DNA from: Escherichia phage K1-5 | DNA: 44,385 nucleotides | Reading direction: 5' to 3' (one strand) | Sequence record: NC_008152.1 | In this document: piece by piece, positions 1 to 44,385 of the stretch | How the letters are laid out: every line of letters begins with the position of its first letter | How positions within the stretch are numbered: position 1 is the stretch's first letter | Program-made: the position numbers and the translations under genes | Notes under the pieces: model-generated | Told to the model about the DNA's origin: nothing | The model's database searches: none | Seen by the model: only the letters and a program-made list of their open reading frames with translations

Positions 1-234
1 TCGCCCTCGCCCTCGCCGGGTTGTCCCCATAGGGTGGCCTGAGGGAATCCGTCTTCGACGGGCAGGGCTGATGTACTCCTTGTCTAGTACAAGGGAGGCG
101 GAGGGAACGCCTAGGGAGGCCTAGGAATGGCTTAGTGGTGGACAAGGTGATTACCTTAGTGAAGCCTCTTAGTGCATTCCTGAGGCCATTCAGGGCGTTT
201 ATGAGGGATTGACAGGGTGTGAGGGCGTGGGCTA
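1..234. repeat. Left direct terminal repeat (234 bp), identical to 44152..44385
   Basis: First 234 nt (tcgccctcgccctcgccggg...gagggcgtgggcta) recur exactly at the right end in the same orientation; typical terminal redundancy of T7-like genomes. Confidence 0.95.
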
Positions 235-237
235 TCT
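209..237 (+). promoter_or_regulatory. Candidate host sigma70 early promoter (TTGACA -35, weak -10)
   Basis: TTGACA at 209..214, 17-bp spacer, ctatct/tatctg -10-like; weak -10. Confidence 0.25.
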
Positions 238-608
238 GTTCCTTTGCTCCTCACTTCGTTCGTCGCTGCGGTAGCCTGATGTGTACCTTAGGTTATTCCT
301 TGATGGATAGCTTAGGTTAGCCTTAGTGGATTACCTTAGTTAAAGCCTTAGTGCTTCACTTAGTATCAGCTTAGTAGTGTACCTTAGTAAGTCTTAGTGT
401 CTTCTCTTAGTGATTGCACATGCAAGCATGTAAGATGCTAATAGGTCGCGGTCGGCAGACCGCTAAAGAAAGAGAATGGTAATAAGATGCAGTAGGAGGA
501 ACACCAGAAGCCTAGCCAACCTAAGCTATCCTAGCTCTATATCTATTGCTTTTCCTTAGTCTAACACGTTAGACAACCTATCTTATTCTTAGTGATGGTA
601 ACTTAGTG

Positions 609-637
609 TTGACAAGATAATCTTAGTGTAATACTAT
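609..637 (+). promoter_or_regulatory. Candidate host sigma70 early promoter
   Basis: TTGACA 609..614, 17-bp spacer, TACTAT 632..637; upstream of first early ORFs. Confidence 0.4.
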
Positions 638-780
638 GCATCACGTAGGCGGTGCTGAGGCACCTAGTAGCCAGCTAGTAAGGCATACGAAGAGACTAGC
701 GCTTACATTGCTCTTTAACAATTTGCTTAGTGTAACCTATGTATGCCGTGGTTAACTACTTATTGAATGAGGTATTAACT

Positions 781-960
781 ATGACATTAAATAACCGTGA
801 ACTGTCCGTTCTCTTCACTCTGTTGTGCTACATGATTCGTAACAACGAATTACTTACAGATGATGAGTTAGCCTTGTATCACCGCTTTCTTAACGAAGGT
901 TGGACCGATACAGTTAATCAATACCGTAACATGATAGATGAGTTGAGGGAGGGTAAATAA
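781..960 (+). CDS. Hypothetical early protein (59 aa; track ORF begins 739)
   Basis: ORF track 739..960; GAGG RBS 9 nt before ATG 781; stop overlaps next start (TAATG). Confidence 0.4.
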   Translation: MTLNNRELSVLFTLLCYMIRNNELLTDDELALYHRFLNEGWTDTVNQYRNMIDELREGK

Positions 961-1184
961 TGTATCAACATGAGGTATTCTTTGAATCAGCTAGCGAAGC
1001 TATTCGCTTCCGTGATGATATGATGCAAGCTGGTGTAGGCGTTGATGTGTATCACTATTTGATAGATTACGACACTGAATATCACCGAGTTACCTTAGTA
1101 TCTGAGTATGACAACCAAGTCATTACTGAGTATCTAGGCAGTGAAGATTACGATTACGATGAAGTAATCACGACAAATCTCTAA
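960..1184 (+). CDS. Hypothetical acidic early protein (74 aa)
   Basis: ORF with GAGGGAGGG RBS upstream of ATG 960; Asp/Glu/Tyr-rich. Confidence 0.5.
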   Translation: MYQHEVFFESASEAIRFRDDMMQAGVGVDVYHYLIDYDTEYHRVTLVSEYDNQVITEYLGSEDYDYDEVITTNL

Positions 1185-1192
1185 ATTAACTG

Positions 1193-1221
1193 TTGACAGC
1201 CACGGCATACAAGGTTACATT
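1193..1221 (+). promoter_or_regulatory. Candidate host sigma70 early promoter
   Basis: TTGACA 1193..1198, 17-bp spacer, TACATT 1216..1221. Confidence 0.4.
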
Positions 1222-1574
1222 AAGCATCAAGACGGCGACGTCTTTAAACATCCCGCTCTTTAACAATACGGTTTGTGTCTTGATAGGCTAACTAACTAAC
1301 TAAGGTAATTATCATGAAAGGGTTAATTTGTGTAGAACGTATGGTCAATGGTAAACTTGAAATATTACCACTGGAAAACCAATCTAGCTTCAAAGAGTGG
1401 TATGGCTGTTTCTCACTGATTTAAGGTAAAGGCTGGCACTAGTCAGCCTATCAAGGCGCAAACCAAGCTCTTTAACAATTTGGATGGTAGCTTCTTAGTC
1501 TGGATAGGTTAAACCTAGGAGATTCTCTTGAGTCTCCTATAATGTAACCTAACTAACTAAATGAGGATTAAATC

Positions 1575-1907
1575 ATGGAACGCAATGCTAACGCTTACTA
1601 CAACCTTCTGGCTGCAACTGTTGAAGCATTCAACGAGCGTATTCAGTTTGATGAGATTCGCGAAGGTGATGATTACTCTGATGCACTACATGAGGTTGTA
1701 GACAGCAATGTTCCAGTTTATTACAGCGAAATCTTTACAGTGATGGCTGCTGATGGTATTGATGTTGATTTTGAGGATGCTGGTTTGATTCCTGACACGA
1801 AGGATGTAACCAAGATTCTACAAGCTCGCATCTATGAAGCTCTTTATAATGATGTACCAAATGACAGCGATGTAGTTTGGTGTGAAGGCGAAGAAGAGGA
1901 AGAATAA
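1575..1907 (+). CDS. Ocr-like DNA-mimic anti-restriction protein (T7 gp0.3 homologue)
   Basis: 110 aa, very acidic, ends EGEEEEE; segment VPVYYSEIFTVMAADGIDVDFEDAGLIPDTKDVTKILQARIYEAL closely parallels T7 Ocr as I recall it; GAGGA RBS. Confidence 0.75.
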   Translation: MERNANAYYNLLAATVEAFNERIQFDEIREGDDYSDALHEVVDSNVPVYYSEIFTVMAADGIDVDFEDAGLIPDTKDVTKILQARIYEALYNDVPNDSDVVWCEGEEEEE

Positions 1908-2013
1908 GGATGGAAAAGCAATATAACTTTATCTTTTCAGACGGTGTAACCCTGAAGTGTTCCCTACGATTCGCACAAATTCGTGAGGAAGTACTAGGCA
2001 CTACATACAAACT

Positions 2014-2034
2014 ATTTAGCTGACACTATAAGAG
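2014..2034 (+). promoter_or_regulatory. Degenerate phage-RNAP promoter-like site
   Basis: atttagctgacactataagag; deviates around +1. Confidence 0.25.
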
Positions 2035-2099
2035 AAGGCTTAACAAGGCGTTACTAAGGTAGCGCCTGATTAAACTTTCACTTACTAGGAGTTGAGATT

Positions 2100-2288
2100 A
2101 TGAAAACCTTGATTGGATGCTTCTTGTTGGCTTCTCTTGCTCTGGCATTTACCGCTAAAGCTGGTTATGACGCTTATAAAGTAGAACAAGCCCAGCAAGA
2201 CTGGGCCAAAAAAAAGTTCAACTTGTGCAGCAAGAGCAACACCTACGAGTACTGCAACAAAACACTAAGACACTTATGGAAAGAGTAA
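2100..2288 (+). CDS. Small secreted protein (62 aa) with N-terminal signal peptide
   Basis: AGGAG RBS; MKTLIGCFLLASLALAFTAKA looks like a Sec signal peptide (AKA cleavage site); mature part has 2 Cys. Confidence 0.5.
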   Translation: MKTLIGCFLLASLALAFTAKAGYDAYKVEQAQQDWAKKKFNLCSKSNTYEYCNKTLRHLWKE

Positions 2289-2352
2289 CTAGCCTATAGC
2301 CCACCTGAGTGGGCTATGTGATATTTACTTAACACTATATAAGGTGATTACT

Positions 2353-3237
2353 ATGACTACTGAAAACACCCTCGTGTCTGTCCGTGAAGCTGCAACCGCT
2401 GAAATCAAGCAACATTTAGACAATATCGGCACTTCTTACATCAAAGTAGGGGCTTGTCTGAATGAGTTACGCGGAGACTTTGAAGGTCAAAAAGAGTTTT
2501 TAGCCTATGTTGAAGCAGAGTTTGCCATTAAGAAGGCACAATGTTACAAGCTGATGAGTGTAGCCCGTGTCTTTGAAGGCGATGATCGCTTTAAAGGCGT
2601 GGCGATGCGTGTAATGCTGGCGCTTGTTCCTTTCGCTGATGAAAATATAATCATGGAGAAGGCCGCAGAACTCGCCGCAAATGGCAAGCTGGACACTAAT
2701 GCCGTAAACGCCCTGATTGAACCTAAGAAAGAGTCAAAGGCCGAAACGGTACAATCTAAGGCTGAGACAGTAAAACCGCAGGAGAACGCGACTGAGTCCG
2801 CAGAATCACATGAAATGCAAGCGCCGCAGGTAGTGCCACCCGCGAGCGAGCAGGAGTCCGACGAATCAGCACCTTGGGAAGAGGAAAGCAAACCGGAAGC
2901 GCCAAAGGCAGCTCCGATGGATAACACGGCTAATACTGAGAATGCCGCTATTGCTGGTCTGCTGGCACAAATTAAAGCACTGACTGAGCAATTACAGGCA
3001 GCCAATGACCGCATCGCCTCCTTAAGTAGCGCACGCGAAAGCAAGAAGGCATCCGCACCTATGCTGCCGCAGTTCAAATCTTCCTGCTTCTACGCTCGCT
3101 TAGGCTTGAGCGCGGAGGAGGCAACGAAGAAAACAGCAGTTAACAAGGCACGCCGCGAACTGGTTAAGCTGGGATACGGTGAAGGCCATGAGGCATGGCC
3201 CTTAATCTCTGAGGCAGTAGAAGAGTTGACTAAGTAA
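2353..3237 (+). CDS. Hypothetical early protein (294 aa) with acidic low-complexity linker and C-terminal coiled coil
   Basis: Track ORF 2344 (GTG); ATG 2353 has AAGGTG RBS; SKAETV-type repeats in the middle. Confidence 0.6.
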   Translation: MTTENTLVSVREAATAEIKQHLDNIGTSYIKVGACLNELRGDFEGQKEFLAYVEAEFAIKKAQCYKLMSVARVFEGDDRFKGVAMRVMLALVPFADENIIMEKAAELAANGKLDTNAVNALIEPKKESKAETVQSKAETVKPQENATESAESHEMQAPQVVPPASEQESDESAPWEEESKPEAPKAAPMDNTANTENAAIAGLLAQIKALTEQLQAANDRIASLSSARESKKASAPMLPQFKSSCFYARLGLSAEEATKKTAVNKARRELVKLGYGEGHEAWPLISEAVEELTK

Positions 3238-3300
3238 CCTTATCGGTGGCATCTTCTTAGGTGTCACCTATTAAGGTTTCTTTCACTAGGAGTAAACAAG

Positions 3301-5928
3301 ATGCAAGGCCTACACGCTATTCAACTTCAACTTGAAGAAGAAATGTTTAACGGCGGTATCCGTCGCTTTGAAGCGGACCAACAACGCCAGATTGCATCCG
3401 GTAATGAATCAGACACGGCATGGAATCGCCGCTTATTGTCCGAGTTAATCGCGCCAATGGCTGAAGGTATTCAGGCATACAAGGAAGAGTATGAAGGTAA
3501 AAGAGGCCGTGCACCGCGTGCATTAGCTTTCATTAACTGCGTAGAAAACGAAGTGGCAGCATATATCACGATGAAAATCGTTATGGATATGCTGAACACG
3601 GATGTAACCTTGCAGGCTATAGCCATGAATGTAGCTGACCGCATTGAGGACCAAGTACGTTTTAGCAAGCTGGAAGGTCACGCCGCCAAATACTTTGAAA
3701 AAGTTAAGAAGTCACTTAAGGCAAGTAAGACTAAATCATATCGCCATGCGCACAACGTAGCGGTAGTGGCTGAGAAGTCAGTAGCTGACCGTGACGCTGA
3801 TTTCTCCCGCTGGGAGGCATGGCCTAAAGACACCTTGCTGCAAATTGGGATGACCTTGCTTGAAATCTTAGAGAATAGCGTATTCTTCAACGGGCAACCT
3901 GTCTTCCTCCGCACCTTGCGCACTAATGGCGGCAAACATGGTGTTTACTACCTACAGACTAGTGAACACGTAGGTGAGTGGATAACTGCATTCAAAGAGC
4001 ACGTAGCGCAACTGAGTCCTGCCTATGCTCCTTGCGTCATCCCTCCGCGTCCGTGGGTATCACCTTTTAACGGCGGTTTCCACACTGAGAAAGTAGCAAG
4101 CCGTATTCGTCTGGTAAAAGGAAACCGCGAACACGTCCGCAAGCTGACCAAAAAGCAAATGCCAGAGGTTTACAAGGCTGTTAACGCGTTGCAGGCGACT
4201 AAATGGCAGGTTAACAAGGAAGTTTTACAGGTTGTGGAAGACGTCATCCGTCTAGACCTAGGTTATGGTGTACCTTCCTTTAAACCACTCATTGACCGCG
4301 AGAACAAGCCAGCTAATCCAGTGCCGCTAGAATTTCAGCACCTACGGGGCCGTGAACTGAAAGAAATGCTTACGCCGGAACAATGGCAAGCCTTTATCAA
4401 CTGGAAAGGTGAATGTACTAAGCTGTACACCGCTGAAACTAAGCGCGGAAGCAAATCGGCGGCAACCGTTCGCATGGTTGGTCAGGCCCGTAAATATAGC
4501 CAGTTCGACGCAATCTACTTCGTGTATGCACTGGACAGCCGCAGCCGCGTCTACGCGCAATCTAGCACACTCTCACCGCAATCAAATGACTTGGGCAAGG
4601 CCTTGCTCCGTTTTACCGAAGGGCAGCGTCTTGATAGCGCTGAGGCGCTTAAGTGGTTTTTGGTGAACGGGGCTAATAACTGGGGTTGGGATAAGAAAAC
4701 TTTTGACGTGCGCACCGCTAACGTGCTGGATAGTGAATTTCAAGACATGTGCCGCGACATTGCAGCGGATCCGCTGACCTTCACTCAATGGGTAAATGCC
4801 GACTCCCCTTACGGCTTCCTTGCATGGTGCTTTGAATATGCGCGTTATCTGGATGCACTGGATGAAGGCACGCAAGACCAATTCATGACGCACCTCCCAG
4901 TCCATCAAGATGGTAGTTGTTCTGGTATCCAGCACTACAGTGCTATGCTACGCGATGCAGTAGGTGCGAAAGCAGTAAACCTTAAGCCCTCTGACTCTCC
5001 TCAAGATATTTATGGTGCCGTTGCGCAGGTAGTAATTCAGAAGAATTATGCATACATGAATGCAGAGGATGCGGAAACCTTCACTTCTGGCAGCGTGACT
5101 TTAACAGGTGCGGAGCTGCGTAGTATGGCTAGTGCGTGGGATATGATAGGAATCACTCGCGGCCTGACCAAAAAGCCCGTAATGACACTACCTTATGGCA
5201 GCACACGTCTAACCTGCCGTGAGTCAGTGATTGATTATATCGTTGATTTAGAAGAAAAAGAGGCCCAACGGGCTATTGCGGAAGGGCGTACCGCCAATCC
5301 TGTACACCCTTTTGATAATGACCGTAAAGACAGCCTGACACCTAGCGCAGCTTATAACTATATGACAGCTTTAATCTGGCCTTCTATTTCGGAAGTGGTT
5401 AAAGCCCCTATAGTGGCAATGAAAATGATTCGTCAGCTTGCCCGTTTCGCAGCTAAAAGGAATGAAGGCTTAGAGTATACCCTGCCTACTGGCTTCATCT
5501 TGCAACAAAAGATTATGGCTACTGATATGCTCCGCGTATCTACTTGCTTGATGGGAGAAATCAAGATGAGTCTACAGATTGAAACAGACGTAGTGGATGA
5601 AACGGCAATGATGGGCGCTGCTGCTCCTAACTTTGTGCATGGTCATGATGCCAGCCACCTTATCTTAACAGTCTGCGACCTTGTTGATAAAGGGATTACA
5701 TCTATCGCAGTTATTCATGACTCTTTTGGCACTCATGCAGGCCGTACAGCCGACCTTCGTGATAGCTTAAGGGCAGAAATGGTGAAGATGTATCAAGGCC
5801 GTAATGCACTGCAAAGCCTGCTAGATGAGCACGAAGAACGCTGGTTAGTTGATACCGGAATACAAGTACCAGAGCAAGGGGAGTTTGACCTTAACGAAAT
5901 CTTAGTTTCAGACTATTGCTTCGCATAA
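3301..5928 (+). CDS. T7-like single-subunit DNA-directed RNA polymerase
   Basis: 875 aa; [16 protein letters not shown] (motif A), IHDSFGTHA (motif C), C-terminal ...DYCFA; AGGAG RBS. Confidence 0.97.
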
Positions 5929-5936
5929 TATTAATA

Positions 5937-5966
5937 GGCCATTCCTTCGGGAGTGGCCTTTCTTTT
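5937..5966 (+). terminator. Hairpin with UUCG-type loop plus T-run just after the RNAP gene
   Basis: ggccattcc-ttcg-ggagtggcc followed by tttctttt. Confidence 0.55.
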
Positions 5967-6001
5967 ACCTACTACCTGTAACATTTCATTAACATAAAAG
6001 T

Positions 6002-6017
6002 GTCTCACATGTGAGAC
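6002..6017. promoter_or_regulatory. 16-bp perfect palindrome GTCTCACATGTGAGAC (copy 1)
   Basis: Read directly; immediately upstream of promoter 6020. Confidence 0.6.
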
Positions 6018-6019
6018 TT

Positions 6020-6040
6020 ATTTACCGGACACTATAGGAT
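6020..6040 (+). promoter_or_regulatory. Phage RNAP promoter (early-type variant)
   Basis: atttaccggacactataggat; 2 nt downstream of a 16-bp palindrome. Confidence 0.6.
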
Positions 6041-6081
6041 AGCCGTCGGAGACGGGAAAGAAAGGGAAGATAAAGGATATA

Positions 6082-6140
6082 AAGGAAGTAATAGGTATTA
6101 AAGGTTATATAGGTTATCTAGGAATACCTATTACCTTCTT
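6082..6140. other. AT-rich dyad element (candidate primary replication origin)
   Basis: 12-bp inverted arms gtaataggtatt (6088..6099) and aatacctattac (6123..6134) flanking aaaggttatataggttatctagg; lies between two phage promoters after the RNAP gene. Confidence 0.4.
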
Positions 6141-6182
6141 CCTTCCTCTTATTACCACTCAGAGGAAGGGCAGACCTAGGTT

Positions 6183-6198
6183 GTCTCACATGTGAGAC
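6183..6198. promoter_or_regulatory. 16-bp palindrome GTCTCACATGTGAGAC (copy 2)
   Basis: Read directly; upstream of promoter-like 6204. Confidence 0.6.
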
Positions 6199-6203
6199 TT
6201 CGT

Positions 6204-6224
6204 ATTTACCGGACAGTATAGATA
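6204..6224 (+). promoter_or_regulatory. Phage RNAP promoter-like variant
   Basis: atttaccggacagtatagata; preceded by a second copy of the 16-bp palindrome. Confidence 0.4.
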
Positions 6225-6251
6225 AGATTAACTCACTTTGGAGATTTAACC

Positions 6252-6380
6252 ATGCGCAACTTTGAGAAGATGGCCCGTAAAGCTAACCGTTTTGACATGG
6301 AAGAGGGGCAGAAGAAAGGCAAGAAGCTGAATAAGCCTGTCCGTGACCGTGCATCTAAACGCGCTGCGTGGGAGTTCTAA
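6252..6380 (+). CDS. Small basic protein (42 aa), below ORF-track cutoff
   Basis: GGAGA RBS about 7 nt before ATG; MRNFEKMARKANRF...; ends just before the primase start. Confidence 0.35.
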   Translation: MRNFEKMARKANRFDMEEGQKKGKKLNKPVRDRASKRAAWEF

Positions 6381-6383
6381 GTT

Positions 6384-8372
6384 ATGGCTATTATTCAGAA
6401 TGTACCGTGTCCTGCCTGTCAAAAGAATGGACATGATATTACTGGCAACCATCTCATGATATTTGATGATGGTGCCGGCTACTGTAATCGTGGACACTTT
6501 CATGATAATGGTAGACCTTACTATCACAAGCCGGAAGGTGGCATCGAGATAACCGAGTTATCTATTACTGGCAATATCAAATATACACCTTCTCAATTCA
6601 AAGAAATGGAGAAGGAAGGGAAGATAAGCGACCCTAAATTACGTGCCATCGCACTTGGTGGTATGCGTATGAAAGACCGTTGGGAGGTCATGAATGAACA
6701 AGAAAGGGCAGAGCAAGAAGCAGAGTGGAAACTTGATGTTGAATGGTTCCTCACGCTTAAGCGTAAGAACCTTGTTTCCAGGCACATTCGCGGCGACATT
6801 TGCGCATTGTATGATGTACGTGTTGGGCACGATGAAGAGGGTAGAGTCTCACGGCATTACTATCCGCGCTTCGAAAAAGGTGAGCTAGTAGGCGCTAAGT
6901 GTCGCACATTACCTAAAGATTTTAAGTTTGGTCATTTAGGTAAACTCTTTGGTATGCAAGATCTTTTCGGTATGAATACTTTGTCTCACGTGTTAGACAA
7001 GGGAAGACGAAAGGATTGCTTGCTCATTGTCGGCGGCGAACTGGATGCACTAGCAGCGCAGCAGATGCTCCTTGATTCTGCCAAGGGTACTAAGTGGGAA
7101 GGCCAGCCATACCATGTATGGTCTGTCAACAAAGGCGAGTCTTGCCTTGAAGAGATAGTGCAGAACCGTGAGCATATCGCCCAATTCAAGAAGATTATAT
7201 GGGGTTTTGATGGAGATGAGGTAGGGCAGAAGCAGAATCAGCAAGCGGCTCGCCTGTTTCCTGGTAAATCCTATATCCTTGAATACCCCTCTGGTTGCAA
7301 AGATGCTAACAAGGCATTGATGGCTGGCAAGGCTAAAGAATTTGTAGATGCATGGTTTAATGCCAAGTCATCTGATGAAGTCTTTGGTAGCCAGATTAAA
7401 TCTATCGCATCTCAAAGGGATAAGCTCAAGGCTGCACGTCCAGAGCAAGGACTGTCATGGCCTTGGCCTAAGCTGAACAAGGTAACGCTAGGTATTCGTA
7501 AGAACCAGCTTATCATTGTAGGTGCAGGGTCTGGTGTAGGTAAGACTGAGTTCCTTCGTGAAGTAGTTAAGCACCTCATTGAAGAACACGGTGAATCTGT
7601 AGGCATCATTTCTACAGAAGACCCGATGGTCAAGGTGTCCCGTGCTTTTATCGGCAAGTGGATTGATAAGCGTATTGAGTTACCTCCAACCAACGACCCG
7701 AAAGAAGACGGATACCGTGAGGTGTTCGACTATACCGAGGAAGAAGCTAACGCCGCCATTGATTATGTAGCTGATACAGGTAAGCTGTTTGTAGCTGACC
7801 TAGAGGGTGACTATTCGATGGAAAAGGTAGAGCAAACTTGCCTAGAGTTTGAGGCTATGGGTATTTCTAATATCATCATTGATAACTTAACGGGGATTAA
7901 ATTAGATGAGCGTGCTTTTGGTGGGAAGGTTGGTGCACTTGATGAATGCGTCAAGCGGATTGGTACTATCAAAGACCGACACCCGGTTACTATATTCCTT
8001 GTATCACACCTTACACGTCCTCCGGCAAACCGTACCCAACACGAAGAAGGTGGCGAAGTTATCCTTTCTGACTTCCGAGGCTCAGGCGCTATCGGATTCT
8101 GGGCATCTTACGCCTTGGGGATTGAGCGTAATACAAGAGCTGAAACGCTTGACGAAAGGACTACCACGTACATCTCATGTGTCAAAGACCGCGACCAAGG
8201 TATCTACACTGGAACCAAGGTCATGCTTAAGGGTGACATTCAAACCGGACGTTTAATGGAACCACAAGCCCGTACTAAGTCATTTGATACAGGTGAAGCA
8301 AGGCAACAAGAAGTACCAGATTTACCGGATACTATAGAAGAGACTACCTTCGATGAAGAAAGTGAGTTCTGA
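6384..8372 (+). CDS. DNA primase/helicase (T7 gp4-like)
   Basis: 662 aa; N-terminal Cys4 zinc ribbon (CPACQ...YCNRGH), Walker A GAGSGVGKTEF, acidic C-terminus ...DEESEF. Confidence 0.95.
   Translation: MAIIQNVPCPACQKNGHDITGNHLMIFDDGAGYCNRGHFHDNGRPYYHKPEGGIEITELSITGNIKYTPSQFKEMEKEGKISDPKLRAIALGGMRMKDRWEVMNEQERAEQEAEWKLDVEWFLTLKRKNLVSRHIRGDICALYDVRVGHDEEGRVSRHYYPRFEKGELVGAKCRTLPKDFKFGHLGKLFGMQDLFGMNTLSHVLDKGRRKDCLLIVGGELDALAAQQMLLDSAKGTKWEGQPYHVWSVNKGESCLEEIVQNREHIAQFKKIIWGFDGDEVGQKQNQQAARLFPGKSYILEYPSGCKDANKALMAGKAKEFVDAWFNAKSSDEVFGSQIKSIASQRDKLKAARPEQGLSWPWPKLNKVTLGIRKNQLIIVGAGSGVGKTEFLREVVKHLIEEHGESVGIISTEDPMVKVSRAFIGKWIDKRIELPPTNDPKEDGYREVFDYTEEEANAAIDYVADTGKLFVADLEGDYSMEKVEQTCLEFEAMGISNIIIDNLTGIKLDERAFGGKVGALDECVKRIGTIKDRHPVTIFLVSHLTRPPANRTQHEEGGEVILSDFRGSGAIGFWASYALGIERNTRAETLDERTTTYISCVKDRDQGIYTGTKVMLKGDIQTGRLMEPQARTKSFDTGEARQQEVPDLPDTIEETTFDEESEF
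8320..8340 (+). promoter_or_regulatory. Near-consensus phage promoter inside the 3' end of the primase/helicase gene
   Basis: atttaccggatactatagaag. Confidence 0.45.
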
Positions 8373-8387
8373 TTAGTGTATTTATCA

Positions 8388-8413
8388 GGCTTGTCTCACA
8401 TGTGAGACAGGCT
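8388..8413. promoter_or_regulatory. Extended hairpin around palindrome copy 3
   Basis: caggcttGTCTCACATGTGAGACaggctc; follows the primase/helicase stop. Confidence 0.6.
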
Positions 8414-8447
8414 CTTATTAAGTACATTAAATAACTGGAGATTGATT

Positions 8448-9131
8448 ATGTATAACTTAGTGTTGAATGTAGGTGACTTTGTACGCAACATCAAGAAAGA
8501 TTCAAGTCGCTATCTTTGCCGTGGTGTTGTAACCTTTGTAGGTGAGAACCTGTATTATGTAGAATATCGCAGTGGTGTTAAGCAATATTACCACAAGAAG
8601 ACAGCACATAAATATCTTGAAAAGATTGTAGAGATAAACAATCAATGTAAGTGCATACATGATGAGGTTTGCGATAAATGTGCTCGCCAGATGCTTAAGA
8701 ATTTCCTAGCTCCTCTTTATTATGGTGCTGGTCCTCAAACACTAGCAGAGTGCATGGCAGAAAAGAAAACCACACTCAAGAAAGAGCGTCGCAATGTAAT
8801 CACTGGTAAGACTCAAAGTGAGATGATTAAGCAATGTGGCACTGCATTAGGTGTTACACAGTTTAATACTCGTGCATTGGGTAAATCCACAGGACAAGCT
8901 ATGGTAAAGATTGGAGAAGCCATGATGCATCCAAATGTACCTGTGCGAATCATGGATGTTGACCATGCAATCACAGAACAAGGTACGCAACGACGTGTAA
9001 TTAATAAGCATTTTGCCGACACTATAGAAGGCATTATTCGTAAGCAAGGGTTGAAAGGTCTTCACATCTTAAATGGTGAAGAATTACTGTACCTACCTAT
9101 CGTTACTGAAGAAACATACGTGAATATCTAA
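8448..9131 (+). CDS. Hypothetical protein (227 aa)
   Basis: Track ORF 8442 (TTG); ATG 8448 with GGAG RBS; Cys-rich segment CKCIHDEVCDKC. Confidence 0.6.
   Translation: MYNLVLNVGDFVRNIKKDSSRYLCRGVVTFVGENLYYVEYRSGVKQYYHKKTAHKYLEKIVEINNQCKCIHDEVCDKCARQMLKNFLAPLYYGAGPQTLAECMAEKKTTLKKERRNVITGKTQSEMIKQCGTALGVTQFNTRALGKSTGQAMVKIGEAMMHPNVPVRIMDVDHAITEQGTQRRVINKHFADTIEGIIRKQGLKGLHILNGEELLYLPIVTEETYVNI
9010..9030 (+). promoter_or_regulatory. Promoter-like core inside coding sequence
   Basis: attttgccgacactatagaag; core conserved, upstream part divergent. Confidence 0.25.
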
Positions 9132-9141
9132 GGAGTTAATC

Positions 9142-9360
9142 ATGACTAAGGTATTAATTTATATGCGTGGACCTCATAAATGCTATGCAGTTGTAGCACC
9201 AAATGGTGTTAAGCCTTATCGTACTTCAAAAAGATTGGCATTAATAGGTGCTAGTAGTAGTGCAAGTTTCCAAATGGAACTTTTTGGTCATTGGACTGAA
9301 AGGCAATTCCGTGAGGATTTTAAAGTCATTGGCAGCTTCATGGTGAAATATGCAGAATAA
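9142..9360 (+). CDS. Hypothetical protein (72 aa)
   Basis: TAAGGAG RBS; ORF track. Confidence 0.5.
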   Translation: MTKVLIYMRGPHKCYAVVAPNGVKPYRTSKRLALIGASSSASFQMELFGHWTERQFREDFKVIGSFMVKYAE

Positions 9361-9559
9361 ACATAGTCTTAGAATGTTCGATGGTCATGAAAACCTGCAA
9401 GCCAAGATTACTAACCAAGCCTTCCTGTTCGCACAGTTAACTATGGCTGAGGCTAAGAAGAATAGTCTCACTCGTGAACAGGTTATCAAGGAGGCCACTT
9501 GGGAACCACACCAAGGTAAATATATGGGCCACAAATTAACTGTAACACGCAGTCGATAA
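9350..9559 (+). CDS. Hypothetical protein (69 aa)
   Basis: ORF track; start overlaps end of previous gene. Confidence 0.45.
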   Translation: MQNKHSLRMFDGHENLQAKITNQAFLFAQLTMAEAKKNSLTREQVIKEATWEPHQGKYMGHKLTVTRSR

Positions 9560-9617
9560 GTCAAGGGTTGTCCAACGTGTTGGACAGCCTTTCATCATAT
9601 TGATTGGGAGGTATTAA

Positions 9618-9770
9618 ATGACTAAGTTTACTATGCAAGACCTCATTAAATTACGTGATGAAATAGAATCACCGGAAGTTAATACAGAGTTTCACTACAT
9701 TGATCCACGAGATAAACGAGAGATTCCTGATTATCAGATTGAGACGGAGTTAATGTATGAAGATTATTGA
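9618..9770 (+). CDS. Small acidic protein (50 aa), below ORF-track cutoff
   Basis: GGGAGG RBS then ATG 9618; stop overlaps the DNA polymerase start. Confidence 0.4.
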   Translation: MTKFTMQDLIKLRDEIESPEVNTEFHYIDPRDKREIPDYQIETELMYEDY

Positions 9771-12297
9771 TTGGAAGAAGGAAGCAGAAGGCCGTATCCT
9801 AGTGATGGATGCGGAGGCTAAAGGCCTGCTGGGTGCTATCCGCTACGGTCATCGTGAAGATGTACACATTATTTGCTGCATGGACTTGCTCACCACTGAG
9901 GAGTTCCTCTTCTTCGACCCATATGAGATGCGTGACCCTGAAGCAAGGGAACACTTGAAAGAGTGGGAAGGCCATCAAGATGGGACCTTGGTTGATGGTG
10001 TTAACTTCCTAAAGCACTGTGAAGCCATCGTCTCACAGAACTTCCTAGGCTATGACGGGCTTCTCTTTGAGAAAGCCTTCCCTGACATCTGGAAGGGATT
10101 TAACTACACCGAGAGGCGCGGCAAGGGCAGACTACGTGCTGACTTGTGTCCGGTACGCGTCATGGATACGCTGGTCATGAGTCGCCTGTTAAACCCAGAT
10201 AGACGCCTTCCTCCGCAAGCATATGCCAAAGGTATGGGTAACGTTGCCCCTCACTCAATTGAGGCGCACGGCATTCGTATAGGCCGTTATAAGCCGGAGA
10301 ACGAGGATTGGTCTAAACTAACTGACCACATGGTACATCGTGTACGCGAGGACGTGGCGATAGGCCGTGACCTATTCCTCTGGCTATTTAACGGAGAATG
10401 GACGGAGCACAAACGCCGTGGCGTGAATAAACGCACTGGCCTAGGTATTGAGACAGCCTTCCACATGGAGTCCATTGTGACGCTGGAGATGAGCCGTCAG
10501 GCCGAGCGTGGATTCCGTCTGGATATAGATAAAGCATTAGCACGATGCGAGGAATTGGACGCTAAGATTGATGAGACAGTCGCAGCGTTCCGTCCGCACA
10601 TGCCTATGCGTATCAAGTCTAAACCTTTTAAACCGGAAGAAAAGAATGAAGTATGCCAACGCGCAAATGAGTATGGAGCTAGCAACAATATACCTACTGT
10701 CCTTGACCCCTCTCACTTTCTTCACGCAGAGAGACGAGGAGATCGCAAGACAGTATGGAGTGTCACTACTAAGTCTGGTGATTGGTCGGCTAGCGTCAAG
10801 AAAGACTTTCCTCACCTTAGAGGAAACCGTAATGACACGCCAAGTGTCAAGTGGATTGGCGCTTACTCGCCTGTTACTTTCGAAGAGATTCCCTTGGGTA
10901 ACAGGGATACAGTTAAGCAAGTGCTCTATGATTATGGATGGAAAGGTGTTGAATTTAACGATACCGAGCAAGCGCATCTCGATGAGCATGGCGTATTACC
11001 CAAGCCTTGGAGTGGGAAGATAAATGAAAAGTCCCTTACTTTATGGCAAGAGAGAGCCGCACGTGAAGGTAAAACAGTCCCTGATTGGTGCTTGGGTATC
11101 GCTGCATGGTACATACTCGTATCCCGTCGTGGTCAGATCCTCAACCGTGGTGACGTTGAAGCCTTCGACCAGAAGGGGGTGTGGCCTTCGCAAGCTGGTA
11201 TACGAAAGTGTCGCGGCCTTGTACCTGTAGCATTTAACAAGGAGTTAGGAATCAATGCGCAGCAATACTACGAAAGGTACGGATGCTGGCCTACGTCAGA
11301 CAAGGATGACGGAGAATGGCGTGTGCCAGCTATTGCTATTAGTATTGGAACTTCTACGTTCCGTATGCGTCATCGTAACGTGGTTAATATTCCTGCCCGT
11401 GGCTTGTATCCTTTACGTGATTTATTCATAGCAGGGAAAGGCAAGCTAATCCTTGGTTGTGACGGTGCAGGTCTTGAACTGCGTGTCCTGTCTCACTTCA
11501 TGAATGACCCTGAGTACCAAGAGATTGTACTGCACGGTGATATTCATACGCATAACCAGATGAAGGCTGGTCTTCCTAAGCGTGATATGGCGAAGACATT
11601 TATATATGCCTTCCTATATGGGTCTGGTATAGCTAACCTTGCAGCAGTATGTGGTGTTACTGAGGAAGAAATGGAGGAAGTTGTGGCAAGATTTGAGGTT
11701 GAACTACCATCTCTTGCACGTCTTCGTGAGAATGTTATCGCACAAGGTAACAAGTTTGGCTACCTACAAGCACCTGATGGTCATTGGGGTCGCATCCGTA
11801 TGTCTGGTGGTGAACTTAAAGAACACACTATGCTTAACGTACTACTCCAGATGACTGGTTCTCTGTGTATGAAATACGCATTGGTCAGAGCGTTTGCAGT
11901 GATGCGCAAGGAAGGTGTGGCCTTAGATAGCATGGGAAACCCTTGCGGTATAGCTAACGTGCACGATGAAATCCAGATGGAAGTCCCTGAAGATGAGGTC
12001 TTGTATCTCAACTACGACTTGCCTTTCACCTTAGAAGGGTTCGAAACAGAGAAGGCTGCTGTGAAAGCAGTGTTCGATGCAGAGGAGAAACGTGTTCATG
12101 TGGATTCTGAAGGACGTATGTGGTCTGCTGCAAATCTCGTTAGTGTTGATGCTGGTGTACTTCATTGCCAGCGTCGTTATCACCGTGCAGGGCATATCAT
12201 TGCCGACGCAATGACCTGGGCGGGTCAGTACCTGAAGATGCGTTGTCCGATGGCAGGTGAGTATAAGATTGGTGCAAGTTGGAAGGAAACACACTGA
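9757..12297 (+). CDS. Family A DNA polymerase with 3'-5' exonuclease domain (T7 gp5-like)
   Basis: 846 aa; exo motif VMDAEAKG, pol motif A CDGAGLELRVLSHF, motif B RDMAKTFIYAFLYGSG, motif C VHDEIQ. Confidence 0.97.
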   Translation: MKIIDWKKEAEGRILVMDAEAKGLLGAIRYGHREDVHIICCMDLLTTEEFLFFDPYEMRDPEAREHLKEWEGHQDGTLVDGVNFLKHCEAIVSQNFLGYDGLLFEKAFPDIWKGFNYTERRGKGRLRADLCPVRVMDTLVMSRLLNPDRRLPPQAYAKGMGNVAPHSIEAHGIRIGRYKPENEDWSKLTDHMVHRVREDVAIGRDLFLWLFNGEWTEHKRRGVNKRTGLGIETAFHMESIVTLEMSRQAERGFRLDIDKALARCEELDAKIDETVAAFRPHMPMRIKSKPFKPEEKNEVCQRANEYGASNNIPTVLDPSHFLHAERRGDRKTVWSVTTKSGDWSASVKKDFPHLRGNRNDTPSVKWIGAYSPVTFEEIPLGNRDTVKQVLYDYGWKGVEFNDTEQAHLDEHGVLPKPWSGKINEKSLTLWQERAAREGKTVPDWCLGIAAWYILVSRRGQILNRGDVEAFDQKGVWPSQAGIRKCRGLVPVAFNKELGINAQQYYERYGCWPTSDKDDGEWRVPAIAISIGTSTFRMRHRNVVNIPARGLYPLRDLFIAGKGKLILGCDGAGLELRVLSHFMNDPEYQEIVLHGDIHTHNQMKAGLPKRDMAKTFIYAFLYGSGIANLAAVCGVTEEEMEEVVARFEVELPSLARLRENVIAQGNKFGYLQAPDGHWGRIRMSGGELKEHTMLNVLLQMTGSLCMKYALVRAFAVMRKEGVALDSMGNPCGIANVHDEIQMEVPEDEVLYLNYDLPFTLEGFETEKAAVKAVFDAEEKRVHVDSEGRMWSAANLVSVDAGVLHCQRRYHRAGHIIADAMTWAGQYLKMRCPMAGEYKIGASWKETH

Positions 12298-12413
12298 TGG
12301 ACAGGTTTGATATTGTTTGCCTATTCTCTACCTTCTTTCTTATATTCCTTATGCTTGCTTGCTATGGAAGTATGCGATTAGATATACCTGATGAAGAGGA
12401 GGGTTACGATTGA
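12297..12413 (+). CDS. Tiny hydrophobic peptide (38 aa)
   Basis: ATG overlaps DNAP stop (TGATG); MDRFDIVCLFSTFFLIFLMLACYG... is a single predicted TM helix. Confidence 0.3.
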   Translation: MDRFDIVCLFSTFFLIFLMLACYGSMRLDIPDEEEGYD

Positions 12414-12511
12414 TGCAGGCATCTTTTATTATTCTTGGAGTCATATTATTTATGGTAGTATTCTGGGCTTTCTCTGGCATTGACCCAGATTGTGATGGTA
12501 ACTACGACTGA
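12413..12511 (+). CDS. Tiny hydrophobic peptide (32 aa)
   Basis: GAGGAGGG RBS 9 nt upstream; MQASFIILGVILFMVVFWAF... TM-like. Confidence 0.3.
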   Translation: MQASFIILGVILFMVVFWAFSGIDPDCDGNYD

Positions 12512-12579
12512 GTTATACTCAAGGTCACTTACGAGTGGCCTTTATGAATAACTTATTCCTACTTATTTTGTCTAACATG

Positions 12580-12600
12580 ATTTACTGGACACTATAGAAG
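12580..12600 (+). promoter_or_regulatory. Phage RNAP promoter (perfect consensus)
   Basis: atttactggacactatagaag. Confidence 0.8.
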
Positions 12601-12666
12601 GAAAGCATAGGTAATCTAGGTTTATAAGGTAGTATAGGTAATTAAGTAAATATAGGAGATATAAAT

Positions 12667-13044
12667 ATGTCTATGGTAACTACTCTGGTATTCGTGGCTC
12701 AATACTTTCGTGGTCTTGCTAATAAGTTCAAGTCCAAGGCTATCAAAGCTATTGAGGCTCGCATCGAAGCAGTACAGGCAGAGCAAGTTAAAGTTGAAGA
12801 ACATCGTAGTTCTCAAATGATTGACTGTCATAACCGCTACTATGCATCTCGTGATGAACTAAATGCACGTCAAGTCAAAGAGGTAGAAGATATGCTGGCA
12901 CGTCACCAGCAAGAGCGTGACAGCCTGAAAGCTGAATTTGAAGAGAACAAGGCATCAATTGCTCTTGTACATCAAGCTGCATCTGACAGTCTGAAGAAAG
13001 AGATTGTTATGCTGGAAATCGAACTGGATAACCTGACCAAATAA
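12667..13044 (+). CDS. Hypothetical coiled-coil protein (125 aa)
   Basis: AGGAGA RBS; downstream of a consensus phage promoter. Confidence 0.6.
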   Translation: MSMVTTLVFVAQYFRGLANKFKSKAIKAIEARIEAVQAEQVKVEEHRSSQMIDCHNRYYASRDELNARQVKEVEDMLARHQQERDSLKAEFEENKASIALVHQAASDSLKKEIVMLEIELDNLTK

Positions 13045-13053
13045 GGGGGGGTT

Positions 13054-13353
13054 ATGATGGAAGAAGTAATTCAAGCTAAACATGTAGGTATTATCTTTCG
13101 CGATCTAGAGCAGCGTAAAGTTGCAGGTCATACTCGTCTGGCTAAAGAGGAAGACACCGCAATCACTACTGTAGAACAAGCAGATGCCTATCGTGGACCA
13201 GAGTTCACTCAAGGTGAAACTTGTCACCAATTGAGCCTATCAATTTGTGACACTATGGCTATTGTAAATGTGCAAGAAGTCGAAGAGGGTGAGTGTGTCA
13301 GTTACATCTACCCTTTAGATACTATTGCACGCATTAAGGTAATCCATAAGTAA
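13054..13353 (+). CDS. Hypothetical protein (99 aa)
   Basis: GGGGGG RBS-like tract before ATG; ORF track. Confidence 0.5.
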   Translation: MMEEVIQAKHVGIIFRDLEQRKVAGHTRLAKEEDTAITTVEQADAYRGPEFTQGETCHQLSLSICDTMAIVNVQEVEEGECVSYIYPLDTIARIKVIHK

Positions 13354-13373
13354 TTACTAGACACTATAGAACA
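13353..13373 (+). promoter_or_regulatory. Phage RNAP promoter variant
   Basis: attactagacactatagaaca. Confidence 0.45.
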
Positions 13374-13522
13374 ATAGGTCGGCTTAGTTCGGCCTATGAT
13401 TGTAAAGTGTTGTTGATGTTGAACCATTGTGCATCTTGCACAACCCGATACCGTATAGGGCTTTCTAGTGAGTACATGCTTGTGCTCAGTACAAAGCTAA
13501 CTGACAATAGGAGACTAAATAA

Positions 13523-14329
13523 ATGGCACGTGGTGATTTTGATTTTGGTGCTCAGGTTACTAAATCTGAAGGTAAAGTCTTTAAGAATCCAGAAGTAGGT
13601 GATCATGAAGCAGTAATCTCTGGCATCATTCATGTTGGTTCCTTCCAAGACATCTTTAAGAAAGGTAATACCACTGAAGTTAAGAAGCCAGCAAACTTTG
13701 TTCTGGTTAAGATTGTCCTGATGGGTGACGATGACAAGAACGAAGATGGTTCTCGCATGGAACAATGGATGGCTGTGCCTCTGAAGTCTGGTGATAAGGC
13801 AACACTGACTAAGTTCCTGAATGCAGTTGACCCTAAAGAGTTGCTGGGTGGCTTCGATGATTTCATTGGTGAATGCCTGACTGCAACGATGGTCGGTTCT
13901 GGTGATAAGAATGACGATGGCTCATTCAAGTATGTTAACTGGAAGGGATTTGGTGGTATGCCGGACAAGCTGAAGAAACTGGTCATTGCTCAGGTTGAAG
14001 AGGAAGGTCTGTCTATGACAGGTCACATTACCTTCGACAAGCTGACCAAAGAAATCCTTGATGACATCCCAGCCAACTTGGTGCGTCAATACTTCCTGAA
14101 CGAGACGCCTCGTGGTAAGAACCTGTCTGTTGCTGGTTCTCACGTAGAAGCAATCATTAAAGCTGCTCGTGAAGAAGACCCAGAATGGAAGAAGGCTAAG
14201 AAGAAAGACGAGGAAGATGCTACCCCAGCTAATCGTAAATCTCTGGATACTGGTGAGTCTGTTCCACAGGAAGTACCTGAAGCAGAAGATACTCCTGCAC
14301 CGGAGATGGATGAGGACGCGGAATATTAA
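13523..14329 (+). CDS. Acidic-tailed protein (268 aa), candidate ssDNA-binding protein
   Basis: AGGAGA RBS; lies between DNAP and exonuclease; C-terminus ...PEMDEDAEY is an acidic tail ending in an aromatic residue, as in T7 gp2.5. Function is inferred only. Confidence 0.45.
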   Translation: MARGDFDFGAQVTKSEGKVFKNPEVGDHEAVISGIIHVGSFQDIFKKGNTTEVKKPANFVLVKIVLMGDDDKNEDGSRMEQWMAVPLKSGDKATLTKFLNAVDPKELLGGFDDFIGECLTATMVGSGDKNDDGSFKYVNWKGFGGMPDKLKKLVIAQVEEEGLSMTGHITFDKLTKEILDDIPANLVRQYFLNETPRGKNLSVAGSHVEAIIKAAREEDPEWKKAKKKDEEDATPANRKSLDTGESVPQEVPEAEDTPAPEMDEDAEY

Positions 14330-14338
14330 GGAGAAAGG

Positions 14339-14557
14339 ATGAAAGTACAAATCGTAACCCTGCACTGCAAGAAAGGAATTACAACTCTTGGCGGCAACAC
14401 TTTTCACTCCTTCTCTGAAGGGGACACATATGCCGACCTGCACTACATCTGGCGCGACGGACAGCACGTGGTGAACTACAGCGACCCAGCTACGGGGAAA
14501 CGCCACGGCGTATCGCTTCCGGCGCATGACATTGCTCAGGTGAACACAGTTTTATAA
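14339..14557 (+). CDS. Hypothetical protein (72 aa)
   Basis: AAGGAGAAAGG RBS. Confidence 0.5.
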   Translation: MKVQIVTLHCKKGITTLGGNTFHSFSEGDTYADLHYIWRDGQHVVNYSDPATGKRHGVSLPAHDIAQVNTVL

Positions 14558-14558
14558 A

Positions 14559-14574
14559 GTCTCACGTGTGAGAC
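14559..14574. promoter_or_regulatory. Palindrome variant GTCTCACGTGTGAGAC (copy 4)
   Basis: Loop differs (CGTG vs CATG), stem conserved; upstream of promoter 14590. Confidence 0.55.
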
Positions 14575-14589
14575 AAATCGGTGTCCGGT

Positions 14590-14610
14590 ATTTACTGGAC
14601 ACTATAGAAG
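14590..14610 (+). promoter_or_regulatory. Phage RNAP promoter (perfect consensus)
   Basis: atttactggacactatagaag; 15 nt downstream of a palindrome variant. Confidence 0.8.
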
Positions 14611-14662
14611 AGAAGAATTTTAATCGGCGATAATGCCATAACCAACAAAAGGAGAATTTAAT

Positions 14663-15034
14663 ATGTTCAAGATTGAAACTATCGTAAACCGTGTTGTTAA
14701 AGGTGCTGCTCTGGTATCCGTTGAGTCTTTCATTATCGTCGATGAAACTGATCAACTGGTAGCTGGTACTAAGGCTTACGATACCCGTGAAGAAGCTCAG
14801 GCTAAGATTGACAGCATGGGTAACTTCGCTGCTGGTCTGGAGTTCGCTCGTGCTTGCTTCCCTGAGCAGGCTGACAAAGCTCAGATTGGTAAGGCTAATA
14901 TCGTAGCTGAATATCTGGATTGGGTTGCTGCTGGTAAACCAGTGAAAGAAGTTAAGGCTGCTGAAGAAGCTGAAGCTCCAGCAGAAGAAGTAGCTGCACC
15001 GGAAACTCCGGTAAGTGAAGAGGAAGAATTTTGA
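14663..15034 (+). CDS. Small acidic-tailed protein (123 aa)
   Basis: Consensus phage promoter upstream, AGGAGA RBS, strong hairpin terminator downstream; C-terminus ...VSEEEEF. Confidence 0.6.
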   Translation: MFKIETIVNRVVKGAALVSVESFIIVDETDQLVAGTKAYDTREEAQAKIDSMGNFAAGLEFARACFPEQADKAQIGKANIVAEYLDWVAAGKPVKEVKAAEEAEAPAEEVAAPETPVSEEEEF

Positions 15035-15093
15035 TAATAGCAGGTGTTGCCTCTGTTAGTCCTAGCTGACTATCACGCTCACCTCATCTAATG

Positions 15094-15126
15094 CCCTGTC
15101 TGCCTTAGTGTAGGCAGGGTCTTTTG
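15094..15126 (+). terminator. Hairpin plus T-run terminator
   Basis: ccctgtctgc-cttagt-gtaggcaggg followed by tcttttg; same architecture as the post-capsid terminator. Confidence 0.55.
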
Positions 15127-15151
15127 CGTAATAGTTATTGGAGAATGAATT

Positions 15152-15424
15152 ATGCCGACTATTGAATCTCGAATTGAACTGGACATTAGCTACAATGCAA
15201 TCACCAGACAGTATATTGGGGTTGCCTATGATTACAAAACTGGTGAGAAGCTAGTGGAGGTGAGACAATGGGATGACTATTGGTTAAGACAGAACCTCCA
15301 TGATGCGGTGTCCTCCTTCCTGAAGGAGTGGCCTACATGCGACCAAACTTCGACTTCGGAGCTACAGTATCGGAAGACAATAACCTGTTGCTGTGGCCAA
15401 CTGAAGGTAATCGAATCGCTTTAA
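15152..15424 (+). CDS. Hypothetical protein (90 aa); 3' end overlaps exonuclease start
   Basis: GGAGAATG RBS-like; overlaps the 15337 start by about 88 nt in another frame. Confidence 0.4.
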   Translation: MPTIESRIELDISYNAITRQYIGVAYDYKTGEKLVEVRQWDDYWLRQNLHDAVSSFLKEWPTCDQTSTSELQYRKTITCCCGQLKVIESL

Positions 15425-16365
15425 TAGATGCTGATATGTTACCTTACATCATAGGGTATACAATCAGTGATATGACTTATGTACGAGCCACAACTCGTGT
15501 TAAGTCAGGGCAAGTCCCCTCAATCAAAGATACACCTGAGTGTAAGCAAGCGTGTGACCGTGTGAACTCCTTGCTTAACTCTTGGGTGTATGCAGCAGAA
15601 TGTGATGCAGCTAAGTTGTTCATGACGAAATCAGAAGCTAACTTCCGTGTCCGCCTAGCATTCACCAAGCCTTATAAAGGTCAACGTAAGACCGAGAAGC
15701 CTCCATTCTTCTATGAATTGCGAGAGCATCTCTTAGAGGTTCACGGTGCAATCTTGGCAGATGGAGAGGAAGCAGATGACCTCATGAGTATCGCACAATG
15801 GGACAGCCACCGCCGCTTCCAGCAAGATACAGGTAACGAGTTCCCTATCGGTAGTCCAGAGCATAAAGCATTCTCTGATACTTGCATCGTTTCCTTGGAT
15901 AAGGATTTGATGATTGTTCCCGGTTGGCATCTACAGCCGGGTCAAGAGAAGAAATGGGTAGAGCCTATGGGTTGGCTTGAGCTACGCCGTAAGGCTAATG
16001 GGCAAGTCAAAGATCTAAAAGGTGCTGGCCTCATGTTCCACTATGCACAGATGATTATCGGTGATGATATTGATAACTATGCTGGCATACCAGGTCGTGG
16101 TGCTAAATATGCCTATGATCTTCTCAAAGATTGTAAGACAGAGAAAGAGTTGTACATGGCAGTGCTGGGTGCTTACAAGGCTAAGTTCGGGCATGGACAA
16201 GTTAAAATTAAGAATTACCGAGGTGGTTATCGTATCGGCAAAGCCTTTGACCTAATGCTTGAGTGTGGTCGCTTATCTCACATGGCAAGATTCAAGGGTG
16301 ATATATGGCGAGCCGATAAGAACCCAATCTTGTGGGGAGATGATGCGGAATGGTTAGCAAATTAA
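15337..16365 (+). CDS. 5'-3' exonuclease (FEN-like, T7 gp6-like)
   Basis: Track ORF 15328 (GTG); ATG 15337 with GGAG RBS; motifs LIDADMLPY, SLDKDL, GDDIDNYAGIPGRG. Confidence 0.85.
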   Translation: MRPNFDFGATVSEDNNLLLWPTEGNRIALIDADMLPYIIGYTISDMTYVRATTRVKSGQVPSIKDTPECKQACDRVNSLLNSWVYAAECDAAKLFMTKSEANFRVRLAFTKPYKGQRKTEKPPFFYELREHLLEVHGAILADGEEADDLMSIAQWDSHRRFQQDTGNEFPIGSPEHKAFSDTCIVSLDKDLMIVPGWHLQPGQEKKWVEPMGWLELRRKANGQVKDLKGAGLMFHYAQMIIGDDIDNYAGIPGRGAKYAYDLLKDCKTEKELYMAVLGAYKAKFGHGQVKIKNYRGGYRIGKAFDLMLECGRLSHMARFKGDIWRADKNPILWGDDAEWLAN

Positions 16366-16760
16366 AATCATCGGAGGTGGCAGCTTATAAGAAGGAATTG
16401 CTAGATAAGCAAGGATGGAAATGCCCTCTGTGTGGCGGCAGTCTCAAAGCTGTCACACCTGTAAACCGTGTACTTGACCATGACCATGAGACAGGATTCT
16501 GCCGCGCTGTTGTATGCCGAGGCTGCAATGGTGCGGAAGGGAAGATTAAGGGTGTTATCTCTGGTTATGGTAAGGCTGGTAACAACCGTTACTTCCAGCT
16601 TCAATGGTTAGAGCGACTATATGAATACTGGAAGTTACATAGTACGCCTCAGACAGATAAGTTATATCACAAACATCAAACGGAGGCAGAGAAGCGCGAG
16701 GCTAAGAACCGTAAGGCACGCCTTGCTTATGCAAGAAAGAAGGAGGTTAAAGTTGGGTAA
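16350..16760 (+). CDS. Endonuclease VII-like junction-resolving nuclease
   Basis: 136 aa; CPLCGG...LDHDHETGFCR...CRGCNG matches the T4 endonuclease VII zinc/His-metal signature. Confidence 0.8.
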   Translation: MVSKLKSSEVAAYKKELLDKQGWKCPLCGGSLKAVTPVNRVLDHDHETGFCRAVVCRGCNGAEGKIKGVISGYGKAGNNRYFQLQWLERLYEYWKLHSTPQTDKLYHKHQTEAEKREAKNRKARLAYARKKEVKVG

Positions 16761-17760
16761 GCTGCGCAGCTTGTACAAAGACTCCGAGGTACTTGATGCA
16801 ATCGAGCAAGCTACCGACGAGAAAGGTAATGTTAACTACAATGAGATGGCACGTGTATTATCGTGTCATACTGTGGGTAAGAAGATTACCCGCCAGTTGG
16901 CTCGATACTGGCATGGTCAATTCAAGAAGACCAAGAAGAATGGTGATTACTACCAGACCCTTCTGCAAGAAGATAAGCGTATCAAAGAAGAGCGTAAGCT
17001 CAGGACTCCTGACCGCTACGAGGATTTGGCTATTGTGCCATTGCCTGACTCGCCTCATCGAAGTGTACTGGTGATCCCTGATACTCATGCACCTTATGAG
17101 CACCCAGATACCCTAGAGTTCCTTGCAGCCGTGGCAGCACGTTACCGTCCAGACACAGTGGTACACCTAGGAGATGAGGCAGACAAACATGCCCTGTCAT
17201 TCCACGATTCGGACCCAAATCTGGATAGTGCTGGCATGGAGTTAGAGAAGGCTCGTATCTTCATGCACAAATTGCACAAGATGTTCCCTGTGATGCGCCT
17301 GTGTCACTCTAACCACGGCTCTATGCACTTCCGTAAGGCAAGCGCCAAAGGCATCCCTGTGCAATACCTGCGCACCTATCGTGAAGTCTTCTTCCCGCAG
17401 GGAGGTGGCGACCAGTGGGATTGGCAACATACGCACGTCCTTGAGTTGCCGAATGGTGAACAAGTGGCATTCAAGCATCAACCTGCTGGCTCTGTCCTAG
17501 CAGATGCAGCGCATGAGCGTATGAACCTTGTGTGTGGTCACTTGCACGGTAAGATGTCTGTGGAGTACGCACGTAATACACATGAACAGTATTGGGCTGT
17601 GCAAGGTGGCTGCTTAATTGATGAGTCATCCCGTGCATTTGCCTATGGTCGTGAGTCTAAATACAAGCCAGCATTAGGTTGTGTGGTCATTCTGGAGGGT
17701 GTGCCTCACATTGTCCCGATGCAAACCAATAGCGACAACCGTTGGATTGGCAAGATTTAG
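16753..17760 (+). CDS. Calcineurin-like metallophosphoesterase
   Basis: Track ORF 16621; likely TTG 16753 start 6 nt after AGGAGG; motifs VIPDTHAPYEHPD, HLGDEAD, CHSNHGSMH, CGHLHG. Confidence 0.7.
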   Translation: MGKLRSLYKDSEVLDAIEQATDEKGNVNYNEMARVLSCHTVGKKITRQLARYWHGQFKKTKKNGDYYQTLLQEDKRIKEERKLRTPDRYEDLAIVPLPDSPHRSVLVIPDTHAPYEHPDTLEFLAAVAARYRPDTVVHLGDEADKHALSFHDSDPNLDSAGMELEKARIFMHKLHKMFPVMRLCHSNHGSMHFRKASAKGIPVQYLRTYREVFFPQGGGDQWDWQHTHVLELPNGEQVAFKHQPAGSVLADAAHERMNLVCGHLHGKMSVEYARNTHEQYWAVQGGCLIDESSRAFAYGRESKYKPALGCVVILEGVPHIVPMQTNSDNRWIGKI

Positions 17761-17775
17761 TTGACACTATAGAAC
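17755..17775 (+). promoter_or_regulatory. Phage RNAP promoter variant
   Basis: atttagttgacactatagaac; overlaps the phosphoesterase stop codon. Confidence 0.45.
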
Positions 17776-17860
17776 AAAGGGCTAGGTAAGACTTTATCGG
17801 CTGGCGTATCCAAATGATATTGCACTAGCCCTTGATTGTATAGTGAATGGAGGATTCAAT

Positions 17861-18364
17861 ATGTCACACTATGAATGTAAGAAGTGTCATAAGCGTTATG
17901 ATTACTGTACTTGTGGTCAAGAGAAAACATCTTTTAAAGTTGGAGACAAGGTATTTCGTAATGAAAAAGATTCGATTCCTTGGAATCAATACTGCAAAGA
18001 AGCTGGTATTGACCCTGATAGCCCTGTAACCATAGATGATATTGATGGCATTAACTTGTGCTTTCGTGAGGTGAGGGGTACAGGTTGGGATTCCAAAAAA
18101 TTCAAACTTGCATCTGATAAGTTAGACAACAATATGGTAATTAAGCCTAAGCACTACGAGTTCTTTGATGGCGTAGAGGCAATCACTATCATTGCCCGCA
18201 GTATGACCGAGAAGCAATTCGCTGGCTATTGCATGGGTAATGCTTTGAAGTACCGTCTACGTGCAGGTAAGAAGTTCAACACTGAAGAAGACCTGAAGAA
18301 AGCAGATTACTACAAAGAGTTATTCCAGAAGCATCGTCACGAATGTATTGATGAGGATATTTGA
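17861..18364 (+). CDS. Hypothetical protein (167 aa) with Cys-rich N-terminus
   Basis: Track ORF 17843; ATG 17861 after GGAGGA RBS; CKKCHKRYDYCTC. Confidence 0.55.
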   Translation: MSHYECKKCHKRYDYCTCGQEKTSFKVGDKVFRNEKDSIPWNQYCKEAGIDPDSPVTIDDIDGINLCFREVRGTGWDSKKFKLASDKLDNNMVIKPKHYEFFDGVEAITIIARSMTEKQFAGYCMGNALKYRLRAGKKFNTEEDLKKADYYKELFQKHRHECIDEDI

Positions 18365-18365
18365 T

Positions 18366-19313
18366 ATGAATATCTTTGAGTTCCTAGGTCTTCCAGAAGA
18401 CCACCGCAATCACCCATTCATGCTGGTGAAGCATCGCGGTGAAGTTCCTGAGAAGAAATTAACTTTTCCATGTTATGCACAGGTGAAACGAGATGGTATC
18501 TTTTCTGCTGTTGTTGTTCGCACTGATGGTGTCGTTGGCATTTTTGGTCGCACTGGTAAGAAATTGGCAAACACTGAAGGACTCGAACAAGCCTTTGCTA
18601 CCTTTCCGGTTGGCATTTATCTTGGTGAGCTTCAGTCTATGGCCATTGATATCTACCTTGAGGCAATCTCTGGGGTTGTGAACCCCAATCGCACTGAGCC
18701 ACTTGATTTCATAGGCCAGCAGATTAAAGACAACCTGTATATCGACTTCTTCGATATGTTAACTATTAAGGCATTCCATGATGGATTCACTGATGTTTCT
18801 TATCTCAAACGTTACGATGCTTTACATCGTCGTATCGGCGCTCATCTTAGCGGGTGCAACGCTATCCTTCCTATCACTCCTTGCCATAATGAGCGAGAAG
18901 TTGAAGCGTTTGCGCAAGAGCAAATAGATGCAGGACGTGAGGGTGCTGTATTCAAACTGGACTGCGATTATGAAGCAGGACACAAAGGTTATCGTCAGAC
19001 TAAAGAAGTCCGTAAGGTAACCTATGACCTTACTTGTATTGGCTTTGAAGAAGGTAAAGGCAAATACAAAGGTAAGGTAGCTAACCTCATTTTCAAATGG
19101 AAAGGAGGCAAGACAATCAAAGCTATGTTAGGTAAGGGGTGGACTCATGCAGATGCAGAGCAGATGTTCCACGACATTAAACATGGTGGACGATTGAATG
19201 TCATTGGTAAAATCTTTGAAGTCAAAGGTCTTCAGGATTCAAGCAAGGGCAACATTCGTCTGCCCAAAGCGGGAGAATTAAGACATGACAAAGATGAACC
19301 AGATTTCTTTTGA
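18366..19313 (+). CDS. ATP-dependent DNA ligase
   Basis: Track ORF 18348 (TTG); ATG 18366 after GAGGA; adenylation motif KRDG (KxDG), EGAVFK, Lys-rich C-terminal motif. Confidence 0.8.
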   Translation: MNIFEFLGLPEDHRNHPFMLVKHRGEVPEKKLTFPCYAQVKRDGIFSAVVVRTDGVVGIFGRTGKKLANTEGLEQAFATFPVGIYLGELQSMAIDIYLEAISGVVNPNRTEPLDFIGQQIKDNLYIDFFDMLTIKAFHDGFTDVSYLKRYDALHRRIGAHLSGCNAILPITPCHNEREVEAFAQEQIDAGREGAVFKLDCDYEAGHKGYRQTKEVRKVTYDLTCIGFEEGKGKYKGKVANLIFKWKGGKTIKAMLGKGWTHADAEQMFHDIKHGGRLNVIGKIFEVKGLQDSSKGNIRLPKAGELRHDKDEPDFF

Positions 19314-19500
19314 TAGCATGAAGGCAACTCGTGCAGTTGAGGTAGCAGAAGCTATCTTCGAAACTTTATCCTGTGGCATGGAAGTGCCATATACTTTACT
19401 TGCTGATGCAGAAGAACTTGGTCTTTCTGTAGAAGCTATCCAAGAGAAGGTTGACGAATTATATGGTACAGACGAAGAAGAAACCGACGATTTCATTTGA
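19285..19500 (+). CDS. Small acidic protein (71 aa)
   Basis: GGGAG RBS; ends ...EEETDDFI; overlaps ligase 3' end. Confidence 0.45.
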   Translation: MTKMNQISFDSMKATRAVEVAEAIFETLSCGMEVPYTLLADAEELGLSVEAIQEKVDELYGTDEEETDDFI

Positions 19501-19510
19501 AGGAATGGAG

Positions 19511-19633
19511 ATGCTTGAGATGATTCTCAAGCCTTCTTCTCCTAAGGTGACTAAGACTCATGAAGAGTTAATCGTTGATGAAGTTAAGCGTTACATCATG
19601 GATTGTGTCAGAGCACAACTGGTGGTCCAATGA
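19511..19633 (+). CDS. Small protein (40 aa; track ORF from 19451)
   Basis: GAAGGA RBS 6 nt upstream of ATG 19511. Confidence 0.3.
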   Translation: MLEMILKPSSPKVTKTHEELIVDEVKRYIMDCVRAQLVVQ

Positions 19634-20157
19634 TACGTCCAGCCTCCTTCCTAGATATTCCTGAGATTATAAACCTTGGGAATAAATATGTGGAAGAGGA
19701 AGTCAAGGTTGTAGCCCACCACTCAGCCTCATGGAATGCAGAACAAAGTGCCATAACCTTTGTGCATCTCTTAATAGAGACCCACCACTCAGCCTCATGG
19801 AATGCAGAACAAAGTGCACATAACCTTTGTGCATCTCTTAGTAGAGAAGATTTATCCCTATGGGTTGCTGTAGATGAAGGGCAGATTGTAGGGTTCCTGT
19901 GGGCTGGCTATCACGAGTTGGCCCCTTGGACACCTGTAAGAGTTGCCTCTGACATTCTCTTTTATATTATACCAGAGAGGCGAGGAACACTACTTGGTAT
20001 GCGTCTCATCAAAGCCCTAAAGCAATGGGCTAGTGATAATGAATGCTCTGAGGTTCGCCTGTCTATCGCCTCTGGTATTAATGAAGAACGTGTCGGACGT
20101 ATGTATAAGCGACTTGGCTTTGAACCGTTTGGCACTGTGTATAACCTGAAGTTCTAA
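19630..20157 (+). CDS. GNAT-family N-acetyltransferase-like protein with an internal 22-aa tandem duplication
   Basis: Track ORF 19603; C-terminal IIPERRGTLLGMRLIKAL...SGINEERVGRMYKRLGFEP fits the GNAT motif A/B pattern; duplicated HHSASWNAEQSA block. Confidence 0.55.
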   Translation: MIRPASFLDIPEIINLGNKYVEEEVKVVAHHSASWNAEQSAITFVHLLIETHHSASWNAEQSAHNLCASLSREDLSLWVAVDEGQIVGFLWAGYHELAPWTPVRVASDILFYIIPERRGTLLGMRLIKALKQWASDNECSEVRLSIASGINEERVGRMYKRLGFEPFGTVYNLKF

Positions 20158-20166
20158 GGAGATAAC

Positions 20167-20373
20167 ATGGGTGTTGTAAAGAAAGCATTTAAGGCTATCG
20201 GTCTTGCTCAAGATGCACCACGTATTGAAGCCAAAGTCCCAGCACAGCAGCTTGAGCGTAAGCCTGAGACTGAAGCTGAAGATATTCAAATTGGTGCAGG
20301 GGATGATGCTACTGCATCTGCAAAAGGTAAGCGTGGCCTTGTCCGTCCGGTAGCTTCTAGCTTGAAGGTGTAA
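20167..20373 (+). CDS. Small protein (68 aa) upstream of portal
   Basis: TAAGGAGA RBS; sits where T7 has the small virion proteins gp6.7/7.3. Confidence 0.45.
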   Translation: MGVVKKAFKAIGLAQDAPRIEAKVPAQQLERKPETEAEDIQIGAGDDATASAKGKRGLVRPVASSLKV

Positions 20374-20374
20374 T

Positions 20375-21925
20375 ATGAAACAGAGCATAGATTTGGAGTA
20401 TGGAGGTAAGCGGTCTAAGATACCTAAGCTATGGGAGAAGTTCTCCAATAAACGTAGCTCTTTCCTTGATAGGGCGAAGCATTACTCCAAATTAACCTTG
20501 CCCTATCTGATGAATGACAAAGGTGATAACGAGACTTCGCAGAATGGATGGCAAGGTGTAGGTGCTCAGGCAACCAACCATCTAGCCAACAAGCTAGCGC
20601 AAGTACTATTCCCTGCACAGCGTTCCTTCTTCCGTGTAGACTTAACTGCACAAGGTGAGAAGGTTCTTAATCAGCGTGGCCTGAAGAAGACAGAGCTAGC
20701 TACCATCTTCGCTCAAGTGGAAACACGGGCAATGAAAGAGTTAGAGCAACGTCAATTCCGGCCTGCTGTAGTAGAAGCATTTAAGCATCTTATTGTTGCT
20801 GGCAGCTGTATGCTATACAAGCCGAGCAAAGGTGCAATCAGTGCTATCCCAATGCATCACTACGTAGTTAACCGTGATACCAATGGCGACCTGTTAGACA
20901 TTATCTTGCTACAAGAGAAAGCCTTACGTACCTTTGACCCAGCTACACGTGCGGTAGTAGAGGTTGGCCTGAAAGGTAAGAAGTGCAAGGAAGATGACAG
21001 CGTTAAGCTGTACACACATGCTAAGTATCTTGGTGATGGATTTTGGGAACTCAAGCAATCTGCTGATGATATCCCTGTGGGTAAGGTGAGTAAAATCAAA
21101 TCAGAAAAGCTACCTTTCATCCCATTAACTTGGAAGCGAAGCTATGGTGAGGATTGGGGTCGACCTCTTGCAGAGGATTACTCCGGTGATTTATTCGTTA
21201 TCCAATTCTTATCTGAAGCGGTTGCCCGTGGTGCTGCGCTGATGGCAGATATCAAGTACCTGATTCGTCCTGGTGCTCAAACTGATGTTGACCACTTTGT
21301 TAACTCTGGCACTGGTGAGGTTGTCACTGGTGTAGAAGAAGACATCCATATTGTACAGTTAGGTAAGTACGCAGACCTCACACCTATTAGCGCGGTTCTA
21401 GAGGTATACACTCGCCGTATCGGTGTTGTCTTCATGATGGAGACAATGACACGCCGTGACGCCGAACGTGTTACTGCTGTAGAAATCCAGCGAGATGCGT
21501 TAGAGATTGAGCAGAACATGGGTGGTGTATACTCCCTCTTTGCTACTACTATGCAATCGCCAGTAGCGATGTGGGGTCTGCTGGAGGCAGGGGAGTCCTT
21601 CACTAGTGACTTAGTGGACCCTGTGATTATCACAGGTATTGAAGCTTTAGGACGCATGGCTGAGTTGGATAAACTGGCTAACTTTGCTCAGTATATGTCA
21701 CTGCCATTACAATGGCCTGAGCCTGTCCTAGCTGCTGTGAAATGGCCTGACTATATGGATTGGGTGCGTGGTCAAATCTCTGCTGAACTGCCGTTCCTTA
21801 AATCGGCTGAAGAGATGGCACAAGAACAGGAAGCACAGATGCAAGCACAGCAAGCACAGATGCTTGAAGAAGGTGTGGCTAAGGCCGTGCCGGGTGTAAT
21901 TCAACAAGAACTTAAGGAGGCGTAA
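20375..21925 (+). CDS. Portal (head-tail connector) protein, T7 gp8-like
   Basis: 516 aa; directly upstream of scaffold and capsid genes; size and synteny only. Confidence 0.8.
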   Translation: MKQSIDLEYGGKRSKIPKLWEKFSNKRSSFLDRAKHYSKLTLPYLMNDKGDNETSQNGWQGVGAQATNHLANKLAQVLFPAQRSFFRVDLTAQGEKVLNQRGLKKTELATIFAQVETRAMKELEQRQFRPAVVEAFKHLIVAGSCMLYKPSKGAISAIPMHHYVVNRDTNGDLLDIILLQEKALRTFDPATRAVVEVGLKGKKCKEDDSVKLYTHAKYLGDGFWELKQSADDIPVGKVSKIKSEKLPFIPLTWKRSYGEDWGRPLAEDYSGDLFVIQFLSEAVARGAALMADIKYLIRPGAQTDVDHFVNSGTGEVVTGVEEDIHIVQLGKYADLTPISAVLEVYTRRIGVVFMMETMTRRDAERVTAVEIQRDALEIEQNMGGVYSLFATTMQSPVAMWGLLEAGESFTSDLVDPVIITGIEALGRMAELDKLANFAQYMSLPLQWPEPVLAAVKWPDYMDWVRGQISAELPFLKSAEEMAQEQEAQMQAQQAQMLEEGVAKAVPGVIQQELKEA

Positions 21926-22845
21926 TGTCTTTCTCATTTACTGAACCGTCAACCACTCACCCTACTGCTGAAGAGGGTCCGGTAGAAACCAAGGAGGTAA
22001 CAACTGATGCTGCTACTACTGATGCTCCTGCTGACGCTGGCACTTCTGTACAAGATGACAATGCTGGTGCACAACCTACTGAAGACACCGGAGGAGAAGC
22101 TTCTGGACAGCCTTCAGAAAAAGGAGACAATGGCGGAGAGAATGGTGAACCTAAGCCAGATGATACCGCGACCGACACTGAGGAAGTGCAATACTTCTTC
22201 GGAGAACATGAAGTAACAGTAGACATCCCACAGGATGTAACTGACAGCCTTAAAGAGAAAGGCATTGATGCCAAGCAGGTTGCCAAGGAACTCTATTCCA
22301 AAGGTGGCAAGTTTGAACTGTCAGATGCAACCAAGCAGAAATTGTATGATGCTTTTGGCAAGTTTGCGGTAGATGCTTACCTATCAGGTCTAAAGGCTCA
22401 AAATGAAGCCTTCTTCCTGAAAGAAGCCAACGCAGCTAAAGAGTTGGAAGCAGCTAACACCCAACGCTTCTCTGATGTTTCTAAGGAAATTGGTGGCGAA
22501 GAAGGTTGGTCCCGTCTTGAGGAGTGGGCACTTGAAGCGCTGTCTGATGACGAACTAATGGCATTCAATGCGGTGATGGAATCTGGCAACCAGTACCTGC
22601 AACAATATGCTGTTCGTGAACTGGAGGGTCGTCGTAAGCAGGCACAGGGGGATGATAAGCCATCCCTGATTGAGCCATCAGCACCTGCTAAGGCTAATGA
22701 AGAGAATGGCCCACTGACGCGAGATCAGTACGTTCAAGCAATCGCAACTCTTAGCCAGAAGTACGGCAATGACCGTAAAGCTATGGCAGAAGCTCAGGCT
22801 AAACTGGACGCCCGTCGCCGTGCTGGCATGGCTCGCGGTATCTAA
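21925..22845 (+). CDS. Capsid assembly scaffolding protein, T7 gp9-like
   Basis: 306 aa, acidic, coiled-coil-rich; between portal and capsid; ATG overlaps portal stop. Confidence 0.75.
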   Translation: MSFSFTEPSTTHPTAEEGPVETKEVTTDAATTDAPADAGTSVQDDNAGAQPTEDTGGEASGQPSEKGDNGGENGEPKPDDTATDTEEVQYFFGEHEVTVDIPQDVTDSLKEKGIDAKQVAKELYSKGGKFELSDATKQKLYDAFGKFAVDAYLSGLKAQNEAFFLKEANAAKELEAANTQRFSDVSKEIGGEEGWSRLEEWALEALSDDELMAFNAVMESGNQYLQQYAVRELEGRRKQAQGDDKPSLIEPSAPAKANEENGPLTRDQYVQAIATLSQKYGNDRKAMAEAQAKLDARRRAGMARGI

Positions 22846-22851
22846 TTCAGT

Positions 22852-22872
22852 ATTTACTGGACACTATAGAAG
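22852..22872 (+). promoter_or_regulatory. Phage RNAP promoter (perfect consensus) upstream of major capsid gene
   Basis: atttactggacactatagaag followed by gggag. Confidence 0.85.
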
Positions 22873-22924
22873 GGAGAAAAGTTCTCCCTAGTTATCAATT
22901 TGATTTATAAGGAGATTATAATAC

Positions 22925-24133
22925 ATGTCTACACCGAATACTCTGACTAACGTTGCTGTATCTGCGTCCGGTGAGGTTGACAGCCTTCTCATTGAGAAGT
23001 TTAATGGTAAGGTCAATGAGCAGTACCTGAAAGGTGAGAACATTCTGTCCTACTTTGATGTACAAACTGTTACTGGCACTAACACAGTGAGCAACAAATA
23101 TTTGGGCGAAACTGAGTTGCAGGTGCTAGCACCGGGTCAGTCCCCTAATGCCACCCCTACTCAGGCGGATAAAAACCAGTTGGTAATTGATACCACTGTC
23201 ATTGCTCGTAACACTGTGGCTCACATCCACGATGTACAAGGTGACATCGATAGCCTGAAACCAAAACTGGCTATGAACCAAGCCAAGCAACTGAAACGTC
23301 TGGAAGACCAGATGGCAATTCAGCAGATGCTGTTAGGCGGTATTGCTAACACCAAGGCCGAACGTAACAAGCCGCGTGTTAAAGGGCATGGCTTCTCTAT
23401 CAACGTTAACGTAACTGAGAGTGAAGCACTGGCTAACCCTCAGTATGTTATGGCTGCGGTAGAGTATGCTCTGGAGCAACAGCTTGAGCAGGAAGTGGAC
23501 ATCTCTGATGTAGCTATCATGATGCCGTGGAAGTTCTTCAATGCTTTGCGTGATGCAGACCGAATTGTAGATAAGACTTACACTATCAGCCAGTCTGGTG
23601 CAACCATTAATGGCTTCGTTCTCTCTTCTTATAACTGCCCTGTGATCCCGTCTAACCGATTCCCTACCTTCGCTCAGGATCAGGCTCACCACCTGTTGTC
23701 TAATGAAGATAACGGCTATCGTTATGACCCTATCGCAGAGATGAATGGTGCAGTTGCTGTTCTGTTCACTTCCGACGCACTGCTGGTGGGTCGTACCATT
23801 GAAGTGACTGGTGACATCTTCTATGAGAAGAAAGAGAAGACTTATTACATTGACACCTTCATGGCTGAGGGTGCAATCCCTGACCGTTGGGAAGCAGTGT
23901 CTGTAGTTACCACTAAACGTGATGCAACTACTGGTGATGCTGGAGGTCCTGGTGATGATCACGCAACCGTACTGGCTCGTGCACAGCGTAAGGCTGTATA
24001 TGTCAAAACCGAAGGTGCTGCGGCTGCATTCTCTGCTGCCCCAGCAGGTATCCAAGCGGAAGACCTTGTAGCGGCGGTACGTGCTGTAATGGCAAATGAC
24101 ATTAAGCCGACTGCAATGAAACCTACTGAGTAA
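22925..24133 (+). CDS. Major capsid protein
   Basis: 402 aa; perfect consensus phage promoter and strong RBS (AAGGAGA) upstream, strong terminator downstream. Confidence 0.9.
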   Translation: MSTPNTLTNVAVSASGEVDSLLIEKFNGKVNEQYLKGENILSYFDVQTVTGTNTVSNKYLGETELQVLAPGQSPNATPTQADKNQLVIDTTVIARNTVAHIHDVQGDIDSLKPKLAMNQAKQLKRLEDQMAIQQMLLGGIANTKAERNKPRVKGHGFSINVNVTESEALANPQYVMAAVEYALEQQLEQEVDISDVAIMMPWKFFNALRDADRIVDKTYTISQSGATINGFVLSSYNCPVIPSNRFPTFAQDQAHHLLSNEDNGYRYDPIAEMNGAVAVLFTSDALLVGRTIEVTGDIFYEKKEKTYYIDTFMAEGAIPDRWEAVSVVTTKRDATTGDAGGPGDDHATVLARAQRKAVYVKTEGAAAAFSAAPAGIQAEDLVAAVRAVMANDIKPTAMKPTE

Positions 24134-24141
24134 CACCTATG

Positions 24142-24176
24142 CCCTATCTACCTTGCGTAGGTAGGGTTCTTTTTGT
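24142..24176 (+). terminator. Hairpin plus T-run terminator after capsid gene
   Basis: ccctatctac-cttgc-gtaggtaggg then ttctttttgtt. Confidence 0.7.
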
Positions 24177-24187
24177 TAGGAGGATTC

Positions 24188-24925
24188 ATGCCTGTAATTA
24201 GACAAACCAGTAAATTAGGACATATGATGGAAGATGTGGCCTTCCAGATTATTGATAGTAAGCTGGAAGCGGTAAACTTGTGTATGCGAGCTATTGGTCG
24301 TGAGGGTGTGGATTCCCTCGACTCAGGGGACTTGGACGCAGAAGATGCAAGCAAAATGATCGACATCGTATCCCAGCGGTTCCAGTACAACAAAGGAGGT
24401 GGCTGGTGGTTCAATCGTGAACCAAACTGGCAACTTGCACCAGACACTAACGGTGAAGTTAATTTACCTAACAACTGCCTAGCAGTATTGCAGTGTTATG
24501 CTTTAGGTGAAAAGAAAGTACCTATGACTATGCGAGCAGGTAAGCTCTACTCTACTTGGAGTCACACCTTTGATATGCGTAAGCATGTTAATGCTAATGG
24601 TATGATTCGTCTTACCTTACTCACCTTACTACCCTACGAGCATCTACCTACAAGTGTAATGCAGGCTATTGCCTATCAAGCTGCTGTAGAGTTTATTGTG
24701 TCTAAGGATGCAGATCAGACTAAGCTAGCCACTGCGCAGCAGATAGCCACTCAGCTTCTTATGGATGTACAATCTGAGCAAATGTCACAGAAGCGATTAA
24801 ACATGCTGGTACATAACCCTACTCAGCGTCAGTTTGGTATCATGGCTGGTGGCTCTCAGAATGTACCTGCTTACTCTCATTCACCTTATGAGAGTTGGGC
24901 GCTCCGTCCGTGGGAGGATCGTTAA
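24188..24925 (+). CDS. Tail tubular protein A (gp11-like)
   Basis: Track ORF 24173; ATG 24188 after AGGAGG; synteny after capsid. Confidence 0.75.
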   Translation: MPVIRQTSKLGHMMEDVAFQIIDSKLEAVNLCMRAIGREGVDSLDSGDLDAEDASKMIDIVSQRFQYNKGGGWWFNREPNWQLAPDTNGEVNLPNNCLAVLQCYALGEKKVPMTMRAGKLYSTWSHTFDMRKHVNANGMIRLTLLTLLPYEHLPTSVMQAIAYQAAVEFIVSKDADQTKLATAQQIATQLLMDVQSEQMSQKRLNMLVHNPTQRQFGIMAGGSQNVPAYSHSPYESWALRPWEDR

Positions 24926-27327
24926 TGGAAGTACAAGGTTCATTAGGTAGACAAATCCAAGGGATTAGCCAGCAGCCGCCAGCGGTACGCTTGGATGGTC
25001 AGTGCACAGCTATGGTTAATATGATACCTGATGTAGTGAATGGTACTCAATCACGCATGGGTACAACTCATATTGCAAAGATACTTGATGCGGGGACTGA
25101 TGACATGGCTACTCATCATTATCGCAGAGGTGATGGTGATGAAGAGTATTTCTTCACGTTGAAGAAAGGACAAGTTCCTGAGATATTTGATAAGTATGGG
25201 CGCAAATGTAATGTGACTTCACAAGATGCACCTATGACCTACCTCTCTGAGGTTGTTAATCCAAGGGAAGATGTGCAATTCATGACGATAGCTGATGTTA
25301 CTTTCATGCTTAATCGTAGGAAAGTAGTTAAAGCTAGTAGCAGGAAGTCACCTAAAGTTGGAAACAAAGCCATTGTGTTTTGTGCGTATGGTCAATATGG
25401 TACATCTTATTCCATTGTAATTAATGGGGCCAACGCTGCTAGTTTTAAAACACCGGATGGTGGAAGTGCAGACCATGTTGAACAAATTCGAACTGAACGT
25501 ATCACTTCTGAATTGTACTCTAAGTTGCAGCAATGGAGCGGTGTGAGTGACTATGAAATACAAAGAGACGGTACTAGTATATTTATCGAGAGACGGGATG
25601 GTGCTAGCTTTACAATAACAACCACCGATGGTGCAAAAGGTAAGGACTTAGTGGCTATCAAGAATAAAGTTAGCTCTACTGACCTACTCCCTTCTCGTGC
25701 GCCTGCTGGTTATAAAGTACAAGTGTGGCCTACTGGCAGCAAACCTGAGTCTCGTTACTGGCTGCAAGCTGAGCCTAAAGAGGGAAACCTTGTGTCTTGG
25801 AAAGAAACAATAGCTGCTGATGTATTACTTGGGTTTGATAAAGGCACAATGCCTTACATTATTGAACGTACAGATATCATCAACGGCATAGCTCAATTCA
25901 AGATAAGACAAGGTGATTGGGAAGATCGTAAAGTAGGGGATGACTTGACTAACCCTATGCCCTCTTTTATTGATGAGGAAGTACCCCAGACAATAGGTGG
26001 AATGTTCATGGTGCAGAACCGCCTATGCTTTACAGCAGGTGAAGCGGTTATTGCTTCTCGTACATCATACTTCTTCGATTTCTTTCGTTATACGGTTATC
26101 TCTGCATTGGCAACTGACCCCTTTGATATTTTCTCAGATGCTAGTGAAGTCTACCAGCTAAAACATGCAGTGACCTTAGATGGCGCTACCGTGTTGTTCT
26201 CTGATAAGTCACAATTCATACTGCCAGGCGATAAGCCTTTAGAGAAGTCAAATGCACTGCTTAAGCCTGTTACAACATTTGAAGTGAACAATAAAGTGAA
26301 GCCAGTAGTAACTGGTGAATCGGTAATGTTTGCCACTAATGATGGTTCTTACTCTGGTGTACGAGAGTTCTATACAGACTCTTATAGTGACACTAAGAAG
26401 GCACAAGCAATCACAAGTCATGTGAATAAACTCATCGAAGGTAACATTACCAACATGGCAGCAAGCACCAATGTCAACAGGTTACTTGTCACTACCGATA
26501 AGTATCGTAACATAATCTACTGCTACGATTGGTTATGGCAAGGAACAGACCGTGTACAATCAGCATGGCATGTATGGAAGTGGCCTATAGGTACAAAGGT
26601 GCGAGGTATGTTTTATTCTGGTGAATTACTTTACCTGCTCCTTGAGCGAGGAGATGGCGTGTATCTGGAGAAGATGGACATGGGTGATGCACTAACCTAC
26701 GGTTTGAATGACCGCATCAGAATGGATAGGCAAGCAGAGTTAGTCTTCAAGCATTTCAAAGCAGAAGATGAATGGGTATCTGAGCCGCTCCCTTGGGTTC
26801 CTACTAACCCAGAACTTTTAGATTGCATCTTAATCGAGGGTTGGGATTCATATATTGGCGGCTCTTTCTTATTCAAGTACAACCCTAGTGACAATACTTT
26901 GTCTACAACCTTTGATATGTATGATGACAGCCATGTAAAAGCGAAGGTTATTGTTGGTCAGATTTACCCTCAAGAGTTTGAACCTACGCCTGTGGTTATC
27001 AGAGACAATCAAGACCGTGTATCCTACATTGATGTACCAGTTGTAGGATTGGTTCACCTTAATCTTGACATGTACCCCGATTTCTCCGTAGAAGTTAAGA
27101 ATGTGAAGAGTGGTAAAGTACGTAGAGTATTAGCGTCAAACCGTATAGGTGGTGCTCTCAATAATACAGTAGGCTATGTTGAACCGAGAGAAGGTGTCTT
27201 CAGATTTCCACTGAGAGCTAAGAGCACGGATGTTGTTTATCGTATTATTGTAGAGTCACCTCACACATTCCAGCTTCGTGATATTGAGTGGGAAGGGAGC
27301 TACAATCCAACCAAAAGGAGGGTCTAA
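24925..27327 (+). CDS. Tail tubular protein B (gp12-like)
   Basis: Track ORF 24895; ATG 24925 overlaps previous stop (TAATG) after GGGAGGA; 800 aa (T7 gp12 is about 794 aa). Confidence 0.8.
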   Translation: MEVQGSLGRQIQGISQQPPAVRLDGQCTAMVNMIPDVVNGTQSRMGTTHIAKILDAGTDDMATHHYRRGDGDEEYFFTLKKGQVPEIFDKYGRKCNVTSQDAPMTYLSEVVNPREDVQFMTIADVTFMLNRRKVVKASSRKSPKVGNKAIVFCAYGQYGTSYSIVINGANAASFKTPDGGSADHVEQIRTERITSELYSKLQQWSGVSDYEIQRDGTSIFIERRDGASFTITTTDGAKGKDLVAIKNKVSSTDLLPSRAPAGYKVQVWPTGSKPESRYWLQAEPKEGNLVSWKETIAADVLLGFDKGTMPYIIERTDIINGIAQFKIRQGDWEDRKVGDDLTNPMPSFIDEEVPQTIGGMFMVQNRLCFTAGEAVIASRTSYFFDFFRYTVISALATDPFDIFSDASEVYQLKHAVTLDGATVLFSDKSQFILPGDKPLEKSNALLKPVTTFEVNNKVKPVVTGESVMFATNDGSYSGVREFYTDSYSDTKKAQAITSHVNKLIEGNITNMAASTNVNRLLVTTDKYRNIIYCYDWLWQGTDRVQSAWHVWKWPIGTKVRGMFYSGELLYLLLERGDGVYLEKMDMGDALTYGLNDRIRMDRQAELVFKHFKAEDEWVSEPLPWVPTNPELLDCILIEGWDSYIGGSFLFKYNPSDNTLSTTFDMYDDSHVKAKVIVGQIYPQEFEPTPVVIRDNQDRVSYIDVPVVGLVHLNLDMYPDFSVEVKNVKSGKVRRVLASNRIGGALNNTVGYVEPREGVFRFPLRAKSTDVVYRIIVESPHTFQLRDIEWEGSYNPTKRRV

Positions 27328-28049
27328 TGGCTATAGGTTCAGCCGTTATGGCTGGTATGTCTTCTATTGGTAGCATGTTTGCAGGCAGTGGTGCAGCAGC
27401 CGCTGCTGGAGGTGCTGCCGCAGGTGGCGGAGGTTTGCTAGGTTCACTAGGTGGATTCCTAAGTGGCTCTACTGCTGGTTTCTCTAATGCTGGCCTTCTT
27501 GGTGCTGGCCTTCAAGGGTTAGGCTTGATTGGTGATCTATTTGGTGGAAGTGATGAAGCCAAGGCGATGAAGAAAGCACAAGAAGAGCAATGGCGGCAGC
27601 AGCTTATTGCTACACAAGAGGCGTACAAGACAGTGGCAGACGCAGAACGTTCTGCTGCTAAACAATATCATGCAGATGCAATCAGTAATCAGGCTTCACT
27701 GCTACAGCAGCGAGCACAGGTTGCATTACTTGCTGGGGCTACTGGTACTGGTGGTAATTCTGTGTCCTCTATGCTTAATGACTTAGCAGCAGATGGCGGC
27801 AGGAACCAGAGTACTATCATTGATAACTATGAGAATCAGAAGATTAATTTCACCAACCAGCTTAAGTCTATCCAACGTGGTGGTCAGATGCAGATGCGTG
27901 AGTTTAAGAAGCCTTCTGCTATGAATACCTTGGTTAAAGGTATTCCAAGTCTGGCATCTGCCTATGTAACTGGTAGTAAGTCTGGCAAGGCATTGGGTAA
28001 AGCCTTAACTGATTCTCGCACATATTCATCTGGAACAAGAGGTATTTAA
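27327..28049 (+). CDS. Internal virion protein (gp14-like), Gly-rich N-terminus
   Basis: Track ORF 27288; ATG 27327 after AAGGAGGG; synteny. Confidence 0.55.
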   Translation: MAIGSAVMAGMSSIGSMFAGSGAAAAAGGAAAGGGGLLGSLGGFLSGSTAGFSNAGLLGAGLQGLGLIGDLFGGSDEAKAMKKAQEEQWRQQLIATQEAYKTVADAERSAAKQYHADAISNQASLLQQRAQVALLAGATGTGGNSVSSMLNDLAADGGRNQSTIIDNYENQKINFTNQLKSIQRGGQMQMREFKKPSAMNTLVKGIPSLASAYVTGSKSGKALGKALTDSRTYSSGTRGI

Positions 28050-30997
28050 TGGCAATTGAGCGACAAGCAGTACAAGGTCTGCCACAAGTGCAGGCCACTT
28101 CTCCTAATGTCATGACCTTTGCACCTCAACAAGTGGGAGGTGTGGAGGCTGGCGTGGCTTCTACCTCCGGTAGTAGGTTTATCGAAGACCTTATTCGTGC
28201 AGCAAGCAGCGTGGCTGATGTTACCACTGGTATCCTTAATCAGAAGATTGAGGAAGATAAGGTTGTTCAAATGGAACGGGCATATAACGGATTAATGCCT
28301 TCTGAGGATGCAACTCGTGGTGGCGCTCGTGCTAACATGCTTGTCAAAGCTCAACTGCTAGCTAATGATGAAGCAGCACGAATGAAAGACATGGCTACTC
28401 GTTTCCAAGGAACGGATGACGAATGGACACAACTTATGGTTGACTCTCGTAATGAGATGCAGAATAAGCTGTTCCAGCAATACCCTGAGTTGCAAGGTGA
28501 CAAAGATACTATGCGTATGGTCACTAATGTCTTCCAAGAACAGCAGCCTCAGATTTGGGCTACACGAACCCAGCATAAACTTGACCGTGAACAAGCAGAC
28601 CGTGAGGATACCTTTGACGGGCGAGTGGCTTCTACTTGGGATTCTAATATTGACCCTGAAGCCTCTGGCTATGCTTTACAGGAACGAATCCGCGAAGGTC
28701 TTACTCAAGGATTACTACCTGAACAGATGTACAAGAAGTTAGTCCAGCGAGCAATTTCACTTGCACAAGGCGGTGATGTTAGCATGGCTGAAGCCCTGAA
28801 GTATGTGAAGGACGATAAGGGTGTTTCTGTTTATGCTAAGAATCCACAGCTTATCACAGCCATCACTAGTGGTAATGCAGTTTGGGCTAGGAATAATGTA
28901 GCTGATGTAACTCGTATGTCTTTCGAAGTTAAAGAATCCTACCTTGCAGGTGATTTAACTGATGAAGAATTGTTGGAACGAGCACAGCACATTAATAATC
29001 TGACAGGTAACTCTGTCTTCTCTAATCCAGAACTAGAGGCACTGATGCGCCAACGGGCTAAGCAGAATGCAGAGCTAGGTGCAATGCAGGATATGCGACG
29101 TGAGCTTTACTCCGACCGCCTGACTGGCTTCCAAGGTAAGACTGATAAAGAGAAGAAGGCTTACATTGATGTTATCAAACAGGATAGCCAACTTTATGCA
29201 GACCAGCAAATCAAACAACGTGGCTTGGACCCTTACAGTCAAGAGGCTGAAGCTATTCGTGGTGCAGTGGAAGTGCAGCGCCTGCAATTCATGAACTCCA
29301 AAGGCTTAGTGGATGATACCTTTGAGTCTCGTATCAAAGCCATGGAATCTATGCTATCGCCTGAGCACTTTGCCAAGGGCGAACCACAGGAGTTGATGAC
29401 TATTCGCCAGTTGTGGGAACAGTTACCAGAAGAGAGCCGAGGTGTCTTTGGTGACACGGTGAATGGCTACATGGATAACTACAACACTGCACTACAAATG
29501 GGAGAGACACCTTTGCAGGCTGCAAGGTTTGCGCGTAAAGCACAGCAGAAATTCTCTCGTACTGAGAAGGAAACCAAGAAGTTCAACTCAGCTATTGGAG
29601 ATGCACTGGATGAGGTATCTGGTGCTGGCTGGTTTGATGGTAAAACCGAAGTGTCAGACTTAGGTAAAGCTATTGCGGAAGAAGAGTTACGAGCTAAGGC
29701 CAATATGTTGTGGTCTAGTGGTATGCGTAACATGGATTCCATCAAGAAGGCTTTAATTACTTGGGGCAATAAACGCTACACTCAATCAGAGGATGCAAAG
29801 ACTTCCGGTGGCTATTTCATTAAAGGTGATTACACTTCTGCATCTGATATGCTTATGTCAGTTGGGAAAGGCGTAAACCCTACCGATGTACCTCTGGCGC
29901 TTGGTAGGTATGTAGAAACACAGATGCCAGAATTGAAGAAGGAGCTTCAAGAGGGGGAAACTAAAGATGATATATACATTGATTACAATGAACAGAAAGG
30001 TACTTTCGTGATTCGTGCTGGTGCAGCAGGTCGCCCTCTTTCTGGAGTAATCCCTGTAACCTCTTTAGATACCACTTCACTACTAGATTCTGCCTATCAG
30101 AAGAAAGTAGAGGAACGAGATAAAGGCGAGTATGTTCACCCGTATCGTACAGATATTGGTGCACAAGAGCCTATGCCAGCTAAACCAACTGCCAAAGATA
30201 TTGGTAAATTTGGACTAGCTAACTTCCTCATGTCTTCTGCTTTTGCTTCTGGTGAGAATCTGCCTTCTAACTTCGAGATTAACTATCGAGGTAATATGCA
30301 ACAATTCTATGACAAGCTAGCTATGGATGAGAATAAAGATAAAGTTGGCTTTAATAAGGCAACTGGAACCTTTACTCCATATAAAGACGCTCACGGTGAG
30401 TCTATCGGTTACGGTCATTTCTTAACGGAAGAAGAGAAGCGAAACGGGTATATTAAGATTGGCGATGAACTAGTTCCCTATCGAGGGTCTATGTCTCAGC
30501 TTACAGAGAGCAAGGCTCGCGCTCTTATGGAGCAAGATGCTAAGAAGCATGTGCCTCCTACTCGTGACTGGAAGATTCCGTTTGACCAGATGCACCCTGC
30601 ACAGCAACGTGGCTTGATGGATTTAAGCTACAATTTAGGTAAAGGTGGAATCCAGAACTCACCGCGTGCTCTTGCTGCATTCAAAGCTGGTAAGCTTACG
30701 GAGGGCTTTATCGAAATGCTGGGCACTGCATCAAGTGAAGGTAAGCGTATTCCTGGCCTACTGAAGCGACGCGCTGAGGCATACAATATGGCATCTGCTG
30801 GTGGTGTGCCTAAGATTACCGAAGTGGAGACTCGTGAAGATGGCTCCATGTGGGTTAGGTTTGGTGGACCTATGCCAGCAGGTTCTGTCTCGGCATGGAC
30901 TCATAAACGTATTGGCGCGGATGGTTGGTATCAGGTTTATGAGGCTGCACCTACCAAGTTAGCTAAAGATTCTAAGGTAGGTAAAGTTAAGTTGTAG
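28049..30997 (+). CDS. Internal virion (core) protein, gp15-like, with C-terminal T4-lysozyme-like (GH24) domain
   Basis: 982 aa; C-terminal YKDAHGESIGYGH...LMDLSYNLGKGG...LLKRRAEAYNMA parallels T4 lysozyme YKDTEGYYTIGIGH...ALINMVFQMG. Confidence 0.75.
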   Translation: MAIERQAVQGLPQVQATSPNVMTFAPQQVGGVEAGVASTSGSRFIEDLIRAASSVADVTTGILNQKIEEDKVVQMERAYNGLMPSEDATRGGARANMLVKAQLLANDEAARMKDMATRFQGTDDEWTQLMVDSRNEMQNKLFQQYPELQGDKDTMRMVTNVFQEQQPQIWATRTQHKLDREQADREDTFDGRVASTWDSNIDPEASGYALQERIREGLTQGLLPEQMYKKLVQRAISLAQGGDVSMAEALKYVKDDKGVSVYAKNPQLITAITSGNAVWARNNVADVTRMSFEVKESYLAGDLTDEELLERAQHINNLTGNSVFSNPELEALMRQRAKQNAELGAMQDMRRELYSDRLTGFQGKTDKEKKAYIDVIKQDSQLYADQQIKQRGLDPYSQEAEAIRGAVEVQRLQFMNSKGLVDDTFESRIKAMESMLSPEHFAKGEPQELMTIRQLWEQLPEESRGVFGDTVNGYMDNYNTALQMGETPLQAARFARKAQQKFSRTEKETKKFNSAIGDALDEVSGAGWFDGKTEVSDLGKAIAEEELRAKANMLWSSGMRNMDSIKKALITWGNKRYTQSEDAKTSGGYFIKGDYTSASDMLMSVGKGVNPTDVPLALGRYVETQMPELKKELQEGETKDDIYIDYNEQKGTFVIRAGAAGRPLSGVIPVTSLDTTSLLDSAYQKKVEERDKGEYVHPYRTDIGAQEPMPAKPTAKDIGKFGLANFLMSSAFASGENLPSNFEINYRGNMQQFYDKLAMDENKDKVGFNKATGTFTPYKDAHGESIGYGHFLTEEEKRNGYIKIGDELVPYRGSMSQLTESKARALMEQDAKKHVPPTRDWKIPFDQMHPAQQRGLMDLSYNLGKGGIQNSPRALAAFKAGKLTEGFIEMLGTASSEGKRIPGLLKRRAEAYNMASAGGVPKITEVETREDGSMWVRFGGPMPAGSVSAWTHKRIGADGWYQVYEAAPTKLAKDSKVGKVKL

Positions 30998-31007
30998 TAC
31001 CTAACTC

Positions 31008-31037
31008 AAGGCTTGTCTCACATGTGAGACAGGTCTT
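31008..31037. promoter_or_regulatory. Extended hairpin around palindrome copy 5
   Basis: aaggcttGTCTCACATGTGAGACaggtcttt; between gp15-like and gp16-like genes. Confidence 0.6.
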
Positions 31038-31061
31038 TATGATAGGCACTATGGAGGAATT

Positions 31062-34000
31062 ATGGAACAAGACATTAAGACTAATTGGGCTGGATATGTC
31101 CAGTCTACTCCTGAGCCGTTTTCTATTGAGGCGGCTCCGGTATCGGCTCCTACGATACGCCAGCGTAATGAGTTACAAGAGCAAGTTCTTGAAGCTAAAG
31201 CTGACGCTGATATCTTAGGTGCTGTAGGTGCTGCCTTCCAGAATGAGTGGTTGGCATTCGGAGGCAAGCGGTGGTATGACCGTGCCACTGCTGATTTCAC
31301 ACCTCAACCAGACTTTGAGATACAACCTGAGCAACGTGAAGCACTACGTTTCAAATATGGTACGGATATGATGCAGACAATCACTGAGGGTGTTCGTTCT
31401 GAGGATGAATTGAACTTCCGTATTCAGAATGCGGATGAAGACCTTGAGCGCAATAAGCGCATTGCTCAGGCTGGCTGGGTTGGCTCTGTGGCGACGATTG
31501 GCGCTGCTGTGCTTGACCCTGTGGGATGGGTTGCCTCTATTCCAACCGGTGGTGCCGCTAAAGTTGGACTCGTAGGCCGTGCTGTGCGTGGCGCTATCGC
31601 CGCTGGCGTGAGTAATGCCGCTATTGAATCCGTATTGGTCCAAGGTGACATGACTCGTGATTTAGATGACATTATGGTAGCACTGGGTTCCGGTATGGCT
31701 ATGGGTGGCGTTATTGGCGCTGTAGCGCGTGGTAGGGCCACTAAGCTCAGTGAGCAAGGTGATGACAGGGCTGCTAGCATTGTGCGCAGTGCAGACGCAG
31801 GGGACCGCTATGTTCGTGCTGTTGCCGATGACAGTATCGGTGCGATGCGTGTTAAGGGCGCAGAGGTTCTCACTGAGGGTGTATTCGATATCTCCAGTAA
31901 GAGTGAAGACCTACTGAAAACCTTGCAACGAGAAGGTAATGCGATTGATATGACACCTCGCCGTTGGGCTGGAACTATGTCTGCCCTCGGTACTGTCGTG
32001 CACTCATCTAAAGATGCAAGTATCCGAGGCCTTGGTGCTCGTCTGTTTGAATCCCCACAAGGTCTAGGTATGCAGAAGGCATCTGCTAGTCTTATGCAGA
32101 ATACTAACTTAAATCGCCTGAAATCTGCTGATATGAACCGCTTCAATGATGGGTTTGATTTGTGGCTTAAAGAGAATAATATCAATCCAGTAGCAGGGCA
32201 TACCAACTCTCATTATGTACAGCAATACAATGAAAAGGTGTGGGAGGCAGTGCGTATTGGCATGGATGAGTCTACACCTAAATCTATCCGCATGGCTGCT
32301 GAGGGACAACAGGCTATGTACAGAGAGGCGCTGGCTTTACGTCAACGTTCTGGTGAAGCGGGATTTGAAAAGGTAAAAGCCGACAACAAATATATGCCTG
32401 ATATCTTTGATAGTATGAAAGCCAGACGTCAATTCGATATGCACGATAAAGAAGACATCATCGAACTTTTCTCTCGTGCCTACCAGAATGGCGCTCGTAA
32501 GATTCCAAAGGAAGCAGCAGATGAGATTGCACGAGCACAGGTAAATCGCGTTGCTGATGCTACCTTAACTGGAAAGCTTAGTTTTGAAAAGGCAATGTCA
32601 GGTCAGACTAAGGCAGAGTATGAAGCTATCATGCGTAAGGCAGGCTTCAGTGATGAAGAAATTGAAAAGATGATAGAAGCTCTGGATAACAAAGAAACCA
32701 GAGATAACATCTCTAACCGAGCTAAAATGAGTTTAGGATTAGATGTTACTCAAGAATACAATGGCATTCGTATGCGTGACTTCATGAATACCAACGTGGA
32801 AGAGCTAACAGATAACTATATGAAGGAAGCAGCAGGTGGCGCTGCATTGGCTCGCCAAGGCTTCTCTACCTATCAGGCTGCACTTAATGCAATTGACCTT
32901 GTAGAGCGAAATGCACGAAACGCGGCTAAGGATAGCAAGGCTAGTTTGGCATTAGATGAAGAGATTCGTCAGATGCGAGAAGGTCTTCGCCTGATTATGG
33001 GCAAGTCGATTGATGCAGACCCACAGGCTATATCTACTAAGATGATGCGTCGTGGTCGTGATATCACAGGTGTGCTTCGCTTAGGTCAAATGGGCTTCGC
33101 ACAGCTAGGTGAACTTGCCAACTTTATGGGTGAATTTGGTATTGCTGCAACTACTATGGCTTTAGGTAAGCAATTCCGCTTCACCTCTAAGGCGTTGCGT
33201 AATGGCGATGGCTTCTTCCGAGATAAGAACTTAGCTGAGGTTGAGAGAATGGTGGGGTACATTGGTGAGGATAACTGGCTAACAACTAAGGGTGCACGTC
33301 CTGATGAATTTGGTGATGTAACCACAGTAAGAGGGATGATGGCTCACTTTGACCAATCCATGAACTCAATACGTCGTGCTCAAACCAACCTATCACTCTT
33401 CCGCATGGCACAGGGTTCTCTGGAGCGAATGACTAATAGGCAAATAGCTTTGTCTTTCATTGACCACCTTGAAGGCAAGAAGATTATTCCTCAGAAGAAA
33501 CTGGAGGAACTTGGTCTTACTCAGGAGTTCATGACTAACCTACAGAAGCACTATGATGCTAACTCTAAAGGTTCTGGCTTGCTTGGCTTTGATACAATGC
33601 CTTATGCCATGGGTGAAACTTTAGCTAATGCTATTCGTCGTAAGTCAGGTCTAATCATCCAACGTAACTTCATTGGTGATGAAGGTATCTGGATGAACAA
33701 AGCACTAGGTAAGACATTTGCACAGCTTAAGTCATTCTCTCTTGTATCTGGTGAGAAGCAATTTGGTCGAGGGATTCGCCACGATAAAATTGGTCTTGCT
33801 AAGAAGACAGCTTACGGGTTTGCTTTGGGTTCAATAGTGTATGCGGCAAAAGCCTATGTGAACTCTATTGGGCGAGAAGACCAAGATGAATATTTGGAAG
33901 AGAAGTTATCGCCTAAAGGGTTGGCCTTTGGTGCAATGGGTATGATGAGTACAACTGCTGTATTTAGTCTAGGTGGAGATTTCTTAGGTGGCCTAGGTGT

Positions 34001-34247
34001 TCTACCTTCCGAACTCATTCAATCACGCTATGAAGCAGGTTTCCAAAGTAAGGGTCTGATTGACCAAATACCTCTGGTTGGCGTTGGTGCAGATGCAGTA
34101 AATCTGGCTAACTCAATCAAGAAGTATGCAGAAGGTGACACAGAAGGTGTAGATATCGCTAAGCGAGCACTCCGTCTTGTGCCACTTACCAATATAATAG
34201 GTGTCCAAAACGCATTGCGTTATGGCTTAGATGAACTGGAGGATTGA
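31062..34247 (+). CDS. Internal virion (core) protein, gp16-like
   Basis: 1061 aa; Gly/Ala-rich hydrophobic segment GWVGSVATIGAAVLDPVGWVAS; synteny. No obvious transglycosylase motif at the N-terminus. Confidence 0.7.
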   Translation: MEQDIKTNWAGYVQSTPEPFSIEAAPVSAPTIRQRNELQEQVLEAKADADILGAVGAAFQNEWLAFGGKRWYDRATADFTPQPDFEIQPEQREALRFKYGTDMMQTITEGVRSEDELNFRIQNADEDLERNKRIAQAGWVGSVATIGAAVLDPVGWVASIPTGGAAKVGLVGRAVRGAIAAGVSNAAIESVLVQGDMTRDLDDIMVALGSGMAMGGVIGAVARGRATKLSEQGDDRAASIVRSADAGDRYVRAVADDSIGAMRVKGAEVLTEGVFDISSKSEDLLKTLQREGNAIDMTPRRWAGTMSALGTVVHSSKDASIRGLGARLFESPQGLGMQKASASLMQNTNLNRLKSADMNRFNDGFDLWLKENNINPVAGHTNSHYVQQYNEKVWEAVRIGMDESTPKSIRMAAEGQQAMYREALALRQRSGEAGFEKVKADNKYMPDIFDSMKARRQFDMHDKEDIIELFSRAYQNGARKIPKEAADEIARAQVNRVADATLTGKLSFEKAMSGQTKAEYEAIMRKAGFSDEEIEKMIEALDNKETRDNISNRAKMSLGLDVTQEYNGIRMRDFMNTNVEELTDNYMKEAAGGAALARQGFSTYQAALNAIDLVERNARNAAKDSKASLALDEEIRQMREGLRLIMGKSIDADPQAISTKMMRRGRDITGVLRLGQMGFAQLGELANFMGEFGIAATTMALGKQFRFTSKALRNGDGFFRDKNLAEVERMVGYIGEDNWLTTKGARPDEFGDVTTVRGMMAHFDQSMNSIRRAQTNLSLFRMAQGSLERMTNRQIALSFIDHLEGKKIIPQKKLEELGLTQEFMTNLQKHYDANSKGSGLLGFDTMPYAMGETLANAIRRKSGLIIQRNFIGDEGIWMNKALGKTFAQLKSFSLVSGEKQFGRGIRHDKIGLAKKTAYGFALGSIVYAAKAYVNSIGREDQDEYLEEKLSPKGLAFGAMGMMSTTAVFSLGGDFLGGLGVLPSELIQSRYEAGFQSKGLIDQIPLVGVGADAVNLANSIKKYAEGDTEGVDIAKRALRLVPLTNIIGVQNALRYGLDELED

Positions 34248-35209
34248 TGAGTTATACTTTCACAGAACATACAGCCAATGGTACGCAAGTCACCTATCCT
34301 TTTAGCTTTGCTGGTAGGGATAAAGGTTATCTTCGTGCCTCAGATGTGATAGTGGAGTCTCTTCAAGGTAACACTTGGATTGAAGTTACATCTGGCTGGC
34401 AACTAACTGGCACGCACCAGATTACTTTTGATGTAGCACCAGTTGCAGGTTTGAAGTTCCGTATTCGAAGGGAAGTACAAAAAGAATATCCATACGCTGA
34501 GTTTGACCGTGGTGTTACCTTGGATATGAAGTCTTTAAATGGTTCTTTCATTCATATACTGGAGATTACACAGGAGTTACTTGACGGGTTTTATCCAGAA
34601 GGATACTTCATTAAACAGAATGTAAGCTGGGGCGGCAATAAGATTACTGATTTGGCTGATGGCACAAATCCGGGAGATGCAGTAAATAAAGGGCAGCTTG
34701 ATGCCATCGACAAGAAGCATACAGATTGGAACGCCAAACAGGACATTGAGATTGCTGGCCTTAAGGCTGGTATGACTTCTGGTATTGCGCACAGAACTGT
34801 TCCTTGGTACACGATAGCCCAAGGTGGTGAGATTTCCGTAAAACCACCTTATGAATTTCAAGATGCACTAGTTTTCCTTAATGGGGTATTGCAGCACCAA
34901 ATTGTAGGCGCATACTCTATAAGCAACAACACTATCACTTTCGCAGAGCCGCTTGTGGCTGGTACAGAGGTGTATGTGCTGATTGGTAGTCGTGTGGCTA
35001 CATCTGAACCTAATATTCAGTTGGAGTTGAACTTTGACTTAGTAGAAGGCCAACAAGTAGTACAGATTGGCTCTGCATTTAAGTACATTGAGGTCTACCT
35101 TGATGGATTATTACAACCTAAACTTGCTTATCAGGTAGACGGTGACATTGTTACTTTCTCAGAAAGAGTACCAGAATGCCGGATGACTGCTAAGATTATC
35201 ACAGCATAA
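34247..35209 (+). CDS. Tail-fibre adaptor protein (homologue of the T7 gp17 N-terminal tail-attachment domain)
   Basis: 320 aa; GNKITDLADGTNPGDAVNKGQLDAI resembles T7 gp17 RRIVNLANAVDDRDAVPFGQL; ATG overlaps upstream stop. Confidence 0.75.
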   Translation: MSYTFTEHTANGTQVTYPFSFAGRDKGYLRASDVIVESLQGNTWIEVTSGWQLTGTHQITFDVAPVAGLKFRIRREVQKEYPYAEFDRGVTLDMKSLNGSFIHILEITQELLDGFYPEGYFIKQNVSWGGNKITDLADGTNPGDAVNKGQLDAIDKKHTDWNAKQDIEIAGLKAGMTSGIAHRTVPWYTIAQGGEISVKPPYEFQDALVFLNGVLQHQIVGAYSISNNTITFAEPLVAGTEVYVLIGSRVATSEPNIQLELNFDLVEGQQVVQIGSAFKYIEVYLDGLLQPKLAYQVDGDIVTFSERVPECRMTAKIITA

Positions 35210-35218
35210 GGAGGTGGG

Positions 35219-35413
35219 ATGATTAACTCCGAACTGGTAGATAGTGGTGTGAAGCTTGCGCCACCTGCACTCATATCAGGTGGGTACTTCCTCGGTATCA
35301 GTTGGGATAATTGGGTGTTAATAGCAACATTCATTTATACCGTGTTGCAAATTGGGGACTGGTTTTATAATAAGTTCAAGATTTGGAGGGAGAAGCGTGA
35401 GCGTACACAATAA
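35219..35413 (+). CDS. Class II holin (T7 gp17.5-like)
   Basis: 64 aa; AAGGAGG RBS; IYTVLQIG with charged C-terminus resembles T7 holin AYTVVQIG...; directly before the small terminase gene as in T7. Confidence 0.75.
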   Translation: MINSELVDSGVKLAPPALISGGYFLGISWDNWVLIATFIYTVLQIGDWFYNKFKIWREKRERTQ

Positions 35414-35696
35414 ACATGCAGCTACAGAGGACGAGGTTGGCATTCTGCATGGTGCTATTACCAAAATCTTCAATAAGAAAGCACAGGCAATACTGGACAC
35501 TATAGAAGAAGACCCTGATGCAGCATTACATTTAGTGTCTGGTAAGGATATTGGTGCGATGTGTAAGTGGGTTCTTGATAACGGCATTACCGCCACACCT
35601 GCTGCACAGCAGGAAGAGTCCAAGTTATCTAAGCGCCTCAAGGCTATCCGAGAGGCATCCAGTGGTAAGATAATTCAATTCACTAAGGAGGATTGA
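35397..35696 (+). CDS. Terminase small subunit (gp18-like)
   Basis: Track ORF 35352; likely GTG 35397 start after GGAGGGAG; directly upstream of the large subunit; assignment by synteny. Confidence 0.55.
   Translation: MSVHNKHAATEDEVGILHGAITKIFNKKAQAILDTIEEDPDAALHLVSGKDIGAMCKWVLDNGITATPAAQQEESKLSKRLKAIREASSGKIIQFTKED
35488..35508 (+). promoter_or_regulatory. Near-consensus phage promoter embedded in the small terminase gene
   Basis: caatactggacactatagaag; 18 of 21 positions match, all mismatches at the 5' edge. Confidence 0.45.
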
Positions 35697-37594
35697 TGGC
35701 TAAGGCAAGAGAATCACAAGCGGAGGCTCTTGCCAGATGGGAGATGCTACAGGAGTTACAGCAGACCTTTCCTTACACCGCGGAAGGTTTGCTTCTCTTT
35801 GCAGATACAGTTATTCATAACTTAATTGCAGGCAACCCTCATCTGATTCGTATGCAGGCGGATATCTTGAAGTTCCTATTTTACGGACACAAGTACCGCC
35901 TCATCGAAGCGCCTCGTGGTATCGCTAAGACAACACTATCAGCAATCTATACGGTATTCCGTATTATTCATGAACCGCATAAGCGTATCATGGTTGTGTC
36001 CCAAAACGCCAAGCGAGCAGAGGAAATCGCAGGTTGGGTAGTTAAAATCTTCCGTGGCTTAGACTTTCTTGAGTTTATGCTGCCGGATATCTACGCTGGG
36101 GACCGTGCATCCGTTAAGGCGTTTGAGATTCATTACACCCTACGTGGTAGTGATAAGTCTCCTTCTGTATCCTGTTACTCAATCGAAGCAGGTATGCAGG
36201 GTGCTCGTGCTGATATTATTCTAGCGGATGACGTAGAGTCGATGCAGAATGCTCGTACGGCAGCGGGCCGTGCCTTGCTTGAGGAGCTGACTAAGGAGTT
36301 TGAATCTATCAACCAGTTTGGGGATATCATTTACCTTGGTACACCTCAGAACGTAAACTCTATCTACAACAACCTACCTGCTCGTGGTTACTCTGTTCGT
36401 ATCTGGACTGCGCGTTACCCTTCAGTAGAGCAAGAGCAATGTTATGGCGACTTCCTTGCACCTATGATTGTTCAAGATATGAAGGACAACCCAGCACTTC
36501 GCTCAGGGTACGGGTTGGATGGTAATAGTGGTGCACCTTGTGCCCCTGAAATGTATGATGATGAAGTCCTGATTGAGAAGGAAATCTCTCAGGGTGCTGC
36601 TAAGTTCCAGCTTCAGTTCATGCTTAACACTCGCATGATGGATGCTGACAGATACCCATTACGCCTGAACAATCTAATCTTCACCTCGTTTGGTACAGAG
36701 GAAGTCCCTGTGATGCCTACGTGGAGTAATGATTCCATAAACATCATTGGTGATGCACCTAAGTATGGTAACAAGCCTACGGATTTCATGTACAGACCTG
36801 TAGCTCGCCCATATGAATGGGGTGCTGTCTCCCGCAAGATTATGTATATTGACCCTGCGGGTGGTGGTAAGAACGGAGATGAGACGGGTGTAGCCATCGT
36901 ATTCCTGCACGGCACATTCATTTATGTGTATCAGTGCTTTGGTGTACCTGGCGGATACCGAGAGTCGTCCCTGAATCGCATTGTGCAGGCCGCAAAGCAG
37001 GCGGGTGTTAAAGAGGTATTCATTGAGAAGAACTTTGGTCATGGCGCGTTTGAGGCGGTAATTAAGCCGTACTTTGAACGAGAGTGGCCTGTAACTCTGG
37101 AAGAGGATTACGCCACCGGACAGAAAGAGTTGCGTATCATTGAGACGCTGGAGCCGCTCATGGCAGCCCATAGGCTTATCTTCAATGCAGAGATGGTGAA
37201 GTCAGACTTTGAGTCGGTACAGCACTATCCGCTTGAACTACGCATGTCCTACAGTCTTTTCAATCAAATGTCGAACATAACGATTGAGAAGAACAGCCTC
37301 CGGCACGATGACCGCCTAGACGCCCTGTATGGCGCTATACGGCAATTAACTTCTCAGATAGACTATGACGAGGTTACACGGATTAATCGCCTCAGAGCGC
37401 AGGAGATGCGCGATTACATCCATGCTATGAACACACCTCATCTACGCAGGGCAATGCTATATGGAGATTACGGTACTGAGCGAAGAGTGACCAACACTTC
37501 CGTAGCGATGCAGCAGCGAGTTTACGGGCAGAACTACCGAAATAAATCGGCAAGCAGAAATACACTTTCTGCAAGGATTTCAAGGACTTATTAA
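35696..37594 (+). CDS. Terminase large subunit (gp19-like)
   Basis: 632 aa; AAGGAGG RBS; deviant Walker A RGIAKTT, Walker B IILADDVE, RNaseH-like nuclease segment IDPAGGGKNGDETGVAI. Confidence 0.9.
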   Translation: MAKARESQAEALARWEMLQELQQTFPYTAEGLLLFADTVIHNLIAGNPHLIRMQADILKFLFYGHKYRLIEAPRGIAKTTLSAIYTVFRIIHEPHKRIMVVSQNAKRAEEIAGWVVKIFRGLDFLEFMLPDIYAGDRASVKAFEIHYTLRGSDKSPSVSCYSIEAGMQGARADIILADDVESMQNARTAAGRALLEELTKEFESINQFGDIIYLGTPQNVNSIYNNLPARGYSVRIWTARYPSVEQEQCYGDFLAPMIVQDMKDNPALRSGYGLDGNSGAPCAPEMYDDEVLIEKEISQGAAKFQLQFMLNTRMMDADRYPLRLNNLIFTSFGTEEVPVMPTWSNDSINIIGDAPKYGNKPTDFMYRPVARPYEWGAVSRKIMYIDPAGGGKNGDETGVAIVFLHGTFIYVYQCFGVPGGYRESSLNRIVQAAKQAGVKEVFIEKNFGHGAFEAVIKPYFEREWPVTLEEDYATGQKELRIIETLEPLMAAHRLIFNAEMVKSDFESVQHYPLELRMSYSLFNQMSNITIEKNSLRHDDRLDALYGAIRQLTSQIDYDEVTRINRLRAQEMRDYIHAMNTPHLRRAMLYGDYGTERRVTNTSVAMQQRVYGQNYRNKSASRNTLSARISRTY

Positions 37595-37613
37595 TTACTG
37601 GACACTATAGAAG
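37593..37613 (+). promoter_or_regulatory. Phage RNAP promoter just after the terminase large subunit
   Basis: aattactggacactatagaag; overlaps terminase stop; followed by an ATAGGT-rich block. Confidence 0.7.
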
Positions 37614-37755
37614 GAAGGCCCAGATAATAAGAGAAAATAATAGGTAATATATATATAGGTTAACCTAGGTTATATAGGTATGCCTTAGTATGGGTGTACT
37701 CCTGTACACCCTATTCCTTACTACCTTACTATATTTACATAATAGGAGAGAGACA

Positions 37756-38034
37756 ATGGCTAATGATTATAGTAGTCAACCATTAACAGGTAAGTCTAAG
37801 AGAAAGCAGGTACAACCTGTAAGTGAAGAACTAATGCTTCCGGTGCTCAAAAAAGAGGAAGTTAGTAAGAAAAGCAATGTTATTAATGATGCCACCAAAT
37901 CAGGTAAACAGAAAGGGGCCATGGTGTGCCTTGAAGTGAAAGGTGGTGTATTGAAGATTGCTATCGCGGTTGATGGCAAAGAAGATTCAGAGTGGAAGTT
38001 AGTAACAGTGGAACCAACTGTTAACCCAGTTTAA
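37756..38034 (+). CDS. Hypothetical protein (92 aa), paralogue A
   Basis: Track ORF 37690; ATG 37756 after AGGAGAG; shares KKEE..SK...SGKQKGAMV.LE...IAVA motif with the next ORF. Confidence 0.55.
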   Translation: MANDYSSQPLTGKSKRKQVQPVSEELMLPVLKKEEVSKKSNVINDATKSGKQKGAMVCLEVKGGVLKIAIAVDGKEDSEWKLVTVEPTVNPV

Positions 38035-38052
38035 GATAAGGAGGAAGATTAC

Positions 38053-38343
38053 ATGGCTAAATATGGTACTACAGGTTCTGTTACTGGTCAGGCTTTTCGA
38101 GTAAAAGCAGTACAAACTATTGCAACGGCAATCCCGATGCCTGTTGTTAAAGAAGAAGACCTTAAGAGTAAAGACCACCCTATCAACATCAAACATTTAT
38201 CAGGTAAACAGAAAGGTGCAATGGTTGCTCTTGAGAAAGGTGACACAACCTTACATATTGCTGTTGCACGTGGTAGTGAACCCACAGACCCTTGGGATGT
38301 AACTGGTATGGAAAAGGACGCTGTTACTCCAGCAGGGGTATAA
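38053..38343 (+). CDS. Hypothetical protein (96 aa), paralogue B
   Basis: TAAGGAGG RBS; SGKQKGAMVALEKGDTTLHIAVA. Confidence 0.6.
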   Translation: MAKYGTTGSVTGQAFRVKAVQTIATAIPMPVVKEEDLKSKDHPINIKHLSGKQKGAMVALEKGDTTLHIAVARGSEPTDPWDVTGMEKDAVTPAGV

Positions 38344-38345
38344 TA

Positions 38346-38690
38346 ATGCTTAATAAATACTTCAAGCGTAAAGAGTTTGCTTGCCGTTGTGGGTGCGGTA
38401 CATCCACTGTTGATGCTGAATTACTACAGGTAGTCACAGATGTGCGTGAGCACTTTGGTTCTCCTGTAGTTATCACTTCGGGTCATCGCTGTGCTAAGCA
38501 CAATGCCAATGTAGGTGGCGCTAAGAACTCCATGCATCTTACTGGTAAGGCTGCTGACATTAAAGTGTCTGGCATATTACCTTCTGAAGTGCATAAGTAT
38601 CTTACTAGCAAATACCAAGGCAAGTATGGTATAGGTAAGTATAACTCCTTCACTCACATCGATGTACGGGATGGTTGTGCGCGATGGTAA
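38346..38690 (+). CDS. Endolysin, peptidase M15-type zinc peptidase
   Basis: Track ORF 38292; ATG 38346; SGHRCAKHNANVGGAKNSMHLTGKAADI matches the M15 H..D...H zinc-binding signature. Confidence 0.8.
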   Translation: MLNKYFKRKEFACRCGCGTSTVDAELLQVVTDVREHFGSPVVITSGHRCAKHNANVGGAKNSMHLTGKAADIKVSGILPSEVHKYLTSKYQGKYGIGKYNSFTHIDVRDGCARW

Positions 38691-38798
38691 GATGTGTTGA
38701 ATGGTGTGAGCGTATGGTTGCCCAAGCTGCCGAGGATGGCAACTATGATGACTGGAAGAACTACTCTGACTTGTTAGCTCAATGGAAAGGGAGATGCA

Positions 38799-38948
38799 AT
38801 GAAAAAGCTGTTTAAGTCTAAGAAGGTTGTAGGTGCACTGGTTGCACTTGTTATTGCTCTTGTTTCTGTAGGTCTTGGTGTAGACCTTGGCTCTGGCACG
38901 GAATCCTCTGTGACAGATGTGGTCTGCCAAGTGATCACCTGTGAATAA
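38799..38948 (+). CDS. Small membrane protein (49 aa) in lysis cassette
   Basis: AGGGAG RBS; MKKLFKSKKVVGALVALVIALVSVGLGV has one TM helix; between endolysin and spanin candidates. Confidence 0.35.
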   Translation: MKKLFKSKKVVGALVALVIALVSVGLGVDLGSGTESSVTDVVCQVITCE

Positions 38949-39162
38949 GTTTCTAGAAGTTCTGGCAGGTCTTATTGGCCTGCTTGTCTCTGCTAAGAAG
39001 AAACAAGAAGAGAAGGAGGCACAAAGTGAAGCGAATCATGTTAGTGACAACCCTTCTGATTGGTTCGCTGACCACTTCCGGGTGTCAGCAGGCGTTACCA
39101 GAGAAAGCAATGGTGAAACCTCTGAGGCCGACGCTGACGGCAGTTTACGAGGTAGACGATAA
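38941..39162 (+). CDS. Candidate i-spanin (Rz-like), 73 aa
   Basis: GTG start in track; N-terminal TM FLEVLAGLIGLLVSA then charged region; an o-spanin-like ORF starts inside it. Short for an i-spanin. Confidence 0.35.
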   Translation: MNKFLEVLAGLIGLLVSAKKKQEEKEAQSEANHVSDNPSDWFADHFRVSAGVTRESNGETSEADADGSLRGRR

Positions 39163-39235
39163 GGTCTGCTTTAGTAAGCCTGACGCTACAAAACTTGGTT
39201 TGTACATTCTCTCGCTAGAACGCGGATACAATTAA
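39026..39235 (+). CDS. Candidate o-spanin (Rz1-like) lipoprotein
   Basis: Track ORF 38975; GTG 39026 6 nt after AAGGAGG (or ATG 39038); signal MKRIMLVTTLLIGSLTTSGC with lipobox-like TSGC. Confidence 0.5.
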   Translation: MKRIMLVTTLLIGSLTTSGCQQALPEKAMVKPLRPTLTAVYEVDDKVCFSKPDATKLGLYILSLERGYN

Positions 39236-39264
39236 TACATAGCTTTATGTATCAGTGTCTTACG

Positions 39265-39285
39265 ATTTACTGGACACTATAGAAG
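39265..39285 (+). promoter_or_regulatory. Phage RNAP promoter (perfect consensus) upstream of tailspike cassette
   Basis: atttactggacactatagaag. Confidence 0.8.
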
Positions 39286-39366
39286 AGGTAAGATAGCGCC
39301 GTTCTTTTGAGCGGCCTATTACTAGCCAATCTTCATAGGGAGGGTTGGAAAGTAATAGGAGATAGC

Positions 39367-41265
39367 ATGGCTAAATTAACCAAACCTAATACTGAAGGAA
39401 TCTTGCATAAAGGACAATCTTTGTATGAGTACCTTGATGCGAGAGTTTTAACATCAAAGCCGTTTGGTGCTGCAGGTGACGCCACTACTGATGATACGGA
39501 GGTTATAGCTGCTTCATTAAACTCTCAGAAAGCTGTCACAGTCTCAGATGGTGTATTCTCTAGCTCTGGTATTAACAGTAATTACTGTAACTTAGACGGC
39601 AGGGGTAGTGGCGTGCTAAGTCACCGTTCAAGTACAGGTAACTACTTAGTATTTAACAATCTACGTGCAGGTCGCTTAAGTAATATTACGGTAGAAAGTA
39701 ATAAGGCGACTGATACAACTCAGGGACAGCAGGTATCCCTTGCTGGTGGAAGTGATGTTACTGTAAGTGACGTTAACTTCTCAAACGTTAAAGGTACTGG
39801 TTTCAGTTTAATCGCATACCCTAATGATGCGCCACCTGATGGACTTATGATTAAAGGCATTCGAGGTAGCTATTCCGGCTATGCTACTAATAAGGCAGCC
39901 GGATGCGTACTTGCTGATTCCTCAGTTAACTCCCTCATAGATAACGTCATTGCTAAGAACTACCCTCAGTTCGGAGCAGTAGAGTTGAAAGGTACAGCCA
40001 GTTACAACATAGTCAGTAATGTTATAGGGACAGATTGCCAGCATGTAACTTACAACGGCACTGAAGGGCCAATAGCTCCTTCTAATAACCTTATCAAGGG
40101 GGTGATGGCTAATAACCCTAAGTATGCAGCGGTTGTTGCAGGCAAAGGAAGTACGAACTTAATCTCAGACGTGCTCGTAGATTACTCAACTTCTGATGCT
40201 AGGCAGGCTCATGGTGTTACAGTAGAGGGTTCTGATAACGTCATAAATAATGTGCTTATGTCAGGATGTGATGGTACTAACTCTTTAGGACAAGGGCAGA
40301 CTGCTACAATTGCACGCTTTATAGGTACAGCTAATAACAACTATGCGTCTGTATTTCCTAGCTACAGTGCTACAGGTGTTATTACTTTCGAATCCGGCTC
40401 TACCCGTAACTTCGTAGAGGTAAAGCACCCTGGCAGGAGAAACGACCTTCTCAGTTCTGCTAGTACTATTGACGGTGCAGCTACTATTGACGGCACTAGT
40501 AATAGTAACGTAGTGCACGCACCTGCCTTAGGGCAGTACATAGGTAGTATGTCAGGTAGGTTCGAATGGCGGATTAAGTCCATGTCACTCCCTTCAGGCG
40601 TTCTTACTTCTGCTGATAAGTACAGAATGCTTGGAGATGGTGCTGTGTCATTAGCTGTAGGTGGGGGCACTTCTTCTCAAGTTCGCCTATTTACTTCTGA
40701 TGGTACTTCTCGGACAGTGTCCCTCACCAACGGTAACGTGCGTCTTTCTACCAGTAGCACAGGCTTTTTGCAGTTAGGTGCTGATGCAATGACCCCAGAC
40801 AGTACTGGTACATACGCATTAGGTTCCGCCAGCCGAGCATGGTCTGGCGGTTTTACTCAAGCAGCATTCACTGTTACCTCAGATGCTCGGTGTAAAACAG
40901 AACCTCTTACTATCTCAGATGCCTTACTGGATGCTTGGTCTGAAGTTGACTTTGTGCAGTTTCAGTATTTGGATCGTGTTGAGGAGAAGGGTGCAGACTC
41001 AGCTAGATGGCACTTCGGTATCATCGCTCAGCGAGCTAAGGAGGCTTTCGAACGTCACGGTATAGATGCACATCGCTATGGCTTCTTGTGCTTCGACAGT
41101 TGGGATGATGTATACGAGGAAGATGCCAATGGCTCTCGTAAACTGATTACACCAGCAGGTTCCCGCTACGGTATTCGTTACGAGGAAGTACTGATATTAG
41201 AGGCTGCGTTGATGCGGCGGACTATTAAGCGTATGCAGGAAGCACTAGCTTCCCTGCCTAAGTAA
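39367..41265 (+). CDS. Tailspike 1: beta-helix polysaccharide depolymerase (K5-lyase-like) with C-terminal self-cleaving chaperone domain
   Basis: Track ORF 39307; ATG 39367 gives 632 aa; repetitive beta-helix-like rungs (NVIAKN, NIVSNVIG, NVINNVLMS); C-terminal SDARCK ... HFGIIAQRAKEAF resembles the peptidase S74 intramolecular chaperone. Confidence 0.7.
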   Translation: MAKLTKPNTEGILHKGQSLYEYLDARVLTSKPFGAAGDATTDDTEVIAASLNSQKAVTVSDGVFSSSGINSNYCNLDGRGSGVLSHRSSTGNYLVFNNLRAGRLSNITVESNKATDTTQGQQVSLAGGSDVTVSDVNFSNVKGTGFSLIAYPNDAPPDGLMIKGIRGSYSGYATNKAAGCVLADSSVNSLIDNVIAKNYPQFGAVELKGTASYNIVSNVIGTDCQHVTYNGTEGPIAPSNNLIKGVMANNPKYAAVVAGKGSTNLISDVLVDYSTSDARQAHGVTVEGSDNVINNVLMSGCDGTNSLGQGQTATIARFIGTANNNYASVFPSYSATGVITFESGSTRNFVEVKHPGRRNDLLSSASTIDGAATIDGTSNSNVVHAPALGQYIGSMSGRFEWRIKSMSLPSGVLTSADKYRMLGDGAVSLAVGGGTSSQVRLFTSDGTSRTVSLTNGNVRLSTSSTGFLQLGADAMTPDSTGTYALGSASRAWSGGFTQAAFTVTSDARCKTEPLTISDALLDAWSEVDFVQFQYLDRVEEKGADSARWHFGIIAQRAKEAFERHGIDAHRYGFLCFDSWDDVYEEDANGSRKLITPAGSRYGIRYEEVLILEAALMRRTIKRMQEALASLPK

Positions 41266-41272
41266 GCAACAG

Positions 41273-41294
41273 GCAGTGCGTAAGCACTGCTTTT
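41273..41294 (+). terminator. Intrinsic-type terminator in the 85-nt spacer between tailspike genes
   Basis: gcagtgc-gtaa-gcactgc then tttt. Confidence 0.6.
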
Positions 41295-41350
41295 AGCGCA
41301 ACTTTTCTTAAAGGTTATCACGGTGGTAGCCTTTCAGAAAAGGAGGTTAC

Positions 41351-43786
41351 ATGATTCAAAGACTAGGTTCTTCATTAGTTAAATTCAAGAGTAAAATAGC
41401 AGGTGCAATCTGGCGTAACTTGGATGACAAGCTCACCGAGGTTGTATCGCTTAAAGATTTTGGAGCCAAAGGTGATGGTAAGACAAACGACCAAGATGCA
41501 GTAAATGCAGCGATGGCTTCAGGTAAGAGAATTGACGGTGCTGGTGCTACTTACAAAGTATCATCTTTACCTGATATGGAGCGATTCTATAACACCCGCT
41601 TCGTATGGGAACGTTTAGCAGGTCAACCTCTTTACTATGTGAGTAAAGGTTTTATCAATGGTGAACTATATAAAATCACGGATAACCCTTATTACAATGC
41701 TTGGCCTCAAGACAAAGCGTTTGTATATGAGAACGTGATATATGCACCTTACATGGGTAGTGACCGTCATGGTGTTAGTCGTCTGCATGTATCATGGGTT
41801 AAGTCTGGTGACGATGGTCAAACATGGTCTACTCCAGAGTGGTTAACTGATCTGCATCCAGATTACCCTACAGTGAACTATCATTGTATGAGTATGGGTG
41901 TATGTCGCAACCGTCTGTTTGCCATGATTGAAACACGTACTTTAGCCAAGAACAAACTAACCAATTGTGCATTGTGGGATCGCCCTATGTCTCGTAGTCT
42001 GCATCTTACTGGTGGTATCACTAAGGCTGCAAATCAGCAATATGCAACAATACATGTACCAGATCACGGACTATTCGTGGGCGATTTTGTTAACTTCTCT
42101 AATTCTGCGGTAACAGGTGTATCAGGTGATATGACTGTTGCAACGGTAATAGATAAGGACAACTTCACGGTTCTTACACCTAACCAGCAGACTTCAGATT
42201 TGAATAACGCTGGAAAGAGTTGGCACATGGGTACTTCTTTCCATAAGTCTCCATGGCGTAAGACAGATCTTGGTCTAATCCCTAGTGTCACAGAGGTGCA
42301 TAGCTTTGCTACTATTGATAACAATGGCTTTGTTATGGGCTATCATCAAGGTGATGTAGCTCCACGAGAAGTTGGTCTTTTCTACTTCCCTGATGCTTTC
42401 AATAGCCCATCTAATTATGTTCGTCGTCAGATACCATCTGAGTATGAACCAGATGCGTCAGAGCCATGCATCAAGTACTATGACGGTGTATTATACCTTA
42501 TCACTCGTGGCACTCTTGGTGACAGACTTGGAAGCTCTTTGCATCGTAGTAGAGATATAGGTCAGACTTGGGAGTCACTGAGATTTCCACATAATGTTCA
42601 TCATACTACCCTACCTTTTGCTAAAGTAGGAGATGACCTTATTATGTTTGGTTCAGAACGTGCAGAAAATGAATGGGAAGCAGGTGCACCAGATGATCGT
42701 TACAAGGCATCTTATCCTCGTACCTTCTATGCACGATTGAATGTAAACAATTGGAATGCAGATGATATTGAATGGGTTAACATCACAGACCAAATCTATC
42801 AAGGTGACATTGTGAACTCTAGTGTAGGTGTAGGTTCGGTAGTAGTTAAAGACAGCTACATTTACTATATCTTTGGTGGCGAAAACCATTTCAACCCAAT
42901 GACTTATGGTGACAACAAAGGTAAAGACCCATTTAAAGGTCATGGACACCCTACTGATATATACTGCTATAAGATGCAGATTGCAAATGACAATCGTGTA
43001 TCTCGTAAGTTTACATATGGTGCAACTCCGGGTCAAGCTATACCTACTTTCATGGGTACTGATGGAATACGAAATATCCCTGCACCTTTGTATTTCTCAG
43101 ATAACATTGTTACAGAGGATACTAAAGTTGGACACTTAACACTTAAAGCAAGCACAAGTTCCAATATACGATCTGAAGTGCAGATGGAAGGTGAATATGG
43201 CTTTATTGGCAAGTCTGTTCCAAAGGACAACCCAACTGGTCAACGTTTGATTATTTGTGGTGGAGAAGAGACTTCGTCCTCTTCAGGTGCACAGATAACT
43301 TTGCACGGCTCTAATTCAAGTAAGGCTAATCGTATCACTTATAACGGAAATGAGCACCTATTCCAAGGTGCACCAATCATGCCTGCTGTAGATAACCAGT
43401 TTGCTGCTGGTGGACCTAGTAACCGATTCACTACCATCTACCTAGGTAGTGACCCTGTTACAACTTCAGATGCTGACCACAAGTACAGTATCTCTAGTAT
43501 TAATACCAAGGTGTTAAAGGCTTGGAGCAGGGTTGGTTTTAAACAGTATGGTTTGAATAGTGAAGCAGAGAGGGACCTTGATAGCATACACTTCGGTGTC
43601 TTGGCTCAGGATATTGTAGCTGCTTTTGAAGCTGAAGGGTTGGATGCCATTAAGTATGGAATTGTGTCCTTCGAAGAAGGTAGGTACGGTGTGAGGTATA
43701 GTGAAGTTCTAATACTAGAGGCTGCTTATACTCGTTATCGTTTAGACAAGTTAGAGGAGATGTATGCCACTAATAAAATCAGTTAA
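41351..43786 (+). CDS. Tailspike 2: endosialidase (endo-N-acetylneuraminidase) with C-terminal self-cleaving chaperone domain
   Basis: 811 aa; AGGAGG RBS; two Asp-boxes SGDDGQTW and SRDIGQTW; C-terminal SDADHK ... HFGVLAQDIVAAFEAEG parallels the C-terminus of tailspike 1. Confidence 0.85.
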   Translation: MIQRLGSSLVKFKSKIAGAIWRNLDDKLTEVVSLKDFGAKGDGKTNDQDAVNAAMASGKRIDGAGATYKVSSLPDMERFYNTRFVWERLAGQPLYYVSKGFINGELYKITDNPYYNAWPQDKAFVYENVIYAPYMGSDRHGVSRLHVSWVKSGDDGQTWSTPEWLTDLHPDYPTVNYHCMSMGVCRNRLFAMIETRTLAKNKLTNCALWDRPMSRSLHLTGGITKAANQQYATIHVPDHGLFVGDFVNFSNSAVTGVSGDMTVATVIDKDNFTVLTPNQQTSDLNNAGKSWHMGTSFHKSPWRKTDLGLIPSVTEVHSFATIDNNGFVMGYHQGDVAPREVGLFYFPDAFNSPSNYVRRQIPSEYEPDASEPCIKYYDGVLYLITRGTLGDRLGSSLHRSRDIGQTWESLRFPHNVHHTTLPFAKVGDDLIMFGSERAENEWEAGAPDDRYKASYPRTFYARLNVNNWNADDIEWVNITDQIYQGDIVNSSVGVGSVVVKDSYIYYIFGGENHFNPMTYGDNKGKDPFKGHGHPTDIYCYKMQIANDNRVSRKFTYGATPGQAIPTFMGTDGIRNIPAPLYFSDNIVTEDTKVGHLTLKASTSSNIRSEVQMEGEYGFIGKSVPKDNPTGQRLIICGGEETSSSSGAQITLHGSNSSKANRITYNGNEHLFQGAPIMPAVDNQFAAGGPSNRFTTIYLGSDPVTTSDADHKYSISSINTKVLKAWSRVGFKQYGLNSEAERDLDSIHFGVLAQDIVAAFEAEGLDAIKYGIVSFEEGRYGVRYSEVLILEAAYTRYRLDKLEEMYATNKIS

Positions 43787-43914
43787 GCAAGCTGCTGTAC
43801 TCCAGAACACAGAAGAGCTTATTCAATCAGGACGTGACCCTAAGCAGGCTTATGCCATTGCCAAGGATGTTCAACGTCGTGCCATGAAGAAACCTTCTGC
43901 ATCTTCTGCGTAAG

Positions 43915-43975
43915 CAGGTTAATATCTTAGTATAAACAAGGGCAGACTTAGGTTTGTCCTTAGTGTATTCCAAAG
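43915..43975. repeat. Three CTTAG(T/G) repeats immediately left of the right terminal repeat
   Basis: tcttagtat, acttaggtt, ccttagtgt at about 43925, 43946, 43958. Confidence 0.5.
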
Positions 43976-43983
43976 GAGGTAAC

Positions 43984-44112
43984 ATGCTGAAAGATGGTTG
44001 GGTTTCATATGACCCTACAGACCCTAAGAATTGGCTACAGGTTATCGCTATAGCTTGTGCAGGTAGCCTATTGGCTGCCCTGATGTATTCATTATGGATG
44101 TACACAAAGTAA
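43984..44112 (+). CDS. Small membrane protein (42 aa) at right genome end
   Basis: AAAGGAGG RBS 5 nt before ATG; VIAIACAGSLLAALMYSLWM is a TM helix; ends about 40 bp before the terminal repeat. Confidence 0.4.
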   Translation: MLKDGWVSYDPTDPKNWLQVIAIACAGSLLAALMYSLWMYTK

Positions 44113-44151
44113 CCAAAGTCAAAATTTTGATGTAGGCGTGTGTCAGCTCTC

Positions 44152-44385
44152 TCGCCCTCGCCCTCGCCGGGTTGTCCCCATAGGGTGGCCTGAGGGAATC
44201 CGTCTTCGACGGGCAGGGCTGATGTACTCCTTGTCTAGTACAAGGGAGGCGGAGGGAACGCCTAGGGAGGCCTAGGAATGGCTTAGTGGTGGACAAGGTG
44301 ATTACCTTAGTGAAGCCTCTTAGTGCATTCCTGAGGCCATTCAGGGCGTTTATGAGGGATTGACAGGGTGTGAGGGCGTGGGCTA
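44152..44385. repeat. Right direct terminal repeat (234 bp)
   Basis: Exact copy of 1..234 read by eye; window ends exactly at the repeat end. Confidence 0.95.

What the first reader, a model, noticed from the sequence alone, without database searches (positions are those of the whole stretch)
6041..6180. AT-rich dyad block between two promoters after the RNAP gene: candidate primary replication origin
After the RNAP gene come a terminator-like hairpin, palindrome plus promoter (6020), an AT-rich segment with a near-perfect inverted repeat (gtaataggtatt / aatacctattac) around ATAGGT motifs, then a second palindrome plus promoter (6204). In T7 the primary origin lies just downstream of gene 1 and comprises two promoters followed by an AT-rich region, so the architecture is analogous.
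Basis: inference. Interest (0 to 1): 0.65.

Follow-up and report, generated by a model that had tools for sequence, protein, structure and literature searches.

The report
Promoter-flanked repeat block, candidate origin
Between the RNA polymerase gene and the primase gene of this SP6/K1-5-type phage lies a conserved non-coding block, with two phage promoters around an easily melted 9-base repeat array and a hairpin, at the same genomic spot as phage T7's main replication origin; it is a credible but unproven origin candidate, one of three such modules in the genome.

Summary
A terminator-like hairpin, two copies of a 16-bp palindrome, two phage promoters and an exact 12/12 inverted repeat (6088-6099 / 6123-6134) are all present and non-random.

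The window is a complete K1E/K1-5-like genome with 234-bp terminal repeats. The 42-aa gene after the second promoter is a homolog of T7 gene 1.1. The locus is therefore syntenic with T7's gene 1 - phi1.1A - phi1.1B - gene 1.1 primary-origin region, not merely analogous to it.

The block core (6066-6125) is one of the three least stable 60-bp duplexes in the genome, and all three lie just after phage promoters. In T7 the same metric picks out the leaders of phiOL, phi1.1B, phi6.5 and phiOR, the origin-associated promoters.

The block is far more conserved than synonymous sites, and so is T7's origin leader.

Three caveats apply. The AT-rich part lies between the promoters, which in T7 is the position of the R1.1 RNase III hairpin. 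It is a 9-nt ATAGGTwAT tandem array shared with two other promoter leaders. The flanking hairpins look like plus-strand RNA elements.

Origin function is the best-supported reading (about 0.45), but only experiment can decide. The case is a new member of a known kind.

The parts
3301..5928 (+). Phage RNA polymerase gene (875 aa), the left boundary of the intergenic region
   Evidence: ORF list. Relatives annotate it as RNA polymerase.
5936..5966 (+). Intrinsic-terminator-like hairpin AGGCCATTCC-TTCG-GGAGTGGCCT followed by TTCTTTT
   Evidence: Terminator scan. Annotated as a terminator in relatives. Conserved in SP6, Klebsiella and Proteus phages.
5965..5982 (+). Pyrimidine-rich TTACCTACTACCTGTAAC, inverted copies of the AGGTA-type repeat upstream of the first promoter
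   Evidence: Inverted repeat I6. Conserved across genera in the alignment.
6002..6017 (+). Palindrome/hairpin copy 1, GTCTCACATGTGAGAC
   Evidence: The stem bases covary in relatives (GTCCAAC..GTTGGAC and others), and SP6 copies carry a plus-strand U.G pair.
6020..6037 (+). Phage promoter P1. The +1 G is taken as 6037 by analogy with the SP6 promoter (established knowledge).
   Evidence: Exact match to the 12-member promoter consensus.
6043..6055 (+). 5' stem-loop of the P1 transcript, CCGUC-GGA-GACGG
   Evidence: Folding. The middle pair occurs as G-C, A-U and C-G and is never mismatched in any true homolog, although the search pattern left both positions free. L026 and L027 have CCAUC-GAA-GAUGG.
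6054..6122 (+). C-free, purine-rich, A+T-rich 9-nt tandem array (ATAAAGGAT/ATAGGTTAT, about 5-6 units). This is the low-stability core.
   Evidence: TRF. Longest C-free run and most purine-rich window. Third least stable 60-bp duplex. Whole-unit 10-nt indels in relatives.
6082..6140 (+). The dyad: arms 6082-6099 and 6123-6140 (exact core 6088-6099 / 6123-6134), with an apical mini-helix in the 23-nt spacer
   Evidence: z = -2.35. A long hairpin of 20-30 bp forms at the same place in every lineage examined.
6123..6161 (+). G-free pyrimidine-rich arm (ATACCTATTACCTTCTTCCTTCCTCTT...). It is nearly invariant within the genus.
   Evidence: Second-longest G-free run. Alignment A1.
6141..6169 (+). 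Third hairpin, CCUUCCUCU-(11 nt)-AGAGGAAGG
   Evidence: Folding.
6170..6182 (+). Conserved GCAGACCTAGGTT linker (CCTAGG core) before palindrome 2
   Evidence: Alignments. It pairs with an upstream CCTAGG in L026 and L027.
6183..6198 (+). Palindrome/hairpin copy 2
6204..6221 (+). Phage promoter P2, a variant with CAGTATAG
   Evidence: The variant form is conserved in relatives.
6252..6380 (+). 42-aa basic protein, homolog of T7 gp1.1. This is the synteny anchor.
   Evidence: BLASTP 54% identity, E = 6e-12. phrog_2490.
6384..8372 (+). DNA primase/helicase gene
   Evidence: ORF. Annotations of relatives.
12517..12666 (+). Second module: a T7-type RNase III-like hairpin (12517-12550), promoter 12580-12597, and a 9-nt ATAGGTAAT array forming a C-free leader (12598-12666) that runs into the start codon at 12667
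   Evidence: Least-stable-duplex rank 2. The leader is unstructured. Conserved in SP6.
37593..37755 (+). Third module: promoter 37593-37610, an AGG-repeat A+T-rich leader, a hairpin at 37691-37710, then a pyrimidine-rich arm before the start codon at 37756
   Evidence: Least-stable-duplex rank 1. Conserved in SP6.

Best explanation
The block is the non-coding leader transcribed from the first of two tandem phage-RNAP promoters that lie between the RNA polymerase gene and a gene-1.1 homolog. It is the SP6/K1-5-group counterpart of T7's phi1.1A/phi1.1B primary-origin region.

The proposed mechanism is inferred by homology with T7 and is not shown here. Phage RNAP starts at G6037, and the nascent RNA first forms a short 5' stem-loop. 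Within the next 20-90 nt the polymerase runs through the C-free, A+T-rich 9-nt repeat array, one of the three most easily melted stretches of the genome. There a short transcript is handed to the phage DNA polymerase as a primer for rightward synthesis. The primase-helicase, encoded immediately downstream, then loads on the displaced strand.

Two further promoter-plus-array modules, at 12.6 kb and 37.6 kb, would be secondary origins, as phiOL, phi6.5 and phiOR are associated with origin activity in T7. The hairpins (5' stem-loop, dyad, palindromes) most likely act on the plus-strand RNA, in stability or processing, alongside any origin function. T7's R1.1 hairpin sits inside its origin region in the same way.
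For: - **Synteny.** The order is RNAP gene, two tandem promoters with no intervening ORF, then a gp1.1 homolog, as in T7. P1 starts at 13.6% of a complete genome with a 234-bp terminal repeat. The T7 origin is at 14.75-15% with tandem promoters and no ORF between them, and 10-60 nt of promoter-derived RNA is found on nascent DNA (bioRxiv 10.1101/2024.10.01.616023). PMC8373140 names phi1.1A/B as primary origins and phiOR and phi6.5 as secondary origins, and says every T7 origin needs a T7 promoter.
- **Control-validated signature.** T7's four least stable 60-bp duplex windows are the leaders of phiOL, phi1.1B, phi6.5 and phiOR. In this genome the top three are the leaders of P37593, P12580 and P6020, the last being this block. 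In SP6 the same three loci are in the top five.
- **P1 is not needed for expression.** P2 lies 184 bp downstream and directly before the gene. Even so, the P1-block-P2 unit is kept across Vectrevirus, Zindervirus, Klebsiella, Proteus and more distant relatives. HNH-gene insertions in relatives lie outside it.
- **Purifying selection like T7's origin.** Mean pairwise identity of the block is 94.7%, against 73-79% at flanking third codon positions. T7's origin leader shows 98.7% against 66-82%.
Against: - The A+T-rich array lies between the promoters, the position T7 gives to the R1.1 RNase III hairpin. It does not follow the second promoter, and the P2-to-ATG spacer is only about 30 nt.
- T7's origin leader has neither a tandem repeat nor significant structure. 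This block has both, so something more sequence-specific than an unwinding region is being conserved.
- The repeat unit ATAGG(T/A) resembles the (A/C)TAGGAG ribosome-binding context of several genes. In the 12.6-kb module the last unit is the Shine-Dalgarno sequence itself, which suggests a role in translation.
- The flanking elements behave as plus-strand RNA hairpins.
- GC skew gives no origin signal. A hybrid-versus-duplex (R-loop) metric ranks the block fourth but fails the T7 control.
- There are no replication data for any SP6-like phage in the searchable literature.
Confidence: 0.45

Rival explanations
1. The block is purely an RNA-level element. It would be a structured 5' leader of P1 transcripts whose long imperfect hairpin (17-30 bp in different lineages) is a double-strand-specific processing or stability site. 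That makes it the functional counterpart of T7's R1.1 RNase III site, which occupies the same inter-promoter position. Cleavage or protection would set the stability and translation of the gene 8/primase mRNA.
For: - It occupies the same position as T7 R1.1. The T7 RNase III-site motif GAGTGGCCTTTATGA hits T7 5875-5889, between phi1.1A and phi1.1B, and that segment folds as a hairpin.
- Every lineage folds a long hairpin here although the sequences differ.
- The plus strand folds better than the minus strand in 9 of 9 lineages, with 0-6 G.U pairs.
- The 5' stem-loop shows compensatory changes.
- The palindrome family carries plus-strand U.G pairs and variable loops of 3-4 nt. Two copies (8389-8412, 31008-31037) sit in T7 R-site-like frames, with an upper stem, an internal loop and a lower stem, CTCAAGG...TCTTTATGA.
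- In read-through RNA the two palindromes flanking the block can pair with each other over 16 bp.
- The arrangement of an RNase site next to a promoter is common in T7 (PMC6938266).
Against: - The dyad lacks the conserved T7-type R-site sequence, which this genome does use elsewhere (exact 15/15 match at 12533-12547).
- There is no specific covariation. Swapping 5' and 3' arms between lineages gives duplexes about as stable as the cognate pairs (-27.9 against -29.9 kcal/mol).
- Within the genus, stem substitutions split 3 wobble-preserving to 3 disruptive.
- Fold z-scores are modest (-1.65 for the block, -2.35 for the dyad).
- The same repeat array in the other two modules is unstructured.
- No Rfam family matches.
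- The plus/minus asymmetry could simply reflect G+U-rich composition.
Confidence: 0.3
2. The 9-nt ATAGGTwAT units are Shine-Dalgarno-like, A/U-rich ribosome (30S/S1) standby or enhancer sites, or a sponge for an RNA-binding factor, placed in the leaders of three strongly transcribed operons. In this block the pyrimidine-rich, anti-SD-like arm masks them.
For: - The units contain AGG/AGGU/AAGGA cores in an A/U-rich context. They resemble the (A/C)TAGGAG ribosome-binding sites of 5 genes.
- At 12598-12666 the array is unstructured and its last unit is the actual SD of the gene at 12667.
- The arrays occur only on the transcribed strand, directly after promoters.
- The 9-nt period is not the DNA helical repeat.
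- The 12.6-kb leader is highly similar between SP6 and this phage.
Against: - In this block the array is more than 130 nt upstream of the nearest start codon and separated from it by a second promoter.
- Much of it is base-paired in the predicted fold.
- The GGA cores required by CsrA-type binders are not conserved in SP6 or the Klebsiella phages, which have mostly AGGU.
- T7's equally A+T-rich leaders also look like ribosome-binding contexts, yet they are origin-associated, so this reading does not exclude the origin.
Confidence: 0.12
3. The direct AGGTA-type repeats plus their inverted copies (TTACCT) form an iteron-like array bound on duplex DNA by an unidentified phage or host protein. One candidate is the small basic gp1.1 homolog encoded next door. 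The bound protein would organise initiation or regulate the two promoters.
For: - There are 5-6 direct units followed by 2-3 inverted units, and more inverted units upstream of P1.
- Copy number changes by whole units in relatives.
- Sequence-level conservation is far above neutral.
- The motif stays constant while the promoter specificity region differs between genera, so the units are not promoter decoys.
Against: - T7-type replication needs no initiator protein (established knowledge; PMC8373140 lists the four replisome proteins).
- The 9-nt spacing puts successive sites on different faces of the helix.
- No candidate binding protein was identified or tested.
- The arrays always lie on the transcribed strand downstream of promoters, which fits an RNA or transcription-coupled role better.
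Confidence: 0.06

Closest known systems
Bacteriophage T7 primary origin of replication (phi1.1A, phi1.1B and the 61-bp A+T-rich region before gene 1.1; Saito et al. 1980, Fuller & Richardson 1985; cited from memory and via PMC8373140, PMC12839067 and bioRxiv 10.1101/2024.10.01.616023)
   Same: - It lies immediately after the RNAP gene, at about 14-15% of a linear, terminally redundant genome.
- It has two tandem phage promoters with no ORF between them.
- It is followed by a gp1.1 homolog.
- A promoter-proximal segment is among the least stable duplexes of the genome.
- The non-coding leader is much more conserved than synonymous sites.
   Different: - The A+T-rich segment follows the first promoter and precedes the second; in T7 it follows both.
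- Promoter spacing is 184 bp against 75 bp.
- The segment is a 9-nt tandem array with a strong dyad, whereas T7's is non-repetitive and unstructured.
- A terminator-like hairpin separates it from the RNAP gene.
- Origin function has not been tested.
T7 RNase III processing site R1.1 (Dunn & Studier 1983, from memory; motif position confirmed)
   Same: It is a hairpin placed between the two tandem promoters upstream of gene 1.1. Both have a purine-rich AAGG-type 5' arm and an ACCTTCTTCC 3' arm (T7 GACCTTCTTCC, here TACCTTCTTCC).
   Different: - It lacks the conserved T7 R-site core GAGUGGCCUUUAUGA, which this genome has at 12533-12547.
- The stem is longer and more regular, without the typical upper stem, internal loop and lower stem design.
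- Cleavage has not been tested.
T7 secondary, promoter-associated origins (phiOL, phi6.5, phiOR). phiOR and phi6.5 are cited in PMC8373140; phiOL is from memory of Dunn & Studier 1983.
   Same: Each is a phage promoter directly followed by an A+T-rich, C-poor, low-stability leader. This genome has three such modules, at 6.0, 12.6 and 37.6 kb.
   Different: The modules here share a defined 9-nt repeat unit. Their positions differ from T7's, and none lies at the genome ends.
Iteron-containing origins (lambda ori; plasmid origins such as pSC101 and R6K)
   Same: Both have tandem short direct repeats next to an A+T-rich segment, with copy-number variation by whole units.
   Different: There is no initiator gene, the period is 9 nt rather than about 11 or 22 bp, the repeats lie inside a transcribed leader, and they are strand-specific.

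Membership tests
T7-type transcription-primed replication origin | One or more phage-RNAP promoters directing transcription into the origin | tested here: met
   Two exact consensus promoters at 6020 and 6204. There are 12 matches in the genome against 0.05 expected. Promoter activity itself was not tested.
T7-type transcription-primed replication origin | An A+T-rich, easily melted region immediately downstream of a promoter | tested here: met
   6066-6125 is 75% A+T and ranks third for least stable 60-bp duplex. The same metric ranks T7's phiOL, phi1.1B, phi6.5 and phiOR leaders 1-4.
T7-type transcription-primed replication origin | Location between gene 1 (RNAP) and gene 1.1, specific to the primary origin | tested here: met
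   RNAP ORF ends at 5928. The ORF at 6252-6380 is 54% identical to T7 gp1.1.
T7-type transcription-primed replication origin | The A+T-rich region lies downstream of both tandem promoters, as in T7 | tested here: not met
   The array lies between P1 and P2. The P2-to-ATG spacer is about 30 nt and is not compositionally exceptional.
T7-type transcription-primed replication origin | A primase recognition site on the displaced strand | tested here: inconclusive
   The recognition sequence of this phage's primase is not available from the tools. My recollection of 5'-GCA-3' for SP6 primase (Tseng et al. 2000) could not be verified. A GCA occurs at 6170-6172, but it is not conserved in the Klebsiella-type blocks.
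T7-type transcription-primed replication origin | Demonstrated RNAP-dependent initiation of DNA synthesis at the site | not testable with these tools
   This needs marker-frequency or nascent-strand mapping, or in vitro reconstitution. GC skew is uninformative.
T7-type RNase III processing site | Conserved R-site sequence core (GAGUGGCCUUUAUGA-like) in a hairpin with an upper stem, internal loop and lower stem | tested here: not met
   There is no match in 6037-6182. The matches are at 12533-12547 (0 mismatches) and 5951-5965 (3 mismatches, in the terminator). In T7 the motif marks the R sites.
T7-type RNase III processing site | About 20 bp or more of double-stranded RNA on the transcribed strand | tested here: inconclusive
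   The fold gives 17 bp with one 1x1 mismatch plus a 4-6 bp apical helix here, and 20-30 bp in other lineages. The z-score is only -2.35, and there is no specific covariation.
T7-type RNase III processing site | Cleavage by host RNase III | not testable with these tools
   Requires end mapping in rnc+ and rnc- hosts, or in vitro cleavage.
Iteron-type origin | Tandem direct repeats bound by a dedicated initiator protein | tested here: inconclusive
   Repeats are present. No initiator was identified, and the neighbouring proteins match only families of unknown function.
Any curated RNA family (Rfam 15) | A match at or above the family's gathering score | tested here: not met
   The best hit scores 24 bits against a threshold of 73. 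All 11 hits fall below their gathering scores.

The most novel reading that the evidence does not exclude
The 9-nt ATAGGTwAT tandem arrays that follow three of the twelve phage promoters would be a conserved, sequence-specific cis-element class of the SP6/K1-5 subfamily, not generic A+T-rich DNA. They occur at 6.0, 12.6 and 37.6 kb, are conserved at the same three loci in SP6, and recur at the first locus across several genera. On this reading a defined partner reads them, such as the 30S subunit or S1, a host RNA-binding protein, or a phage protein such as the gp1.1 homolog. That partner would couple transcription from those promoters to replication initiation or to translation control. The pyrimidine-rich arm in this block would act as a built-in mask.
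Probability: 0.2. Interest if true: 0.6.

Novelty: new member of a known kind. Interest (0 to 1): 0.42.

Why it matters
SP6, K1-5 and K1E are workhorse phages: the source of SP6 RNA polymerase, capsule-targeting therapeutic phages, and chassis for synthetic phages. To my knowledge, and in the searchable literature, their replication origins have never been mapped.

A well-anchored origin prediction gives a concrete 200-bp target for several uses:
- marker-frequency mapping;
- minimal-replicon and cell-free genome-replication designs;
- safe placement of engineered insertions.

The evidence behind the prediction is synteny with T7, a composition metric that recovers T7's own origin-associated leaders, and T7-like purifying selection.

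The comparison also asks whether 'two tandem promoters after the RNAP gene' is an ancient origin design shared across Autographiviridae. It also exposes a conserved repeat element whose sequence specificity T7 does not explain.

Tried and rejected
- **Cognate versus chimeric arm pairing across seven lineages.** There was no cognate advantage, so arm co-evolution cannot be claimed. The hairpin potential is generic, AGG repeats pairing with CCT repeats.
- **Substitutions within the genus stem.** They split 3 wobble-preserving to 3 disruptive, which gives no selection signal for pairing.
- **RNA:DNA-hybrid minus DNA-duplex stability (R-loop propensity).** I entered the nearest-neighbour parameters from memory (Sugimoto 1995, SantaLucia 1998). 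The block ranks fourth, but T7's known origins do not rank by this metric, so I do not use it as evidence.
- **GC and AT skew.** Skew is positive throughout and has no inflection, so it is uninformative in a genome transcribed in one direction.
- **Rfam.** Only sub-threshold microRNA-precursor and sRNA noise.
- **Metagenome pattern scan.** Only 3 of the 120 loci were true homologs and the rest were chance matches. The scan did give an unbiased test of the 5' hairpin's middle pair.
- **Promoter-decoy idea.** The TAGGT units resemble the SP6 promoter's -12 region. I rejected this because the motif stays constant while promoter specificity sequences differ between genera.
- **CsrA-sponge idea.** Rejected because the GGA cores are not conserved outside Vectrevirus.
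- **Small ORF or leader peptide.** There is no plus-strand ORF of 20 aa or more inside the block.
- **Literature.** No accessible paper discusses an origin in SP6-like phages. The two primary genome papers could not be read. For Dobbins et al. 2004 the one PMC id I tried, recalled from memory, was not held. I did not attempt Scholl et al. 2004. They may already have noted the analogy.

Full report
**What the window is.** The 44,385-bp window is a complete linear phage genome with an exact 234-bp direct terminal repeat. The region around the finding is 93-99.8% identical to Vectrevirus phages (K1E, AAPEc6 and others; family Autographiviridae, subfamily Molineuxvirinae) and about 72-76% identical to SP6 and to Klebsiella relatives. 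The length and terminal repeat match my recollection of the published K1-5 genome (Scholl et al. 2004). I could not verify that with the tools.

**Checking the observation.**
- The RNAP ORF ends at 5928.
- A 10-bp G+C-rich hairpin with a T-run follows at 5936-5966.
- The 16-bp perfect palindrome GTCTCACATGTGAGAC lies at 6002 and 6183. It has 7 copies genome-wide against 0.27 expected.
- The 18-nt promoter consensus lies at 6020 and 6204. It has 12 copies, all on the + strand, against 0.05 expected.
- The inverted repeat GTAATAGGTATT/AATACCTATTAC (6088-6099 / 6123-6134) is the only exact 12-nt inverted repeat with a short spacer in the genome. It never appears in 5000 shuffles of the block.
- 'AT-rich' holds for the 60-85-nt core (75% A+T, third in the genome). 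It does not hold for the whole 140 nt.

The P1 transcript, with +1 taken as G6037 by analogy with the SP6 promoter, would contain the following in order:
- A 5' stem-loop, CCGUC-GGA-GACGG, at 6043-6055.
- A 64-nt C-free, purine-rich stretch. This is the longest C-free run and the most purine-rich 60-nt window in the genome. TRF resolves it as a 9-nt tandem array, ATAAAGGAT/ATAGGTTAT, of about 5-6 units.
- A G-free pyrimidine-rich arm at 6123-6161. It pairs back onto the last repeat units to make the dyad, 17 bp plus an apical helix.
- A third hairpin at 6141-6169.
- A conserved CCTAGG linker.
- The second palindrome and P2.

No plus-strand ORF of 20 aa or more lies in the block, and no Rfam family matches.

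**Synteny with T7.** The 42-aa ORF after P2 (6252-6380) is 54% identical to T7 gp1.1. T7 has gene 1, phi1.1A (5848), phi1.1B (5923), then gene 1.1 (6007). The locus is therefore the positional homolog of T7's primary-origin region, and P1 starts at 13.6% of genome length. According to bioRxiv 10.1101/2024.10.01.616023:
- the T7 origin lies at 14.75-15% of genome length;
- it sits at a pair of tandem promoters with no ORF between them;
- nascent DNA carries 10-60 nt of promoter-derived RNA.

PMC8373140 names phi1.1A/B as primary origins and phiOR and phi6.5 as secondary origins, and states that every T7 origin needs a T7 promoter.

There is one mismatch. The T7 RNase III-site motif hits 5875-5889, between the two T7 promoters, and that segment folds as a hairpin. 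T7's A+T-rich leader follows the second promoter. Here the A+T-rich array lies between the promoters, and only about 30 nt separate P2 from the start codon.

**A control-validated composition test.** I ranked 60-bp windows by nearest-neighbour duplex stability.
- In T7 the four least stable windows are the leaders of phiOL, phi1.1B, phi6.5 and phiOR. That phiOL is origin-associated is from memory; the others are from PMC8373140.
- In this genome the three least stable windows are 37621-37680, 12607-12666 and 6066-6125. Each starts within about 30 nt downstream of a phage promoter (P37593, P12580, P6020).
- In SP6 the same three loci are in the top five.

The block therefore carries the T7 origin signature but is one of three such modules. 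The other two share the repeat unit: TRF finds ATAGGTAAT x5.6 at 12607-12656, and AGG-type units follow P37593. The second and third longest C-free runs are also there.

**Conservation.** The architecture recurs in SP6-type, Klebsiella-type, Proteus (Acadevirus) and more distant relatives, with 3 to 8 repeat units. It consists of a terminator, a hairpin, P1, a 5' stem-loop, an AGGT-type repeat array, a complementary pyrimidine arm, CCTAGG, an optional hairpin, and P2.
- Relatives differ by whole 10-nt units.
- HNH-endonuclease genes have inserted after gene 8 or after P2, but not inside the P1-P2 unit.
- Within Vectrevirus the block averages 94.7% pairwise identity, against 79% and 73% at third codon positions of the flanking primase and RNAP genes.
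- This does not argue against an origin. Among T7's relatives the experimentally defined A+T-rich origin leader is 98.7% identical, against 66-82% at third positions.

**Is the dyad an RNA structure?** The evidence is mixed.

In favour:
- Every lineage folds a 20-30-bp hairpin here.
- The plus strand folds better than the minus strand in 9 of 9 lineages.
- The 5' stem-loop's middle pair occurs as G-C, A-U and C-G and is never mismatched, even though the search pattern left both bases free.
- SP6's copies of the palindrome mostly carry a U.G pair that would be C.A on the other strand, and loop length varies between lineages.

Against:
- Arms from different lineages pair as well as cognate arms.
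- Stem substitutions within the genus are half disruptive.
- Z-scores are modest.
- The dyad lacks the T7-type R-site core, which this genome uses verbatim at 12533-12547.
- The arrays in the other two modules are unstructured, as is T7's origin leader.

My reading is that the flanking hairpins are plus-strand RNA elements. The dyad follows from having direct repeat units next to inverted ones, and it may or may not be read as double-stranded RNA.

**Other readings of the repeats.** The units are Shine-Dalgarno-like (AGG/AGGU in an A/U-rich context) and resemble the TAGGAG-type ribosome-binding sites of five genes. At 12.6 kb the last unit is the SD itself. A role as a translation enhancer or standby site is therefore plausible for that module. 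It is less plausible here, where the array is more than 130 nt and one promoter away from the start codon. An iteron-type protein-binding array is possible, but the 9-nt period, the strand specificity and the absence of an initiator protein argue against it.

**Verdict.** The best-supported model is a T7-type, promoter-coupled initiation zone, with confidence about 0.45. It is homologous in position to T7's primary origin and accompanied by two probable secondary modules, and RNA hairpins are layered on top. A purely RNA-level leader or processing element comes next at about 0.3. None of this can be settled without mapping replication initiation and RNA ends. If the model is right, this is a new member of a known kind of origin, with a lineage-specific 9-nt repeat and dyad that T7 lacks.

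Noticed in passing
window 559-574, 6002-6017, 6183-6198, 6983-6998, 8393-8408, 14559-14574, 31015-31030: These are a dispersed family of GTCnnAC-loop-GTnnGAC hairpin palindromes, 7 copies against 0.27 expected. The positions are conserved in SP6, including the copy inside the primase gene. The inner stem bases covary between genera, SP6 copies carry a plus-strand U.G pair, and loops are 3-4 nt. This suggests plus-strand RNA hairpins and not operator sites.
   Followed up: partly
window 8389-8412 and 31008-31037: Two of the palindromes are extended to 12-13-bp stems. They are set in a lower stem and internal loop framed by CTCAAGG...TCTTTATGA, the design and flanking sequence of T7 RNase III sites. 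Fold z-scores are -4.6 and -5.1.
   Followed up: partly
window 12517-12550: ACTCAAGGTCACTTACGAGTGGCCTTTATGA is almost identical to the core of T7's R1.1 RNase III site. The motif GAGTGGCCTTTATGA matches 15/15, and in T7 that motif marks the R sites. It lies just upstream of promoter 12580.
   Followed up: partly
window 12598-12666 and 37611-37755: Two more promoter leaders are built from the same 9-nt ATAGGTAAT-type units. They contain the second and third longest C-free runs and are the two least stable 60-bp duplexes in the genome. Both are conserved at the same loci in SP6.
   Followed up: partly
window 6204-6221; relatives L003, L005, L023: The second promoter is a conserved variant. It reads CAGTATAG in Vectrevirus and Proteus phages and CACTATTG in SP6 and Klebsiella phages, where other promoters read CACTATAG. 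This suggests a deliberately different strength or regulation.
   Followed up: no
window 284-411: Tandem repeats with a period of 23-24 nt (TACCTTAGGTTAGCCTTAGTGGAT-like) lie just inside the left terminal repeat and contain TTAGG motifs. They recall the repeat arrays near T7's left end.
   Followed up: no
relatives L017, L018, L021, L024, L026 (after gene 8), L176 (after P2), L102/L174 (before P2): HNH homing-endonuclease genes have inserted repeatedly around this locus in different relatives. In the loci examined they always lie outside the stretch from P1 through the repeat array and dyad.
   Followed up: partly
window 1-234 and 44152-44385: There is an exact 234-bp direct terminal repeat, so the window is a complete genome. 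These ends are also the most favourable windows by the RNA:DNA-hybrid-minus-duplex stability metric.
   Followed up: partly

Follow-up and report, generated by a model that had tools for sequence, protein, structure and literature searches.

Probable promoters for the phage RNA polymerase inside three coding sequences of Escherichia phage K1-5

Results

Genome, RNA polymerase and promoter family

The window analysed here is the whole 44,385-bp genome of Escherichia phage K1-5 (NC_008152.1), with a 234-bp terminal direct repeat. It is the complete genome of an SP6-like podophage (genus Vectrevirus) and its long reading frames are all on the + strand. The nearest relatives in the phage collection were other Vectrevirus genomes (e.g. 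K1E and AAPEc6), while SP6 was found to be farther off. The features of the genome which are relevant for this study are listed in Table 1; among them is the gene of a single-subunit RNA polymerase, the enzyme expected to use the promoters described below.

Table 1. Genes, promoter-family members and related elements of the K1-5 genome, with the primase/helicase tail promoters of related phages
Feature	Position	Strand	Details
Single-subunit phage RNA polymerase gene	3301..5928	+	phrog_414, E = 5e-290
DNA primase/helicase gene	6384..8372	+	662 codons; family profile match ends at residue 645
Promoter-like site, primase/helicase 3' end	8320..8340	+	ATTTACCGGATACTATAGAAG; predicted start G at 8337
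Extended hairpin directly 3' of primase/helicase stop	8373..8430	+	18-bp perfect palindrome core TGTCTCACATGTGAGACA
gp10-like hypothetical gene	8448..9131	+	227-codon protein, phrog_6703
Promoter-like site in gp10-like gene	9010..9030	+	ATTTTGCCGACACTATAGAAG; predicted start G at 9027
Small terminase gene (terS)	35397..35696	+	phrog_891; GTG start after GGAGGGAG
Promoter-like site in terS	35488..35508	+	CAATACTGGACACTATAGAAG; predicted start G at 35505
terL Shine-Dalgarno sequence	35684..35690	+	AAGGAGG; inside terS 3' end, 5 nt before ATG 35696
Large terminase gene (terL)	35696..37594	+	ATG overlaps terS stop (TGATG)
Perfect-consensus promoters	12580-12600, 14590-14610, 22852-22872, 39265-39285	+	0 mismatches
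Further promoter-family members (start positions)	2014, 6020, 6204, 13352, 17755, 37593	+	consensus and weight matrix
Tail promoter orthologous to 8320, other Vectrevirus			GATTTACCGGACACTATAGAAG
Tail promoter orthologous to 8320, SP6			GAATTAGGTGACACTATAGAAG
Tail promoter orthologous to 8320, Klebsiella phage Koku004			GATTTAGGTGACACTATAGAAC
Tail promoter orthologous to 8320, Pectobacterium phage PP1			GACTTAGGGCGGACTATAGAAC
Tail promoter orthologous to 8320, Proteus phage Pm5460			GAATTAGAGACCACTATAGAAG
Tail promoter orthologous to 8320, Erwinia phage phiEa100			GAATTACCACCCAGCATAGAAG
Tail promoter orthologous to 8320, Vibrio phage BD1			GAATTACAGGACAGTAGTGGAC; core quite different

The promoter consensus of the genome itself, ATTTACTGGACACTATAGAAG (about 21 bp, from -17 to +4), was defined from the four perfect copies. 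Altogether 14 consensus-like sites could be recognized, every one of them on the coding (+) strand. When up to three mismatches to the consensus were allowed, 11 matches were obtained, again exclusively on the + strand, against 0.00 expected from 100 shuffles; the 13-mer GACACTATAGAAG with at most one mismatch gave 10 matches versus 0.09 expected. The sites are thus clearly non-random, and sigma-70-like matches in a consensus scan of the genome stayed at chance level. From -17 to +1 the consensus is identical with TATTTACTGGACACTATAGGAGGA, from which an SP6-like metagenomic RNA polymerase was demonstrated to transcribe in vitro (PMC13029058, Table 2).

Three members of the family (8320, 9010 and 35488) are situated well inside genes. 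A weight matrix was built from 10 other sites, with the three left out, and both strands were scored. The scores were 31.5, 19.6 and 25.4 bits for 8320, 9010 and 35488 (ranks 9, 14 and 12), and the best remaining position genome-wide, on either strand, reached 8.8. The promoters 13352, 17755 and 37593 share a few bases with the 3' end of the gene before them, the stop codon of which is built into the AT-rich part of the promoter (-17 to -12); the family therefore grades from intergenic promoters into sites that are wholly intragenic.

Promoter annotation in the related phages is sparse. The GenBank records of K1E and SP6 contain no annotated promoter features, the papers on UAB_Phi78, KBNP1315 and Pm5460 give predicted promoter counts and nothing beyond, and our literature search, which did not include the SP6 and K1-5 promoter-catalogue papers, turned up neither start-site mapping of a Molineuxvirinae phage nor in vitro transcription from the three sites described below.

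Reading frame, codon choice and diversity at the three intragenic sites

A sequence-only reading of this genome had placed promoter-like sequences in the 3' end of the primase/helicase gene, in a hypothetical gene and in the small terminase gene. All three are present on the + strand in these gene contexts, at 53, 122 and 209 nt before the gene end (stop codon counted), and they differ from the consensus in 2, 4 and 3 of the 21 positions, respectively; the last value agrees with the 18 of 21 matches originally counted at 35488. The frames stay open through all three sites and the whole promoter lies inside the ORF in each case.

Translation passes through all three sites in one common frame, in which GAC/GAT ACT ATA GAA encodes D-T-I-E, and the three D-T-I-E peptides of the proteome are exactly those at these sites. 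This shared frame is largely forced, since a stop codon (CTA TAG) closes one frame of the consensus; with the SP6-type consensus just one frame is open. The codons themselves are biased: given the peptides and the codon usage of the genome, the probability of promoter-compatible codons is P = 4-9e-4 per site. The core CACTATAG, which includes C at -7, is common to the T7, T3 and SP6 promoters; it is perfect at 9010 and 35488, and 8320 deviates from it with T at -7. All three sites have GAAG at +1 to +4, and the SP6 RNA polymerase is most active on starts with GAA at +1 to +3 (PMC7429497).

For the comparison within the genus, scans of IMG/VR gave 10 and 19 loci, and 12 unannotated GenBank Vectrevirus genomes were added. 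Third-position diversity was 0.035, 0.078 and 0.081 inside the 8320, 9010 and 35488 sites versus 0.164, 0.207 and 0.163 in the remainder of these three genes, i.e. two to five times lower in the codons of the sites. In a sliding-window test the 21-nt windows of the sites fell at the 8th-13th percentile of all coding windows, which is of weak significance; the power of this within-genus test is low because a site contains only seven or eight codons. Consequently the case rests mainly on co-variation between genera, codon choice and the chance statistics.

The 8320 site in the tail of the primase/helicase

The 8320 site occupies codons 646-653 (D-L-P-D-T-I-E-E), just behind the last residue covered by the family profile, in an acidic C-terminal tail ending in E-F. 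An orthologous promoter was found in the primase/helicase tail of every relative examined: Vectrevirus, SP6, Koku004, PP1, Pm5460, phiEa100 and BD1 (Table 1). In a mismatch matrix of six consensus groups the tail site had 1-4 mismatches to the consensus of its own group and 3-10 to the others, i.e. it co-varies with the promoter consensus of its own phage. Meanwhile the peptide changes across the genera (DLPDTIE, ELGDTIE, DLGRTIE, ELETTIE, ELPPSIE and ELQDSSG). As the promoter is kept and the peptide varies, the promoter is the conserved object, which the peptide follows. The earlier suggestion that such sequences are constrained both as protein and as promoter therefore holds only in part here, where the promoter is the dominant constraint; a true dual constraint was observed at the terS site (see below). 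Vibrio phage VP505 is more distant, and its promoter extends across the stop codon of the primase/helicase gene.

The two mismatches of 8320 are C at -11 and T at -7, and its other positions are consensus or variants known from other sites (e.g. CCGGA at 6020 and 6204). T at -7 occurs in this genome alone and is due to a synonymous GAC to GAT change; all the 21 Vectrevirus relatives have C, which is also invariant in the other 13 sites of the genome. In T7 the -7 base pair is contacted by the specificity loop of the polymerase. Changes at -9 to -7 of the T7 promoter are reported to cut its activity to <5% (PMC5937735). By analogy, the 8320 copy of this genome is probably weaker than those of the relatives. 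It may even be a crippled or inactive copy of a conserved promoter, to which we would give slightly less than an even chance: the same C-to-T singleton was observed in relatives at 13352 and at 35488, so T at -7 may be tolerated, and the rest of the site carries nothing that is foreign to the family.

A transcript from the predicted start at 8337 would pass through the hairpin that follows the gene. The palindrome in this hairpin (TGTCTCACATGTGAGACA, 8392-8409) is about 55 nt downstream of the start and was found at six other places as well, often beside promoters. The promoters 2014, 13352 and 39265 are likewise followed by a strong hairpin at a distance of no more than about 100 nt, and in Pm5460 hairpins are annotated as terminators directly after two promoters; what is seen at 8320 is therefore the usual arrangement for transcription units of this group. 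The hairpin after the primase/helicase gene was not called as a terminator in the consensus scan. In some relatives a small extra gene is inserted between the primase/helicase stop and the hairpin.

The 9010 site in the gp10-like gene

The codons of the 9010 site read H-F-A-D-T-I-E-G. Its core is perfect from -9 to +4. The recognition region holds all four mismatches (-13 to -10), which probably makes this site weaker than the other two. Across Vectrevirus it is conserved as H-F-A-D-T-I-E with an intact -9 to +4 core. Counterparts could be detected in SP6 (9112, TATTACGTGACACTATAGGTG) and in Koku004 (32371), where the distance to the stop of the homologous gene is about 94-100 nt versus 121 nt at 9010, and where the protein alignment shows a shift of about three codons between the positions. 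The site is missing from PP1, Pm5460 and one metagenomic relative. There is no other promoter between 9010 and 12580, and the latter is beyond the DNA polymerase gene; thus 9010, together with 8320, is the nearest promoter upstream of the DNA polymerase gene.

The 35488 site in the small terminase gene

The 35488 site encodes A-I-L-D-T-I-E-E and matches the consensus perfectly from -14 to +4; its three mismatches occupy -17 to -15. Two codons in a stretch of six are ATA, a rare codon that accounts for 16% of the Ile codons. The site is present in all the 25 Vectrevirus loci and is identical in 20 of them; the variants are two with T at -16, single cases of T at -7 and of G at +3, and a double variant with T at -16 and G at -8. 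It was absent outside Vectrevirus in the genera compared, and none of the sampled records has a promoter annotated in terS.

In the other genera the peptide is conserved as A-I-L-D-A-I-E-(E/D)-D-P-D, and it is encoded by the non-promoter codons ATC CTT GAT GCT ATC GAG or similar. Relative to them, the Vectrevirus motif has a single amino acid replacement, T for A, and about five synonymous substitutions, all of them toward the consensus. In this frame the K1-5-type CTGGA fits the peptide L-D, while the SP6-type GGTGA would need G-D. This suggests that the terS motif became a near-promoter when the specificity of the polymerase shifted.

According to the sequence-only reading, the 35488 site would give terL transcripts without terS. 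Mechanistically this is plausible, since the predicted start is downstream of the GTG of terS at 35397 and terL has its own AAGGAGG. No other promoter-like site is located between 22852 and 35488. The fold of the would-be terL leader starting at 35505 is not unusual (z = -1.2).

It could be argued that the matches are a by-product of the conservation of D-T-I-E at the protein level, or simply of chance, and have no role as a DNA signal. At terS a part of the similarity did pre-exist, because A-I-L-D-x-I-E-E-D-P-D is conserved as protein across genera. However, the same terS peptide uses non-promoter codons outside Vectrevirus, at 8320 it is the peptide that varies while the promoter is kept and tracks the consensus of each phage, the chance expectation is about zero, the codon probabilities given above already take the peptide as given, and 14 of the 14 sites are on the transcribed strand. 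A chance or protein-only origin of the three sites was therefore rejected on the chance, codon and co-variation evidence, and we regard it as very improbable.

Discussion

The statistics, the codon choice and the comparative data all support the view, already expressed in the sequence-only reading, that putative promoters of the phage RNA polymerase are embedded in coding sequence. We consider it likely, with good confidence, that the single-subunit RNA polymerase of the phage uses the three sites, which are accommodated in the coding sequence in a shared frame, as its promoters; the initiation by the polymerase at these sites, its strength and its effect on gene dosage are what we infer from the sequence comparisons. 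Transcription would start at the G residues 8337, 9027 and 35505 and proceed rightward, and the added transcripts would supplement those coming from the upstream promoters. The starts at 8320 and 9010 would serve the genes from gp10 through the DNA polymerase, and that at 35488 would serve terL onward.

We regard the 8320 site as this genome's version of an old promoter that has kept its syntenic position in the 3' end of the primase/helicase gene. The acidic tail of the protein would be poorly constrained, and its peptide would be set by the promoter which the phage polymerase recognizes. The 35488 site, on the other hand, would have arisen within Vectrevirus on the conserved A-I-L-D-A-I-E-E of terS: the A to T replacement and about five synonymous changes could have produced the -14 to +4 part of a K1-5-type promoter, which was then presumably fixed. 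The AAGGAGG of terL would permit its translation from a transcript starting at 35505. The more specific proposal is that the linker in front of the acidic C-terminal tail is a promoter-encoded peptide, rewritten with each change of polymerase specificity (six specificities were seen), and that the shift to CTGGA made the terS motif a near-promoter, which selection then completed into a new transcription unit uncoupling terL from terS; we lean toward it only slightly.

The polymerase might also bind the three sites for a purpose other than mRNA synthesis, e.g. for the priming or activation of replication, or at regulatory binding or pause sites. T7 promoters do serve at primary and secondary replication origins; 8320 lies among the replication genes, and downstream of it comes the 18-bp palindrome that recurs beside other promoters. 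Nevertheless, no replication-specific feature was seen at the three sites, all of them start with the optimal GAA and are oriented toward genes further downstream, and the tandem promoters 6020 and 6204 after the RNA polymerase gene are a better positional match to the T7 origin promoters phi1.1A/phi1.1B. Such a role seems improbable to us, and mRNA promoters remain the preferred explanation.

Intragenic promoters are a known, ordinary design of the T7-supergroup phages. In T7 the promoter phi4c (start at 12671 in the T7 RefSeq record) is, like 8320, inside the primase/helicase gene (4A/4B) on the coding strand; it supplements read-through transcription, and other T7 class II promoters overlap gene ends. 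The position is different, since phi4c precedes the end of gene 4 by about 600 nt while 8320 is within 53 nt of the gene end, where the C-terminal tail is encoded, and the promoter sequence and the polymerase specificity are different as well (TAATACGACTCACTATAG in T7, ATTTACTGGACACTATAG here). The understanding of T7-type phage transcription is unchanged by the three sites. What may be new is the clear evidence, from the comparison of the genera, that the tail peptide of the primase/helicase is rewritten with each change of promoter specificity; it may also be new that a promoter was apparently born within the terS gene of Vectrevirus.

These observations have practical consequences, too. Promoter searches that are limited to upstream regions or exclude coding sequence miss 3 of the 14 sites of this genome, and when such phages are recoded or refactored, promoters may be lost through synonymous codon replacements in gp10, terS or the primase/helicase tail. 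The primase/helicase tail offers a clean case of a DNA signal overriding protein sequence, and the terS site resembles a dated case of intragenic promoter birth.

The closest annotated parallel is in Proteus phage vB_PmiP_Pm5460 (NC_028916), where a promoter orthologous to 8320 is annotated at 8915-8937 inside the primase/helicase gene on the basis of a PHIRE prediction. The two proteins are 86% identical and the promoter is in the same frame (E-L-E-T-T-I-E-E), one mismatch away from the Pm5460 consensus, although its specificity region is AGACC versus CTGGA here; a small gene precedes the hairpin in that genome. The SP6 consensus differs at -12 to -10 (GGT versus CTG here). Three near-consensus sites of SP6 are in the D-T-I frame: one at 8411 (AATTAGGTGACACTATAGAAG) in the tail of the primase/helicase, one at 9112 in gene 10 and one at 29393, deep inside a virion gene. 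The small terminase gene of SP6 has no promoter-like site, unlike that of K1-5 with 35488. For the SP6 genome a number of 12 SP6 promoters has been stated (PMC11880802), and our scan of SP6 reaches 12 promoters only when the intragenic near-consensus sites 8411, 9112 and 29393 are included.

Palindromes, promoters and genome ends

It was recognized that a perfect 18-bp palindrome, TGTCTCACATGTGAGACA, is repeated as a family across the window (see the table). Each of the promoters 6020 and 6204 (named, as all promoters here, by the first position of the 21-bp phage polymerase site) is accompanied by a copy ending 1-4 nt upstream of its -17 position. Another copy precedes promoter 14590 by 15 nt, and the primase/helicase gene contains one copy internally. 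Syntenic copies are present in the related phage K1E (eight) and in SP6 (nine), the half-site being different in the latter (TGTCYAAC..GTTGGACA). A dimeric DNA-binding protein could use the palindromes as operators, or else they could act as RNA hairpins in processing or termination.

Palindromes and other elements located in the window
Feature	Sequence	Position	Remark
Palindrome copy	TGTCTCACATGTGAGACA	6001-6018	
Palindrome copy	TGTCTCACATGTGAGACA	6182-6199	
Palindrome copy	TGTCTCACATGTGAGACA	6982-6999	
Palindrome copy	TGTCTCACATGTGAGACA	8392-8409	
Palindrome copy	TGTCTCACATGTGAGACA	14558-14575	
Palindrome copy	TGTCTCACATGTGAGACA	31014-31031	
Palindrome variant		9569-9586	
Promoter-like site	ATTTACTTAACACTATATAAG	2323-2343	T at +1
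GC-rich hairpin, then T-run	GGCCATTCCTTCGGGAGTGGCCTTTCTTTT	5936-5966	directly 3' of the RNA polymerase gene

The GC-rich hairpin and its T-run look like an early terminator for the host polymerase. The first 234 bp of the window are repeated exactly at its other end (1-234 and 44152-44385, in direct orientation); the window is therefore a linear, terminally redundant genome in its complete form.

Comparison with related genomes

Two promoter variants are private to the window genome: A at -10 of promoter 13352-13372, where 19 relatives have G, and T at -7 of promoter 8320. In two Vectrevirus genomes the promoter preceding the tail-spike genes (39265-39285 in the window) carries the SP6-type GGT instead of CTG at -12 to -10, which suggests that the tail-spike module, together with its promoter, was imported there from a phage with SP6-type specificity. 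The promoter-like site at 2323-2343 is separated from the versions of the relatives by indels; it may represent a promoter that has decayed or is non-standard.

Deep within virion gene 35 of SP6 there is a promoter-like sequence, CGCTAGGTGACACTATAGGTG (29393-29413), read in the D-T-I frame common to the intragenic sites. It shares one pattern with the site inside the small terminase gene of the window, namely a perfect match from -13 to +1 and a poor one from -17 to -14.

In Vibrio phage BD1 many GGACCACAAGG repeats were observed at about 36000-37300 (reverse complement; about 9900-11200 of the record), inside a tail fiber gene (record 8219-12469), a large gene with the annotation 'hypothetical protein'. 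They have nothing to do with promoters and would fit collagen-like G-P-Q repeats.

What the first reader, a model, noticed from the sequence alone, without database searches (positions are those of the whole stretch)
12297..12511. Unannotated tiny membrane peptides below the 60-aa ORF cutoff
Several short ORFs with good RBSs and one predicted TM helix were missed by the track: 12297..12413, 12413..12511, 38799..38948, 43984..44112. Basic or acidic ones lie at 6252..6380 and 9618..9770. T7-like phages encode many such small proteins, often host-factor inhibitors.
Basis: seen in the sequence. Interest (0 to 1): 0.4.

Follow-up and report, generated by a model that had tools for sequence, protein, structure and literature searches.

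The report
Already-annotated tiny phage membrane peptides
The flagged short reading frames are real, conserved genes for tiny membrane-anchored peptides of coliphage K1-5, but all of them are already in the public annotation of this phage and its relatives, and their function remains unknown.

Summary
The window is the complete genome of phage K1-5 (SP6-like, Vectrevirus). All six are already deposited as K1-5 proteins with exactly these sequences: genes 8, 12, 13.5, 14, 44 and 49. "Unannotated" is true only relative to a 60-aa ORF list.

The two focal ORFs are gene 13.5 (12297..12413, 38 aa) and gene 14 (12413..12511, 32 aa). Both are under purifying selection (pN/pS about 0.2, against 0.8-1.0 in the other frames). 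They are chained to the DNA polymerase gene by TGATG stop/start overlaps, and a hairpin and the next phage promoter follow them. Each has one hydrophobic helix and an invariant acidic tail sharing the motif P-D-x-[DE]-x-x-Y-D-COOH.

They are accessory cassettes: close relatives carry both, either one, or neither. Gene 14 has no relatives outside SP6-like phages. Its tail resembles the first nine positions of a lanmodulin-type EF-hand loop, but not significantly.

Gene 44 belongs to the lysis cassette, and gene 8 is a T7 gp1.1 homolog. No function is established for 13.5 or 14. The finding is ordinary, correct and not new.

The parts
9018..9030 (+). Core of the phage (SP6-type) promoter that heads the transcription unit containing genes 10.5-12, DNA polymerase, 13.5 and 14
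   Evidence: Exact match to GACACTATAGAAG. There are 13 matches (up to 2 mismatches), all on the + strand, against 1.4 expected by chance.
9757..12297 (+). Gene 13, DNA polymerase (846 aa). Its TGA stop overlaps the ATG of gene 13.5 by one base.
   Evidence: ORF list; annotated as DNA polymerase in K1E, AAPEc6 and others; 31% identity to T7 gp5.
12297..12413 (+). Gene 13.5: a 38-aa peptide, MDRFD + TM helix (about residues 6-24) + invariant acidic tail IPDEEEGYD
   Evidence: Identical to K1E YP_424989 and K1-5 AAR90054. phrog_15860 E=2.8e-30. pN/pS 0.19 against 0.82 and 0.98 off-frame across 15 alleles. KD 2.75. An ATG-to-GTG start change is tolerated in R4596.
12396..12403 (+). Shine-Dalgarno sequence GAGGAGGG for gene 14, formed by the EEEG codons of the gene 13.5 tail
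   Evidence: Sequence; anti-SD duplex -12.5 kcal/mol, top 0.5% of ATGs in the window.
12413..12511 (+). Gene 14: a 32-aa peptide, MQAS + TM helix (about residues 4-21) + invariant tail D-P-D-x-D-G-N-Y-D-COOH. Its ATG overlaps the gene 13.5 TGA.
   Evidence: Identical to K1E YP_424990 and K1-5 AAR90055. phrog_4539 E=3.7e-17. pN/pS 0.22 against 0.87 and 0.79 off-frame across 10 alleles. Present in SP6 as gene 14. Only its own cluster was found among 1.84 billion representatives.
12521..12542 (+). Stable RNA hairpin (AAGGUCACU-UACG-AGUGGCCUU) closing the polymerase transcription unit. It is conserved even in genomes that lack 13.5 and 14.
   Evidence: MFE -18.6 kcal/mol for 12500-12570, z = -5.0, 0 of 200 shuffles fold as well. 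The same sequence follows the polymerase stop codon directly in L010, L012 and L026.
12580..12602 (+). Next phage promoter (ATTTACTGGACACTATAGAAGGA), which heads gene 15
   Evidence: Exact core match at 12588..12600; sequence.
6252..6380 (+). Gene 8: a basic 42-aa protein of the T7 gene 1.1 family
   Evidence: Pfam PF08200 Phage_1_1, 54.4 bits (cutoff 21); phrog_2490. pN/pS 0.41 against 1.16 and 0.98 off-frame. K1-5 AAR90048.
9618..9770 (+). Gene 12: an acidic 50-aa protein whose tail ...ETELMYEDY overlaps the polymerase start by 14 nt
   Evidence: K1-5 AAR90052 '12'; phrog_31436 E=9.8e-33; SP6 homolog at 57% identity; strong SD, -11.6 kcal/mol.
38799..38948 (+). Gene 44: a 49-aa peptide with a basic N-terminus, one TM helix and a short C-terminal tail carrying an invariant Cys pair. 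It lies in the lysis cassette between the endolysin and the gene 45 lipoprotein.
   Evidence: phrog_4712 'holin' E=2.8e-27. pN/pS 0.23 against 1.45 and 1.74 off-frame. LL11 note 'Candidate I Spanin'. Neighbour gene 45 has a conserved ...SGC lipobox-like signal.
43984..44112 (+). Gene 49: a 42-aa single-TM peptide near the right end of the genome
   Evidence: K1-5 AAR90089 '49'. Strongest SD of the six, -13.0 kcal/mol. Present in 10 Vectrevirus records, with homologs of about 50% identity in 70-76-kb E. coli podophages. No PHROG or Pfam match.

Best explanation
WHAT IT IS (near certain, about 0.95). 12297..12413 and 12413..12511 are genes 13.5 and 14 of phage K1-5. They are two real protein-coding genes that are already annotated in public records.

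Expression (shown from sequence). They are the last two cistrons of the DNA-polymerase transcription unit, which runs from the phage promoter at about 9018 to the hairpin at 12521-12542. The three genes are chained by one-base TGATG stop/start overlaps (pol to 13.5 to 14). The strong SD for gene 14 is built from the EEEG codons of the gene 13.5 tail.

Products (inferred from sequence). Each product has a 4-5-residue N-terminus, one hydrophobic helix, and a short invariant acidic tail ending in a free C-terminal Asp. The shared motif is P-D-x-[DE]-x-x-Y-D-COOH. At 32-38 aa they are finished before they leave the ribosome tunnel, so membrane insertion must be post-translational.

Evolution (shown). 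They are dispensable cassettes. Nearly identical backbones carry both, only 13.5, only 14, or neither. The junctions are exact at the ...AC(T/G)A(C/T)TGA gene ends.

HOW IT WORKS (inferred, about 0.35-0.4). The helix is only an anchor, and the invariant acidic tail is the working end, held at the membrane surface. I favour N-in/C-out topology (about 55:45). That puts the tails on the periplasmic face of the inner membrane, where they would bind divalent cations and/or a basic surface of an envelope protein. The gene 14 tail, DPDxDGNYD-COOH, looks like a truncated EF-hand loop with a chelating terminal Asp. On this view the peptides are accessory modulators of the infected cell envelope, for example excluding competing phages or tuning a host membrane protein. 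They would not be core replication factors.
For: Identity:
- Exact-sequence look-up returns the K1-5 accessions AAR90054 and AAR90055.
- K1E genes 13.5 and 14 have the same lengths and junctions.
- Full-length matches to PHROG 15860 and 4539.

Coding:
- pN/pS is 0.19 and 0.22 in frame against 0.79-0.98 off-frame (repeated on full genomes).
- Variable columns by codon position are 15/6/19 and 9/6/18.
- The frame and length are intact in 15 and 10 distinct alleles. An ATG-to-GTG start swap is tolerated.

Expression context:
- TGATG overlaps.
- SD energies.
- Promoters at 9018 and 12588.
- Hairpin with z = -5.

Tail as the functional end:
- Invariant ACYGS...IPDEEEGYD and WAFSG.DPD.DGNYD, while the TM residues vary.
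- The 13.5 tail stays invariant in genomes that lack gene 14, so it is not conserved merely as gene 14's SD.
- hhalign aligns only the final octapeptide. Tail-only shuffle p = 0.03.

Accessory nature:
- All four presence/absence states occur on related backbones.
- 90 records match the region, but only 66 and 67 carry 13.5 and 14.
- The same slot holds HNH endonucleases or a nucleotidyltransferase-like gene in other relatives.

Topology and metal lead:
- LL11's curators report 'TMD N in C out' for both.
- The gene 14 tail aligns to all four lanmodulin EF loops.
- It is the only six-frame match to D.D.DG..[DE] in the window. Tail shuffles reproduce D.D.DG..D in 0.2% of trials.
- A C-terminal Asp with a free carboxylate is reported to be a potent chelating motif in short EF-derived peptides, and Pro at loop position 2 is rare outside lanmodulins (PMC12603986).
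Against: - There is no expression, localisation, topology or phenotype data for these peptides in any paper I could find.
- Positive-inside charges are uninformative: gp14 has no K or R, and gp13.5 has one R on each side. Topology is therefore essentially a guess.
- Translocating a tail with 5-6 acidic residues post-translationally may be inefficient.
- The EF-hand resemblance is not statistically significant (E = 0.77-1.0), and I noticed it post hoc.
- gp14 stops at loop position 9. It lacks Glu12 and an exiting helix, and it has Tyr where the PROSITE pattern wants L/I/V/M/C.
- The gp13.5 tail does not fit DxDxDG.
- The tight linkage to the polymerase gene, and the enrichment of acidic/aromatic tails among DNA-metabolism genes (8/26 against 0/39), point instead to a cytoplasmic, replication-related role.
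- Dispensability in nature does not show what the peptides do when present.
Confidence: 0.4

Rival explanations
1. Cytoplasmic-tail model (N-out/C-in). The acidic, aromatic-ended tails are membrane-anchored versions of the acidic C-terminal tails that T7-group replication proteins use to dock on their partners. gp13.5 and gp14 would tether or titrate the polymerase, or another replication protein, at the inner membrane. They are made in step with the polymerase by translational coupling.
For: - They are translationally coupled to the polymerase.
- On the other side, the polymerase is overlapped by gene 12, a soluble acidic peptide ending ...MYEDY.
- Acidic tails with an aromatic residue in the last three positions occur in 8 of 26 ORFs of the 6.0-19.6 kb DNA-metabolism block and in 0 of 39 elsewhere (Fisher p = 3e-4). 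They include helicase gp9 (...FDEESEF), gp16 (...EMDEDAEY), gp18 and the ligase.
- In T7, the acidic tail of gp2.5 anchors on the polymerase front basic patch, and its C-terminal Phe is essential (PMC12339929 and the references it cites).
- A short uncharged N-terminus (MQAS) is the easier end to push across a membrane post-translationally (inference).
Against: - The T7 front basic patch (KWKRRWIK, residues 587-594) is not conserved in the K1-5 and SP6 polymerases. The loop is shorter and non-basic, and no 12-residue window of the polymerase has 6 or more K/R.
- The aromatic residue is penultimate (YD-COOH), not C-terminal as in helicase, gp16, gp18 and T7 gp2.5.
- Phages whose polymerase C-terminus is up to 96% identical lack both peptides, so they are not needed for polymerase function.
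- LL11's curators predict C-out.
- The enrichment criterion was defined post hoc.
Confidence: 0.2
2. Membrane-perturbing or lysis-timing peptides. The two peptides oligomerise in the inner membrane and alter proton-motive force or holin triggering, in the way antiholins, pinholins or type I toxin peptides do.
For: - Their size and single-TM architecture resemble small holin or antiholin-like and toxin peptides.
- The phage carries other tiny TM proteins with lysis labels: gene 38 is phrog_920 holin and gene 44 is phrog_4712 holin.
- A related SP6-like phage uses a single-TM pinholin-like protein (PMC4640515).
Against: - They lie in the middle (DNA-metabolism) transcription unit, far from both lysis loci (35.2 kb and 38.3-39.2 kb).
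- They match no holin or lysis PHROG or Pfam family.
- The most conserved part is the soluble acidic tail, not the helix. That is the opposite of what a pore or lesion former would show.
- Early depolarisation would harm a phage that needs an energised host for replication (inference).
Confidence: 0.1
3. The peptides themselves are irrelevant. Either the ORFs are chance open frames, or only the act of translating them matters, for example to keep ribosomes on the 3' end of the polymerase mRNA up to the hairpin.
For: - The ORFs are very short.
- g13.5 has only a modest SD.
- The cassettes are dispensable in nature.
- A nested out-of-frame ORF at 12098..12214 also stays open in all ten genomes without looking constrained, which shows that short open frames can persist here.
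Against: - Amino-acid sequence is constrained: pN/pS is about 0.2 only in the annotated frame, and the tails are invariant while synonymous sites vary at pS about 0.37.
- Length is constant across two phage genera.
- The start codon is retained through an ATG-to-GTG change.
- SD + TM + open-gap ORFs are enriched over the null.
Confidence: 0.03

Closest known systems
K1E gp13.5 / gp14, SP6 gp14, LL11 gp19 / gp20 (PHROG 15860 and PHROG 4539; 'hypothetical protein')
   Same: They are the same genes. The sequence is 100% identical to K1E gp13.5 and gp14 and 87.5% identical to SP6 gp14. The lengths, the position directly after the DNA polymerase and the overlapping junctions all match.
   Different: Nothing of substance. 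Some relatives carry only one of the two, or neither. No function is recorded for any member.
Acidic C-terminal tails of T7 gp2.5 (SSB) and gp4 (helicase), which dock on T7 DNA polymerase
   Same: Both are short, strongly acidic C-terminal tails with a conserved aromatic residue near the end, encoded in the replication gene block. In K1-5 the helicase, gp16, gp18 and the ligase carry such tails.
   Different: gp13.5 and gp14 are membrane-anchored and 32-38 aa long. Their aromatic residue is penultimate, not terminal. The T7 front basic patch is not conserved in the K1-5 polymerase. The topology may put their tails outside the cytoplasm.
EF-hand / DxDxDG metal-binding loops, especially lanmodulin (PDB 6mi5, 8fns)
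   Same: The gp14 tail AFSGIDPDCDGNYD aligns to all four lanmodulin loops (for example AFDKLDPDKDGTLD). The matched positions are D1, the unusual P2, D3, D5, G6 and D9, preceded by a helix ending in AF. The only variable tail positions among alleles are loop position 4 and the residue before D1.
   Different: The match is not significant (E = 0.77-1.0). The peptide ends at loop position 9, so Glu12 and the exiting helix are absent. Position 8 is Tyr. The 'entering helix' would be a transmembrane helix. gp13.5 does not fit the motif.
Small single-pass inner-membrane proteins: E. coli regulators such as MgrB, AcrZ and MgtS (from my own knowledge), and the YidC-inserted Pf3 coat protein
   Same: They share a size of 30-50 aa, one TM helix and a short functional tail. 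Pf3 coat and M13 coat are inserted by YidC independently of Sec (PMC9360617). From my own knowledge, acidic tails of such proteins are driven outward by the membrane potential.
   Different: There is no sequence similarity. The bacterial examples are oriented by basic residues, which gp14 lacks entirely. No partner is known here.
Phage superinfection-exclusion membrane proteins (T4 Imm and Sp, P22 SieA)
   Same: Both are phage-encoded inner-membrane proteins that are dispensable for growth and vary between close relatives.
   Different: Those proteins are larger and often span the membrane several times. They show no homology to gp13.5 or gp14, and no exclusion phenotype has been tested for gp13.5 or gp14. 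This is only a functional analogy.
T7 gene 1.1 protein (Pfam PF08200), for 6252..6380; and holin/spanin lysis-cassette proteins (PHROG 4712, 8971), for 38799..38948
   Same: Gene 8 scores 54.4 bits against PF08200 (cutoff 21). Gene 44 matches PHROG 4712 full-length and lies between the endolysin and a lipoprotein-type spanin gene.
   Different: The function of T7 gp1.1 is unknown. Gene 44's 'holin' label is untested. Its periplasmic part is only about 20 residues, which is short for an i-spanin.

Membership tests
K1E gp13.5 family (PHROG 15860) | Full-length sequence match to the family profile | tested here: met
   E = 2.8e-30, residues 1-38 on profile positions 1-38 of 38; 100% identical to K1E YP_424989.
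K1E gp13.5 family (PHROG 15860) | Position immediately after the DNA polymerase gene, with the start overlapping the polymerase stop codon | tested here: met
   TGATG junction in the window and in every locus that carries the gene.
SP6 gp14 family (PHROG 4539) | Full-length sequence match, 32 aa, after the polymerase or after gene 13.5 | tested here: met
   E = 3.7e-17; 67 phage records including SP6 gene 14; a single cluster in the exhaustive search.
Protein-coding gene (as opposed to a chance ORF) | Purifying selection specific to the annotated frame | tested here: met
   pN/pS is 0.19 and 0.22 in frame against 0.79-0.98 in the other two frames.
Protein-coding gene (as opposed to a chance ORF) | Direct evidence of translation (ribosome profiling, mass spectrometry, tagged protein) | not testable with these tools
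   No such data were found in the literature searches.
Single-pass (bitopic) small inner-membrane protein | One hydrophobic segment long enough to span the bilayer | tested here: met
   17-residue Kyte-Doolittle means of 2.75 and 2.74; LL11's curators annotate 'TMD N in C out'.
Single-pass (bitopic) small inner-membrane protein | Demonstrated membrane localisation and defined topology | not testable with these tools
   Flanking K/R counts are 1 vs 1 (gp13.5) and 0 vs 0 (gp14), so the positive-inside rule gives no answer.
T7-type replisome acidic C-terminal tail | Strongly acidic C-terminal tail | tested here: met
   6 and 4 D/E residues in the last ten residues.
T7-type replisome acidic C-terminal tail | Aromatic residue at the extreme C-terminus | tested here: not met
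   Both peptides end in Y-D-COOH, so the aromatic residue is penultimate. Helicase, gp16 and gp18 of the same phage end in F or Y.
T7-type replisome acidic C-terminal tail | Basic docking patch on the polymerase at the position homologous to T7 K587-R591 | tested here: not met
   The MAFFT alignment shows a shorter, non-basic loop in the K1-5 and SP6 polymerases. Other docking sites were not examined.
EF-hand / DxDxDG metal-binding loop | D-x-D-x-D-G core with an acidic residue at loop position 9 | tested here: met
   gp14 D24-P-D26-C-D28-G29-N-Y-D32 is invariant at all ligand positions across alleles. gp13.5 does not match.
EF-hand / DxDxDG metal-binding loop | Bidentate Glu at loop position 12 and an exiting helix (canonical helix-loop-helix) | tested here: not met
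   The protein ends at loop position 9.
EF-hand / DxDxDG metal-binding loop | Statistically significant similarity to a known EF-hand protein, or measured metal binding | tested here: inconclusive
   The best PDB matches are lanmodulin at E = 0.77 and an EF-hand protein at E = 1.0. There was no Pfam hit. Metal binding cannot be tested here.
Holin (for 38799..38948, gene 44) | Match to a holin-labelled family, at least one TM helix, adjacency to the endolysin | tested here: met
   phrog_4712 E = 2.8e-27; KD 2.86. The endolysin ends at 38690 and the gene 45 lipoprotein starts at about 39038. Hole-forming activity cannot be tested. LL11's curators prefer 'candidate i-spanin'.
T7 gene 1.1 protein family, Pfam PF08200 (for 6252..6380, gene 8) | Score above the Pfam gathering threshold | tested here: met
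   54.4 bits against a cutoff of 21, residues 1-41 on profile positions 1-40 of 40.

The most novel reading that the evidence does not exclude
gp14 would be a minimal, membrane-anchored 'half EF-hand'. Its transmembrane helix would serve as the entering helix. The invariant nine-residue tail DPDxDGNYD, ending in a free C-terminal Asp, would form a lanmodulin-like metal-binding loop at the membrane surface. gp13.5 would be a diverged partner sharing the PDx[DE]xxYD-COOH end. Together they would let the phage sense or exploit divalent cations at the inner membrane. Alternatively, if the tails face the cytoplasm, they would clamp replication proteins to the membrane. Either version would assign a first function to a class of phage micro-proteins that is normally ignored.
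Probability: 0.12. Interest if true: 0.55.

Novelty: already known. Interest (0 to 1): 0.2.

Why it matters
As a scan result it matters little. The ORFs are correct calls, but they duplicate existing annotation, and they show that a 60-aa ORF cutoff hides about a tenth of the genes in an SP6-like phage genome.

The residual value lies in three leads that came out of checking it:
1. The two peptides are exchangeable cassettes bounded by stop/start microhomology next to the polymerase gene. That marks this slot as an accessory-gene hot spot.
2. Their only invariant part is a shared acidic octapeptide ending in a free Asp, which gives a concrete handle for mutagenesis.
3. The gene 14 tail looks like a truncated lanmodulin-type metal loop, which is a cheap hypothesis to test with a synthetic peptide.

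Small phage membrane proteins are a large, almost uncharacterised class, and K1-5, K1E and SP6 are used in phage therapy and engineering. Knowing whether these cassettes affect superinfection or host range would therefore have some practical use.

Tried and rejected
I used tblastn, degenerate DNA patterns and the exhaustive phmmer search instead.
- Degenerate-pattern scans of IMG/VR and of metagenomes returned only Vectrevirus and Zindervirus contigs with the genes in the same place. No new genomic context was found.
- The exhaustive phmmer search with gp14 found only its own cluster. There are no distant relatives, so no function can be inferred by homology.
- Two 'NhaA antiporter' entries in the gp13.5 90%-identity cluster do not align with gp13.5 at all. 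This is a clustering artefact.
- Paralogy of 13.5 and 14 is not supported. hhalign probability is 2.7%, covering only the last 8 residues. The full-length shuffle gives p = 0.27 and the tail-only shuffle p = 0.03. They share a tail motif, but common descent is not shown.
- Transfer of the T7 acidic-tail/front-basic-patch mechanism was rejected at that site, because the patch is absent from the K1-5 polymerase.
- PDB sequence search gave nothing for gp13.5 and only non-significant EF-hand hits for gp14.
- The sigma-70 promoter and intrinsic-terminator scan of 12000-12800 found nothing above shuffle expectation. The relevant signals are phage promoters and a hairpin without a T-run.
- A polymerase-13.5 fusion by -1 frameshifting was considered. 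By inspection of the sequence there is no X XXY YYZ slippery heptamer in the last ten polymerase codons, and the -1 frame is open for only about 10 codons upstream. I dropped the idea.
- The KBNP1315 lysis paper characterises the gene-38-type holin, not the gene 44 homolog, so it does not settle the role of gene 44.
- Structure prediction was not run. A single 32-38-aa helix-plus-tail peptide would give no discriminating information.

Full report
**Identity of the window.** A megablast of 11500-13500 finds 90 SP6-like phage records, the best being K1E at 96.7% identity. The window is 44,385 bases long and carries both a K5-lyase-sized ORF and an endosialidase-sized tailspike ORF. An exact-sequence look-up of the six peptides returns proteins named '12 [Escherichia phage K1-5]' and '49 [Escherichia phage K1-5]', together with the consecutive accessions AAR90048, AAR90052, AAR90054, AAR90055, AAR90086 and AAR90089. 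The window is therefore phage K1-5 (Autographiviridae, Molineuxvirinae, Vectrevirus). K1-5's own record is not in the phage BLAST collection, where the nearest record is AAPEc6 at about 98%.

**The observation.** All six ORFs exist at the stated coordinates, with ATG starts.
- Four have a hydrophobic stretch good enough for one transmembrane helix. The Kyte-Doolittle 17-residue means are 2.75, 2.74, 2.86 and 2.18.
- One ORF is strongly basic and one strongly acidic.
- The anti-Shine-Dalgarno pairing energy is in the top 0.3-1.2% of all ATGs in the window for genes 14, 49 and 12, and in the top 4% for gene 44.
- It is unremarkable for genes 13.5 and 8, which are similar to the polymerase itself.

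As a null I used ORFs that cannot be genes, namely those on the minus strand or nested in large genes. Of these, 5 of 302 combine a TM-grade segment with an SD motif.

**'Unannotated' is wrong.** K1E annotates genes 13.5 (13642..13758) and 14 (13758..13856) with the same lengths and the same one-base overlaps. UTI89UKE2, ULINTec7, EEc4, Sem4 and LL11 do the same. SP6 has gene 14 directly after its polymerase. LL11, a hand-curated record, even marks ribosome-binding sites and notes 'TMD N in C out' for both peptides. Five of the six peptides belong to PHROG families:

| Gene | PHROG | Other |
|---|---|---|
| 13.5 | 15860 | |
| 14 | 4539 | |
| 44 | 4712, 'holin' | |
| 8 | 2490 | Pfam PF08200, T7 gene 1.1 family, 54.4 bits against a cutoff of 21 |
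| 12 | 31436 | |
| 49 | none | no Pfam match |

**Are 13.5 and 14 really coding?** I collected 15 distinct DNA alleles of gene 13.5 and 10 of gene 14 from GenBank phages, IMG/VR and metagenomes.
- Length and frame are constant.
- One lineage has changed the gene 13.5 start from ATG to GTG while keeping the overlap with the polymerase stop.
- Nei-Gojobori pN/pS is 0.19 (13.5) and 0.22 (14) in the annotated frame. It is 0.79-0.98 in the two other frames of the same DNA. The same holds on ten complete genomes.
- Variable columns fall mainly at codon positions 3 and 1 (15/6/19 and 9/6/18).

The peptide sequences themselves are under selection. That excludes both a chance ORF and a role for translation alone. 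By the same test, gene 44 (0.23 against 1.45 and 1.74) and gene 8 (0.41 against 1.16 and 0.98) are coding. Gene 12 has a 57%-identical SP6 homolog. Gene 49 is invariant in my panel but has homologs of about 50% identity in unrelated 70-76-kb coliphages.

**Anatomy and expression.** Phage promoters (core GACACTATAGAAG) occur 13 times, all on the + strand, including at 9018 and 12588. Between gene 14 and the 12588 promoter lies a strong hairpin at 12521-12542 (-18.6 kcal/mol for the 71-nt stretch, z = -5.0). Genes 13.5 and 14 are therefore the last cistrons of the polymerase transcription unit.

The polymerase stop and the gene 13.5 start share TGATG, and so do the gene 13.5 stop and the gene 14 start. 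The strong SD for gene 14 (GAGGAGGG, 12396-12403) is written in the Glu-Glu-Glu-Gly codons of the gene 13.5 tail. This is classic translational coupling. Inference: the peptides are made at the same time as the polymerase and roughly in proportion to it.

**What is conserved.** In both peptides the hydrophobic helix varies (conservatively), while the membrane-distal end is invariant: ACYGS...IPDEEEGYD in gp13.5 and WAFSG.DPD.DGNYD in gp14. The gp13.5 tail is unchanged in genomes that lack gene 14 (KMB14, R4596, LF31P3, 101117UKE2). So it is not conserved merely as gene 14's ribosome-binding site.

Profile-profile comparison aligns only the last eight residues of the two peptides (PDEEEGYD against PDCDGNYD; P = 0.017, probability 2.7%). 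A segment-preserving shuffle test gives p = 0.27 for the full length and p = 0.03 for the tails. I therefore describe a shared C-terminal motif, P-D-x-[DE]-x-x-Y-D-COOH, and do not claim the genes are paralogs. In 840 kb of held sequence, this motif at a C-terminus occurs only in these two peptides.

**Distribution.** tblastn finds gp13.5 in 66 phage records (Escherichia, Citrobacter, Klebsiella and Raoultella Vectrevirus). It finds gp14 in 67, including nine Salmonella SP6-like phages. The exhaustive HMMER search of 1.84 billion representative proteins returns only gp14's own cluster. Degenerate-pattern scans of viral and metagenomic contigs return only the same phages, with the genes in the same place.

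Anchoring on the polymerase C-terminus in 78 loci shows that the slot after the polymerase is variable:
- Both genes: K1-5, K1E, AAPEc6, EEc4, ULINTec7, LL11.
- Only 14: SP6, UAB_Phi78, L011, L109.
- Only 13.5: CrRp3, KMB14, R4596, LF31P3.
- Neither: L010, L012-L014, L026. In these the polymerase TGA is followed directly by GTTATACTC..., the sequence that follows gene 14 in K1-5.

The junctions are exact, at gene ends that share ...AC(T/G)A(C/T)TGA. The genes therefore behave as removable cassettes. Phages whose polymerase C-terminus is up to 96% identical do without them. In other relatives the slot holds HNH endonucleases or a protein of about 190 aa with a weak PolyA_pol-head (nucleotidyltransferase) match. 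This is the behaviour of accessory genes that act in host interaction or phage competition, not of core replication factors.

**How might they work?** At 32-38 residues the peptides are complete before they emerge from the ribosome, so insertion is post-translational (inference). Small phage coat proteins of this kind, such as Pf3 and M13, use YidC (PMC9360617).

Topology cannot be read from the sequence. gp14 has no Lys or Arg, and gp13.5 has one Arg on each side. LL11's curators report N-in/C-out. From my own knowledge of the Pf3 coat literature, acidic tails are driven to the periplasmic side by the membrane potential. I put N-in/C-out at about 55%.

Two readings of the tail follow.

(a) Periplasmic tail. 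The gp14 tail D24-P-D26-x-D28-G29-N-Y-D32 fits the DxDxDG calcium-loop core. The best, though non-significant, PDB matches are lanmodulin (E = 0.77) and another EF-hand protein (E = 1.0). The alignment covers all four of their loops and includes the rare Pro at loop position 2 and the preceding 'AF' of the entering helix. It is the only six-frame match to D.D.DG..[DE] in the window. Shuffles of the tail recreate D.D.DG..D in 0.2% of trials. The peptide stops at loop position 9. A recent peptide study, however, reports that a C-terminal Asp with a free carboxylate is itself a strong chelating element, and that Pro at position 2 is very uncommon outside lanmodulins (PMC12603986). This is a lead that I noticed post hoc, not a demonstrated homology.

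(b) Cytoplasmic tail. Acidic C-tails with an aromatic residue in the last three positions occur in 8 of 26 ORFs in the DNA-metabolism block and in 0 of 39 elsewhere (p = 3e-4, criterion chosen post hoc). They include helicase gp9, gp16, gp18, the ligase and gene 12, which overlaps the polymerase start. In T7 such tails dock on the polymerase front basic patch, and the terminal Phe is essential (PMC12339929). Against this reading, that patch is absent from the K1-5 and SP6 polymerases, the aromatic residue in gp13.5 and gp14 is penultimate, and the peptides are dispensable.

I favour (a) combined with an accessory, envelope-directed role, at about 0.35-0.4. I give (b) about 0.2, a lysis-timing or membrane-perturbing role about 0.1, and 'peptide irrelevant' about 0.03. 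The rest goes to functions I have not thought of.

**The other four ORFs.**
- Gene 44 (38799..38948) lies between the endolysin (ending at 38690) and gene 45. The gene 45 product has a hydrophobic N-terminus followed by ...SGC, conserved in all ten genomes, as expected of an Rz1-type outer-membrane lipoprotein. Gene 44 has a basic N-terminus, one helix and an invariant C-terminal Cys pair. Its PHROG label is 'holin' and LL11's curators call it a candidate i-spanin. Either way it is a lysis-cassette protein, not a host-factor inhibitor.
- Gene 8 is a T7 gp1.1 homolog.
- Gene 12 is an acidic peptide whose tail is conserved even where the N-terminal part is replaced.
- Gene 49 is a mobile small membrane protein shared with unrelated podophages.

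**Verdict.** The finding is not new, because every ORF is in the public annotation of this very phage. Function remains unknown, and I found no expression or phenotype data in the literature. The modest added value is the cassette behaviour next to the polymerase, the shared invariant acidic octapeptide, and the testable metal-loop resemblance of the gene 14 tail.

Noticed in passing
window 1..44385: The window appears to be the complete genome of coliphage K1-5. It is 44,385 bp and carries both a K5-lyase-size tailspike (39307..41265) and an endosialidase (41351..43786). All six tested peptides are exact K1-5 GenBank proteins. K1-5's own record is absent from the phage BLAST collection, where AAPEc6 (about 98%) is the closest.
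   Followed up: yes
window 12297..12520; loci L007-L049 just after the polymerase stop: The slot after the DNA polymerase is an accessory-gene hot spot. Besides 13.5 and 14 it holds, in different relatives, HNH endonucleases (L017, L023, L043, L044), a 177-194-aa protein with a GGxVRD motif and a sub-threshold PolyA_pol head-domain match (L012-L014, L020, L034; 21.5 bits against a cutoff of 23), an 84-aa two-TM ORF (L027), or nothing. An extra 86-aa ORF (MIKYTAYQLTKD...) sits after the hairpin in ULINTec7, KMB14, L009 and L019.
   Followed up: partly
L036, L037, L038 (about 10-200 nt after the polymerase stop): Distant relatives (56% polymerase identity) carry a different tandem pair of tiny hydrophobic ORFs in the same position: 30 aa MTLYDITGGLLLVLLNLALIWTLGSYIFKE and 32 aa MSIWFYVQATVLISVTLFIWGFIIVASFQNSN. 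They have no acidic tails. The first is frameshifted in L037 and L038, so its reality is doubtful.
   Followed up: no
window 6384..19500 (genes 9, 12, 13.5, 14, 16, 18, 24, 25): Acidic C-terminal tails with an aromatic residue in the last three positions are confined to the DNA-metabolism block: 8 of 26 ORFs there against 0 of 39 elsewhere (p = 3e-4, criterion chosen post hoc). Examples are helicase ...FDEESEF, gp16 ...EMDEDAEY, gp18 ...SEEEEF and ligase ...DEPDFF. This suggests a shared docking code among SP6-group replication proteins, although the T7 front basic patch is not conserved in this polymerase.
   Followed up: partly
window 9730..9790; L004 (K1E) 10850..11130; L104 (EEc4) 10080..10350: Gene junctions upstream of the polymerase are also cassette-like. 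Each upstream gene ends in ...(M/I)YE.. and overlaps the next ATG by 14 nt within a repeated '..AAT(G/C)TATGAA..' junction. K1E and EEc4 have an extra Cys-rich 72-aa gene 12 inserted between the '...ETEAMYE.Y' peptide and the polymerase. In K1-5 and SP6 the peptide abuts the polymerase directly.
   Followed up: partly
window 38975..39235 (gene 45) and 38799..38948 (gene 44): Gene 45, labelled 'Rz-like spanin', probably starts at the ATG at 39038. It encodes MLVTTLLIGSLTTSGC..., a lipoprotein-type signal with an invariant Cys in all ten genomes. It looks like an Rz1-type o-spanin rather than an Rz-type i-spanin. Gene 44 has an invariant C-terminal Cys pair (VVCQxxxCE) and may be its inner-membrane partner, though its periplasmic part is only about 20 residues.
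   Followed up: partly
window 38684..38815: A 43-aa ORF (MVRCVEWCERMVAQAAEDGNYDDWKNYSDLLAQWKGRCNEKAV) overlaps the endolysin end and the gene 44 start. It contains the pentapeptide DGNYD also found in the gp14 tail. The codons differ, so this is probably coincidence.
   Followed up: no
window 43984..44112 (gene 49): This tiny TM peptide has homologs of about 50% identity near the genome ends of unrelated 70-76-kb E. coli podophages (HK2, PE007, UE-S5a/b, UE-M3/M6, PBM-2/3). That implies horizontal exchange of a micro-gene between phage families. Within Vectrevirus it is present in only 10 records and is 95-100% identical.
   Followed up: partly
window 12098..12214 (+1 frame inside the polymerase gene): A nested 38-aa hydrophobic ORF with an SD-like motif (MWILKDVCGLLQISLVLMLVYFIASVVITVQGISLPTQ) stays open in all ten complete genomes, including SP6 and UAB_Phi78 at 76% nucleotide identity. 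Its amino-acid sequence changes freely, so it is probably a by-product of polymerase codon constraints. No formal test for an overlapping gene was done.
   Followed up: partly
window 10568..11230 (K1E genes 13.1 and 13.2 equivalents): The K1E record annotates two ORFs (13.1 and 13.2) nested out-of-frame inside the polymerase gene. The corresponding ORFs exist in the window (10568..11023 and 11024..11230), but later records do not annotate them. They are likely over-annotation.
   Followed up: no
window 12667..13044 (gene 15): RefSeq and PHROG 7450 label this 125-aa coiled-coil protein 'polysaccharide chain length determinant protein'. Pfam gives only a weak sub-threshold UPF0242 hit (17.9 bits against a cutoff of 33.5). 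A homolog with a hydrophobic N-terminus follows the polymerase slot in most SP6-like relatives, including distant ones. The functional label looks unreliable.
   Followed up: partly
protein collection clusters: The 90%-identity clusters returned for the tiny peptides contain unrelated long proteins. NhaA antiporters of 437 and 465 aa sit in the gp13.5 cluster, with no alignment at E <= 100. The 114-aa DUF882 endolysin sits in the gene 44 cluster. Cluster membership for very short proteins is not trustworthy.
   Followed up: yes

Follow-up and report, generated by a model that had tools for sequence, protein, structure and literature searches.

TAGGT arrays behind three promoters of phage K1-5 as a candidate variant of T7-group origin or leader regions

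What are the three short AT-rich blocks of Escherichia phage K1-5 that repeat the same few words behind a phage promoter? The original prediction noted ataggtaat, ataggtta and ctagg in these blocks, and proposed that they could be secondary replication origins, protein-binding iterons or extended translation-initiation elements. The window, the whole 44,385-bp stretch of DNA that we analysed (NC_008152.1), is the complete genome of an SP6/K1-5-type podophage with direct terminal repeats of 234 bp, and is near-identical to Vectrevirus phages. To this type belong widely used phages for therapy and phages that target capsules, and SP6 RNA polymerase comes from it. We recognised 12 phage-polymerase promoters in the genome, of the type ATTTACTGGACACTATAGAAG, and TAGGT arrays lie behind only three of them. 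The quoted words were found in their expected places, and at all three blocks a consensus promoter, predicted by sequence match, stands directly upstream of the array and is directed into it. The comparisons described below suggest that the TAGGT arrays are a variant of the promoter-linked origin or leader regions of the T7 group, newly described as far as the literature we found. Our literature search, whose range did not take in Saito 1980 or the two papers that first reported the genomes (Scholl 2004; Dobbins 2004), returned neither a description of these arrays nor any mapping of replication origins in SP6/K1-5-type phages. The promoters and arrays are located as follows.

6019..6042, + strand: phage promoter P1 of block 1, TATTTACCGGACACTATAGGATAG, a promoter-family match with +1 at the G of 6037
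6056..6125, + strand: block 1 array, seven AGG units at 6063, 6074, 6083, 6093, 6102, 6111 and 6120
6203-6226, + strand: second block 1 promoter, P2, with +1 at 6221
12579..12602, + strand: block 2 phage promoter, with +1 at 12597
12598..12662, + strand: block 2 array, AGG at +3, +13, +22, +31, +40 and +58; the unit at +49, TAAGTAAAT, is degenerate
37592..37615, + strand: block 3 phage promoter, with +1 at 37610, directly after the large terminase gene
37612..37685, + strand: block 3 array, a purine-rich period-10 start (AGATAATAAG x 2.8) followed by AGG at 37642, 37657, 37667 and 37676

Across six phages and three blocks, the TAGGT signal is a tandem array of 9-10-nt units with the consensus tATAGGTAAt, from which C is nearly absent. 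The AGG stands on the non-template strand in all K1-5 arrays. The distance from one AGG to the next was 9 nt in 39 cases and 10 nt in 29 over this set (9-11 nt in block 1 of K1-5), and the flanks of the unit are biased: of 107 units, 70 have a T at -1 and 67 a T at +3. The phasing is in register with the transcription start, from +3 onwards; in block 3 of a Klebsiella relative, for example, AGG occurs at +3, +6, +13, +22, +32 and so on to +90. Block 2 reads, unit by unit, ATAGGTAAT CTAGGTTTA TAAGGTAGT ATAGGTAAT TAAGTAAAT ATAGGAGAT. TRF independently reported two arrays with a period of 9 (6070-6122 and 12607-12656) and one with a period of 10 (37622-37649). A spacing of 9-10 nt differs from the helical repeat of B-DNA.

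The original prediction called for a comparison with local composition, and the phasing withstood it: dinucleotide shuffles of each block reproduced the 9-10-nt spacing with P < 0.0002 in block 1 and in block 2, and with P = 0.005 in block 3. Because block-wise shuffles rarely match the phasing, local composition does not account for the spacing. We then defined a chain as at least four [AT]AGG[AT] words with gaps of at most 16 nt and scanned both strands. Such chains occur on the + strand of K1-5 in the three blocks only, with an average of 0.06 in dinucleotide-shuffled genomes; a scan of the whole genome found none on the - strand, and the eight SP6-group genomes scanned contained no - strand arrays either. 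The enrichment claimed for the shared words held for one of them. ATAGGTWA has 10 copies against 3.4 +/- 2.0 expected, a number reached in 0 of 100 shuffles; seven copies are on the + strand, five of these inside the three blocks. CTAGG, by contrast, is not enriched as a motif (67 found, 90 expected), and its copies within the blocks are a variant form of the repeat unit (cTAGGt).

The blocks also recur in SP6-like phages, as the original prediction would require. SP6, UAB_Phi78, R4596, Klebsiella phage VR702 and Lelliottia phage phD2B have all three at the same positions, phD2B despite a different promoter sequence. Proteus phage PM85 and Erwinia phage phiEa1H have blocks 1 and 3 and lack the block 2 array; the promoter is still present at that site, after the DNA polymerase gene. 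The block 1 array is accordingly kept in SP6, Phi78, phD2B, VR702, R4596, PM85 and phiEa1H. The arrays span five genera, over which spacer sequence and unit number turn over, the latter from 4 to 11 with the phasing kept. In viral contigs we found about 20 more distinct sequences of blocks 1 and 3 that follow the same plan with AGG phasing; at block 3, the phasing is retained in about 20 distinct relatives through heavy sequence turnover. Runs of TA dinucleotides and the number of units differ even between close relatives. The arrays of phiEa1H are not AT-rich (unit ctatAGGtAGGcccAGGttatccAGGt x 4) and yet keep their AGGT words. Selection therefore cannot act on AT-richness alone; the word itself, beyond its composition, seems to be under selection. 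In the more distant Colwellvirinae phages, the tandem-promoter interval after the RNA polymerase gene holds repeats of other purine words (TAGAG, AGTAG).

This conservation bears on whether the blocks are functionless filler, that is, low-complexity DNA arising by replication slippage in intergenic spacers and tolerated as harmless. Slippage would account for the variable unit number and TA runs of close relatives, and T7-group genomes hold other short-word arrays, such as CTTAGT at the left end of K1-5. We nevertheless consider filler highly improbable, since the same three positions, strand and word persist in five genera despite spacer turnover, the units are phased relative to the transcription start, and chance would produce only 0.06 clusters per genome. 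The CTTAGT array and the SRL/SRR repeats beside the terminal repeats of T7 (CCTAAAG units) do resemble the TAGGT arrays in being strand-specific short words in non-coding DNA, spaced by about 10-13 nt. They differ in the word, in lying at genome ends rather than in promoter leaders, and in not being in register with a transcription start. We also considered that the arrays might be decoys of the promoter specificity region, as the SP6 promoter contains TAGGT, and rejected this; K1-5, phD2B, PM85 and phiEa1H, whose promoters lack TAGGT, keep it in their arrays.

To compare the blocks with T7, all 60-bp windows of K1-5 and T7 were ranked by nearest-neighbour duplex stability and by GC content. 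The three windows of K1-5 with the weakest duplex and lowest GC (37622, 12607-12612 and 6067; 22-25% GC) coincide with the three blocks, block 3 being the weakest of the genome and block 2 the second-weakest. The three most C-poor windows of the + strand (0, 1 and 2 C) are the same blocks, and in block 1 the segment 6054-6113 contains zero C. In T7, the four weakest windows (417, 5931, 18561 and 39243) lie just downstream of phiOL, phi1.1B, phi6.5 and phiOR, and the AT-rich region of the primary origin is the second most C-poor window. A passage in PMC8373140, citing Rabkin & Richardson 1988, states that T7 replication starts at phi1.1A/B and that the secondary origins phiOR and phi6.5 are also usable. 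One simple criterion, to look for the weakest duplex immediately downstream of a phage promoter, recovers both the known T7 origins and our blocks, and so lends support to reading the blocks as origins; it leaves three short candidate origin regions in K1-5. Enteric relatives mostly agree with K1-5 in the duplex ranking of the blocks; phiEa1H departs from them, its blocks not being easily melted. Cumulative GC and AT skew was monotonic in K1-5 and gave no origin signal there, nor did it in T7.

The gene neighbourhood of the blocks was compared with that of the T7 origins. The T7 primary origin has the order gene 1, phi1.1A, R1.1, phi1.1B, AT-rich region, gene 1.1, and phiOR follows gene 19. 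Block 1 occupies the interval that separates the RNA polymerase gene from the gene 1.1 homologue, with the tandem promoters P1 and P2 flanking its array:

3301-5928: RNA polymerase gene, just upstream of P1
5936-5959: terminator-like hairpin of the RNA polymerase gene, between that gene and P1
6043..6055, + strand: 5'-end hairpin of the P1 transcript, CCGTC-GGA-GACGG, from RNA fold prediction
6124..6169, + strand: pyrimidine-rich arm AATACCTATTACCTTCTTCC and second small hairpin CCTTCCTC...GAGGAAGG, from RNA folds
6183-6198, + strand: palindromic, terminator-like hairpin GTCTCACATGTGAGAC upstream of P2
6252-6380, + strand: gene 1.1 homologue (Phage_1_1, Pfam, E = 1.7e-14)
6384-8372, + strand: primase-helicase gene (DnaB_C/Toprim)

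Block 1 thus shares with the T7 primary origin the RNA polymerase gene, the tandem promoters and the gene 1.1 homologue as neighbours, with the difference that its array lies behind the first promoter of the pair, whereas the AT-rich region of T7 lies behind the second. The P1 transcript has no gene of its own before P2, which would suit a promoter that serves to make the leader as such. Block 3 shares with phiOR the large terminase gene directly upstream:

35693-37594, + strand: T7-type large terminase gene (Terminase-T7_RNaseH-like, E = 1.6e-35)
37692-37711, + strand: GC-rich hairpin GGGTGTAC-TCCT-GTACACCC, flagged as terminator-like
within 37692..37735, + strand: U/C-rich tract TATTCCTTACTACCTTACTATA, 3' of the block 3 hairpin
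37744-37749, + strand: RBS of the downstream 92-aa gene, with its ATG at 37756

Block 2 has no positional counterpart in T7. It resembles the T7 primary origin in its succession of an R1.1-type hairpin, a promoter, an AT-rich array of words and an RBS, and its full order is DNA polymerase region, R1.1-like hairpin, promoter, array, RBS, 125-aa gene:

12506..12558, + strand: hairpin ACTCAAGGTCAC..GAGTGGCCTTTATGA, homologous to the T7 R1.1 RNase III site (compared with T7 5848-5925; z = -3.4)
12652-12657: last array unit, serving as the RBS (TAGGAG) of the next gene
12667-13044: 125-aa gene, with its ATG at 12667

The R1.1-like segment at 12506-12558 is conserved as far out as Vibrio N4/ICP3-type phages. 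In summary of the comparison, K1-5 has in all three blocks a phage promoter and an easily melted region, and in blocks 1 and 3 also a position equivalent to a T7 origin. Both the T7 origins and the K1-5 blocks have a phage-polymerase promoter directed into the least stable duplex, with a C-poor non-template strand. They differ in their words, as the 61-bp AT-rich region of the T7 primary origin carries CTTAAG-type words in its leader and the K1-5 blocks are of the TAGGT type rather than the TTAAG type; the same chain scan found no AGG arrays on the + strand of T7. The K1-5 arrays are also phased far more regularly (9-10 nt, running from +3), and blocks 1 and 3, unlike the T7 origins, have conserved hairpins and pyrimidine tracts behind their arrays.

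Based on these likenesses, we propose that the three blocks could be T7-type replication promoters with leaders that form primers or R-loops, a reading that we hold to be quite possible though somewhat short of probable. The phage promoter would fire straight into a specialised leader, and its transcription would both open the DNA and supply a primer. Block 1 would correspond to the T7 primary origin and block 3 to phiOR; block 2 would be an additional copy, restricted to this lineage, that doubles as the 5' leader of the downstream gene. The array, as the least stable duplex of the genome, would be easily opened; its nearly C-free non-template strand would yield a transcript that cannot fold on itself, and a GG doublet every 9-10 nt from +3 could serve as an rG:dC anchor. 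In blocks 1 and 3, the polymerase would next meet a stable hairpin and then a U/C-rich tract. The nascent RNA may stay on the template, or return to it, as an R-loop, and would be extended by the phage DNA polymerase, and the displaced, structure-free strand might offer a loading place for the hexameric primase-helicase. That replication starts at these sites, that R-loops or primers form, that the polymerase pauses at the hairpins, and any role of the exact TAGGT word, are inferences from features of the DNA. Among the three explanations offered in the original prediction, secondary origins are the best supported, by T7 synteny and by weakest duplex, with the correction that synteny would make block 1 a primary rather than a secondary origin. 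If the origin reading is true, the elements could also be used in engineering as orthogonal replication origins driven by SP6 polymerase. T7 phiOR has already been used in that way.

R-loop-primed origins with G-clusters on the non-template strand are represented by ColE1 RNA II and by mitochondrial LSP/CSB II, the latter with a T7-like RNA polymerase. By this analogy, the proposed K1-5 leaders share a primer made by transcription, Gs on the non-template strand and a downstream structure that stops the polymerase. They differ from both in having only GG doublets in an AU-rich context, and the R-loops of K1-5 are proposed from the sequence. A simple energetic argument did not single out the repeat unit: when the energy of the RNA:DNA hybrid minus that of the DNA duplex was estimated with nearest-neighbour values, the promoter-proximal purine stretch ranked high and the TAGGT units did not. 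Purine richness ranked at the top for block 1 of K1-5 only and was inconsistent across phages. A two-tetrad G-quadruplex pattern was not distinctive, as GG runs with loops of at most 8 nt are common in coding regions, and the arrays contained no sigma-70 promoters above shuffle expectation. The origin model leaves the T-AGG-T preference and the 9-10-nt phasing unexplained. Since composition alone does not explain the phasing, the strandedness and the survival of TAGGT, some sequence-specific step, either in initiation or in how the RNA is handled, may still await discovery in this very well-studied group of phages.

Could the arrays then be binding sites, as the iteron option of the original prediction implied? 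Classical iterons are direct repeats of about 17-22 bp that are helix-phased and bound by a Rep initiator, as a rule encoded close by; the K1-5 units are 9-10 nt long and strand-specific and thus unlike such double-stranded elements, and no Rep-type domain was found among the six proteins screened from neighbouring genes. The part of that option that survives is a sequence-specific reader, because TAGGT is kept even in the Erwinia arrays that are not AT-rich. The iterons might be read as single-stranded nucleic acid, either nascent RNA or displaced non-template DNA, by an oligomeric phage or host factor whose subunits each contact one (T)AGG(T), at intervals of 9-10 nt, much as proteins that form rings or filaments bind short periodic motifs. 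Such a factor could act in replication initiation, regulation or RNA protection. The AGGT word in the GC-richer Erwinia arrays, the T bias at the unit flanks, the strict strand specificity in eight SP6-group genomes, the regular spacing unlike the B-DNA repeat, and the phasing kept while unit number runs from 4 to 11 all point in this direction. On the other side, the six neighbouring proteins screened include no obvious sequence-specific binder, and any reader would have to co-vary, because the Colwellvirinae words at the same position differ. The primase is also a poor candidate. The SP6 enzyme reportedly recognises 5'-GCA-3', a site essentially absent from the C-poor arrays, and we rejected primase recognition sites as the identity of the arrays. 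In our estimate, a single-strand reader is unlikely, and it is still a serious rival because the origin model does not explain why the TAGGT word and its phasing are kept without AT-richness. With similarly low confidence, such a reader might be a conserved factor of SP6-group phages or of their enterobacterial hosts, binding (T)AGG(T) every 9-10 nt from the transcription start, and the three promoters would then form a dedicated class that makes a protein-coated leader (a primer, loading platform or sponge) instead of an mRNA.

The RNA folds of the blocks allow another explanation, in which the arrays are leaders that influence how the RNA is processed, stabilised or translated. The AGG units of blocks 1 and 3 would pair, as 5' arms, with CCU-rich tracts downstream into long, imperfect hairpins serving as RNase III-type substrates or 5'/3' stabilisers, and block 2 would be a C-free, SD-like leader for ribosome loading. 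In 6/6 phages folded, the pyrimidine arm of block 1 is predicted to pair with the end of the array, giving a long hairpin (z = -2.1 to -3.2) at the position between tandem promoters that R1.1 occupies between phi1.1A and phi1.1B in T7. The RNA from P1 opens with a 5' hairpin showing compensatory changes at 3/5 pairs (CCATC/GATGG and CCCTC/GAGGG in an 11-phage alignment). The hairpin that follows the block 3 array keeps its pairing in relatives through different stems (GGGAGGTA/TACCTCCC, GGGTAC/GTACCC and GGGTACTC/GAGTACCC). RNase III sites of T7 are said to lie right after several promoters, and like the blocks, the R1.1-type sites are promoter-proximal and intergenic. However, the long block 1 hairpin has no conserved pairing register, the 11-phage alignment recovering the 5' hairpin only. 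Block 2 shows no structure either as RNA (z = -0.8) or as ssDNA of the two strands, and in read-through RNA its array is not predicted to pair with the pyrimidine tract that precedes it. The RNA of block 3 is mostly unstructured as well (z = +0.1 to -1.1). The arrays also lack the GGCCUUUAUGA motif and the defined two-stem shape of R1.1-type sites, and the clear R1.1 homologue of K1-5 at 12506-12558 looks quite different from them. Rfam 15 gave nothing at gathering thresholds, and the sub-threshold matches of the block 1 hairpin to plant miRNA precursors are attributable to chance. We regard an RNA-level role of this kind as doubtful, though the block 1 hairpin could be an RNase III site.

Translation is the part of that explanation that coincides with the third option of the original prediction, extended translation-initiation elements, supported there by an AGGAG RBS near the end of each block. 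This association applies to block 2 only, where the last unit doubles as the RBS of the 125-aa gene; the block 3 array stops about 65 nt before the RBS, and block 1 runs into hairpins and P2. An AT-rich, unstructured leader would also suit a strongly translated gene, an observation that applies to block 2. The TAGGT units are weak partners of the anti-SD sequence, at -3.1 to -3.7 kcal/mol compared with -7.3 for real RBSs, and 23% of all genomic 10-mers reach -3. For block 1, the reading fails because there is no gene before P2, and phages without the block 2 array keep the promoter after the DNA polymerase gene. A translation role of the arrays is therefore disfavoured, and extended initiation elements do not serve as a general explanation.

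The transcripts of P1 and P3 could alternatively be short non-coding RNAs of about 100-165 nt, running from +1 to the terminator-like hairpins, whose AGGU/AGGA motifs titrate a host RNA-binding factor as a sponge. Hairpins of this kind with U/C-rich tails stand behind both arrays (6183-6198 and 37692-37711), P1 lacks its own gene, its RNA starts with a GGA-loop hairpin, and several block 1 units of K1-5 are AAGGA. CsrA-type proteins require GGA, as known from CsrA SELEX, and a sponge RNA for them would carry many such motifs, preferably in hairpin loops. A CsrA-type sponge does not fit, because most units are AGGU rather than GGA; in SP6, block 1 is AGGT almost throughout and GGA is nearly absent. 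In addition, the U-runs of the hairpins behind blocks 1 and 3 are weaker than that of the capsid-gene terminator (24143-24172), and block 2 has no terminator. We judge a sponge quite improbable.

Finally, related words had been reported in the early region (1497..1525). These proved to belong to a different element, located as follows.

1467-1479, + strand: boxA GCTCTTTAACAAT, the same boxA as in T7 at 814, SP6 and PM85
1467..1566, + strand: boxA and a long R0.3-like hairpin (z = -3.9), upstream of ocr and separate from the arrays
1575-1907, + strand: ocr gene (ocr, E = 1e-30)

We therefore excluded the early-region words from the array element: they form no array and sit within the long hairpin that follows boxA upstream of ocr, as in T7.

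Versions of the TAGGT-type array element that lies behind K1-5 phage promoters occur in other phages. In the Erwinia phage phiEa1H, the 27-nt unit ctatAGGtAGGcccAGGttatccAGGt is present in four copies behind the large terminase promoter (~40650-40800). Its RNA polymerase gene is likewise followed by similar sequence rich in AGGT, at approximately 7170-7260. These AGGT stretches are a GC-richer version of the K1-5 TAGGT array element. Repeated purine words also follow the RNA polymerase gene of Vibrio phage phi-A318 (1755-1855) and Pseudomonas phage uligo (~1830-1950); the words of the more distant Colwellvirinae at this position are TAGAG and AGTAG/AGTGG, with a spacing of roughly 9-10 nt. These Colwellvirinae repeats suggest a wider design principle. 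The annotation of phi-A318 places two tandem promoters around its repeat stretch.

Candidate RNA signals were located elsewhere in the K1-5 genome. Three copies of a sequence that fits the boxA consensus of rrn and lambda, GCTCTTTAACAAT, lie in the early region:

710-722, first boxA-like copy
1255-1267, second copy
1467-1479, third copy, with a long hairpin coming next

The same sequence is found in SP6, in Proteus phage PM85 and in T7, at position 814 upstream of gene 0.3. The copies are likely sites at which NusB/E would make the host RNA polymerase antiterminate during early-region transcription, and RNase III-type hairpins would accompany them. Two further elements have apparent T7 counterparts:

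12506-12558, clear homologue of the T7 RNase III processing site R1.1 (ACTCAAGGTCAC..GAGTGGCCTTTATGA; fold z = -3.4)
24143-24172, strong hairpin with a T-run, CCCTATCTACCTTGCGTAGGTAGGGTTCTTTTTG, immediately 3' of the major capsid gene

Conservation of the first segment at the DNA level reaches Vibrio N4/ICP3-type phages, and the second is likely the counterpart of the T7 Tphi terminator. A palindromic hairpin, TGTCTCACATGTGAGAC, occurs six times:

6001-6019
6182-6200
6982-7000
8392-8410
14558-14576
31014-31032

Compensated versions of this hairpin are present in SP6 (GTCCAACGTGTTGGAC) and phiEa1H (GTCTCACACGTGAGAC). It could serve as a terminator or pause site, as a processing site or as a dimer-binding site. 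Its position is often immediately upstream of phage promoters.

The genome ends carry a different repeat. On the + strand, at least 16 copies of CTTAGT, 10-13 nt apart, adjoin the left terminal repeat (130-731, with the peak density at 322-411), and further copies lie at 43926 and 43959; the whole genome holds 58 against 30.5 expected. In the SP6 group, this array appears to correspond to the SRL/SRR short-repeat arrays adjoining the T7 terminal repeats. CCTTAGT also marks the conserved array/hairpin junction of the block behind the large terminase gene (37682-37689). ATCTGTT, the class II pause/termination signal of T7, occurs at the T7 concatemer junction. In K1-5 it is rarer than expected overall (3 vs 7.7), and its single + strand copy (234-240) sits exactly where the 234-bp terminal repeat has its inner edge. 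Within a coding region, 37 nt are exactly duplicated in direct orientation, 66 nt apart (19715-19751 and 19781-19817).

Follow-up and report, generated by a model that had tools for sequence, protein, structure and literature searches.

What substrate is acted upon by the metallophosphoesterase (MPE) that Escherichia phage K1-5 encodes among its genes of DNA metabolism? The window analysed here, a stretch of 44,385 nucleotides, is the complete K1-5 genome, and gene 22 lies on its plus strand within an open reading frame at positions 16621-17760, whose coding part (16753-17760) runs from a TTG start to a TAG stop at 17758-17760 and specifies 335 amino acids. A Shine-Dalgarno sequence, AAGGAGG, can be read directly at 16740-16746 (plus strand), 6 nt 5' of the TTG, which is also the annotated start in phages AAPEc6, SP6 and K1E; the N-termini of the homologues read MGKLR or MAKLR. 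The product matches AAR90064.1/YP_654123.1 of K1-5 exactly, and its orthologues, SP6 gene 23 and K1E gp22, share its length, TTG start and position. Reading frame, ribosome-binding site, membership of PHROG 221 and invariant motifs all agree with a preliminary description that had placed an MPE gene at 16753-17760. Since the name 'metallo-phosphoesterase' already exists in GenBank, RefSeq, UniProt and PHROGs (PHROG 221; SP6 and K1E orthologues), the identity of this real and strongly conserved MPE gene is known and not new. Database names for the orthologues nevertheless differ ('phosphoesterase', 'PP2A-like protein', 'hypothetical protein' and, in the SP6 record, 'metalloprotease'), and literature searches for functional studies of gene 22 relatives in SP6-, K1-5- and KP34-like phages and in Autographiviridae yielded genome annotations only. 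It is function, not gene identity, that would matter for gene 22.

The match to Pfam PF00149 is barely above threshold (21.6 bits against a gathering cut-off of 21.5) and covers residues 105-213 only; the profile of PHROG 221, 'metallo-phosphoesterase', aligns at E 3.3e-105 with residues 1-334 (profile positions 16-358 of 367). The predicted core has the MPE fold that defines the calcineurin-like superfamily. On the plus strand, motif I (D110-T-H112, 17080-17088) and motif II (G140-D141-E-A-D144-K-H146, 17170-17190) were read from the sequence, followed by motif III (S186-N187-H188-G189, 17308-17319), motif IV (H242, 17476-17478) and motif V (G262-H263-L-H265, 17536-17547). Conservation was assessed in two alignments, A1 (29 sequences, 48-87% identity) and A3 (70 distant core sequences). 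Motif I, the named residues of motif II and the whole of motif III are invariant in A1, and motifs IV and V in both A1 and A3. The earlier claim of four calcineurin-like motifs holds for DxH, GD and GHxH, all invariant in the 29 sequences, but the supposed GNH is actually SNH: motif III has a variant form, SNHG instead of the canonical GNH[D/E], in which the Asn-His dyad is invariant, Ser stands for Gly and no acidic residue follows the His. The catalytic residues, on whose conservation the preliminary description had staked its assignment, are likewise unchanged, the metal ligands and catalytic His D110, H112, D141, N187, H188, H242, H263 and H265 being invariant in A1; among the 70 distant cores D141, H242, H263 and H265 are invariant and D110 and G140 nearly so. 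An invariant loop from H146 to G161 (HALSFHDSDPNLDSAG) comes after motif II in the 29-sequence alignment, and residues 145-150 have low pLDDT in the gp22 model. Inteins are inserted within motifs I and II of homologues, the motif II insertion being found in P0121, P0168 and P0132. With dN/dS of only 0.022 against AAPEc6, 0.016 against K1E and 0.051 against SP6, a mark of purifying selection, the invariance of the active-site residues indicates that catalysis is under selection. Judged from its sequence, gp22 is one of the calcineurin-like metallophosphoesterases and its active site is intact; metal-dependent phosphoester hydrolysis is predicted.

The catalytic core (residues 101-335; 17053-17757, plus strand) is preceded by a basic helical domain (residues 1-98; 16753-17046, plus strand) with helices at residues 10-20, 29-37, 47-57 and 71-80, possibly an HTH/Myb-like three-helix module that binds DNA or a partner. 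Of 59 other representatives that carry N-terminal extensions, 13 have HTH_23 according to Pfam, 8 each have HTH_28 and HTH_29, 5 have HTH_38 and 3 have HNH_repeat, a homing-endonuclease domain; HTH_24 exceeds its cut-off in P0204. A comparable layout occurs in Erwinia phages of the same subfamily, where the slot after the exonuclease and endonuclease is filled by an HTH plus MPE-like protein (PHROG 704, 'DNA repair exonuclease'), whose N-terminal GerE HTH scores 26.3 bits (cut-off 23.5) and precedes an MPE-like core, the latter assigned from a sub-threshold Pfam Metallophos_2 match (E 0.05) together with motifs recognised by eye. Homology of this Erwinia protein to gp22 was detected by neither BLASTP nor hhalign, and it was not retained as a family member.

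Sequence searches of the PDB with the single protein and with profiles A1 and A3 matched no MPE structure at E<=10, so that no solved close relative is available from which a substrate could be deduced; the gp22 core is a member of PHROG 221, a clade restricted to phages, which these searches linked to none of the solved structures. The preliminary description had proposed a comparison with Mre11/SbcD, lambda phosphatase and cyclic-nucleotide phosphodiesterases: single-protein and profile searches revealed no sequence-level similarity to Mre11/SbcD or to PolD DP1, nuclease-type MPE folds outscored lambda-phosphatase-like ones, and no cyclic-nucleotide enzyme was the best match. Neither the capping domain of Mre11 nor the OB domain of DP1 is seen in the gp22 model, and no Rad50/SbcC-like or DP2-like partner was noticed in the K1-5 replication-block annotations or in the open reading frames scanned (to ~27 kb; Pfam, PHROGs). 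The small phosphodiesterases YfcE and MJ0936 have 11-13% identity to gp22 and no sequence-level match; they are cellular enzymes without the N-terminal domain and family-specific loops of gp22, and their physiological substrates are poorly defined. The only NCBIfam match was a sub-threshold one to PdeM (TIGR04123), an endonuclease of the ligase-associated DNA damage response; it scored 19.4 bits where the cut-off is 150, spanned just 33 residues near motifs I and II, and was dismissed as evidence.

The genes around gene 22, all on the plus strand, bear out its earlier placement in a DNA-metabolism block. A T7 gp6-like 5'-3' exonuclease gene (15328-16365; Pfam 5_3_exonuc under its cut-off, 'exonuclease' in AAPEc6 and SP6) opens a trio that continues with an endonuclease VII, or resolvase, gene (16350-16760; PF02945, E 1.5e-12), whose 3' end overlaps the MPE start by 8 nt. 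Downstream are a T7 gp1.7-like nucleotide kinase gene (DUF3310; 17843-18364; PF11753, E 3e-24; PHROG 1689/2585 'nucleotide kinase') and an ATP-dependent DNA ligase gene (18348-19313; Pfam DNA_ligase_A_M and OB_2). The MPE gene thus lies between resolvase and ligase, as had been stated, but with the kinase gene intervening before the ligase. An SP6-type phage promoter without mismatches, ATTTAGTTGACACTATAGAA, occupies 17755-17774 (plus strand) and overlaps the MPE stop codon, so that the MPE gene is the last ahead of a new transcription start; matches to this promoter pattern number 10 in the window, with 0.01 expected by chance. The nearest upstream phage promoter is a pattern match with 2 mismatches at 14590-14609 (plus strand), from which, on the sequence, the exonuclease, endonuclease VII and MPE genes could all be transcribed.

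Searches found MPE homologues in 641 phage records, and those listed are mostly ~40-48 kb in length. A pattern-limited scan of 185,579 species genomes identified 6 loci, all on MAG contigs, of which the two longest measure 41.7 and 45.7 kb, and no cellular homologue. At identities of at least 60%, 163 records were found for the MPE against 150 for the DNA polymerase, and the gene behaves like a core rather than an accessory gene. In Molineuxvirinae, Colwellvirinae and Melnykvirinae the trio is again arranged as exonuclease, endonuclease VII, MPE, and a nucleotide kinase-like gene usually comes next; in Drulisvirus the MPE gene is downstream of the DNA polymerase gene, with one small open reading frame between them. 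T7, which had been said to have no such enzyme, indeed gave no homologue, either by tblastn (best E 1.7) or with the family-core profile on the six-frame open reading frames of NC_001604 (none at E<=10), and its biology is therefore uninformative on the MPE.

The clade also includes gp47 of mycobacteriophage Bxb1. It matches PHROG 221 at E 4.5e-116 (profile positions 110-363), is recovered by a HMMER profile of 143 family cores with 43 bits (E 2e-15), and aligns with A3 in hhalign at 97.5% (E 6.7e-12, 199 columns), whereas the A3 profile retrieved no PDB chain with HMMER at E<=10. The gp22 core would thus be closer to gp47 than to any solved MPE, a comparison that is indirect because the two tests were run in different programs. 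The two proteins share a PHROG and profile-level homology across the whole MPE core, but gp47 has no counterpart of the N-terminal domain, its motif I carries Q where gp22 has His, and it does not share the loop after motif II that is invariant in A1. The relatives likewise lie in a replication block, with genes for a family A polymerase, endonuclease VII and an exonuclease. As a counterpoint to a nuclease reading of gp22, the two proteins are only remote homologues (~23% identity), and within MPE clades function can shift.

[quoted passage not shown] For its cluster-A relative, gp48 of A10ZJ24, both phosphodiesterase and DNase activities are reported; gp48 breaks down host DNA, phage DNA replication in M. 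tuberculosis depends on it, and its D10, D41 and H175 mutants are dead (PMC12287305). The likeness of gp22 to gp48 rests on the published alignment of gp48 with gp47 (PMC12287305), gp47 being the sequence compared here: D10 and D41 belong to motifs I and II of gp47 and are placed by hhalign on D110 and D141 of gp22, and H175 of gp48 would correspond to the GHxH motif.

The tie to gp47 and, through it, to gp48, the repeated fusion of the core to HTH domains, the inteins lodged in catalytic motifs and the conserved synteny together lead us to favour, with a probability of about 0.5, the reading that gp22 is a DNA-directed nuclease or phosphodiesterase of the module for replication, recombination and host-DNA breakdown. 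From this we infer a DNA substrate and a role in both replication and host-DNA breakdown. The enzyme has two domains: a basic N-terminal three-helix domain, which would anchor it on DNA or on a partner in the replisome, and a phosphoesterase core with a binuclear metal site, which would act as a Mn2+/Mg2+-dependent exo- and/or endonuclease. It would be produced alongside the remaining class II proteins of DNA metabolism and, in concert with the 5'-3' exonuclease and endonuclease VII, would attack host DNA and/or intermediates of replication and recombination; its action would supply dNMPs to the adjacent nucleotide kinase, making phage DNA replication efficient. In T7, host DNA is broken down by gp3 and gp6 alone, and an additional nuclease is thus not obviously required.

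Other readings are less likely. A small-molecule nucleotide phosphodiesterase or pyrophosphatase, acting in counter-defence against the cyclic (oligo)nucleotides of CBASS, Pycsar, Thoeris or type III CRISPR, or else as a cAMP or Ap4A hydrolase, is rather unlikely. The suggestion in the preliminary description that cyclic-nucleotide immune signals are hydrolysed found nothing in its favour: PADLOC returned a single match, to a type II restriction-enzyme model (E 0.048), which is not relevant here, and class III cyclic-nucleotide phosphodiesterases and known anti-signalling enzymes gave neither a sequence or profile match nor the best structural match. Anti-defence genes are moreover usually patchy, whereas the MPE gene behaves as a core gene that keeps its synteny in several subfamilies and over many host genera, always within the replication and nuclease block, and fusions to HTH DNA-binding domains are hard to square with a soluble nucleotide as substrate.

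An end-healing 3'-phosphatase or 2',3'-cyclic phosphodiesterase of the bacterial PnkP or PdeM kind, which would ready broken DNA or RNA ends for the nearby ligase, is improbable on several grounds. Related phages that carry the MPE also encode a separate HAD-type PNKP 3'-phosphatase domain: in Aeromonas phage CF7 it adjoins the MPE, and in Klebsiella phage phiKpS2 it lies farther downstream, behind endonuclease VII. The Erwinia phage slot, too, has a 3'-phosphatase/5'-kinase gene alongside; in those genomes a healing phosphatase is therefore already at hand. Nor is the MPE consistently linked to the ligase, no ligase gene occurring in the Drulisvirus and Ahphunavirus stretches shown, and PnkP and lambda-phosphatase-like folds score below nuclease-type MPEs.

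Proofreading in trans by a 3'-5' exonuclease resembling the DP1 subunit of archaeal PolD, an idea proposed for Bxb1 gp47, is very unlikely for gp22 and is set aside because the phage polymerase (9757-12297), which aligns with T7 gp5, has its own DEDD-type motifs, recognised by eye as MDAEA, NFLGYD and the H-x4-D in HRVRED. The polymerase of Bxb1 likewise has a Pfam 3'-5' exonuclease domain (PF01612), the model of gp22 shows no OB domain in the style of DP1, and no DP2-type partner is known. The Ser/Thr protein phosphatase of PPP type ('PP2A-like', lambda phosphatase-like) named in some database records deserves very little credence: PPP enzymes carry the signature motifs GDxHG, GDxVDRG and GNHE, and this signature is absent from gp22. 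Least probable of all is a mainly non-catalytic regulator or protein cofactor, for which one could cite the protein-protein interaction with serine integrase through which gp47 serves as a recombination directionality factor (RDF), and the potential of an HTH-like N-terminal domain to regulate transcription, but which is at odds with the conservation of catalytic residues across 29 close and 70 distant sequences, with the homing of inteins to catalytic motifs, and with the fact that no integrase-like open reading frame, such as the moonlighting of gp47 calls for, was seen among those scanned in K1-5.

Returning to the DNA-directed nuclease, a more far-reaching version can be put forward tentatively, by analogy with gp48. 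The gp22 protein may be an HTH-tethered nuclease that forms a core and as yet unrecognised part of the replication and host-takeover machinery in non-T7 Autographiviridae (SP6-, KP34- and PhiM1-like phages and relatives). Like gp48, it would degrade the host chromosome so early that inducible defences are silenced, and on some hosts the phage would hence need it to replicate its DNA. The link to gp47 and gp48 provides a concrete and testable nuclease hypothesis and speaks against the labels 'PP2A-like' and 'metalloprotease'. The sequenced podophages that carry the MPE include many used in therapy, among them phages of Klebsiella, E. coli, Proteus and Aeromonas. If gp22 is indeed an HTH-tethered nuclease, then the podophage gp22 proteins, Bxb1 gp47 and the intein-bearing relatives would constitute one functional family of phage replication nucleases.

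The 335-aa product of gene 22 (gp22; 16753-17757, plus strand) is identical to AAR90064.1/YP_654123.1, the already known and annotated gene 22 of K1-5, whose product carries the database names 'Phosphoesterase' and 'metallo-phosphoesterase'. Because this match is exact, as is a direct terminal repeat of 234 bp (1-234 and 44152-44385), the window is the complete linear K1-5 genome. Within an ORF at 16621-17760 (+), the TTG at 16753 proposed in the preliminary description is upheld as the real start, since it is preceded by AAGGAGG (16740-16746, read from the sequence), is identically annotated in three orthologues (AAPEc6, SP6 gene 23 and K1E gp22) and agrees with the N-termini of homologues, which read MGKLR or MAKLR; its first 8 nt are shared with the end of the endonuclease VII gene (16350-16760). 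Gene 22 is under strong purifying selection (dN/dS 0.022 against AAPEc6, 0.016 against K1E and 0.051 against SP6), and its region shares 96-98% nucleotide identity with Vectrevirus genomes such as AAPEc6. The SP6 orthologue (4427-5434 of the SP6 locus L013) is labelled 'metalloprotease' in AY288927.2, which looks wrong.

Motifs, profiles and the AlphaFold fold establish gp22 as a metallophosphoesterase (MPE), with its activity being predicted. Residues D110-x-H112, G140-D141-E-x-D144-x-H146, S186-N187-H188-G189, H242 and G262-H263-x-H265 are invariant in 29 homologues (48-87% identity), and the key metal-motif residues are still invariant across 70 distant core-only relatives. The family assignment made earlier from the sequence is therefore right, as motifs, PHROG 221 and fold agree, and its catalytic residues proved invariant in both alignments; the motif set is present as described, except that motif III is SNHG and not GNH, the canonical form being GNH(D/E). 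Pfam PF00149 barely passes (21.6 bits, cut-off 21.5), and PHROG 221 'metallo-phosphoesterase' matches over the full length (E 3e-105). No solved structure was detectable in the PDB by sequence, family profiles included. The AlphaFold model (pLDDT 83.5) has an MPE fold, with comparison scores of 14.2 for MJ0936, 14.0 for YfcE, 13.3 for PolD DP1, 11.5-12.5 for inactive polymerase B subunits, 12.0 for LpxH, 11.2-11.5 for Mre11/SbcD, 9-10 for PPP phosphatases, 9.6 for Rv0805 and 9.0 for the PnkP phosphatase domain.

The protein consists of two parts, a helical, basic (pI 9.2) and well-predicted domain at residues 1-98, with L36, L49, Y52 and W53 invariant, and the MPE core at 101-335, a two-domain layout shared with gp19 of the KP34-like phage phiKpS2. 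The N-terminal domain has no significant Pfam match, and hhalign against the HTH (helix-turn-helix) domains of relatives gave 0.2-2%. Many family representatives consist of the core by itself (~235 aa). In a Pfam survey of 59 other representatives carrying N-terminal extensions, these contained HTH_23 (13/59), HTH_28 (8/59), HTH_29 (8/59), HTH_38 (5/59) or the homing-endonuclease domain HNH_repeat (3/59), and HTH_24 exceeds the Pfam cut-off in representative P0204; the MPE core has therefore been repeatedly joined to DNA-binding modules. Inteins interrupt the core in four metagenome homologues (P0121, P0168, P0132 and P0165): three lie directly after GDE of motif II, beginning with C and ending in N followed by C, and one, with a LAGLIDADG domain, directly after DLH of motif I.

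Molineuxvirinae, Colwellvirinae and Melnykvirinae share the gene order exonuclease, endonuclease VII, MPE, with frequent start-stop overlaps and usually a nucleotide kinase-like gene next, while in Drulisvirus the MPE gene follows DNA polymerase and one small ORF. In Erwinia phage vB_EamP-S2, of K1-5's subfamily, a 374-aa GerE-type HTH protein (L016, 5264-6388) with a sub-threshold MPE match occupies the position behind exonuclease and endonuclease; it is assigned to PHROG 704 'DNA repair exonuclease' and shows no detectable similarity to gp22, which suggests non-orthologous displacement at this position in Erwinia phages. The K1-5 gp1.7-like nucleotide kinase (17843-18364) is a single 173-aa ORF with an N-terminal CxxC...CxC cluster; in AAPEc6 the corresponding stretch (L001, 10862-11364) carries two overlapping CDSs, pointing to a frameshift or a split annotation in that record. 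Upstream, a small ORF (15152-15424; PHROG 10319 'DNA repair protein') overlaps the exonuclease gene start, and between it and ORF 14663-15034 lies a terminator-like hairpin (15093-15120; 11-bp stem, then a T-rich tail).

Ten SP6-type promoter matches (ATTTAGKTGACACTATAGAA, at most 3 mismatches; 0.01 expected by chance) occur on the plus strand, at 2014, 2323, 9010, 12580, 13352, 14590, 17755, 22852, 37593 and 39265; a match free of mismatches occurs once, at 17755-17774, where it overlaps the gene 22 stop codon. An imperfect 66-nt tandem duplication (19715-19847) lengthens a GNAT acetyltransferase ORF (19603-20157) by 22 codons, so that the peptide HHSASWNAEQSA is repeated; AAPEc6 and SP6 lack this duplication, which may be either genuine or an error of assembly.

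The MPE family comprises 2,805 proteins in 90%-identity clusters (E<=1e-3) and 1,700 representatives in 50%-identity clusters. By tblastn it is found in 641 phage records, among those listed mostly genomes of ~40-48 kb; where taxonomy was checked, Autographiviridae predominate (SP6-, KP34-, PhiM1-, Aeromonas, Vibrio and Pseudomonas phages), together with a Pelagibacter phage without family assignment. The family appears phage-restricted: a scan by sequence pattern through 185,579 species genomes turned up just six loci, each of them on a MAG contig, and the two longest contigs measure 41.7 and 45.7 kb. Counts by identity band (163 records for MPE and 150 for DNA polymerase at >=60% identity) suggest that the MPE gene belongs to the subfamily's core set. 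Comparison with the T7 genome found no homologue, consistent with the earlier statement that T7 lacks such an enzyme, and no functional study of the MPE was found in the literature on SP6-, K1-5- and KP34-like phages.

A link to function comes from Bxb1 gp47, known as the recombination directionality factor (RDF) of that phage, which matches gp22's own PHROG 221 (E 4.5e-116), a HMMER profile from 143 family cores (43 bits, E 2e-15) and, by hhalign, the 70-sequence core alignment (probability 97.5%, E 6.7e-12, 199 columns, spanning all motifs and the C-terminal GCLID...AFAYG region). In the RefSeq record of Bxb1 (L010; gp46/gp47 at 9876-10788), gp46 is named the RDF and gp47 just 'metallo-phosphoesterase', labels that look wrong. 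The cluster-A homologue gp48 of mycobacteriophage A10ZJ24 is reported to act as a phosphodiesterase and DNase and to break down host DNA; replication of the phage DNA in M. tuberculosis depends on it, and its D10, D41 and H175 mutants are inactive (PMC12287305). In gp47, D10 and D41 are the motif I and II residues, paired by hhalign with D110 and D141 of gp22, and H175 of gp48 is probably the GHxH residue. As in K1-5, the MPE gene of Bxb1 and cluster-A relatives lies among polymerase, primase, endonuclease VII and exonuclease genes.

The preliminary interpretation is partly supported: the MPE identity is right, and for the role the comparative data favour a DNA-directed enzyme. On this reading, to which we give a probability of about 0.5, gp22 would be a nuclease or phosphodiesterase working within the module for replication and host-DNA breakdown. 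Hydrolysis of cyclic nucleotides or other small molecules is unlikely; the nearest folds are generic phosphodiesterases, but positive support is lacking and the core-like, syntenic, HTH-fused pattern speaks against it. An end-healing phosphatase is slightly more doubtful still, as the PdeM match to gp22 is negligible and a HAD PNKP phosphatase domain is already present in relatives: phiKpS2 gp30 (L002, 9562-10056) and CF7 gp06 (L011, 3606-4157), annotated 'polynucleotide kinase', match this domain only, no kinase domain being found in either by domain search, and both lie in the MPE's DNA-metabolism block, after endonuclease VII and next to the MPE, respectively. Proofreading in trans is improbable, given DEDD motifs in the K1-5 polymerase and PF01612 in that of Bxb1, and a protein phosphatase even more so, with PPP signatures absent and PPP fold scores lower. 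Least probable is a purely non-catalytic role, all catalytic residues being invariant. The DNA-directed reading thus provides a specific, testable hypothesis on the function of gene 22.

Follow-up and report, generated by a model that had tools for sequence, protein, structure and literature searches.

The window analyzed here is the whole stretch of 44,385 nucleotides contained in the sequence record NC_008152.1, which represents the complete genome of Escherichia phage K1-5. The K1-5 reference record, which we take to be AY370674 / NC_008152, is widely used as a type genome of the SP6/K1E-like phages, and the original genome paper is reportedly that of Scholl et al. 2004 (J Mol Biol). Around the locus under study the genes are arranged in the order ligase, small ORFs, acetyltransferase, gp28 and head-tail connector, which is the layout of the SP6/K1E-like podoviruses (genus Vectrevirus). 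The acetyltransferase is encoded by gene 27 (19630..20157, plus strand), which was assigned to the GNAT family using the ORF list, Pfam and an exact look-up, and which sits between the ligase and the head-tail connector, as do its orthologues. The deposited gene 27 protein has 175 aa (AAR90069.1 / YP_654128.1). It matched PF00583 with 40.9 bits (cut-off 20.7) and PF13508 with 38.1 bits (cut-off 27). The profile phrog_1249 (acetyltransferase) was also matched with high significance (E = 1.4e-52), but the match was broken into two stretches, whereas a form of the protein with only one copy of the repeat described below was matched in a single stretch covering residues 1-151. In the place of the acetyl-CoA pyrophosphate-binding motif, after beta4, the protein has the sequence PERRGTLLG with an R-G-x-x-x-G spacing, compared with the textbook Q/R-x-x-G-x-G/A, and its R96 and G97 do not vary across the aligned family. 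Within the Vectrevirus gp27 family of GNATs (phrog_1249), gene 27 is not unusual.

An imperfect tandem duplication of about 66 bp with a length difference of 1 nt between the copies had been noted inside this gene, and it was confirmed with copies of 66 and 67 nt that match at 65/67 positions. The repeat is present in the span given earlier, 19717-19850, the limits of which are off by 2-3 nt; the real span is 19715-19847. The repeat search and the alignment to relatives identified copy 1 (19715..19780, plus strand, 66 nt) as the extra copy and copy 2 (19781..19847, plus strand, 67 nt) as the copy in the native frame. The direct-repeat search revealed that 19715-19751 is 100% identical to 19781-19817 (37 nt, spacing 66), and that 19752-19780 is identical to 19819-19847 at 28/29 nt (spacing 67). 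Both differences between the copies are thus confined to the last 29 nt of copy 1. The first is an A, equivalent to A19818 of copy 2, that is missing between 19751 and 19752 of the plus strand, so that the alignment has GTGCCAT instead of GTGCACAT; direct reading placed this site outside the homopolymer runs of the unit (CCC, AAA and TTT). The second is at 19774 (plus strand), 6 nt before the junction, where the alignment showed an A in copy 1 and a G in copy 2 (G19841) and in all relatives.

At the junction (19780..19781, plus strand, direct reading) TAGAGA is joined to CCCACC. The two-copy junction string is CTTAATAGAGA directly followed by CCCACCACT, and its one-copy counterpart is GTTGTAG followed by CCCACC, running on to TAGAGA followed by AGATTT. 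The sequence across the K1-5 junction reads ...CTTAATAGAGACCCACCACT.... The junction is blunt, as the upstream boundary (GTAG to CCCACC) and the downstream boundary (GAGA to AGATTT) have no common boundary base, and direct reading of the duplication boundaries revealed no microhomology at the endpoints. A nearby GTAG...GTAG pair was considered as an endpoint repeat and was rejected, because it would make a 64-nt period, unlike the period seen. About 5e-14 exact 37-nt repeats would be expected by chance in 44 kb according to our own arithmetic, and the 66/67-nt repeat is the only close direct repeat of at least 24 nt in the K1-5 genome. Tandem Repeats Finder did not report it, even at a minimum score of 30, but the direct-repeat search and the reading of the sequence do show it. 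Copy 2 contains a small palindrome, TGCACA-TAACCTT-TGTGCA (19815..19833, plus strand), with a DNA fold of -4.8 kcal/mol and z = -1.9, and the base that is absent from copy 1 is the A in its 5' stem. Band compression at the palindrome as a cause of the missing A was given little weight, because the hairpin is weak. Inverted repeats flanking the duplication were not reported by the repeat search.

In the translation the peptide HHSASWNAEQSA occurs twice and is then followed by different residues, as had been noted, namely ITFVHLLIET after the first occurrence (copy 1, shifted frame) and HNLCASLSRE after the second (copy 2, native frame). Copy 1 encodes the inserted residues 30-51, i.e., HHSASWNAEQSA plus ITFVHLLIET, the final 10 of which are out of the native frame, and the peptide SAITFVHLLIETHH would be a marker of the two-copy K1-5 protein. 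The ancestral unit has 67 nt, which is not a multiple of three, and therefore a clean tandem duplication would shift the frame. Direct reading showed that after a perfect 67-nt duplication translation would stop 13 codons past the junction, after ...SLSRDPPLSLMECRTKCT. The frame survives because copy 1 is one base short, so that the net insertion is 66 nt.

One reading of this arrangement is that the K1-5 stock used for sequencing had really acquired a private mutation, a 67-bp duplication together with a compensating deletion of 1 nt from copy 1. The duplication would have arisen by template switching or illegitimate recombination and shifted the frame, and the deletion would then have restored it; alternatively, a -1 mutant would have undergone unequal recombination with a wild-type genome. 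The resulting GNAT would carry 22 additional residues between alpha1 and alpha2, 10 of them new, frame-shifted sequence. We regard such a mutation as possible but not as the probable origin of the repeat. It is favored by the net insertion of exactly 66 nt and by the lack of a stop codon in the shifted stretch. The lack of microhomology at the junction and the position of the deletion outside of homopolymer runs speak against it.

The distribution of the duplication was analyzed by comparison with relatives. A megablast search with the gene against 50,697 phage records yielded 64 relatives, which are 93-99% identical to it. For all 60 that were listed of these 64, the 555-nt query was aligned in two pieces on 489 nt, that is, on one copy. 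An 80-nt junction probe matched 71 phage records, none of them at an identity of at least 99%, and in the 8 that were listed it fell in two pieces on one 67-nt unit. In EEc4 and T145P2 the single copy is exactly copy 2. Thirty full-length orthologous genes from phage records and metagenome/Logan contigs were read base by base; all 30 are 462 nt long (153 aa), and nine of the 30 loci contain the exact 67-nt unit, once each. The 18 metagenome/Logan contigs with proteins identical to K1-5 gp28, portal or ligase all encode a 153-aa acetyltransferase. In two protein clusters at 90% identity (157 members) the other members listed all have 153 aa, with the exception of one 52-aa fragment. An insertion at the duplication site was found in 0/27 aligned family representatives, down to 51% identity, and copy 1 has no counterpart in eight whole relatives. 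The duplication is thus not a shared feature of the orthologues, as none of those compared has it.

The same was true on the level of exact matches. The 175-aa form was found by exact look-up on a single contig, which is the K1-5 record, and the contig index contained no exact match to the 175-aa protein, the scaffold protein or the product of a 62-aa ORF of K1-5. The junction pattern had 0 matches in viral, metagenome and genome contigs; the positive controls retrieved only 2 + 2 relatives there, and therefore this negative result carries little weight. A search for an independent K1-5 sequence found none: no phage record reached an identity of at least 99.5%, and the best genome-wide value was about 96%. 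Close direct repeats of at least 24 nt were absent from the genomes of the eight relatives (357 kb), which indicates that genuine events of this kind are rare in the group.

These comparisons also bear on the question of whether slippage or duplication has a hotspot here, or whether the site is even a programmed copy-number switch that varies the N-terminal region of the acetyltransferase among phages. The existence of the repeat and the weak 6-bp palindrome in the unit are in line with such a site. Against it, the identical 67-nt unit is present in nine loci and close variants in more than 100 orthologues, each exactly once, and the 27 aligned family representatives show no length variation at the site. 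In addition, the length of the unit is not divisible by three, and neither flanking microhomology nor inverted repeats were reported. The hotspot was rejected because the identical unit is single in every other genome examined, and we consider it very improbable.

When copy 1 is removed, the K1-5 gene is identical to natural alleles on six independent contigs except at position 19856, corresponding to a DNA identity of up to 99.8% (one mismatch in 462 nt). Base-by-base comparison revealed a C at 19856 (plus strand), 9 nt past copy 2, where 30/30 orthologous genes have a T, which results in a change from Phe to Ser. The Phe is F54 in the numbering of the one-copy protein and is invariant in the family alignment, and the Ser is S76 in the deposited protein. 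The C at 19856 is either one more sequence error of this region or a private mutation that damages the protein. Fifteen contigs were found to encode the one-copy protein with Phe. An exact look-up in about 15 billion proteins retrieved neither the one-copy protein with Ser, nor two-copy proteins with Phe or Val, nor the truncated product of a perfect duplication.

The structures of both forms were predicted with AF2. The one-copy model (pLDDT 90.1) has a canonical GNAT fold with the order beta1-alpha1-alpha2-beta2-beta3-beta4-alpha3-beta5-alpha4-beta6. Its first elements are beta1 (2-4), alpha1 (7-28), a loop (29-36), alpha2 (37-47) and beta2 (53-60), which is the predicted strand that contains F54, and the duplicated unit runs in this model from the alpha1-alpha2 loop through alpha2 into the first part of the loop before beta2. 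Removal of one copy, a check that had been suggested, thus restores a canonical GNAT, both in the continuous profile match and in the predicted fold. In the two-copy model pLDDT values are below 50 for the inserted residues 30-52, which loop out, the GNAT core is kept, and alpha2 is supplied by the native copy 2. A genuine duplication is in agreement with this prediction, in which the whole core is retained. Foldseek yielded 834 PDB matches at E <= 0.001, which were GNATs throughout among the matches shown. The structural neighbors were generic and included Naa60 as well as polyamine and phosphinothricin acetyltransferases, with 13-25% identity.

The quality of the record was assessed by a whole-genome comparison of K1-5 with eight relatives at 92-96% identity over about 41 kb. 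The missing A after 19751 turned out to be the only K1-5-private 1-nt indel in this comparison, and no private frameshifts were found elsewhere. The only K1-5 stretches without a counterpart in all eight relatives were 2106-2282, the duplication and 5 nt in a divergent region. The K1-5-private substitutions are 76% synonymous, showing that the record is generally accurate. The remaining record shows no sign of sequencing error, which is in favor of a genuine duplication, as are other real private features of K1-5, i.e., the 62-aa ORF at 2100-2288 and mosaic tracts. Furthermore, K1-5 shares only about 96% identity with its nearest relatives across the genome, so that it had time for private events.

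The private point anomalies of the region (19751/2, 19774 and 19856) are clustered within 105 nt around the junction, and 0 were found in the other approximately 960 nt of a 1.1-kb neighborhood. The chance that three of three anomalies fall into a 142-nt span chosen beforehand is about 0.002 according to our own arithmetic, a value that is indicative only, as the span was picked after seeing the data. Two further candidates for private changes were rejected: the C at 19644 is common to several contigs, and the GTG deletion at 20302 is a widespread polymorphism. The latter is an in-frame 3-nt difference in gene 28 (20167-20373), due to which gp28 has 68 aa in K1-5 and 69 aa in the eight phage relatives. 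Metagenome and Logan contigs frequently encode the 68-aa form (71 index blocks), so that it is a natural polymorphism. gp28 matches phrog_1320, which is annotated as "host range and adsorption protein".

Direct observation showed that the repeat is unique, how its two copies are built and that the anomalies are clustered. These findings favor, but do not prove, the assembly artefact that had been among the suggested explanations. From them we infer that the extra copy probably arose as an artefact during finishing, assembly or cloning for a Sanger-era record and would then be absent from the phage. A possible course of events is as follows. Two segments of the 2003-era record (reads, contigs or a rearranged clone) would have overlapped by the 67 nt CCCACC...TAGAGA and would have been set end to end without being merged, so that the overlap was entered twice. 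In the low-quality end of the upstream segment one A would have been dropped and one G miscalled as A, both within its final 29 nt. The net gain would by coincidence have been 66 nt, so that the ORF stayed intact and the error was not flagged at annotation. The true gene 27 would then have 462 nt and encode a canonical GNAT of 153 aa, and the genome would be 66 nt shorter.

A degrading end of the upstream read would explain why both differences between the copies lie beside the junction. One cause would thereby account for the duplication, the blunt join, the placement of the differences, the lone private 1-nt indel and its non-homopolymer site, and possibly also for the change from Phe to Ser at 19856. 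The position of the deletion outside of homopolymer runs counts for an artefact, because true slippage would be expected in such runs. That the insert is in frame would be luck, with a prior of about 1/3, but this chance is raised because an out-of-frame error would probably have been noticed on comparison with SP6.

Several points stand against an artefact. As the rest of the record looks accurate, a finishing error would be out of character. An assembler normally merges an overlap of 65/67 nt with a perfect stretch of 37 nt, and therefore a manual or compilation step must be assumed. The insert lies in the alpha1-alpha2 region, which according to the two-copy model may loop out and leave the fold undisturbed. 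In addition, copy 2 is free of errors, and 19856 lies 76 nt into the downstream segment, which is not the usual worst part of a read start.

A recent duplication, which had also been suggested, stays in consideration as the rival explanation, though it is less favored than the artefact and can be called possible rather than probable. For this, three or four rare events must have come together in a 142-nt span, and the rest of the gene equals natural alleles. No relative has any intermediate, and the intermediates are absent from the 15 billion proteins. The G to A change at 19774 and the change from Phe to Ser at 19856 would then also be real, perhaps due to relaxed selection on an accessory gene during laboratory passage. 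A Phe to Ser change at an invariant core residue fits poorly with a gene that was kept functional by compensation. Tandem repeats with at least 37 nt of perfect homology are recombinationally unstable in T7-like phages. As repeats of this length recombine efficiently, selection for function should lead to precise loss of the duplication far more often than to a compensating frameshift; without selection, the restoration of the frame would be a coincidence. Pierce, Kong & Masker 1991 (NAR 19:3901) reportedly dealt with the instability of such direct repeats in these phages. That the duplication is real, i.e., that a frameshifting 67-bp duplication was rescued by a 1-nt deletion and placed a 22-residue insert into the substrate-facing alpha1-alpha2 region of a conserved phage GNAT, is judged to be rather doubtful.

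The favored artefact belongs to a known class of errors, false tandem duplications at an unmerged overlap of reads or contigs. As in that class, the K1-5 repeat is present in one record only and its copies abut exactly, the differences are found only at the end of the upstream copy by the join and are accompanied by extra local anomalies, and independent assemblies of near-identical alleles all have one copy. Unlike the typical case, the K1-5 record is otherwise clean, and an overlap of this quality is normally merged by the software. A genuine event would resemble a suppressed frameshift in the logic of T4 rII, since +67 and -1 result in an in-frame insertion of 66 nt with a short out-of-frame stretch in between. 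It would differ from such cases because endpoint microhomology, an intermediate or a sibling are missing, because the deletion is not in a homopolymer run, and because loss of the duplication should be the favored route back to function in K1-5. The closest natural systems for the one-copy K1-5 form are the GNATs of SP6/K1E-like phages (Vectrevirus gp27), with which it has the length of 153 aa, the locus and the canonical fold in common. The deposited K1-5 protein, in contrast, has a 22-residue insert between alpha1 and alpha2 and Ser instead of the invariant Phe of beta2. The duplication is closest to a false tandem duplication; if real, it would be a textbook suppressed frameshift, and neither of the two is new in kind.

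The main value of the analysis is a data-quality flag on the K1-5 reference annotation. The gp27 of the record, with 175 aa, is probably a wrong version of a GNAT of 153 aa, and the stated genome length possibly exceeds the true one by 66 nt. Whoever models, clones or compares this acetyltransferase should preferably use the one-copy form with Phe54, unless the two-copy form is verified. If the duplication were true, it would be a modest but neat case of a duplication whose frameshift was rescued by a second-site indel, and of an innovation in protein sequence by duplication plus frameshift that was caught in the act in a phage accessory gene.

Several additional features were observed in the K1-5 genome. 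The 62-aa ORF at 2100-2288 encodes a signal peptide-like N-terminus (MKTLIGCFLLASLALAFTAKAG...), while 8/8 relatives carry a different small gene at this position; it is a K1-5-private cassette of the early region. At 22599-22650, within the scaffolding protein gene (21925-22845), there are private differences to the eight relatives, mostly at third codon positions, and one codon is CAG instead of GCT. Poor sequence quality was rejected as a reason for this cluster because of the third-codon-position spacing, and it has the look of a short tract taken over from a more distant relative (mosaic or gene conversion) rather than of a sequence error. About 200 of the 318 K1-5-private substitutions compared with the eight relatives fall into the region of about 31000-35000 (internal virion protein and tail adaptor region), which indicates a mosaic segment from a lineage outside these relatives. 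The genome ends are perfect terminal direct repeats of 234 nt (1-234 and 44152-44385). SP6-type promoter sequences (ATTTACTGGACACTATAGAAG) were found at 12577, 14587, 22849, 37590, 39252 and other positions, and four copies of the palindromic element AGGCTTGTCTCACATGTGAGACAGG at 6177, 8387, 9564 and 31009, which may be terminators or processing hairpins. Lastly, a 36-nt direct repeat with 83% identity and a spacing of 300 (37899-37934 and 38199-38234) falls into two adjacent small ORFs, which are annotated in the relatives as paralogous hypothetical proteins ("ACLAME 971"). As the ORFs are adjacent and paralogous, this repeat represents an old tandem duplication on the gene level.
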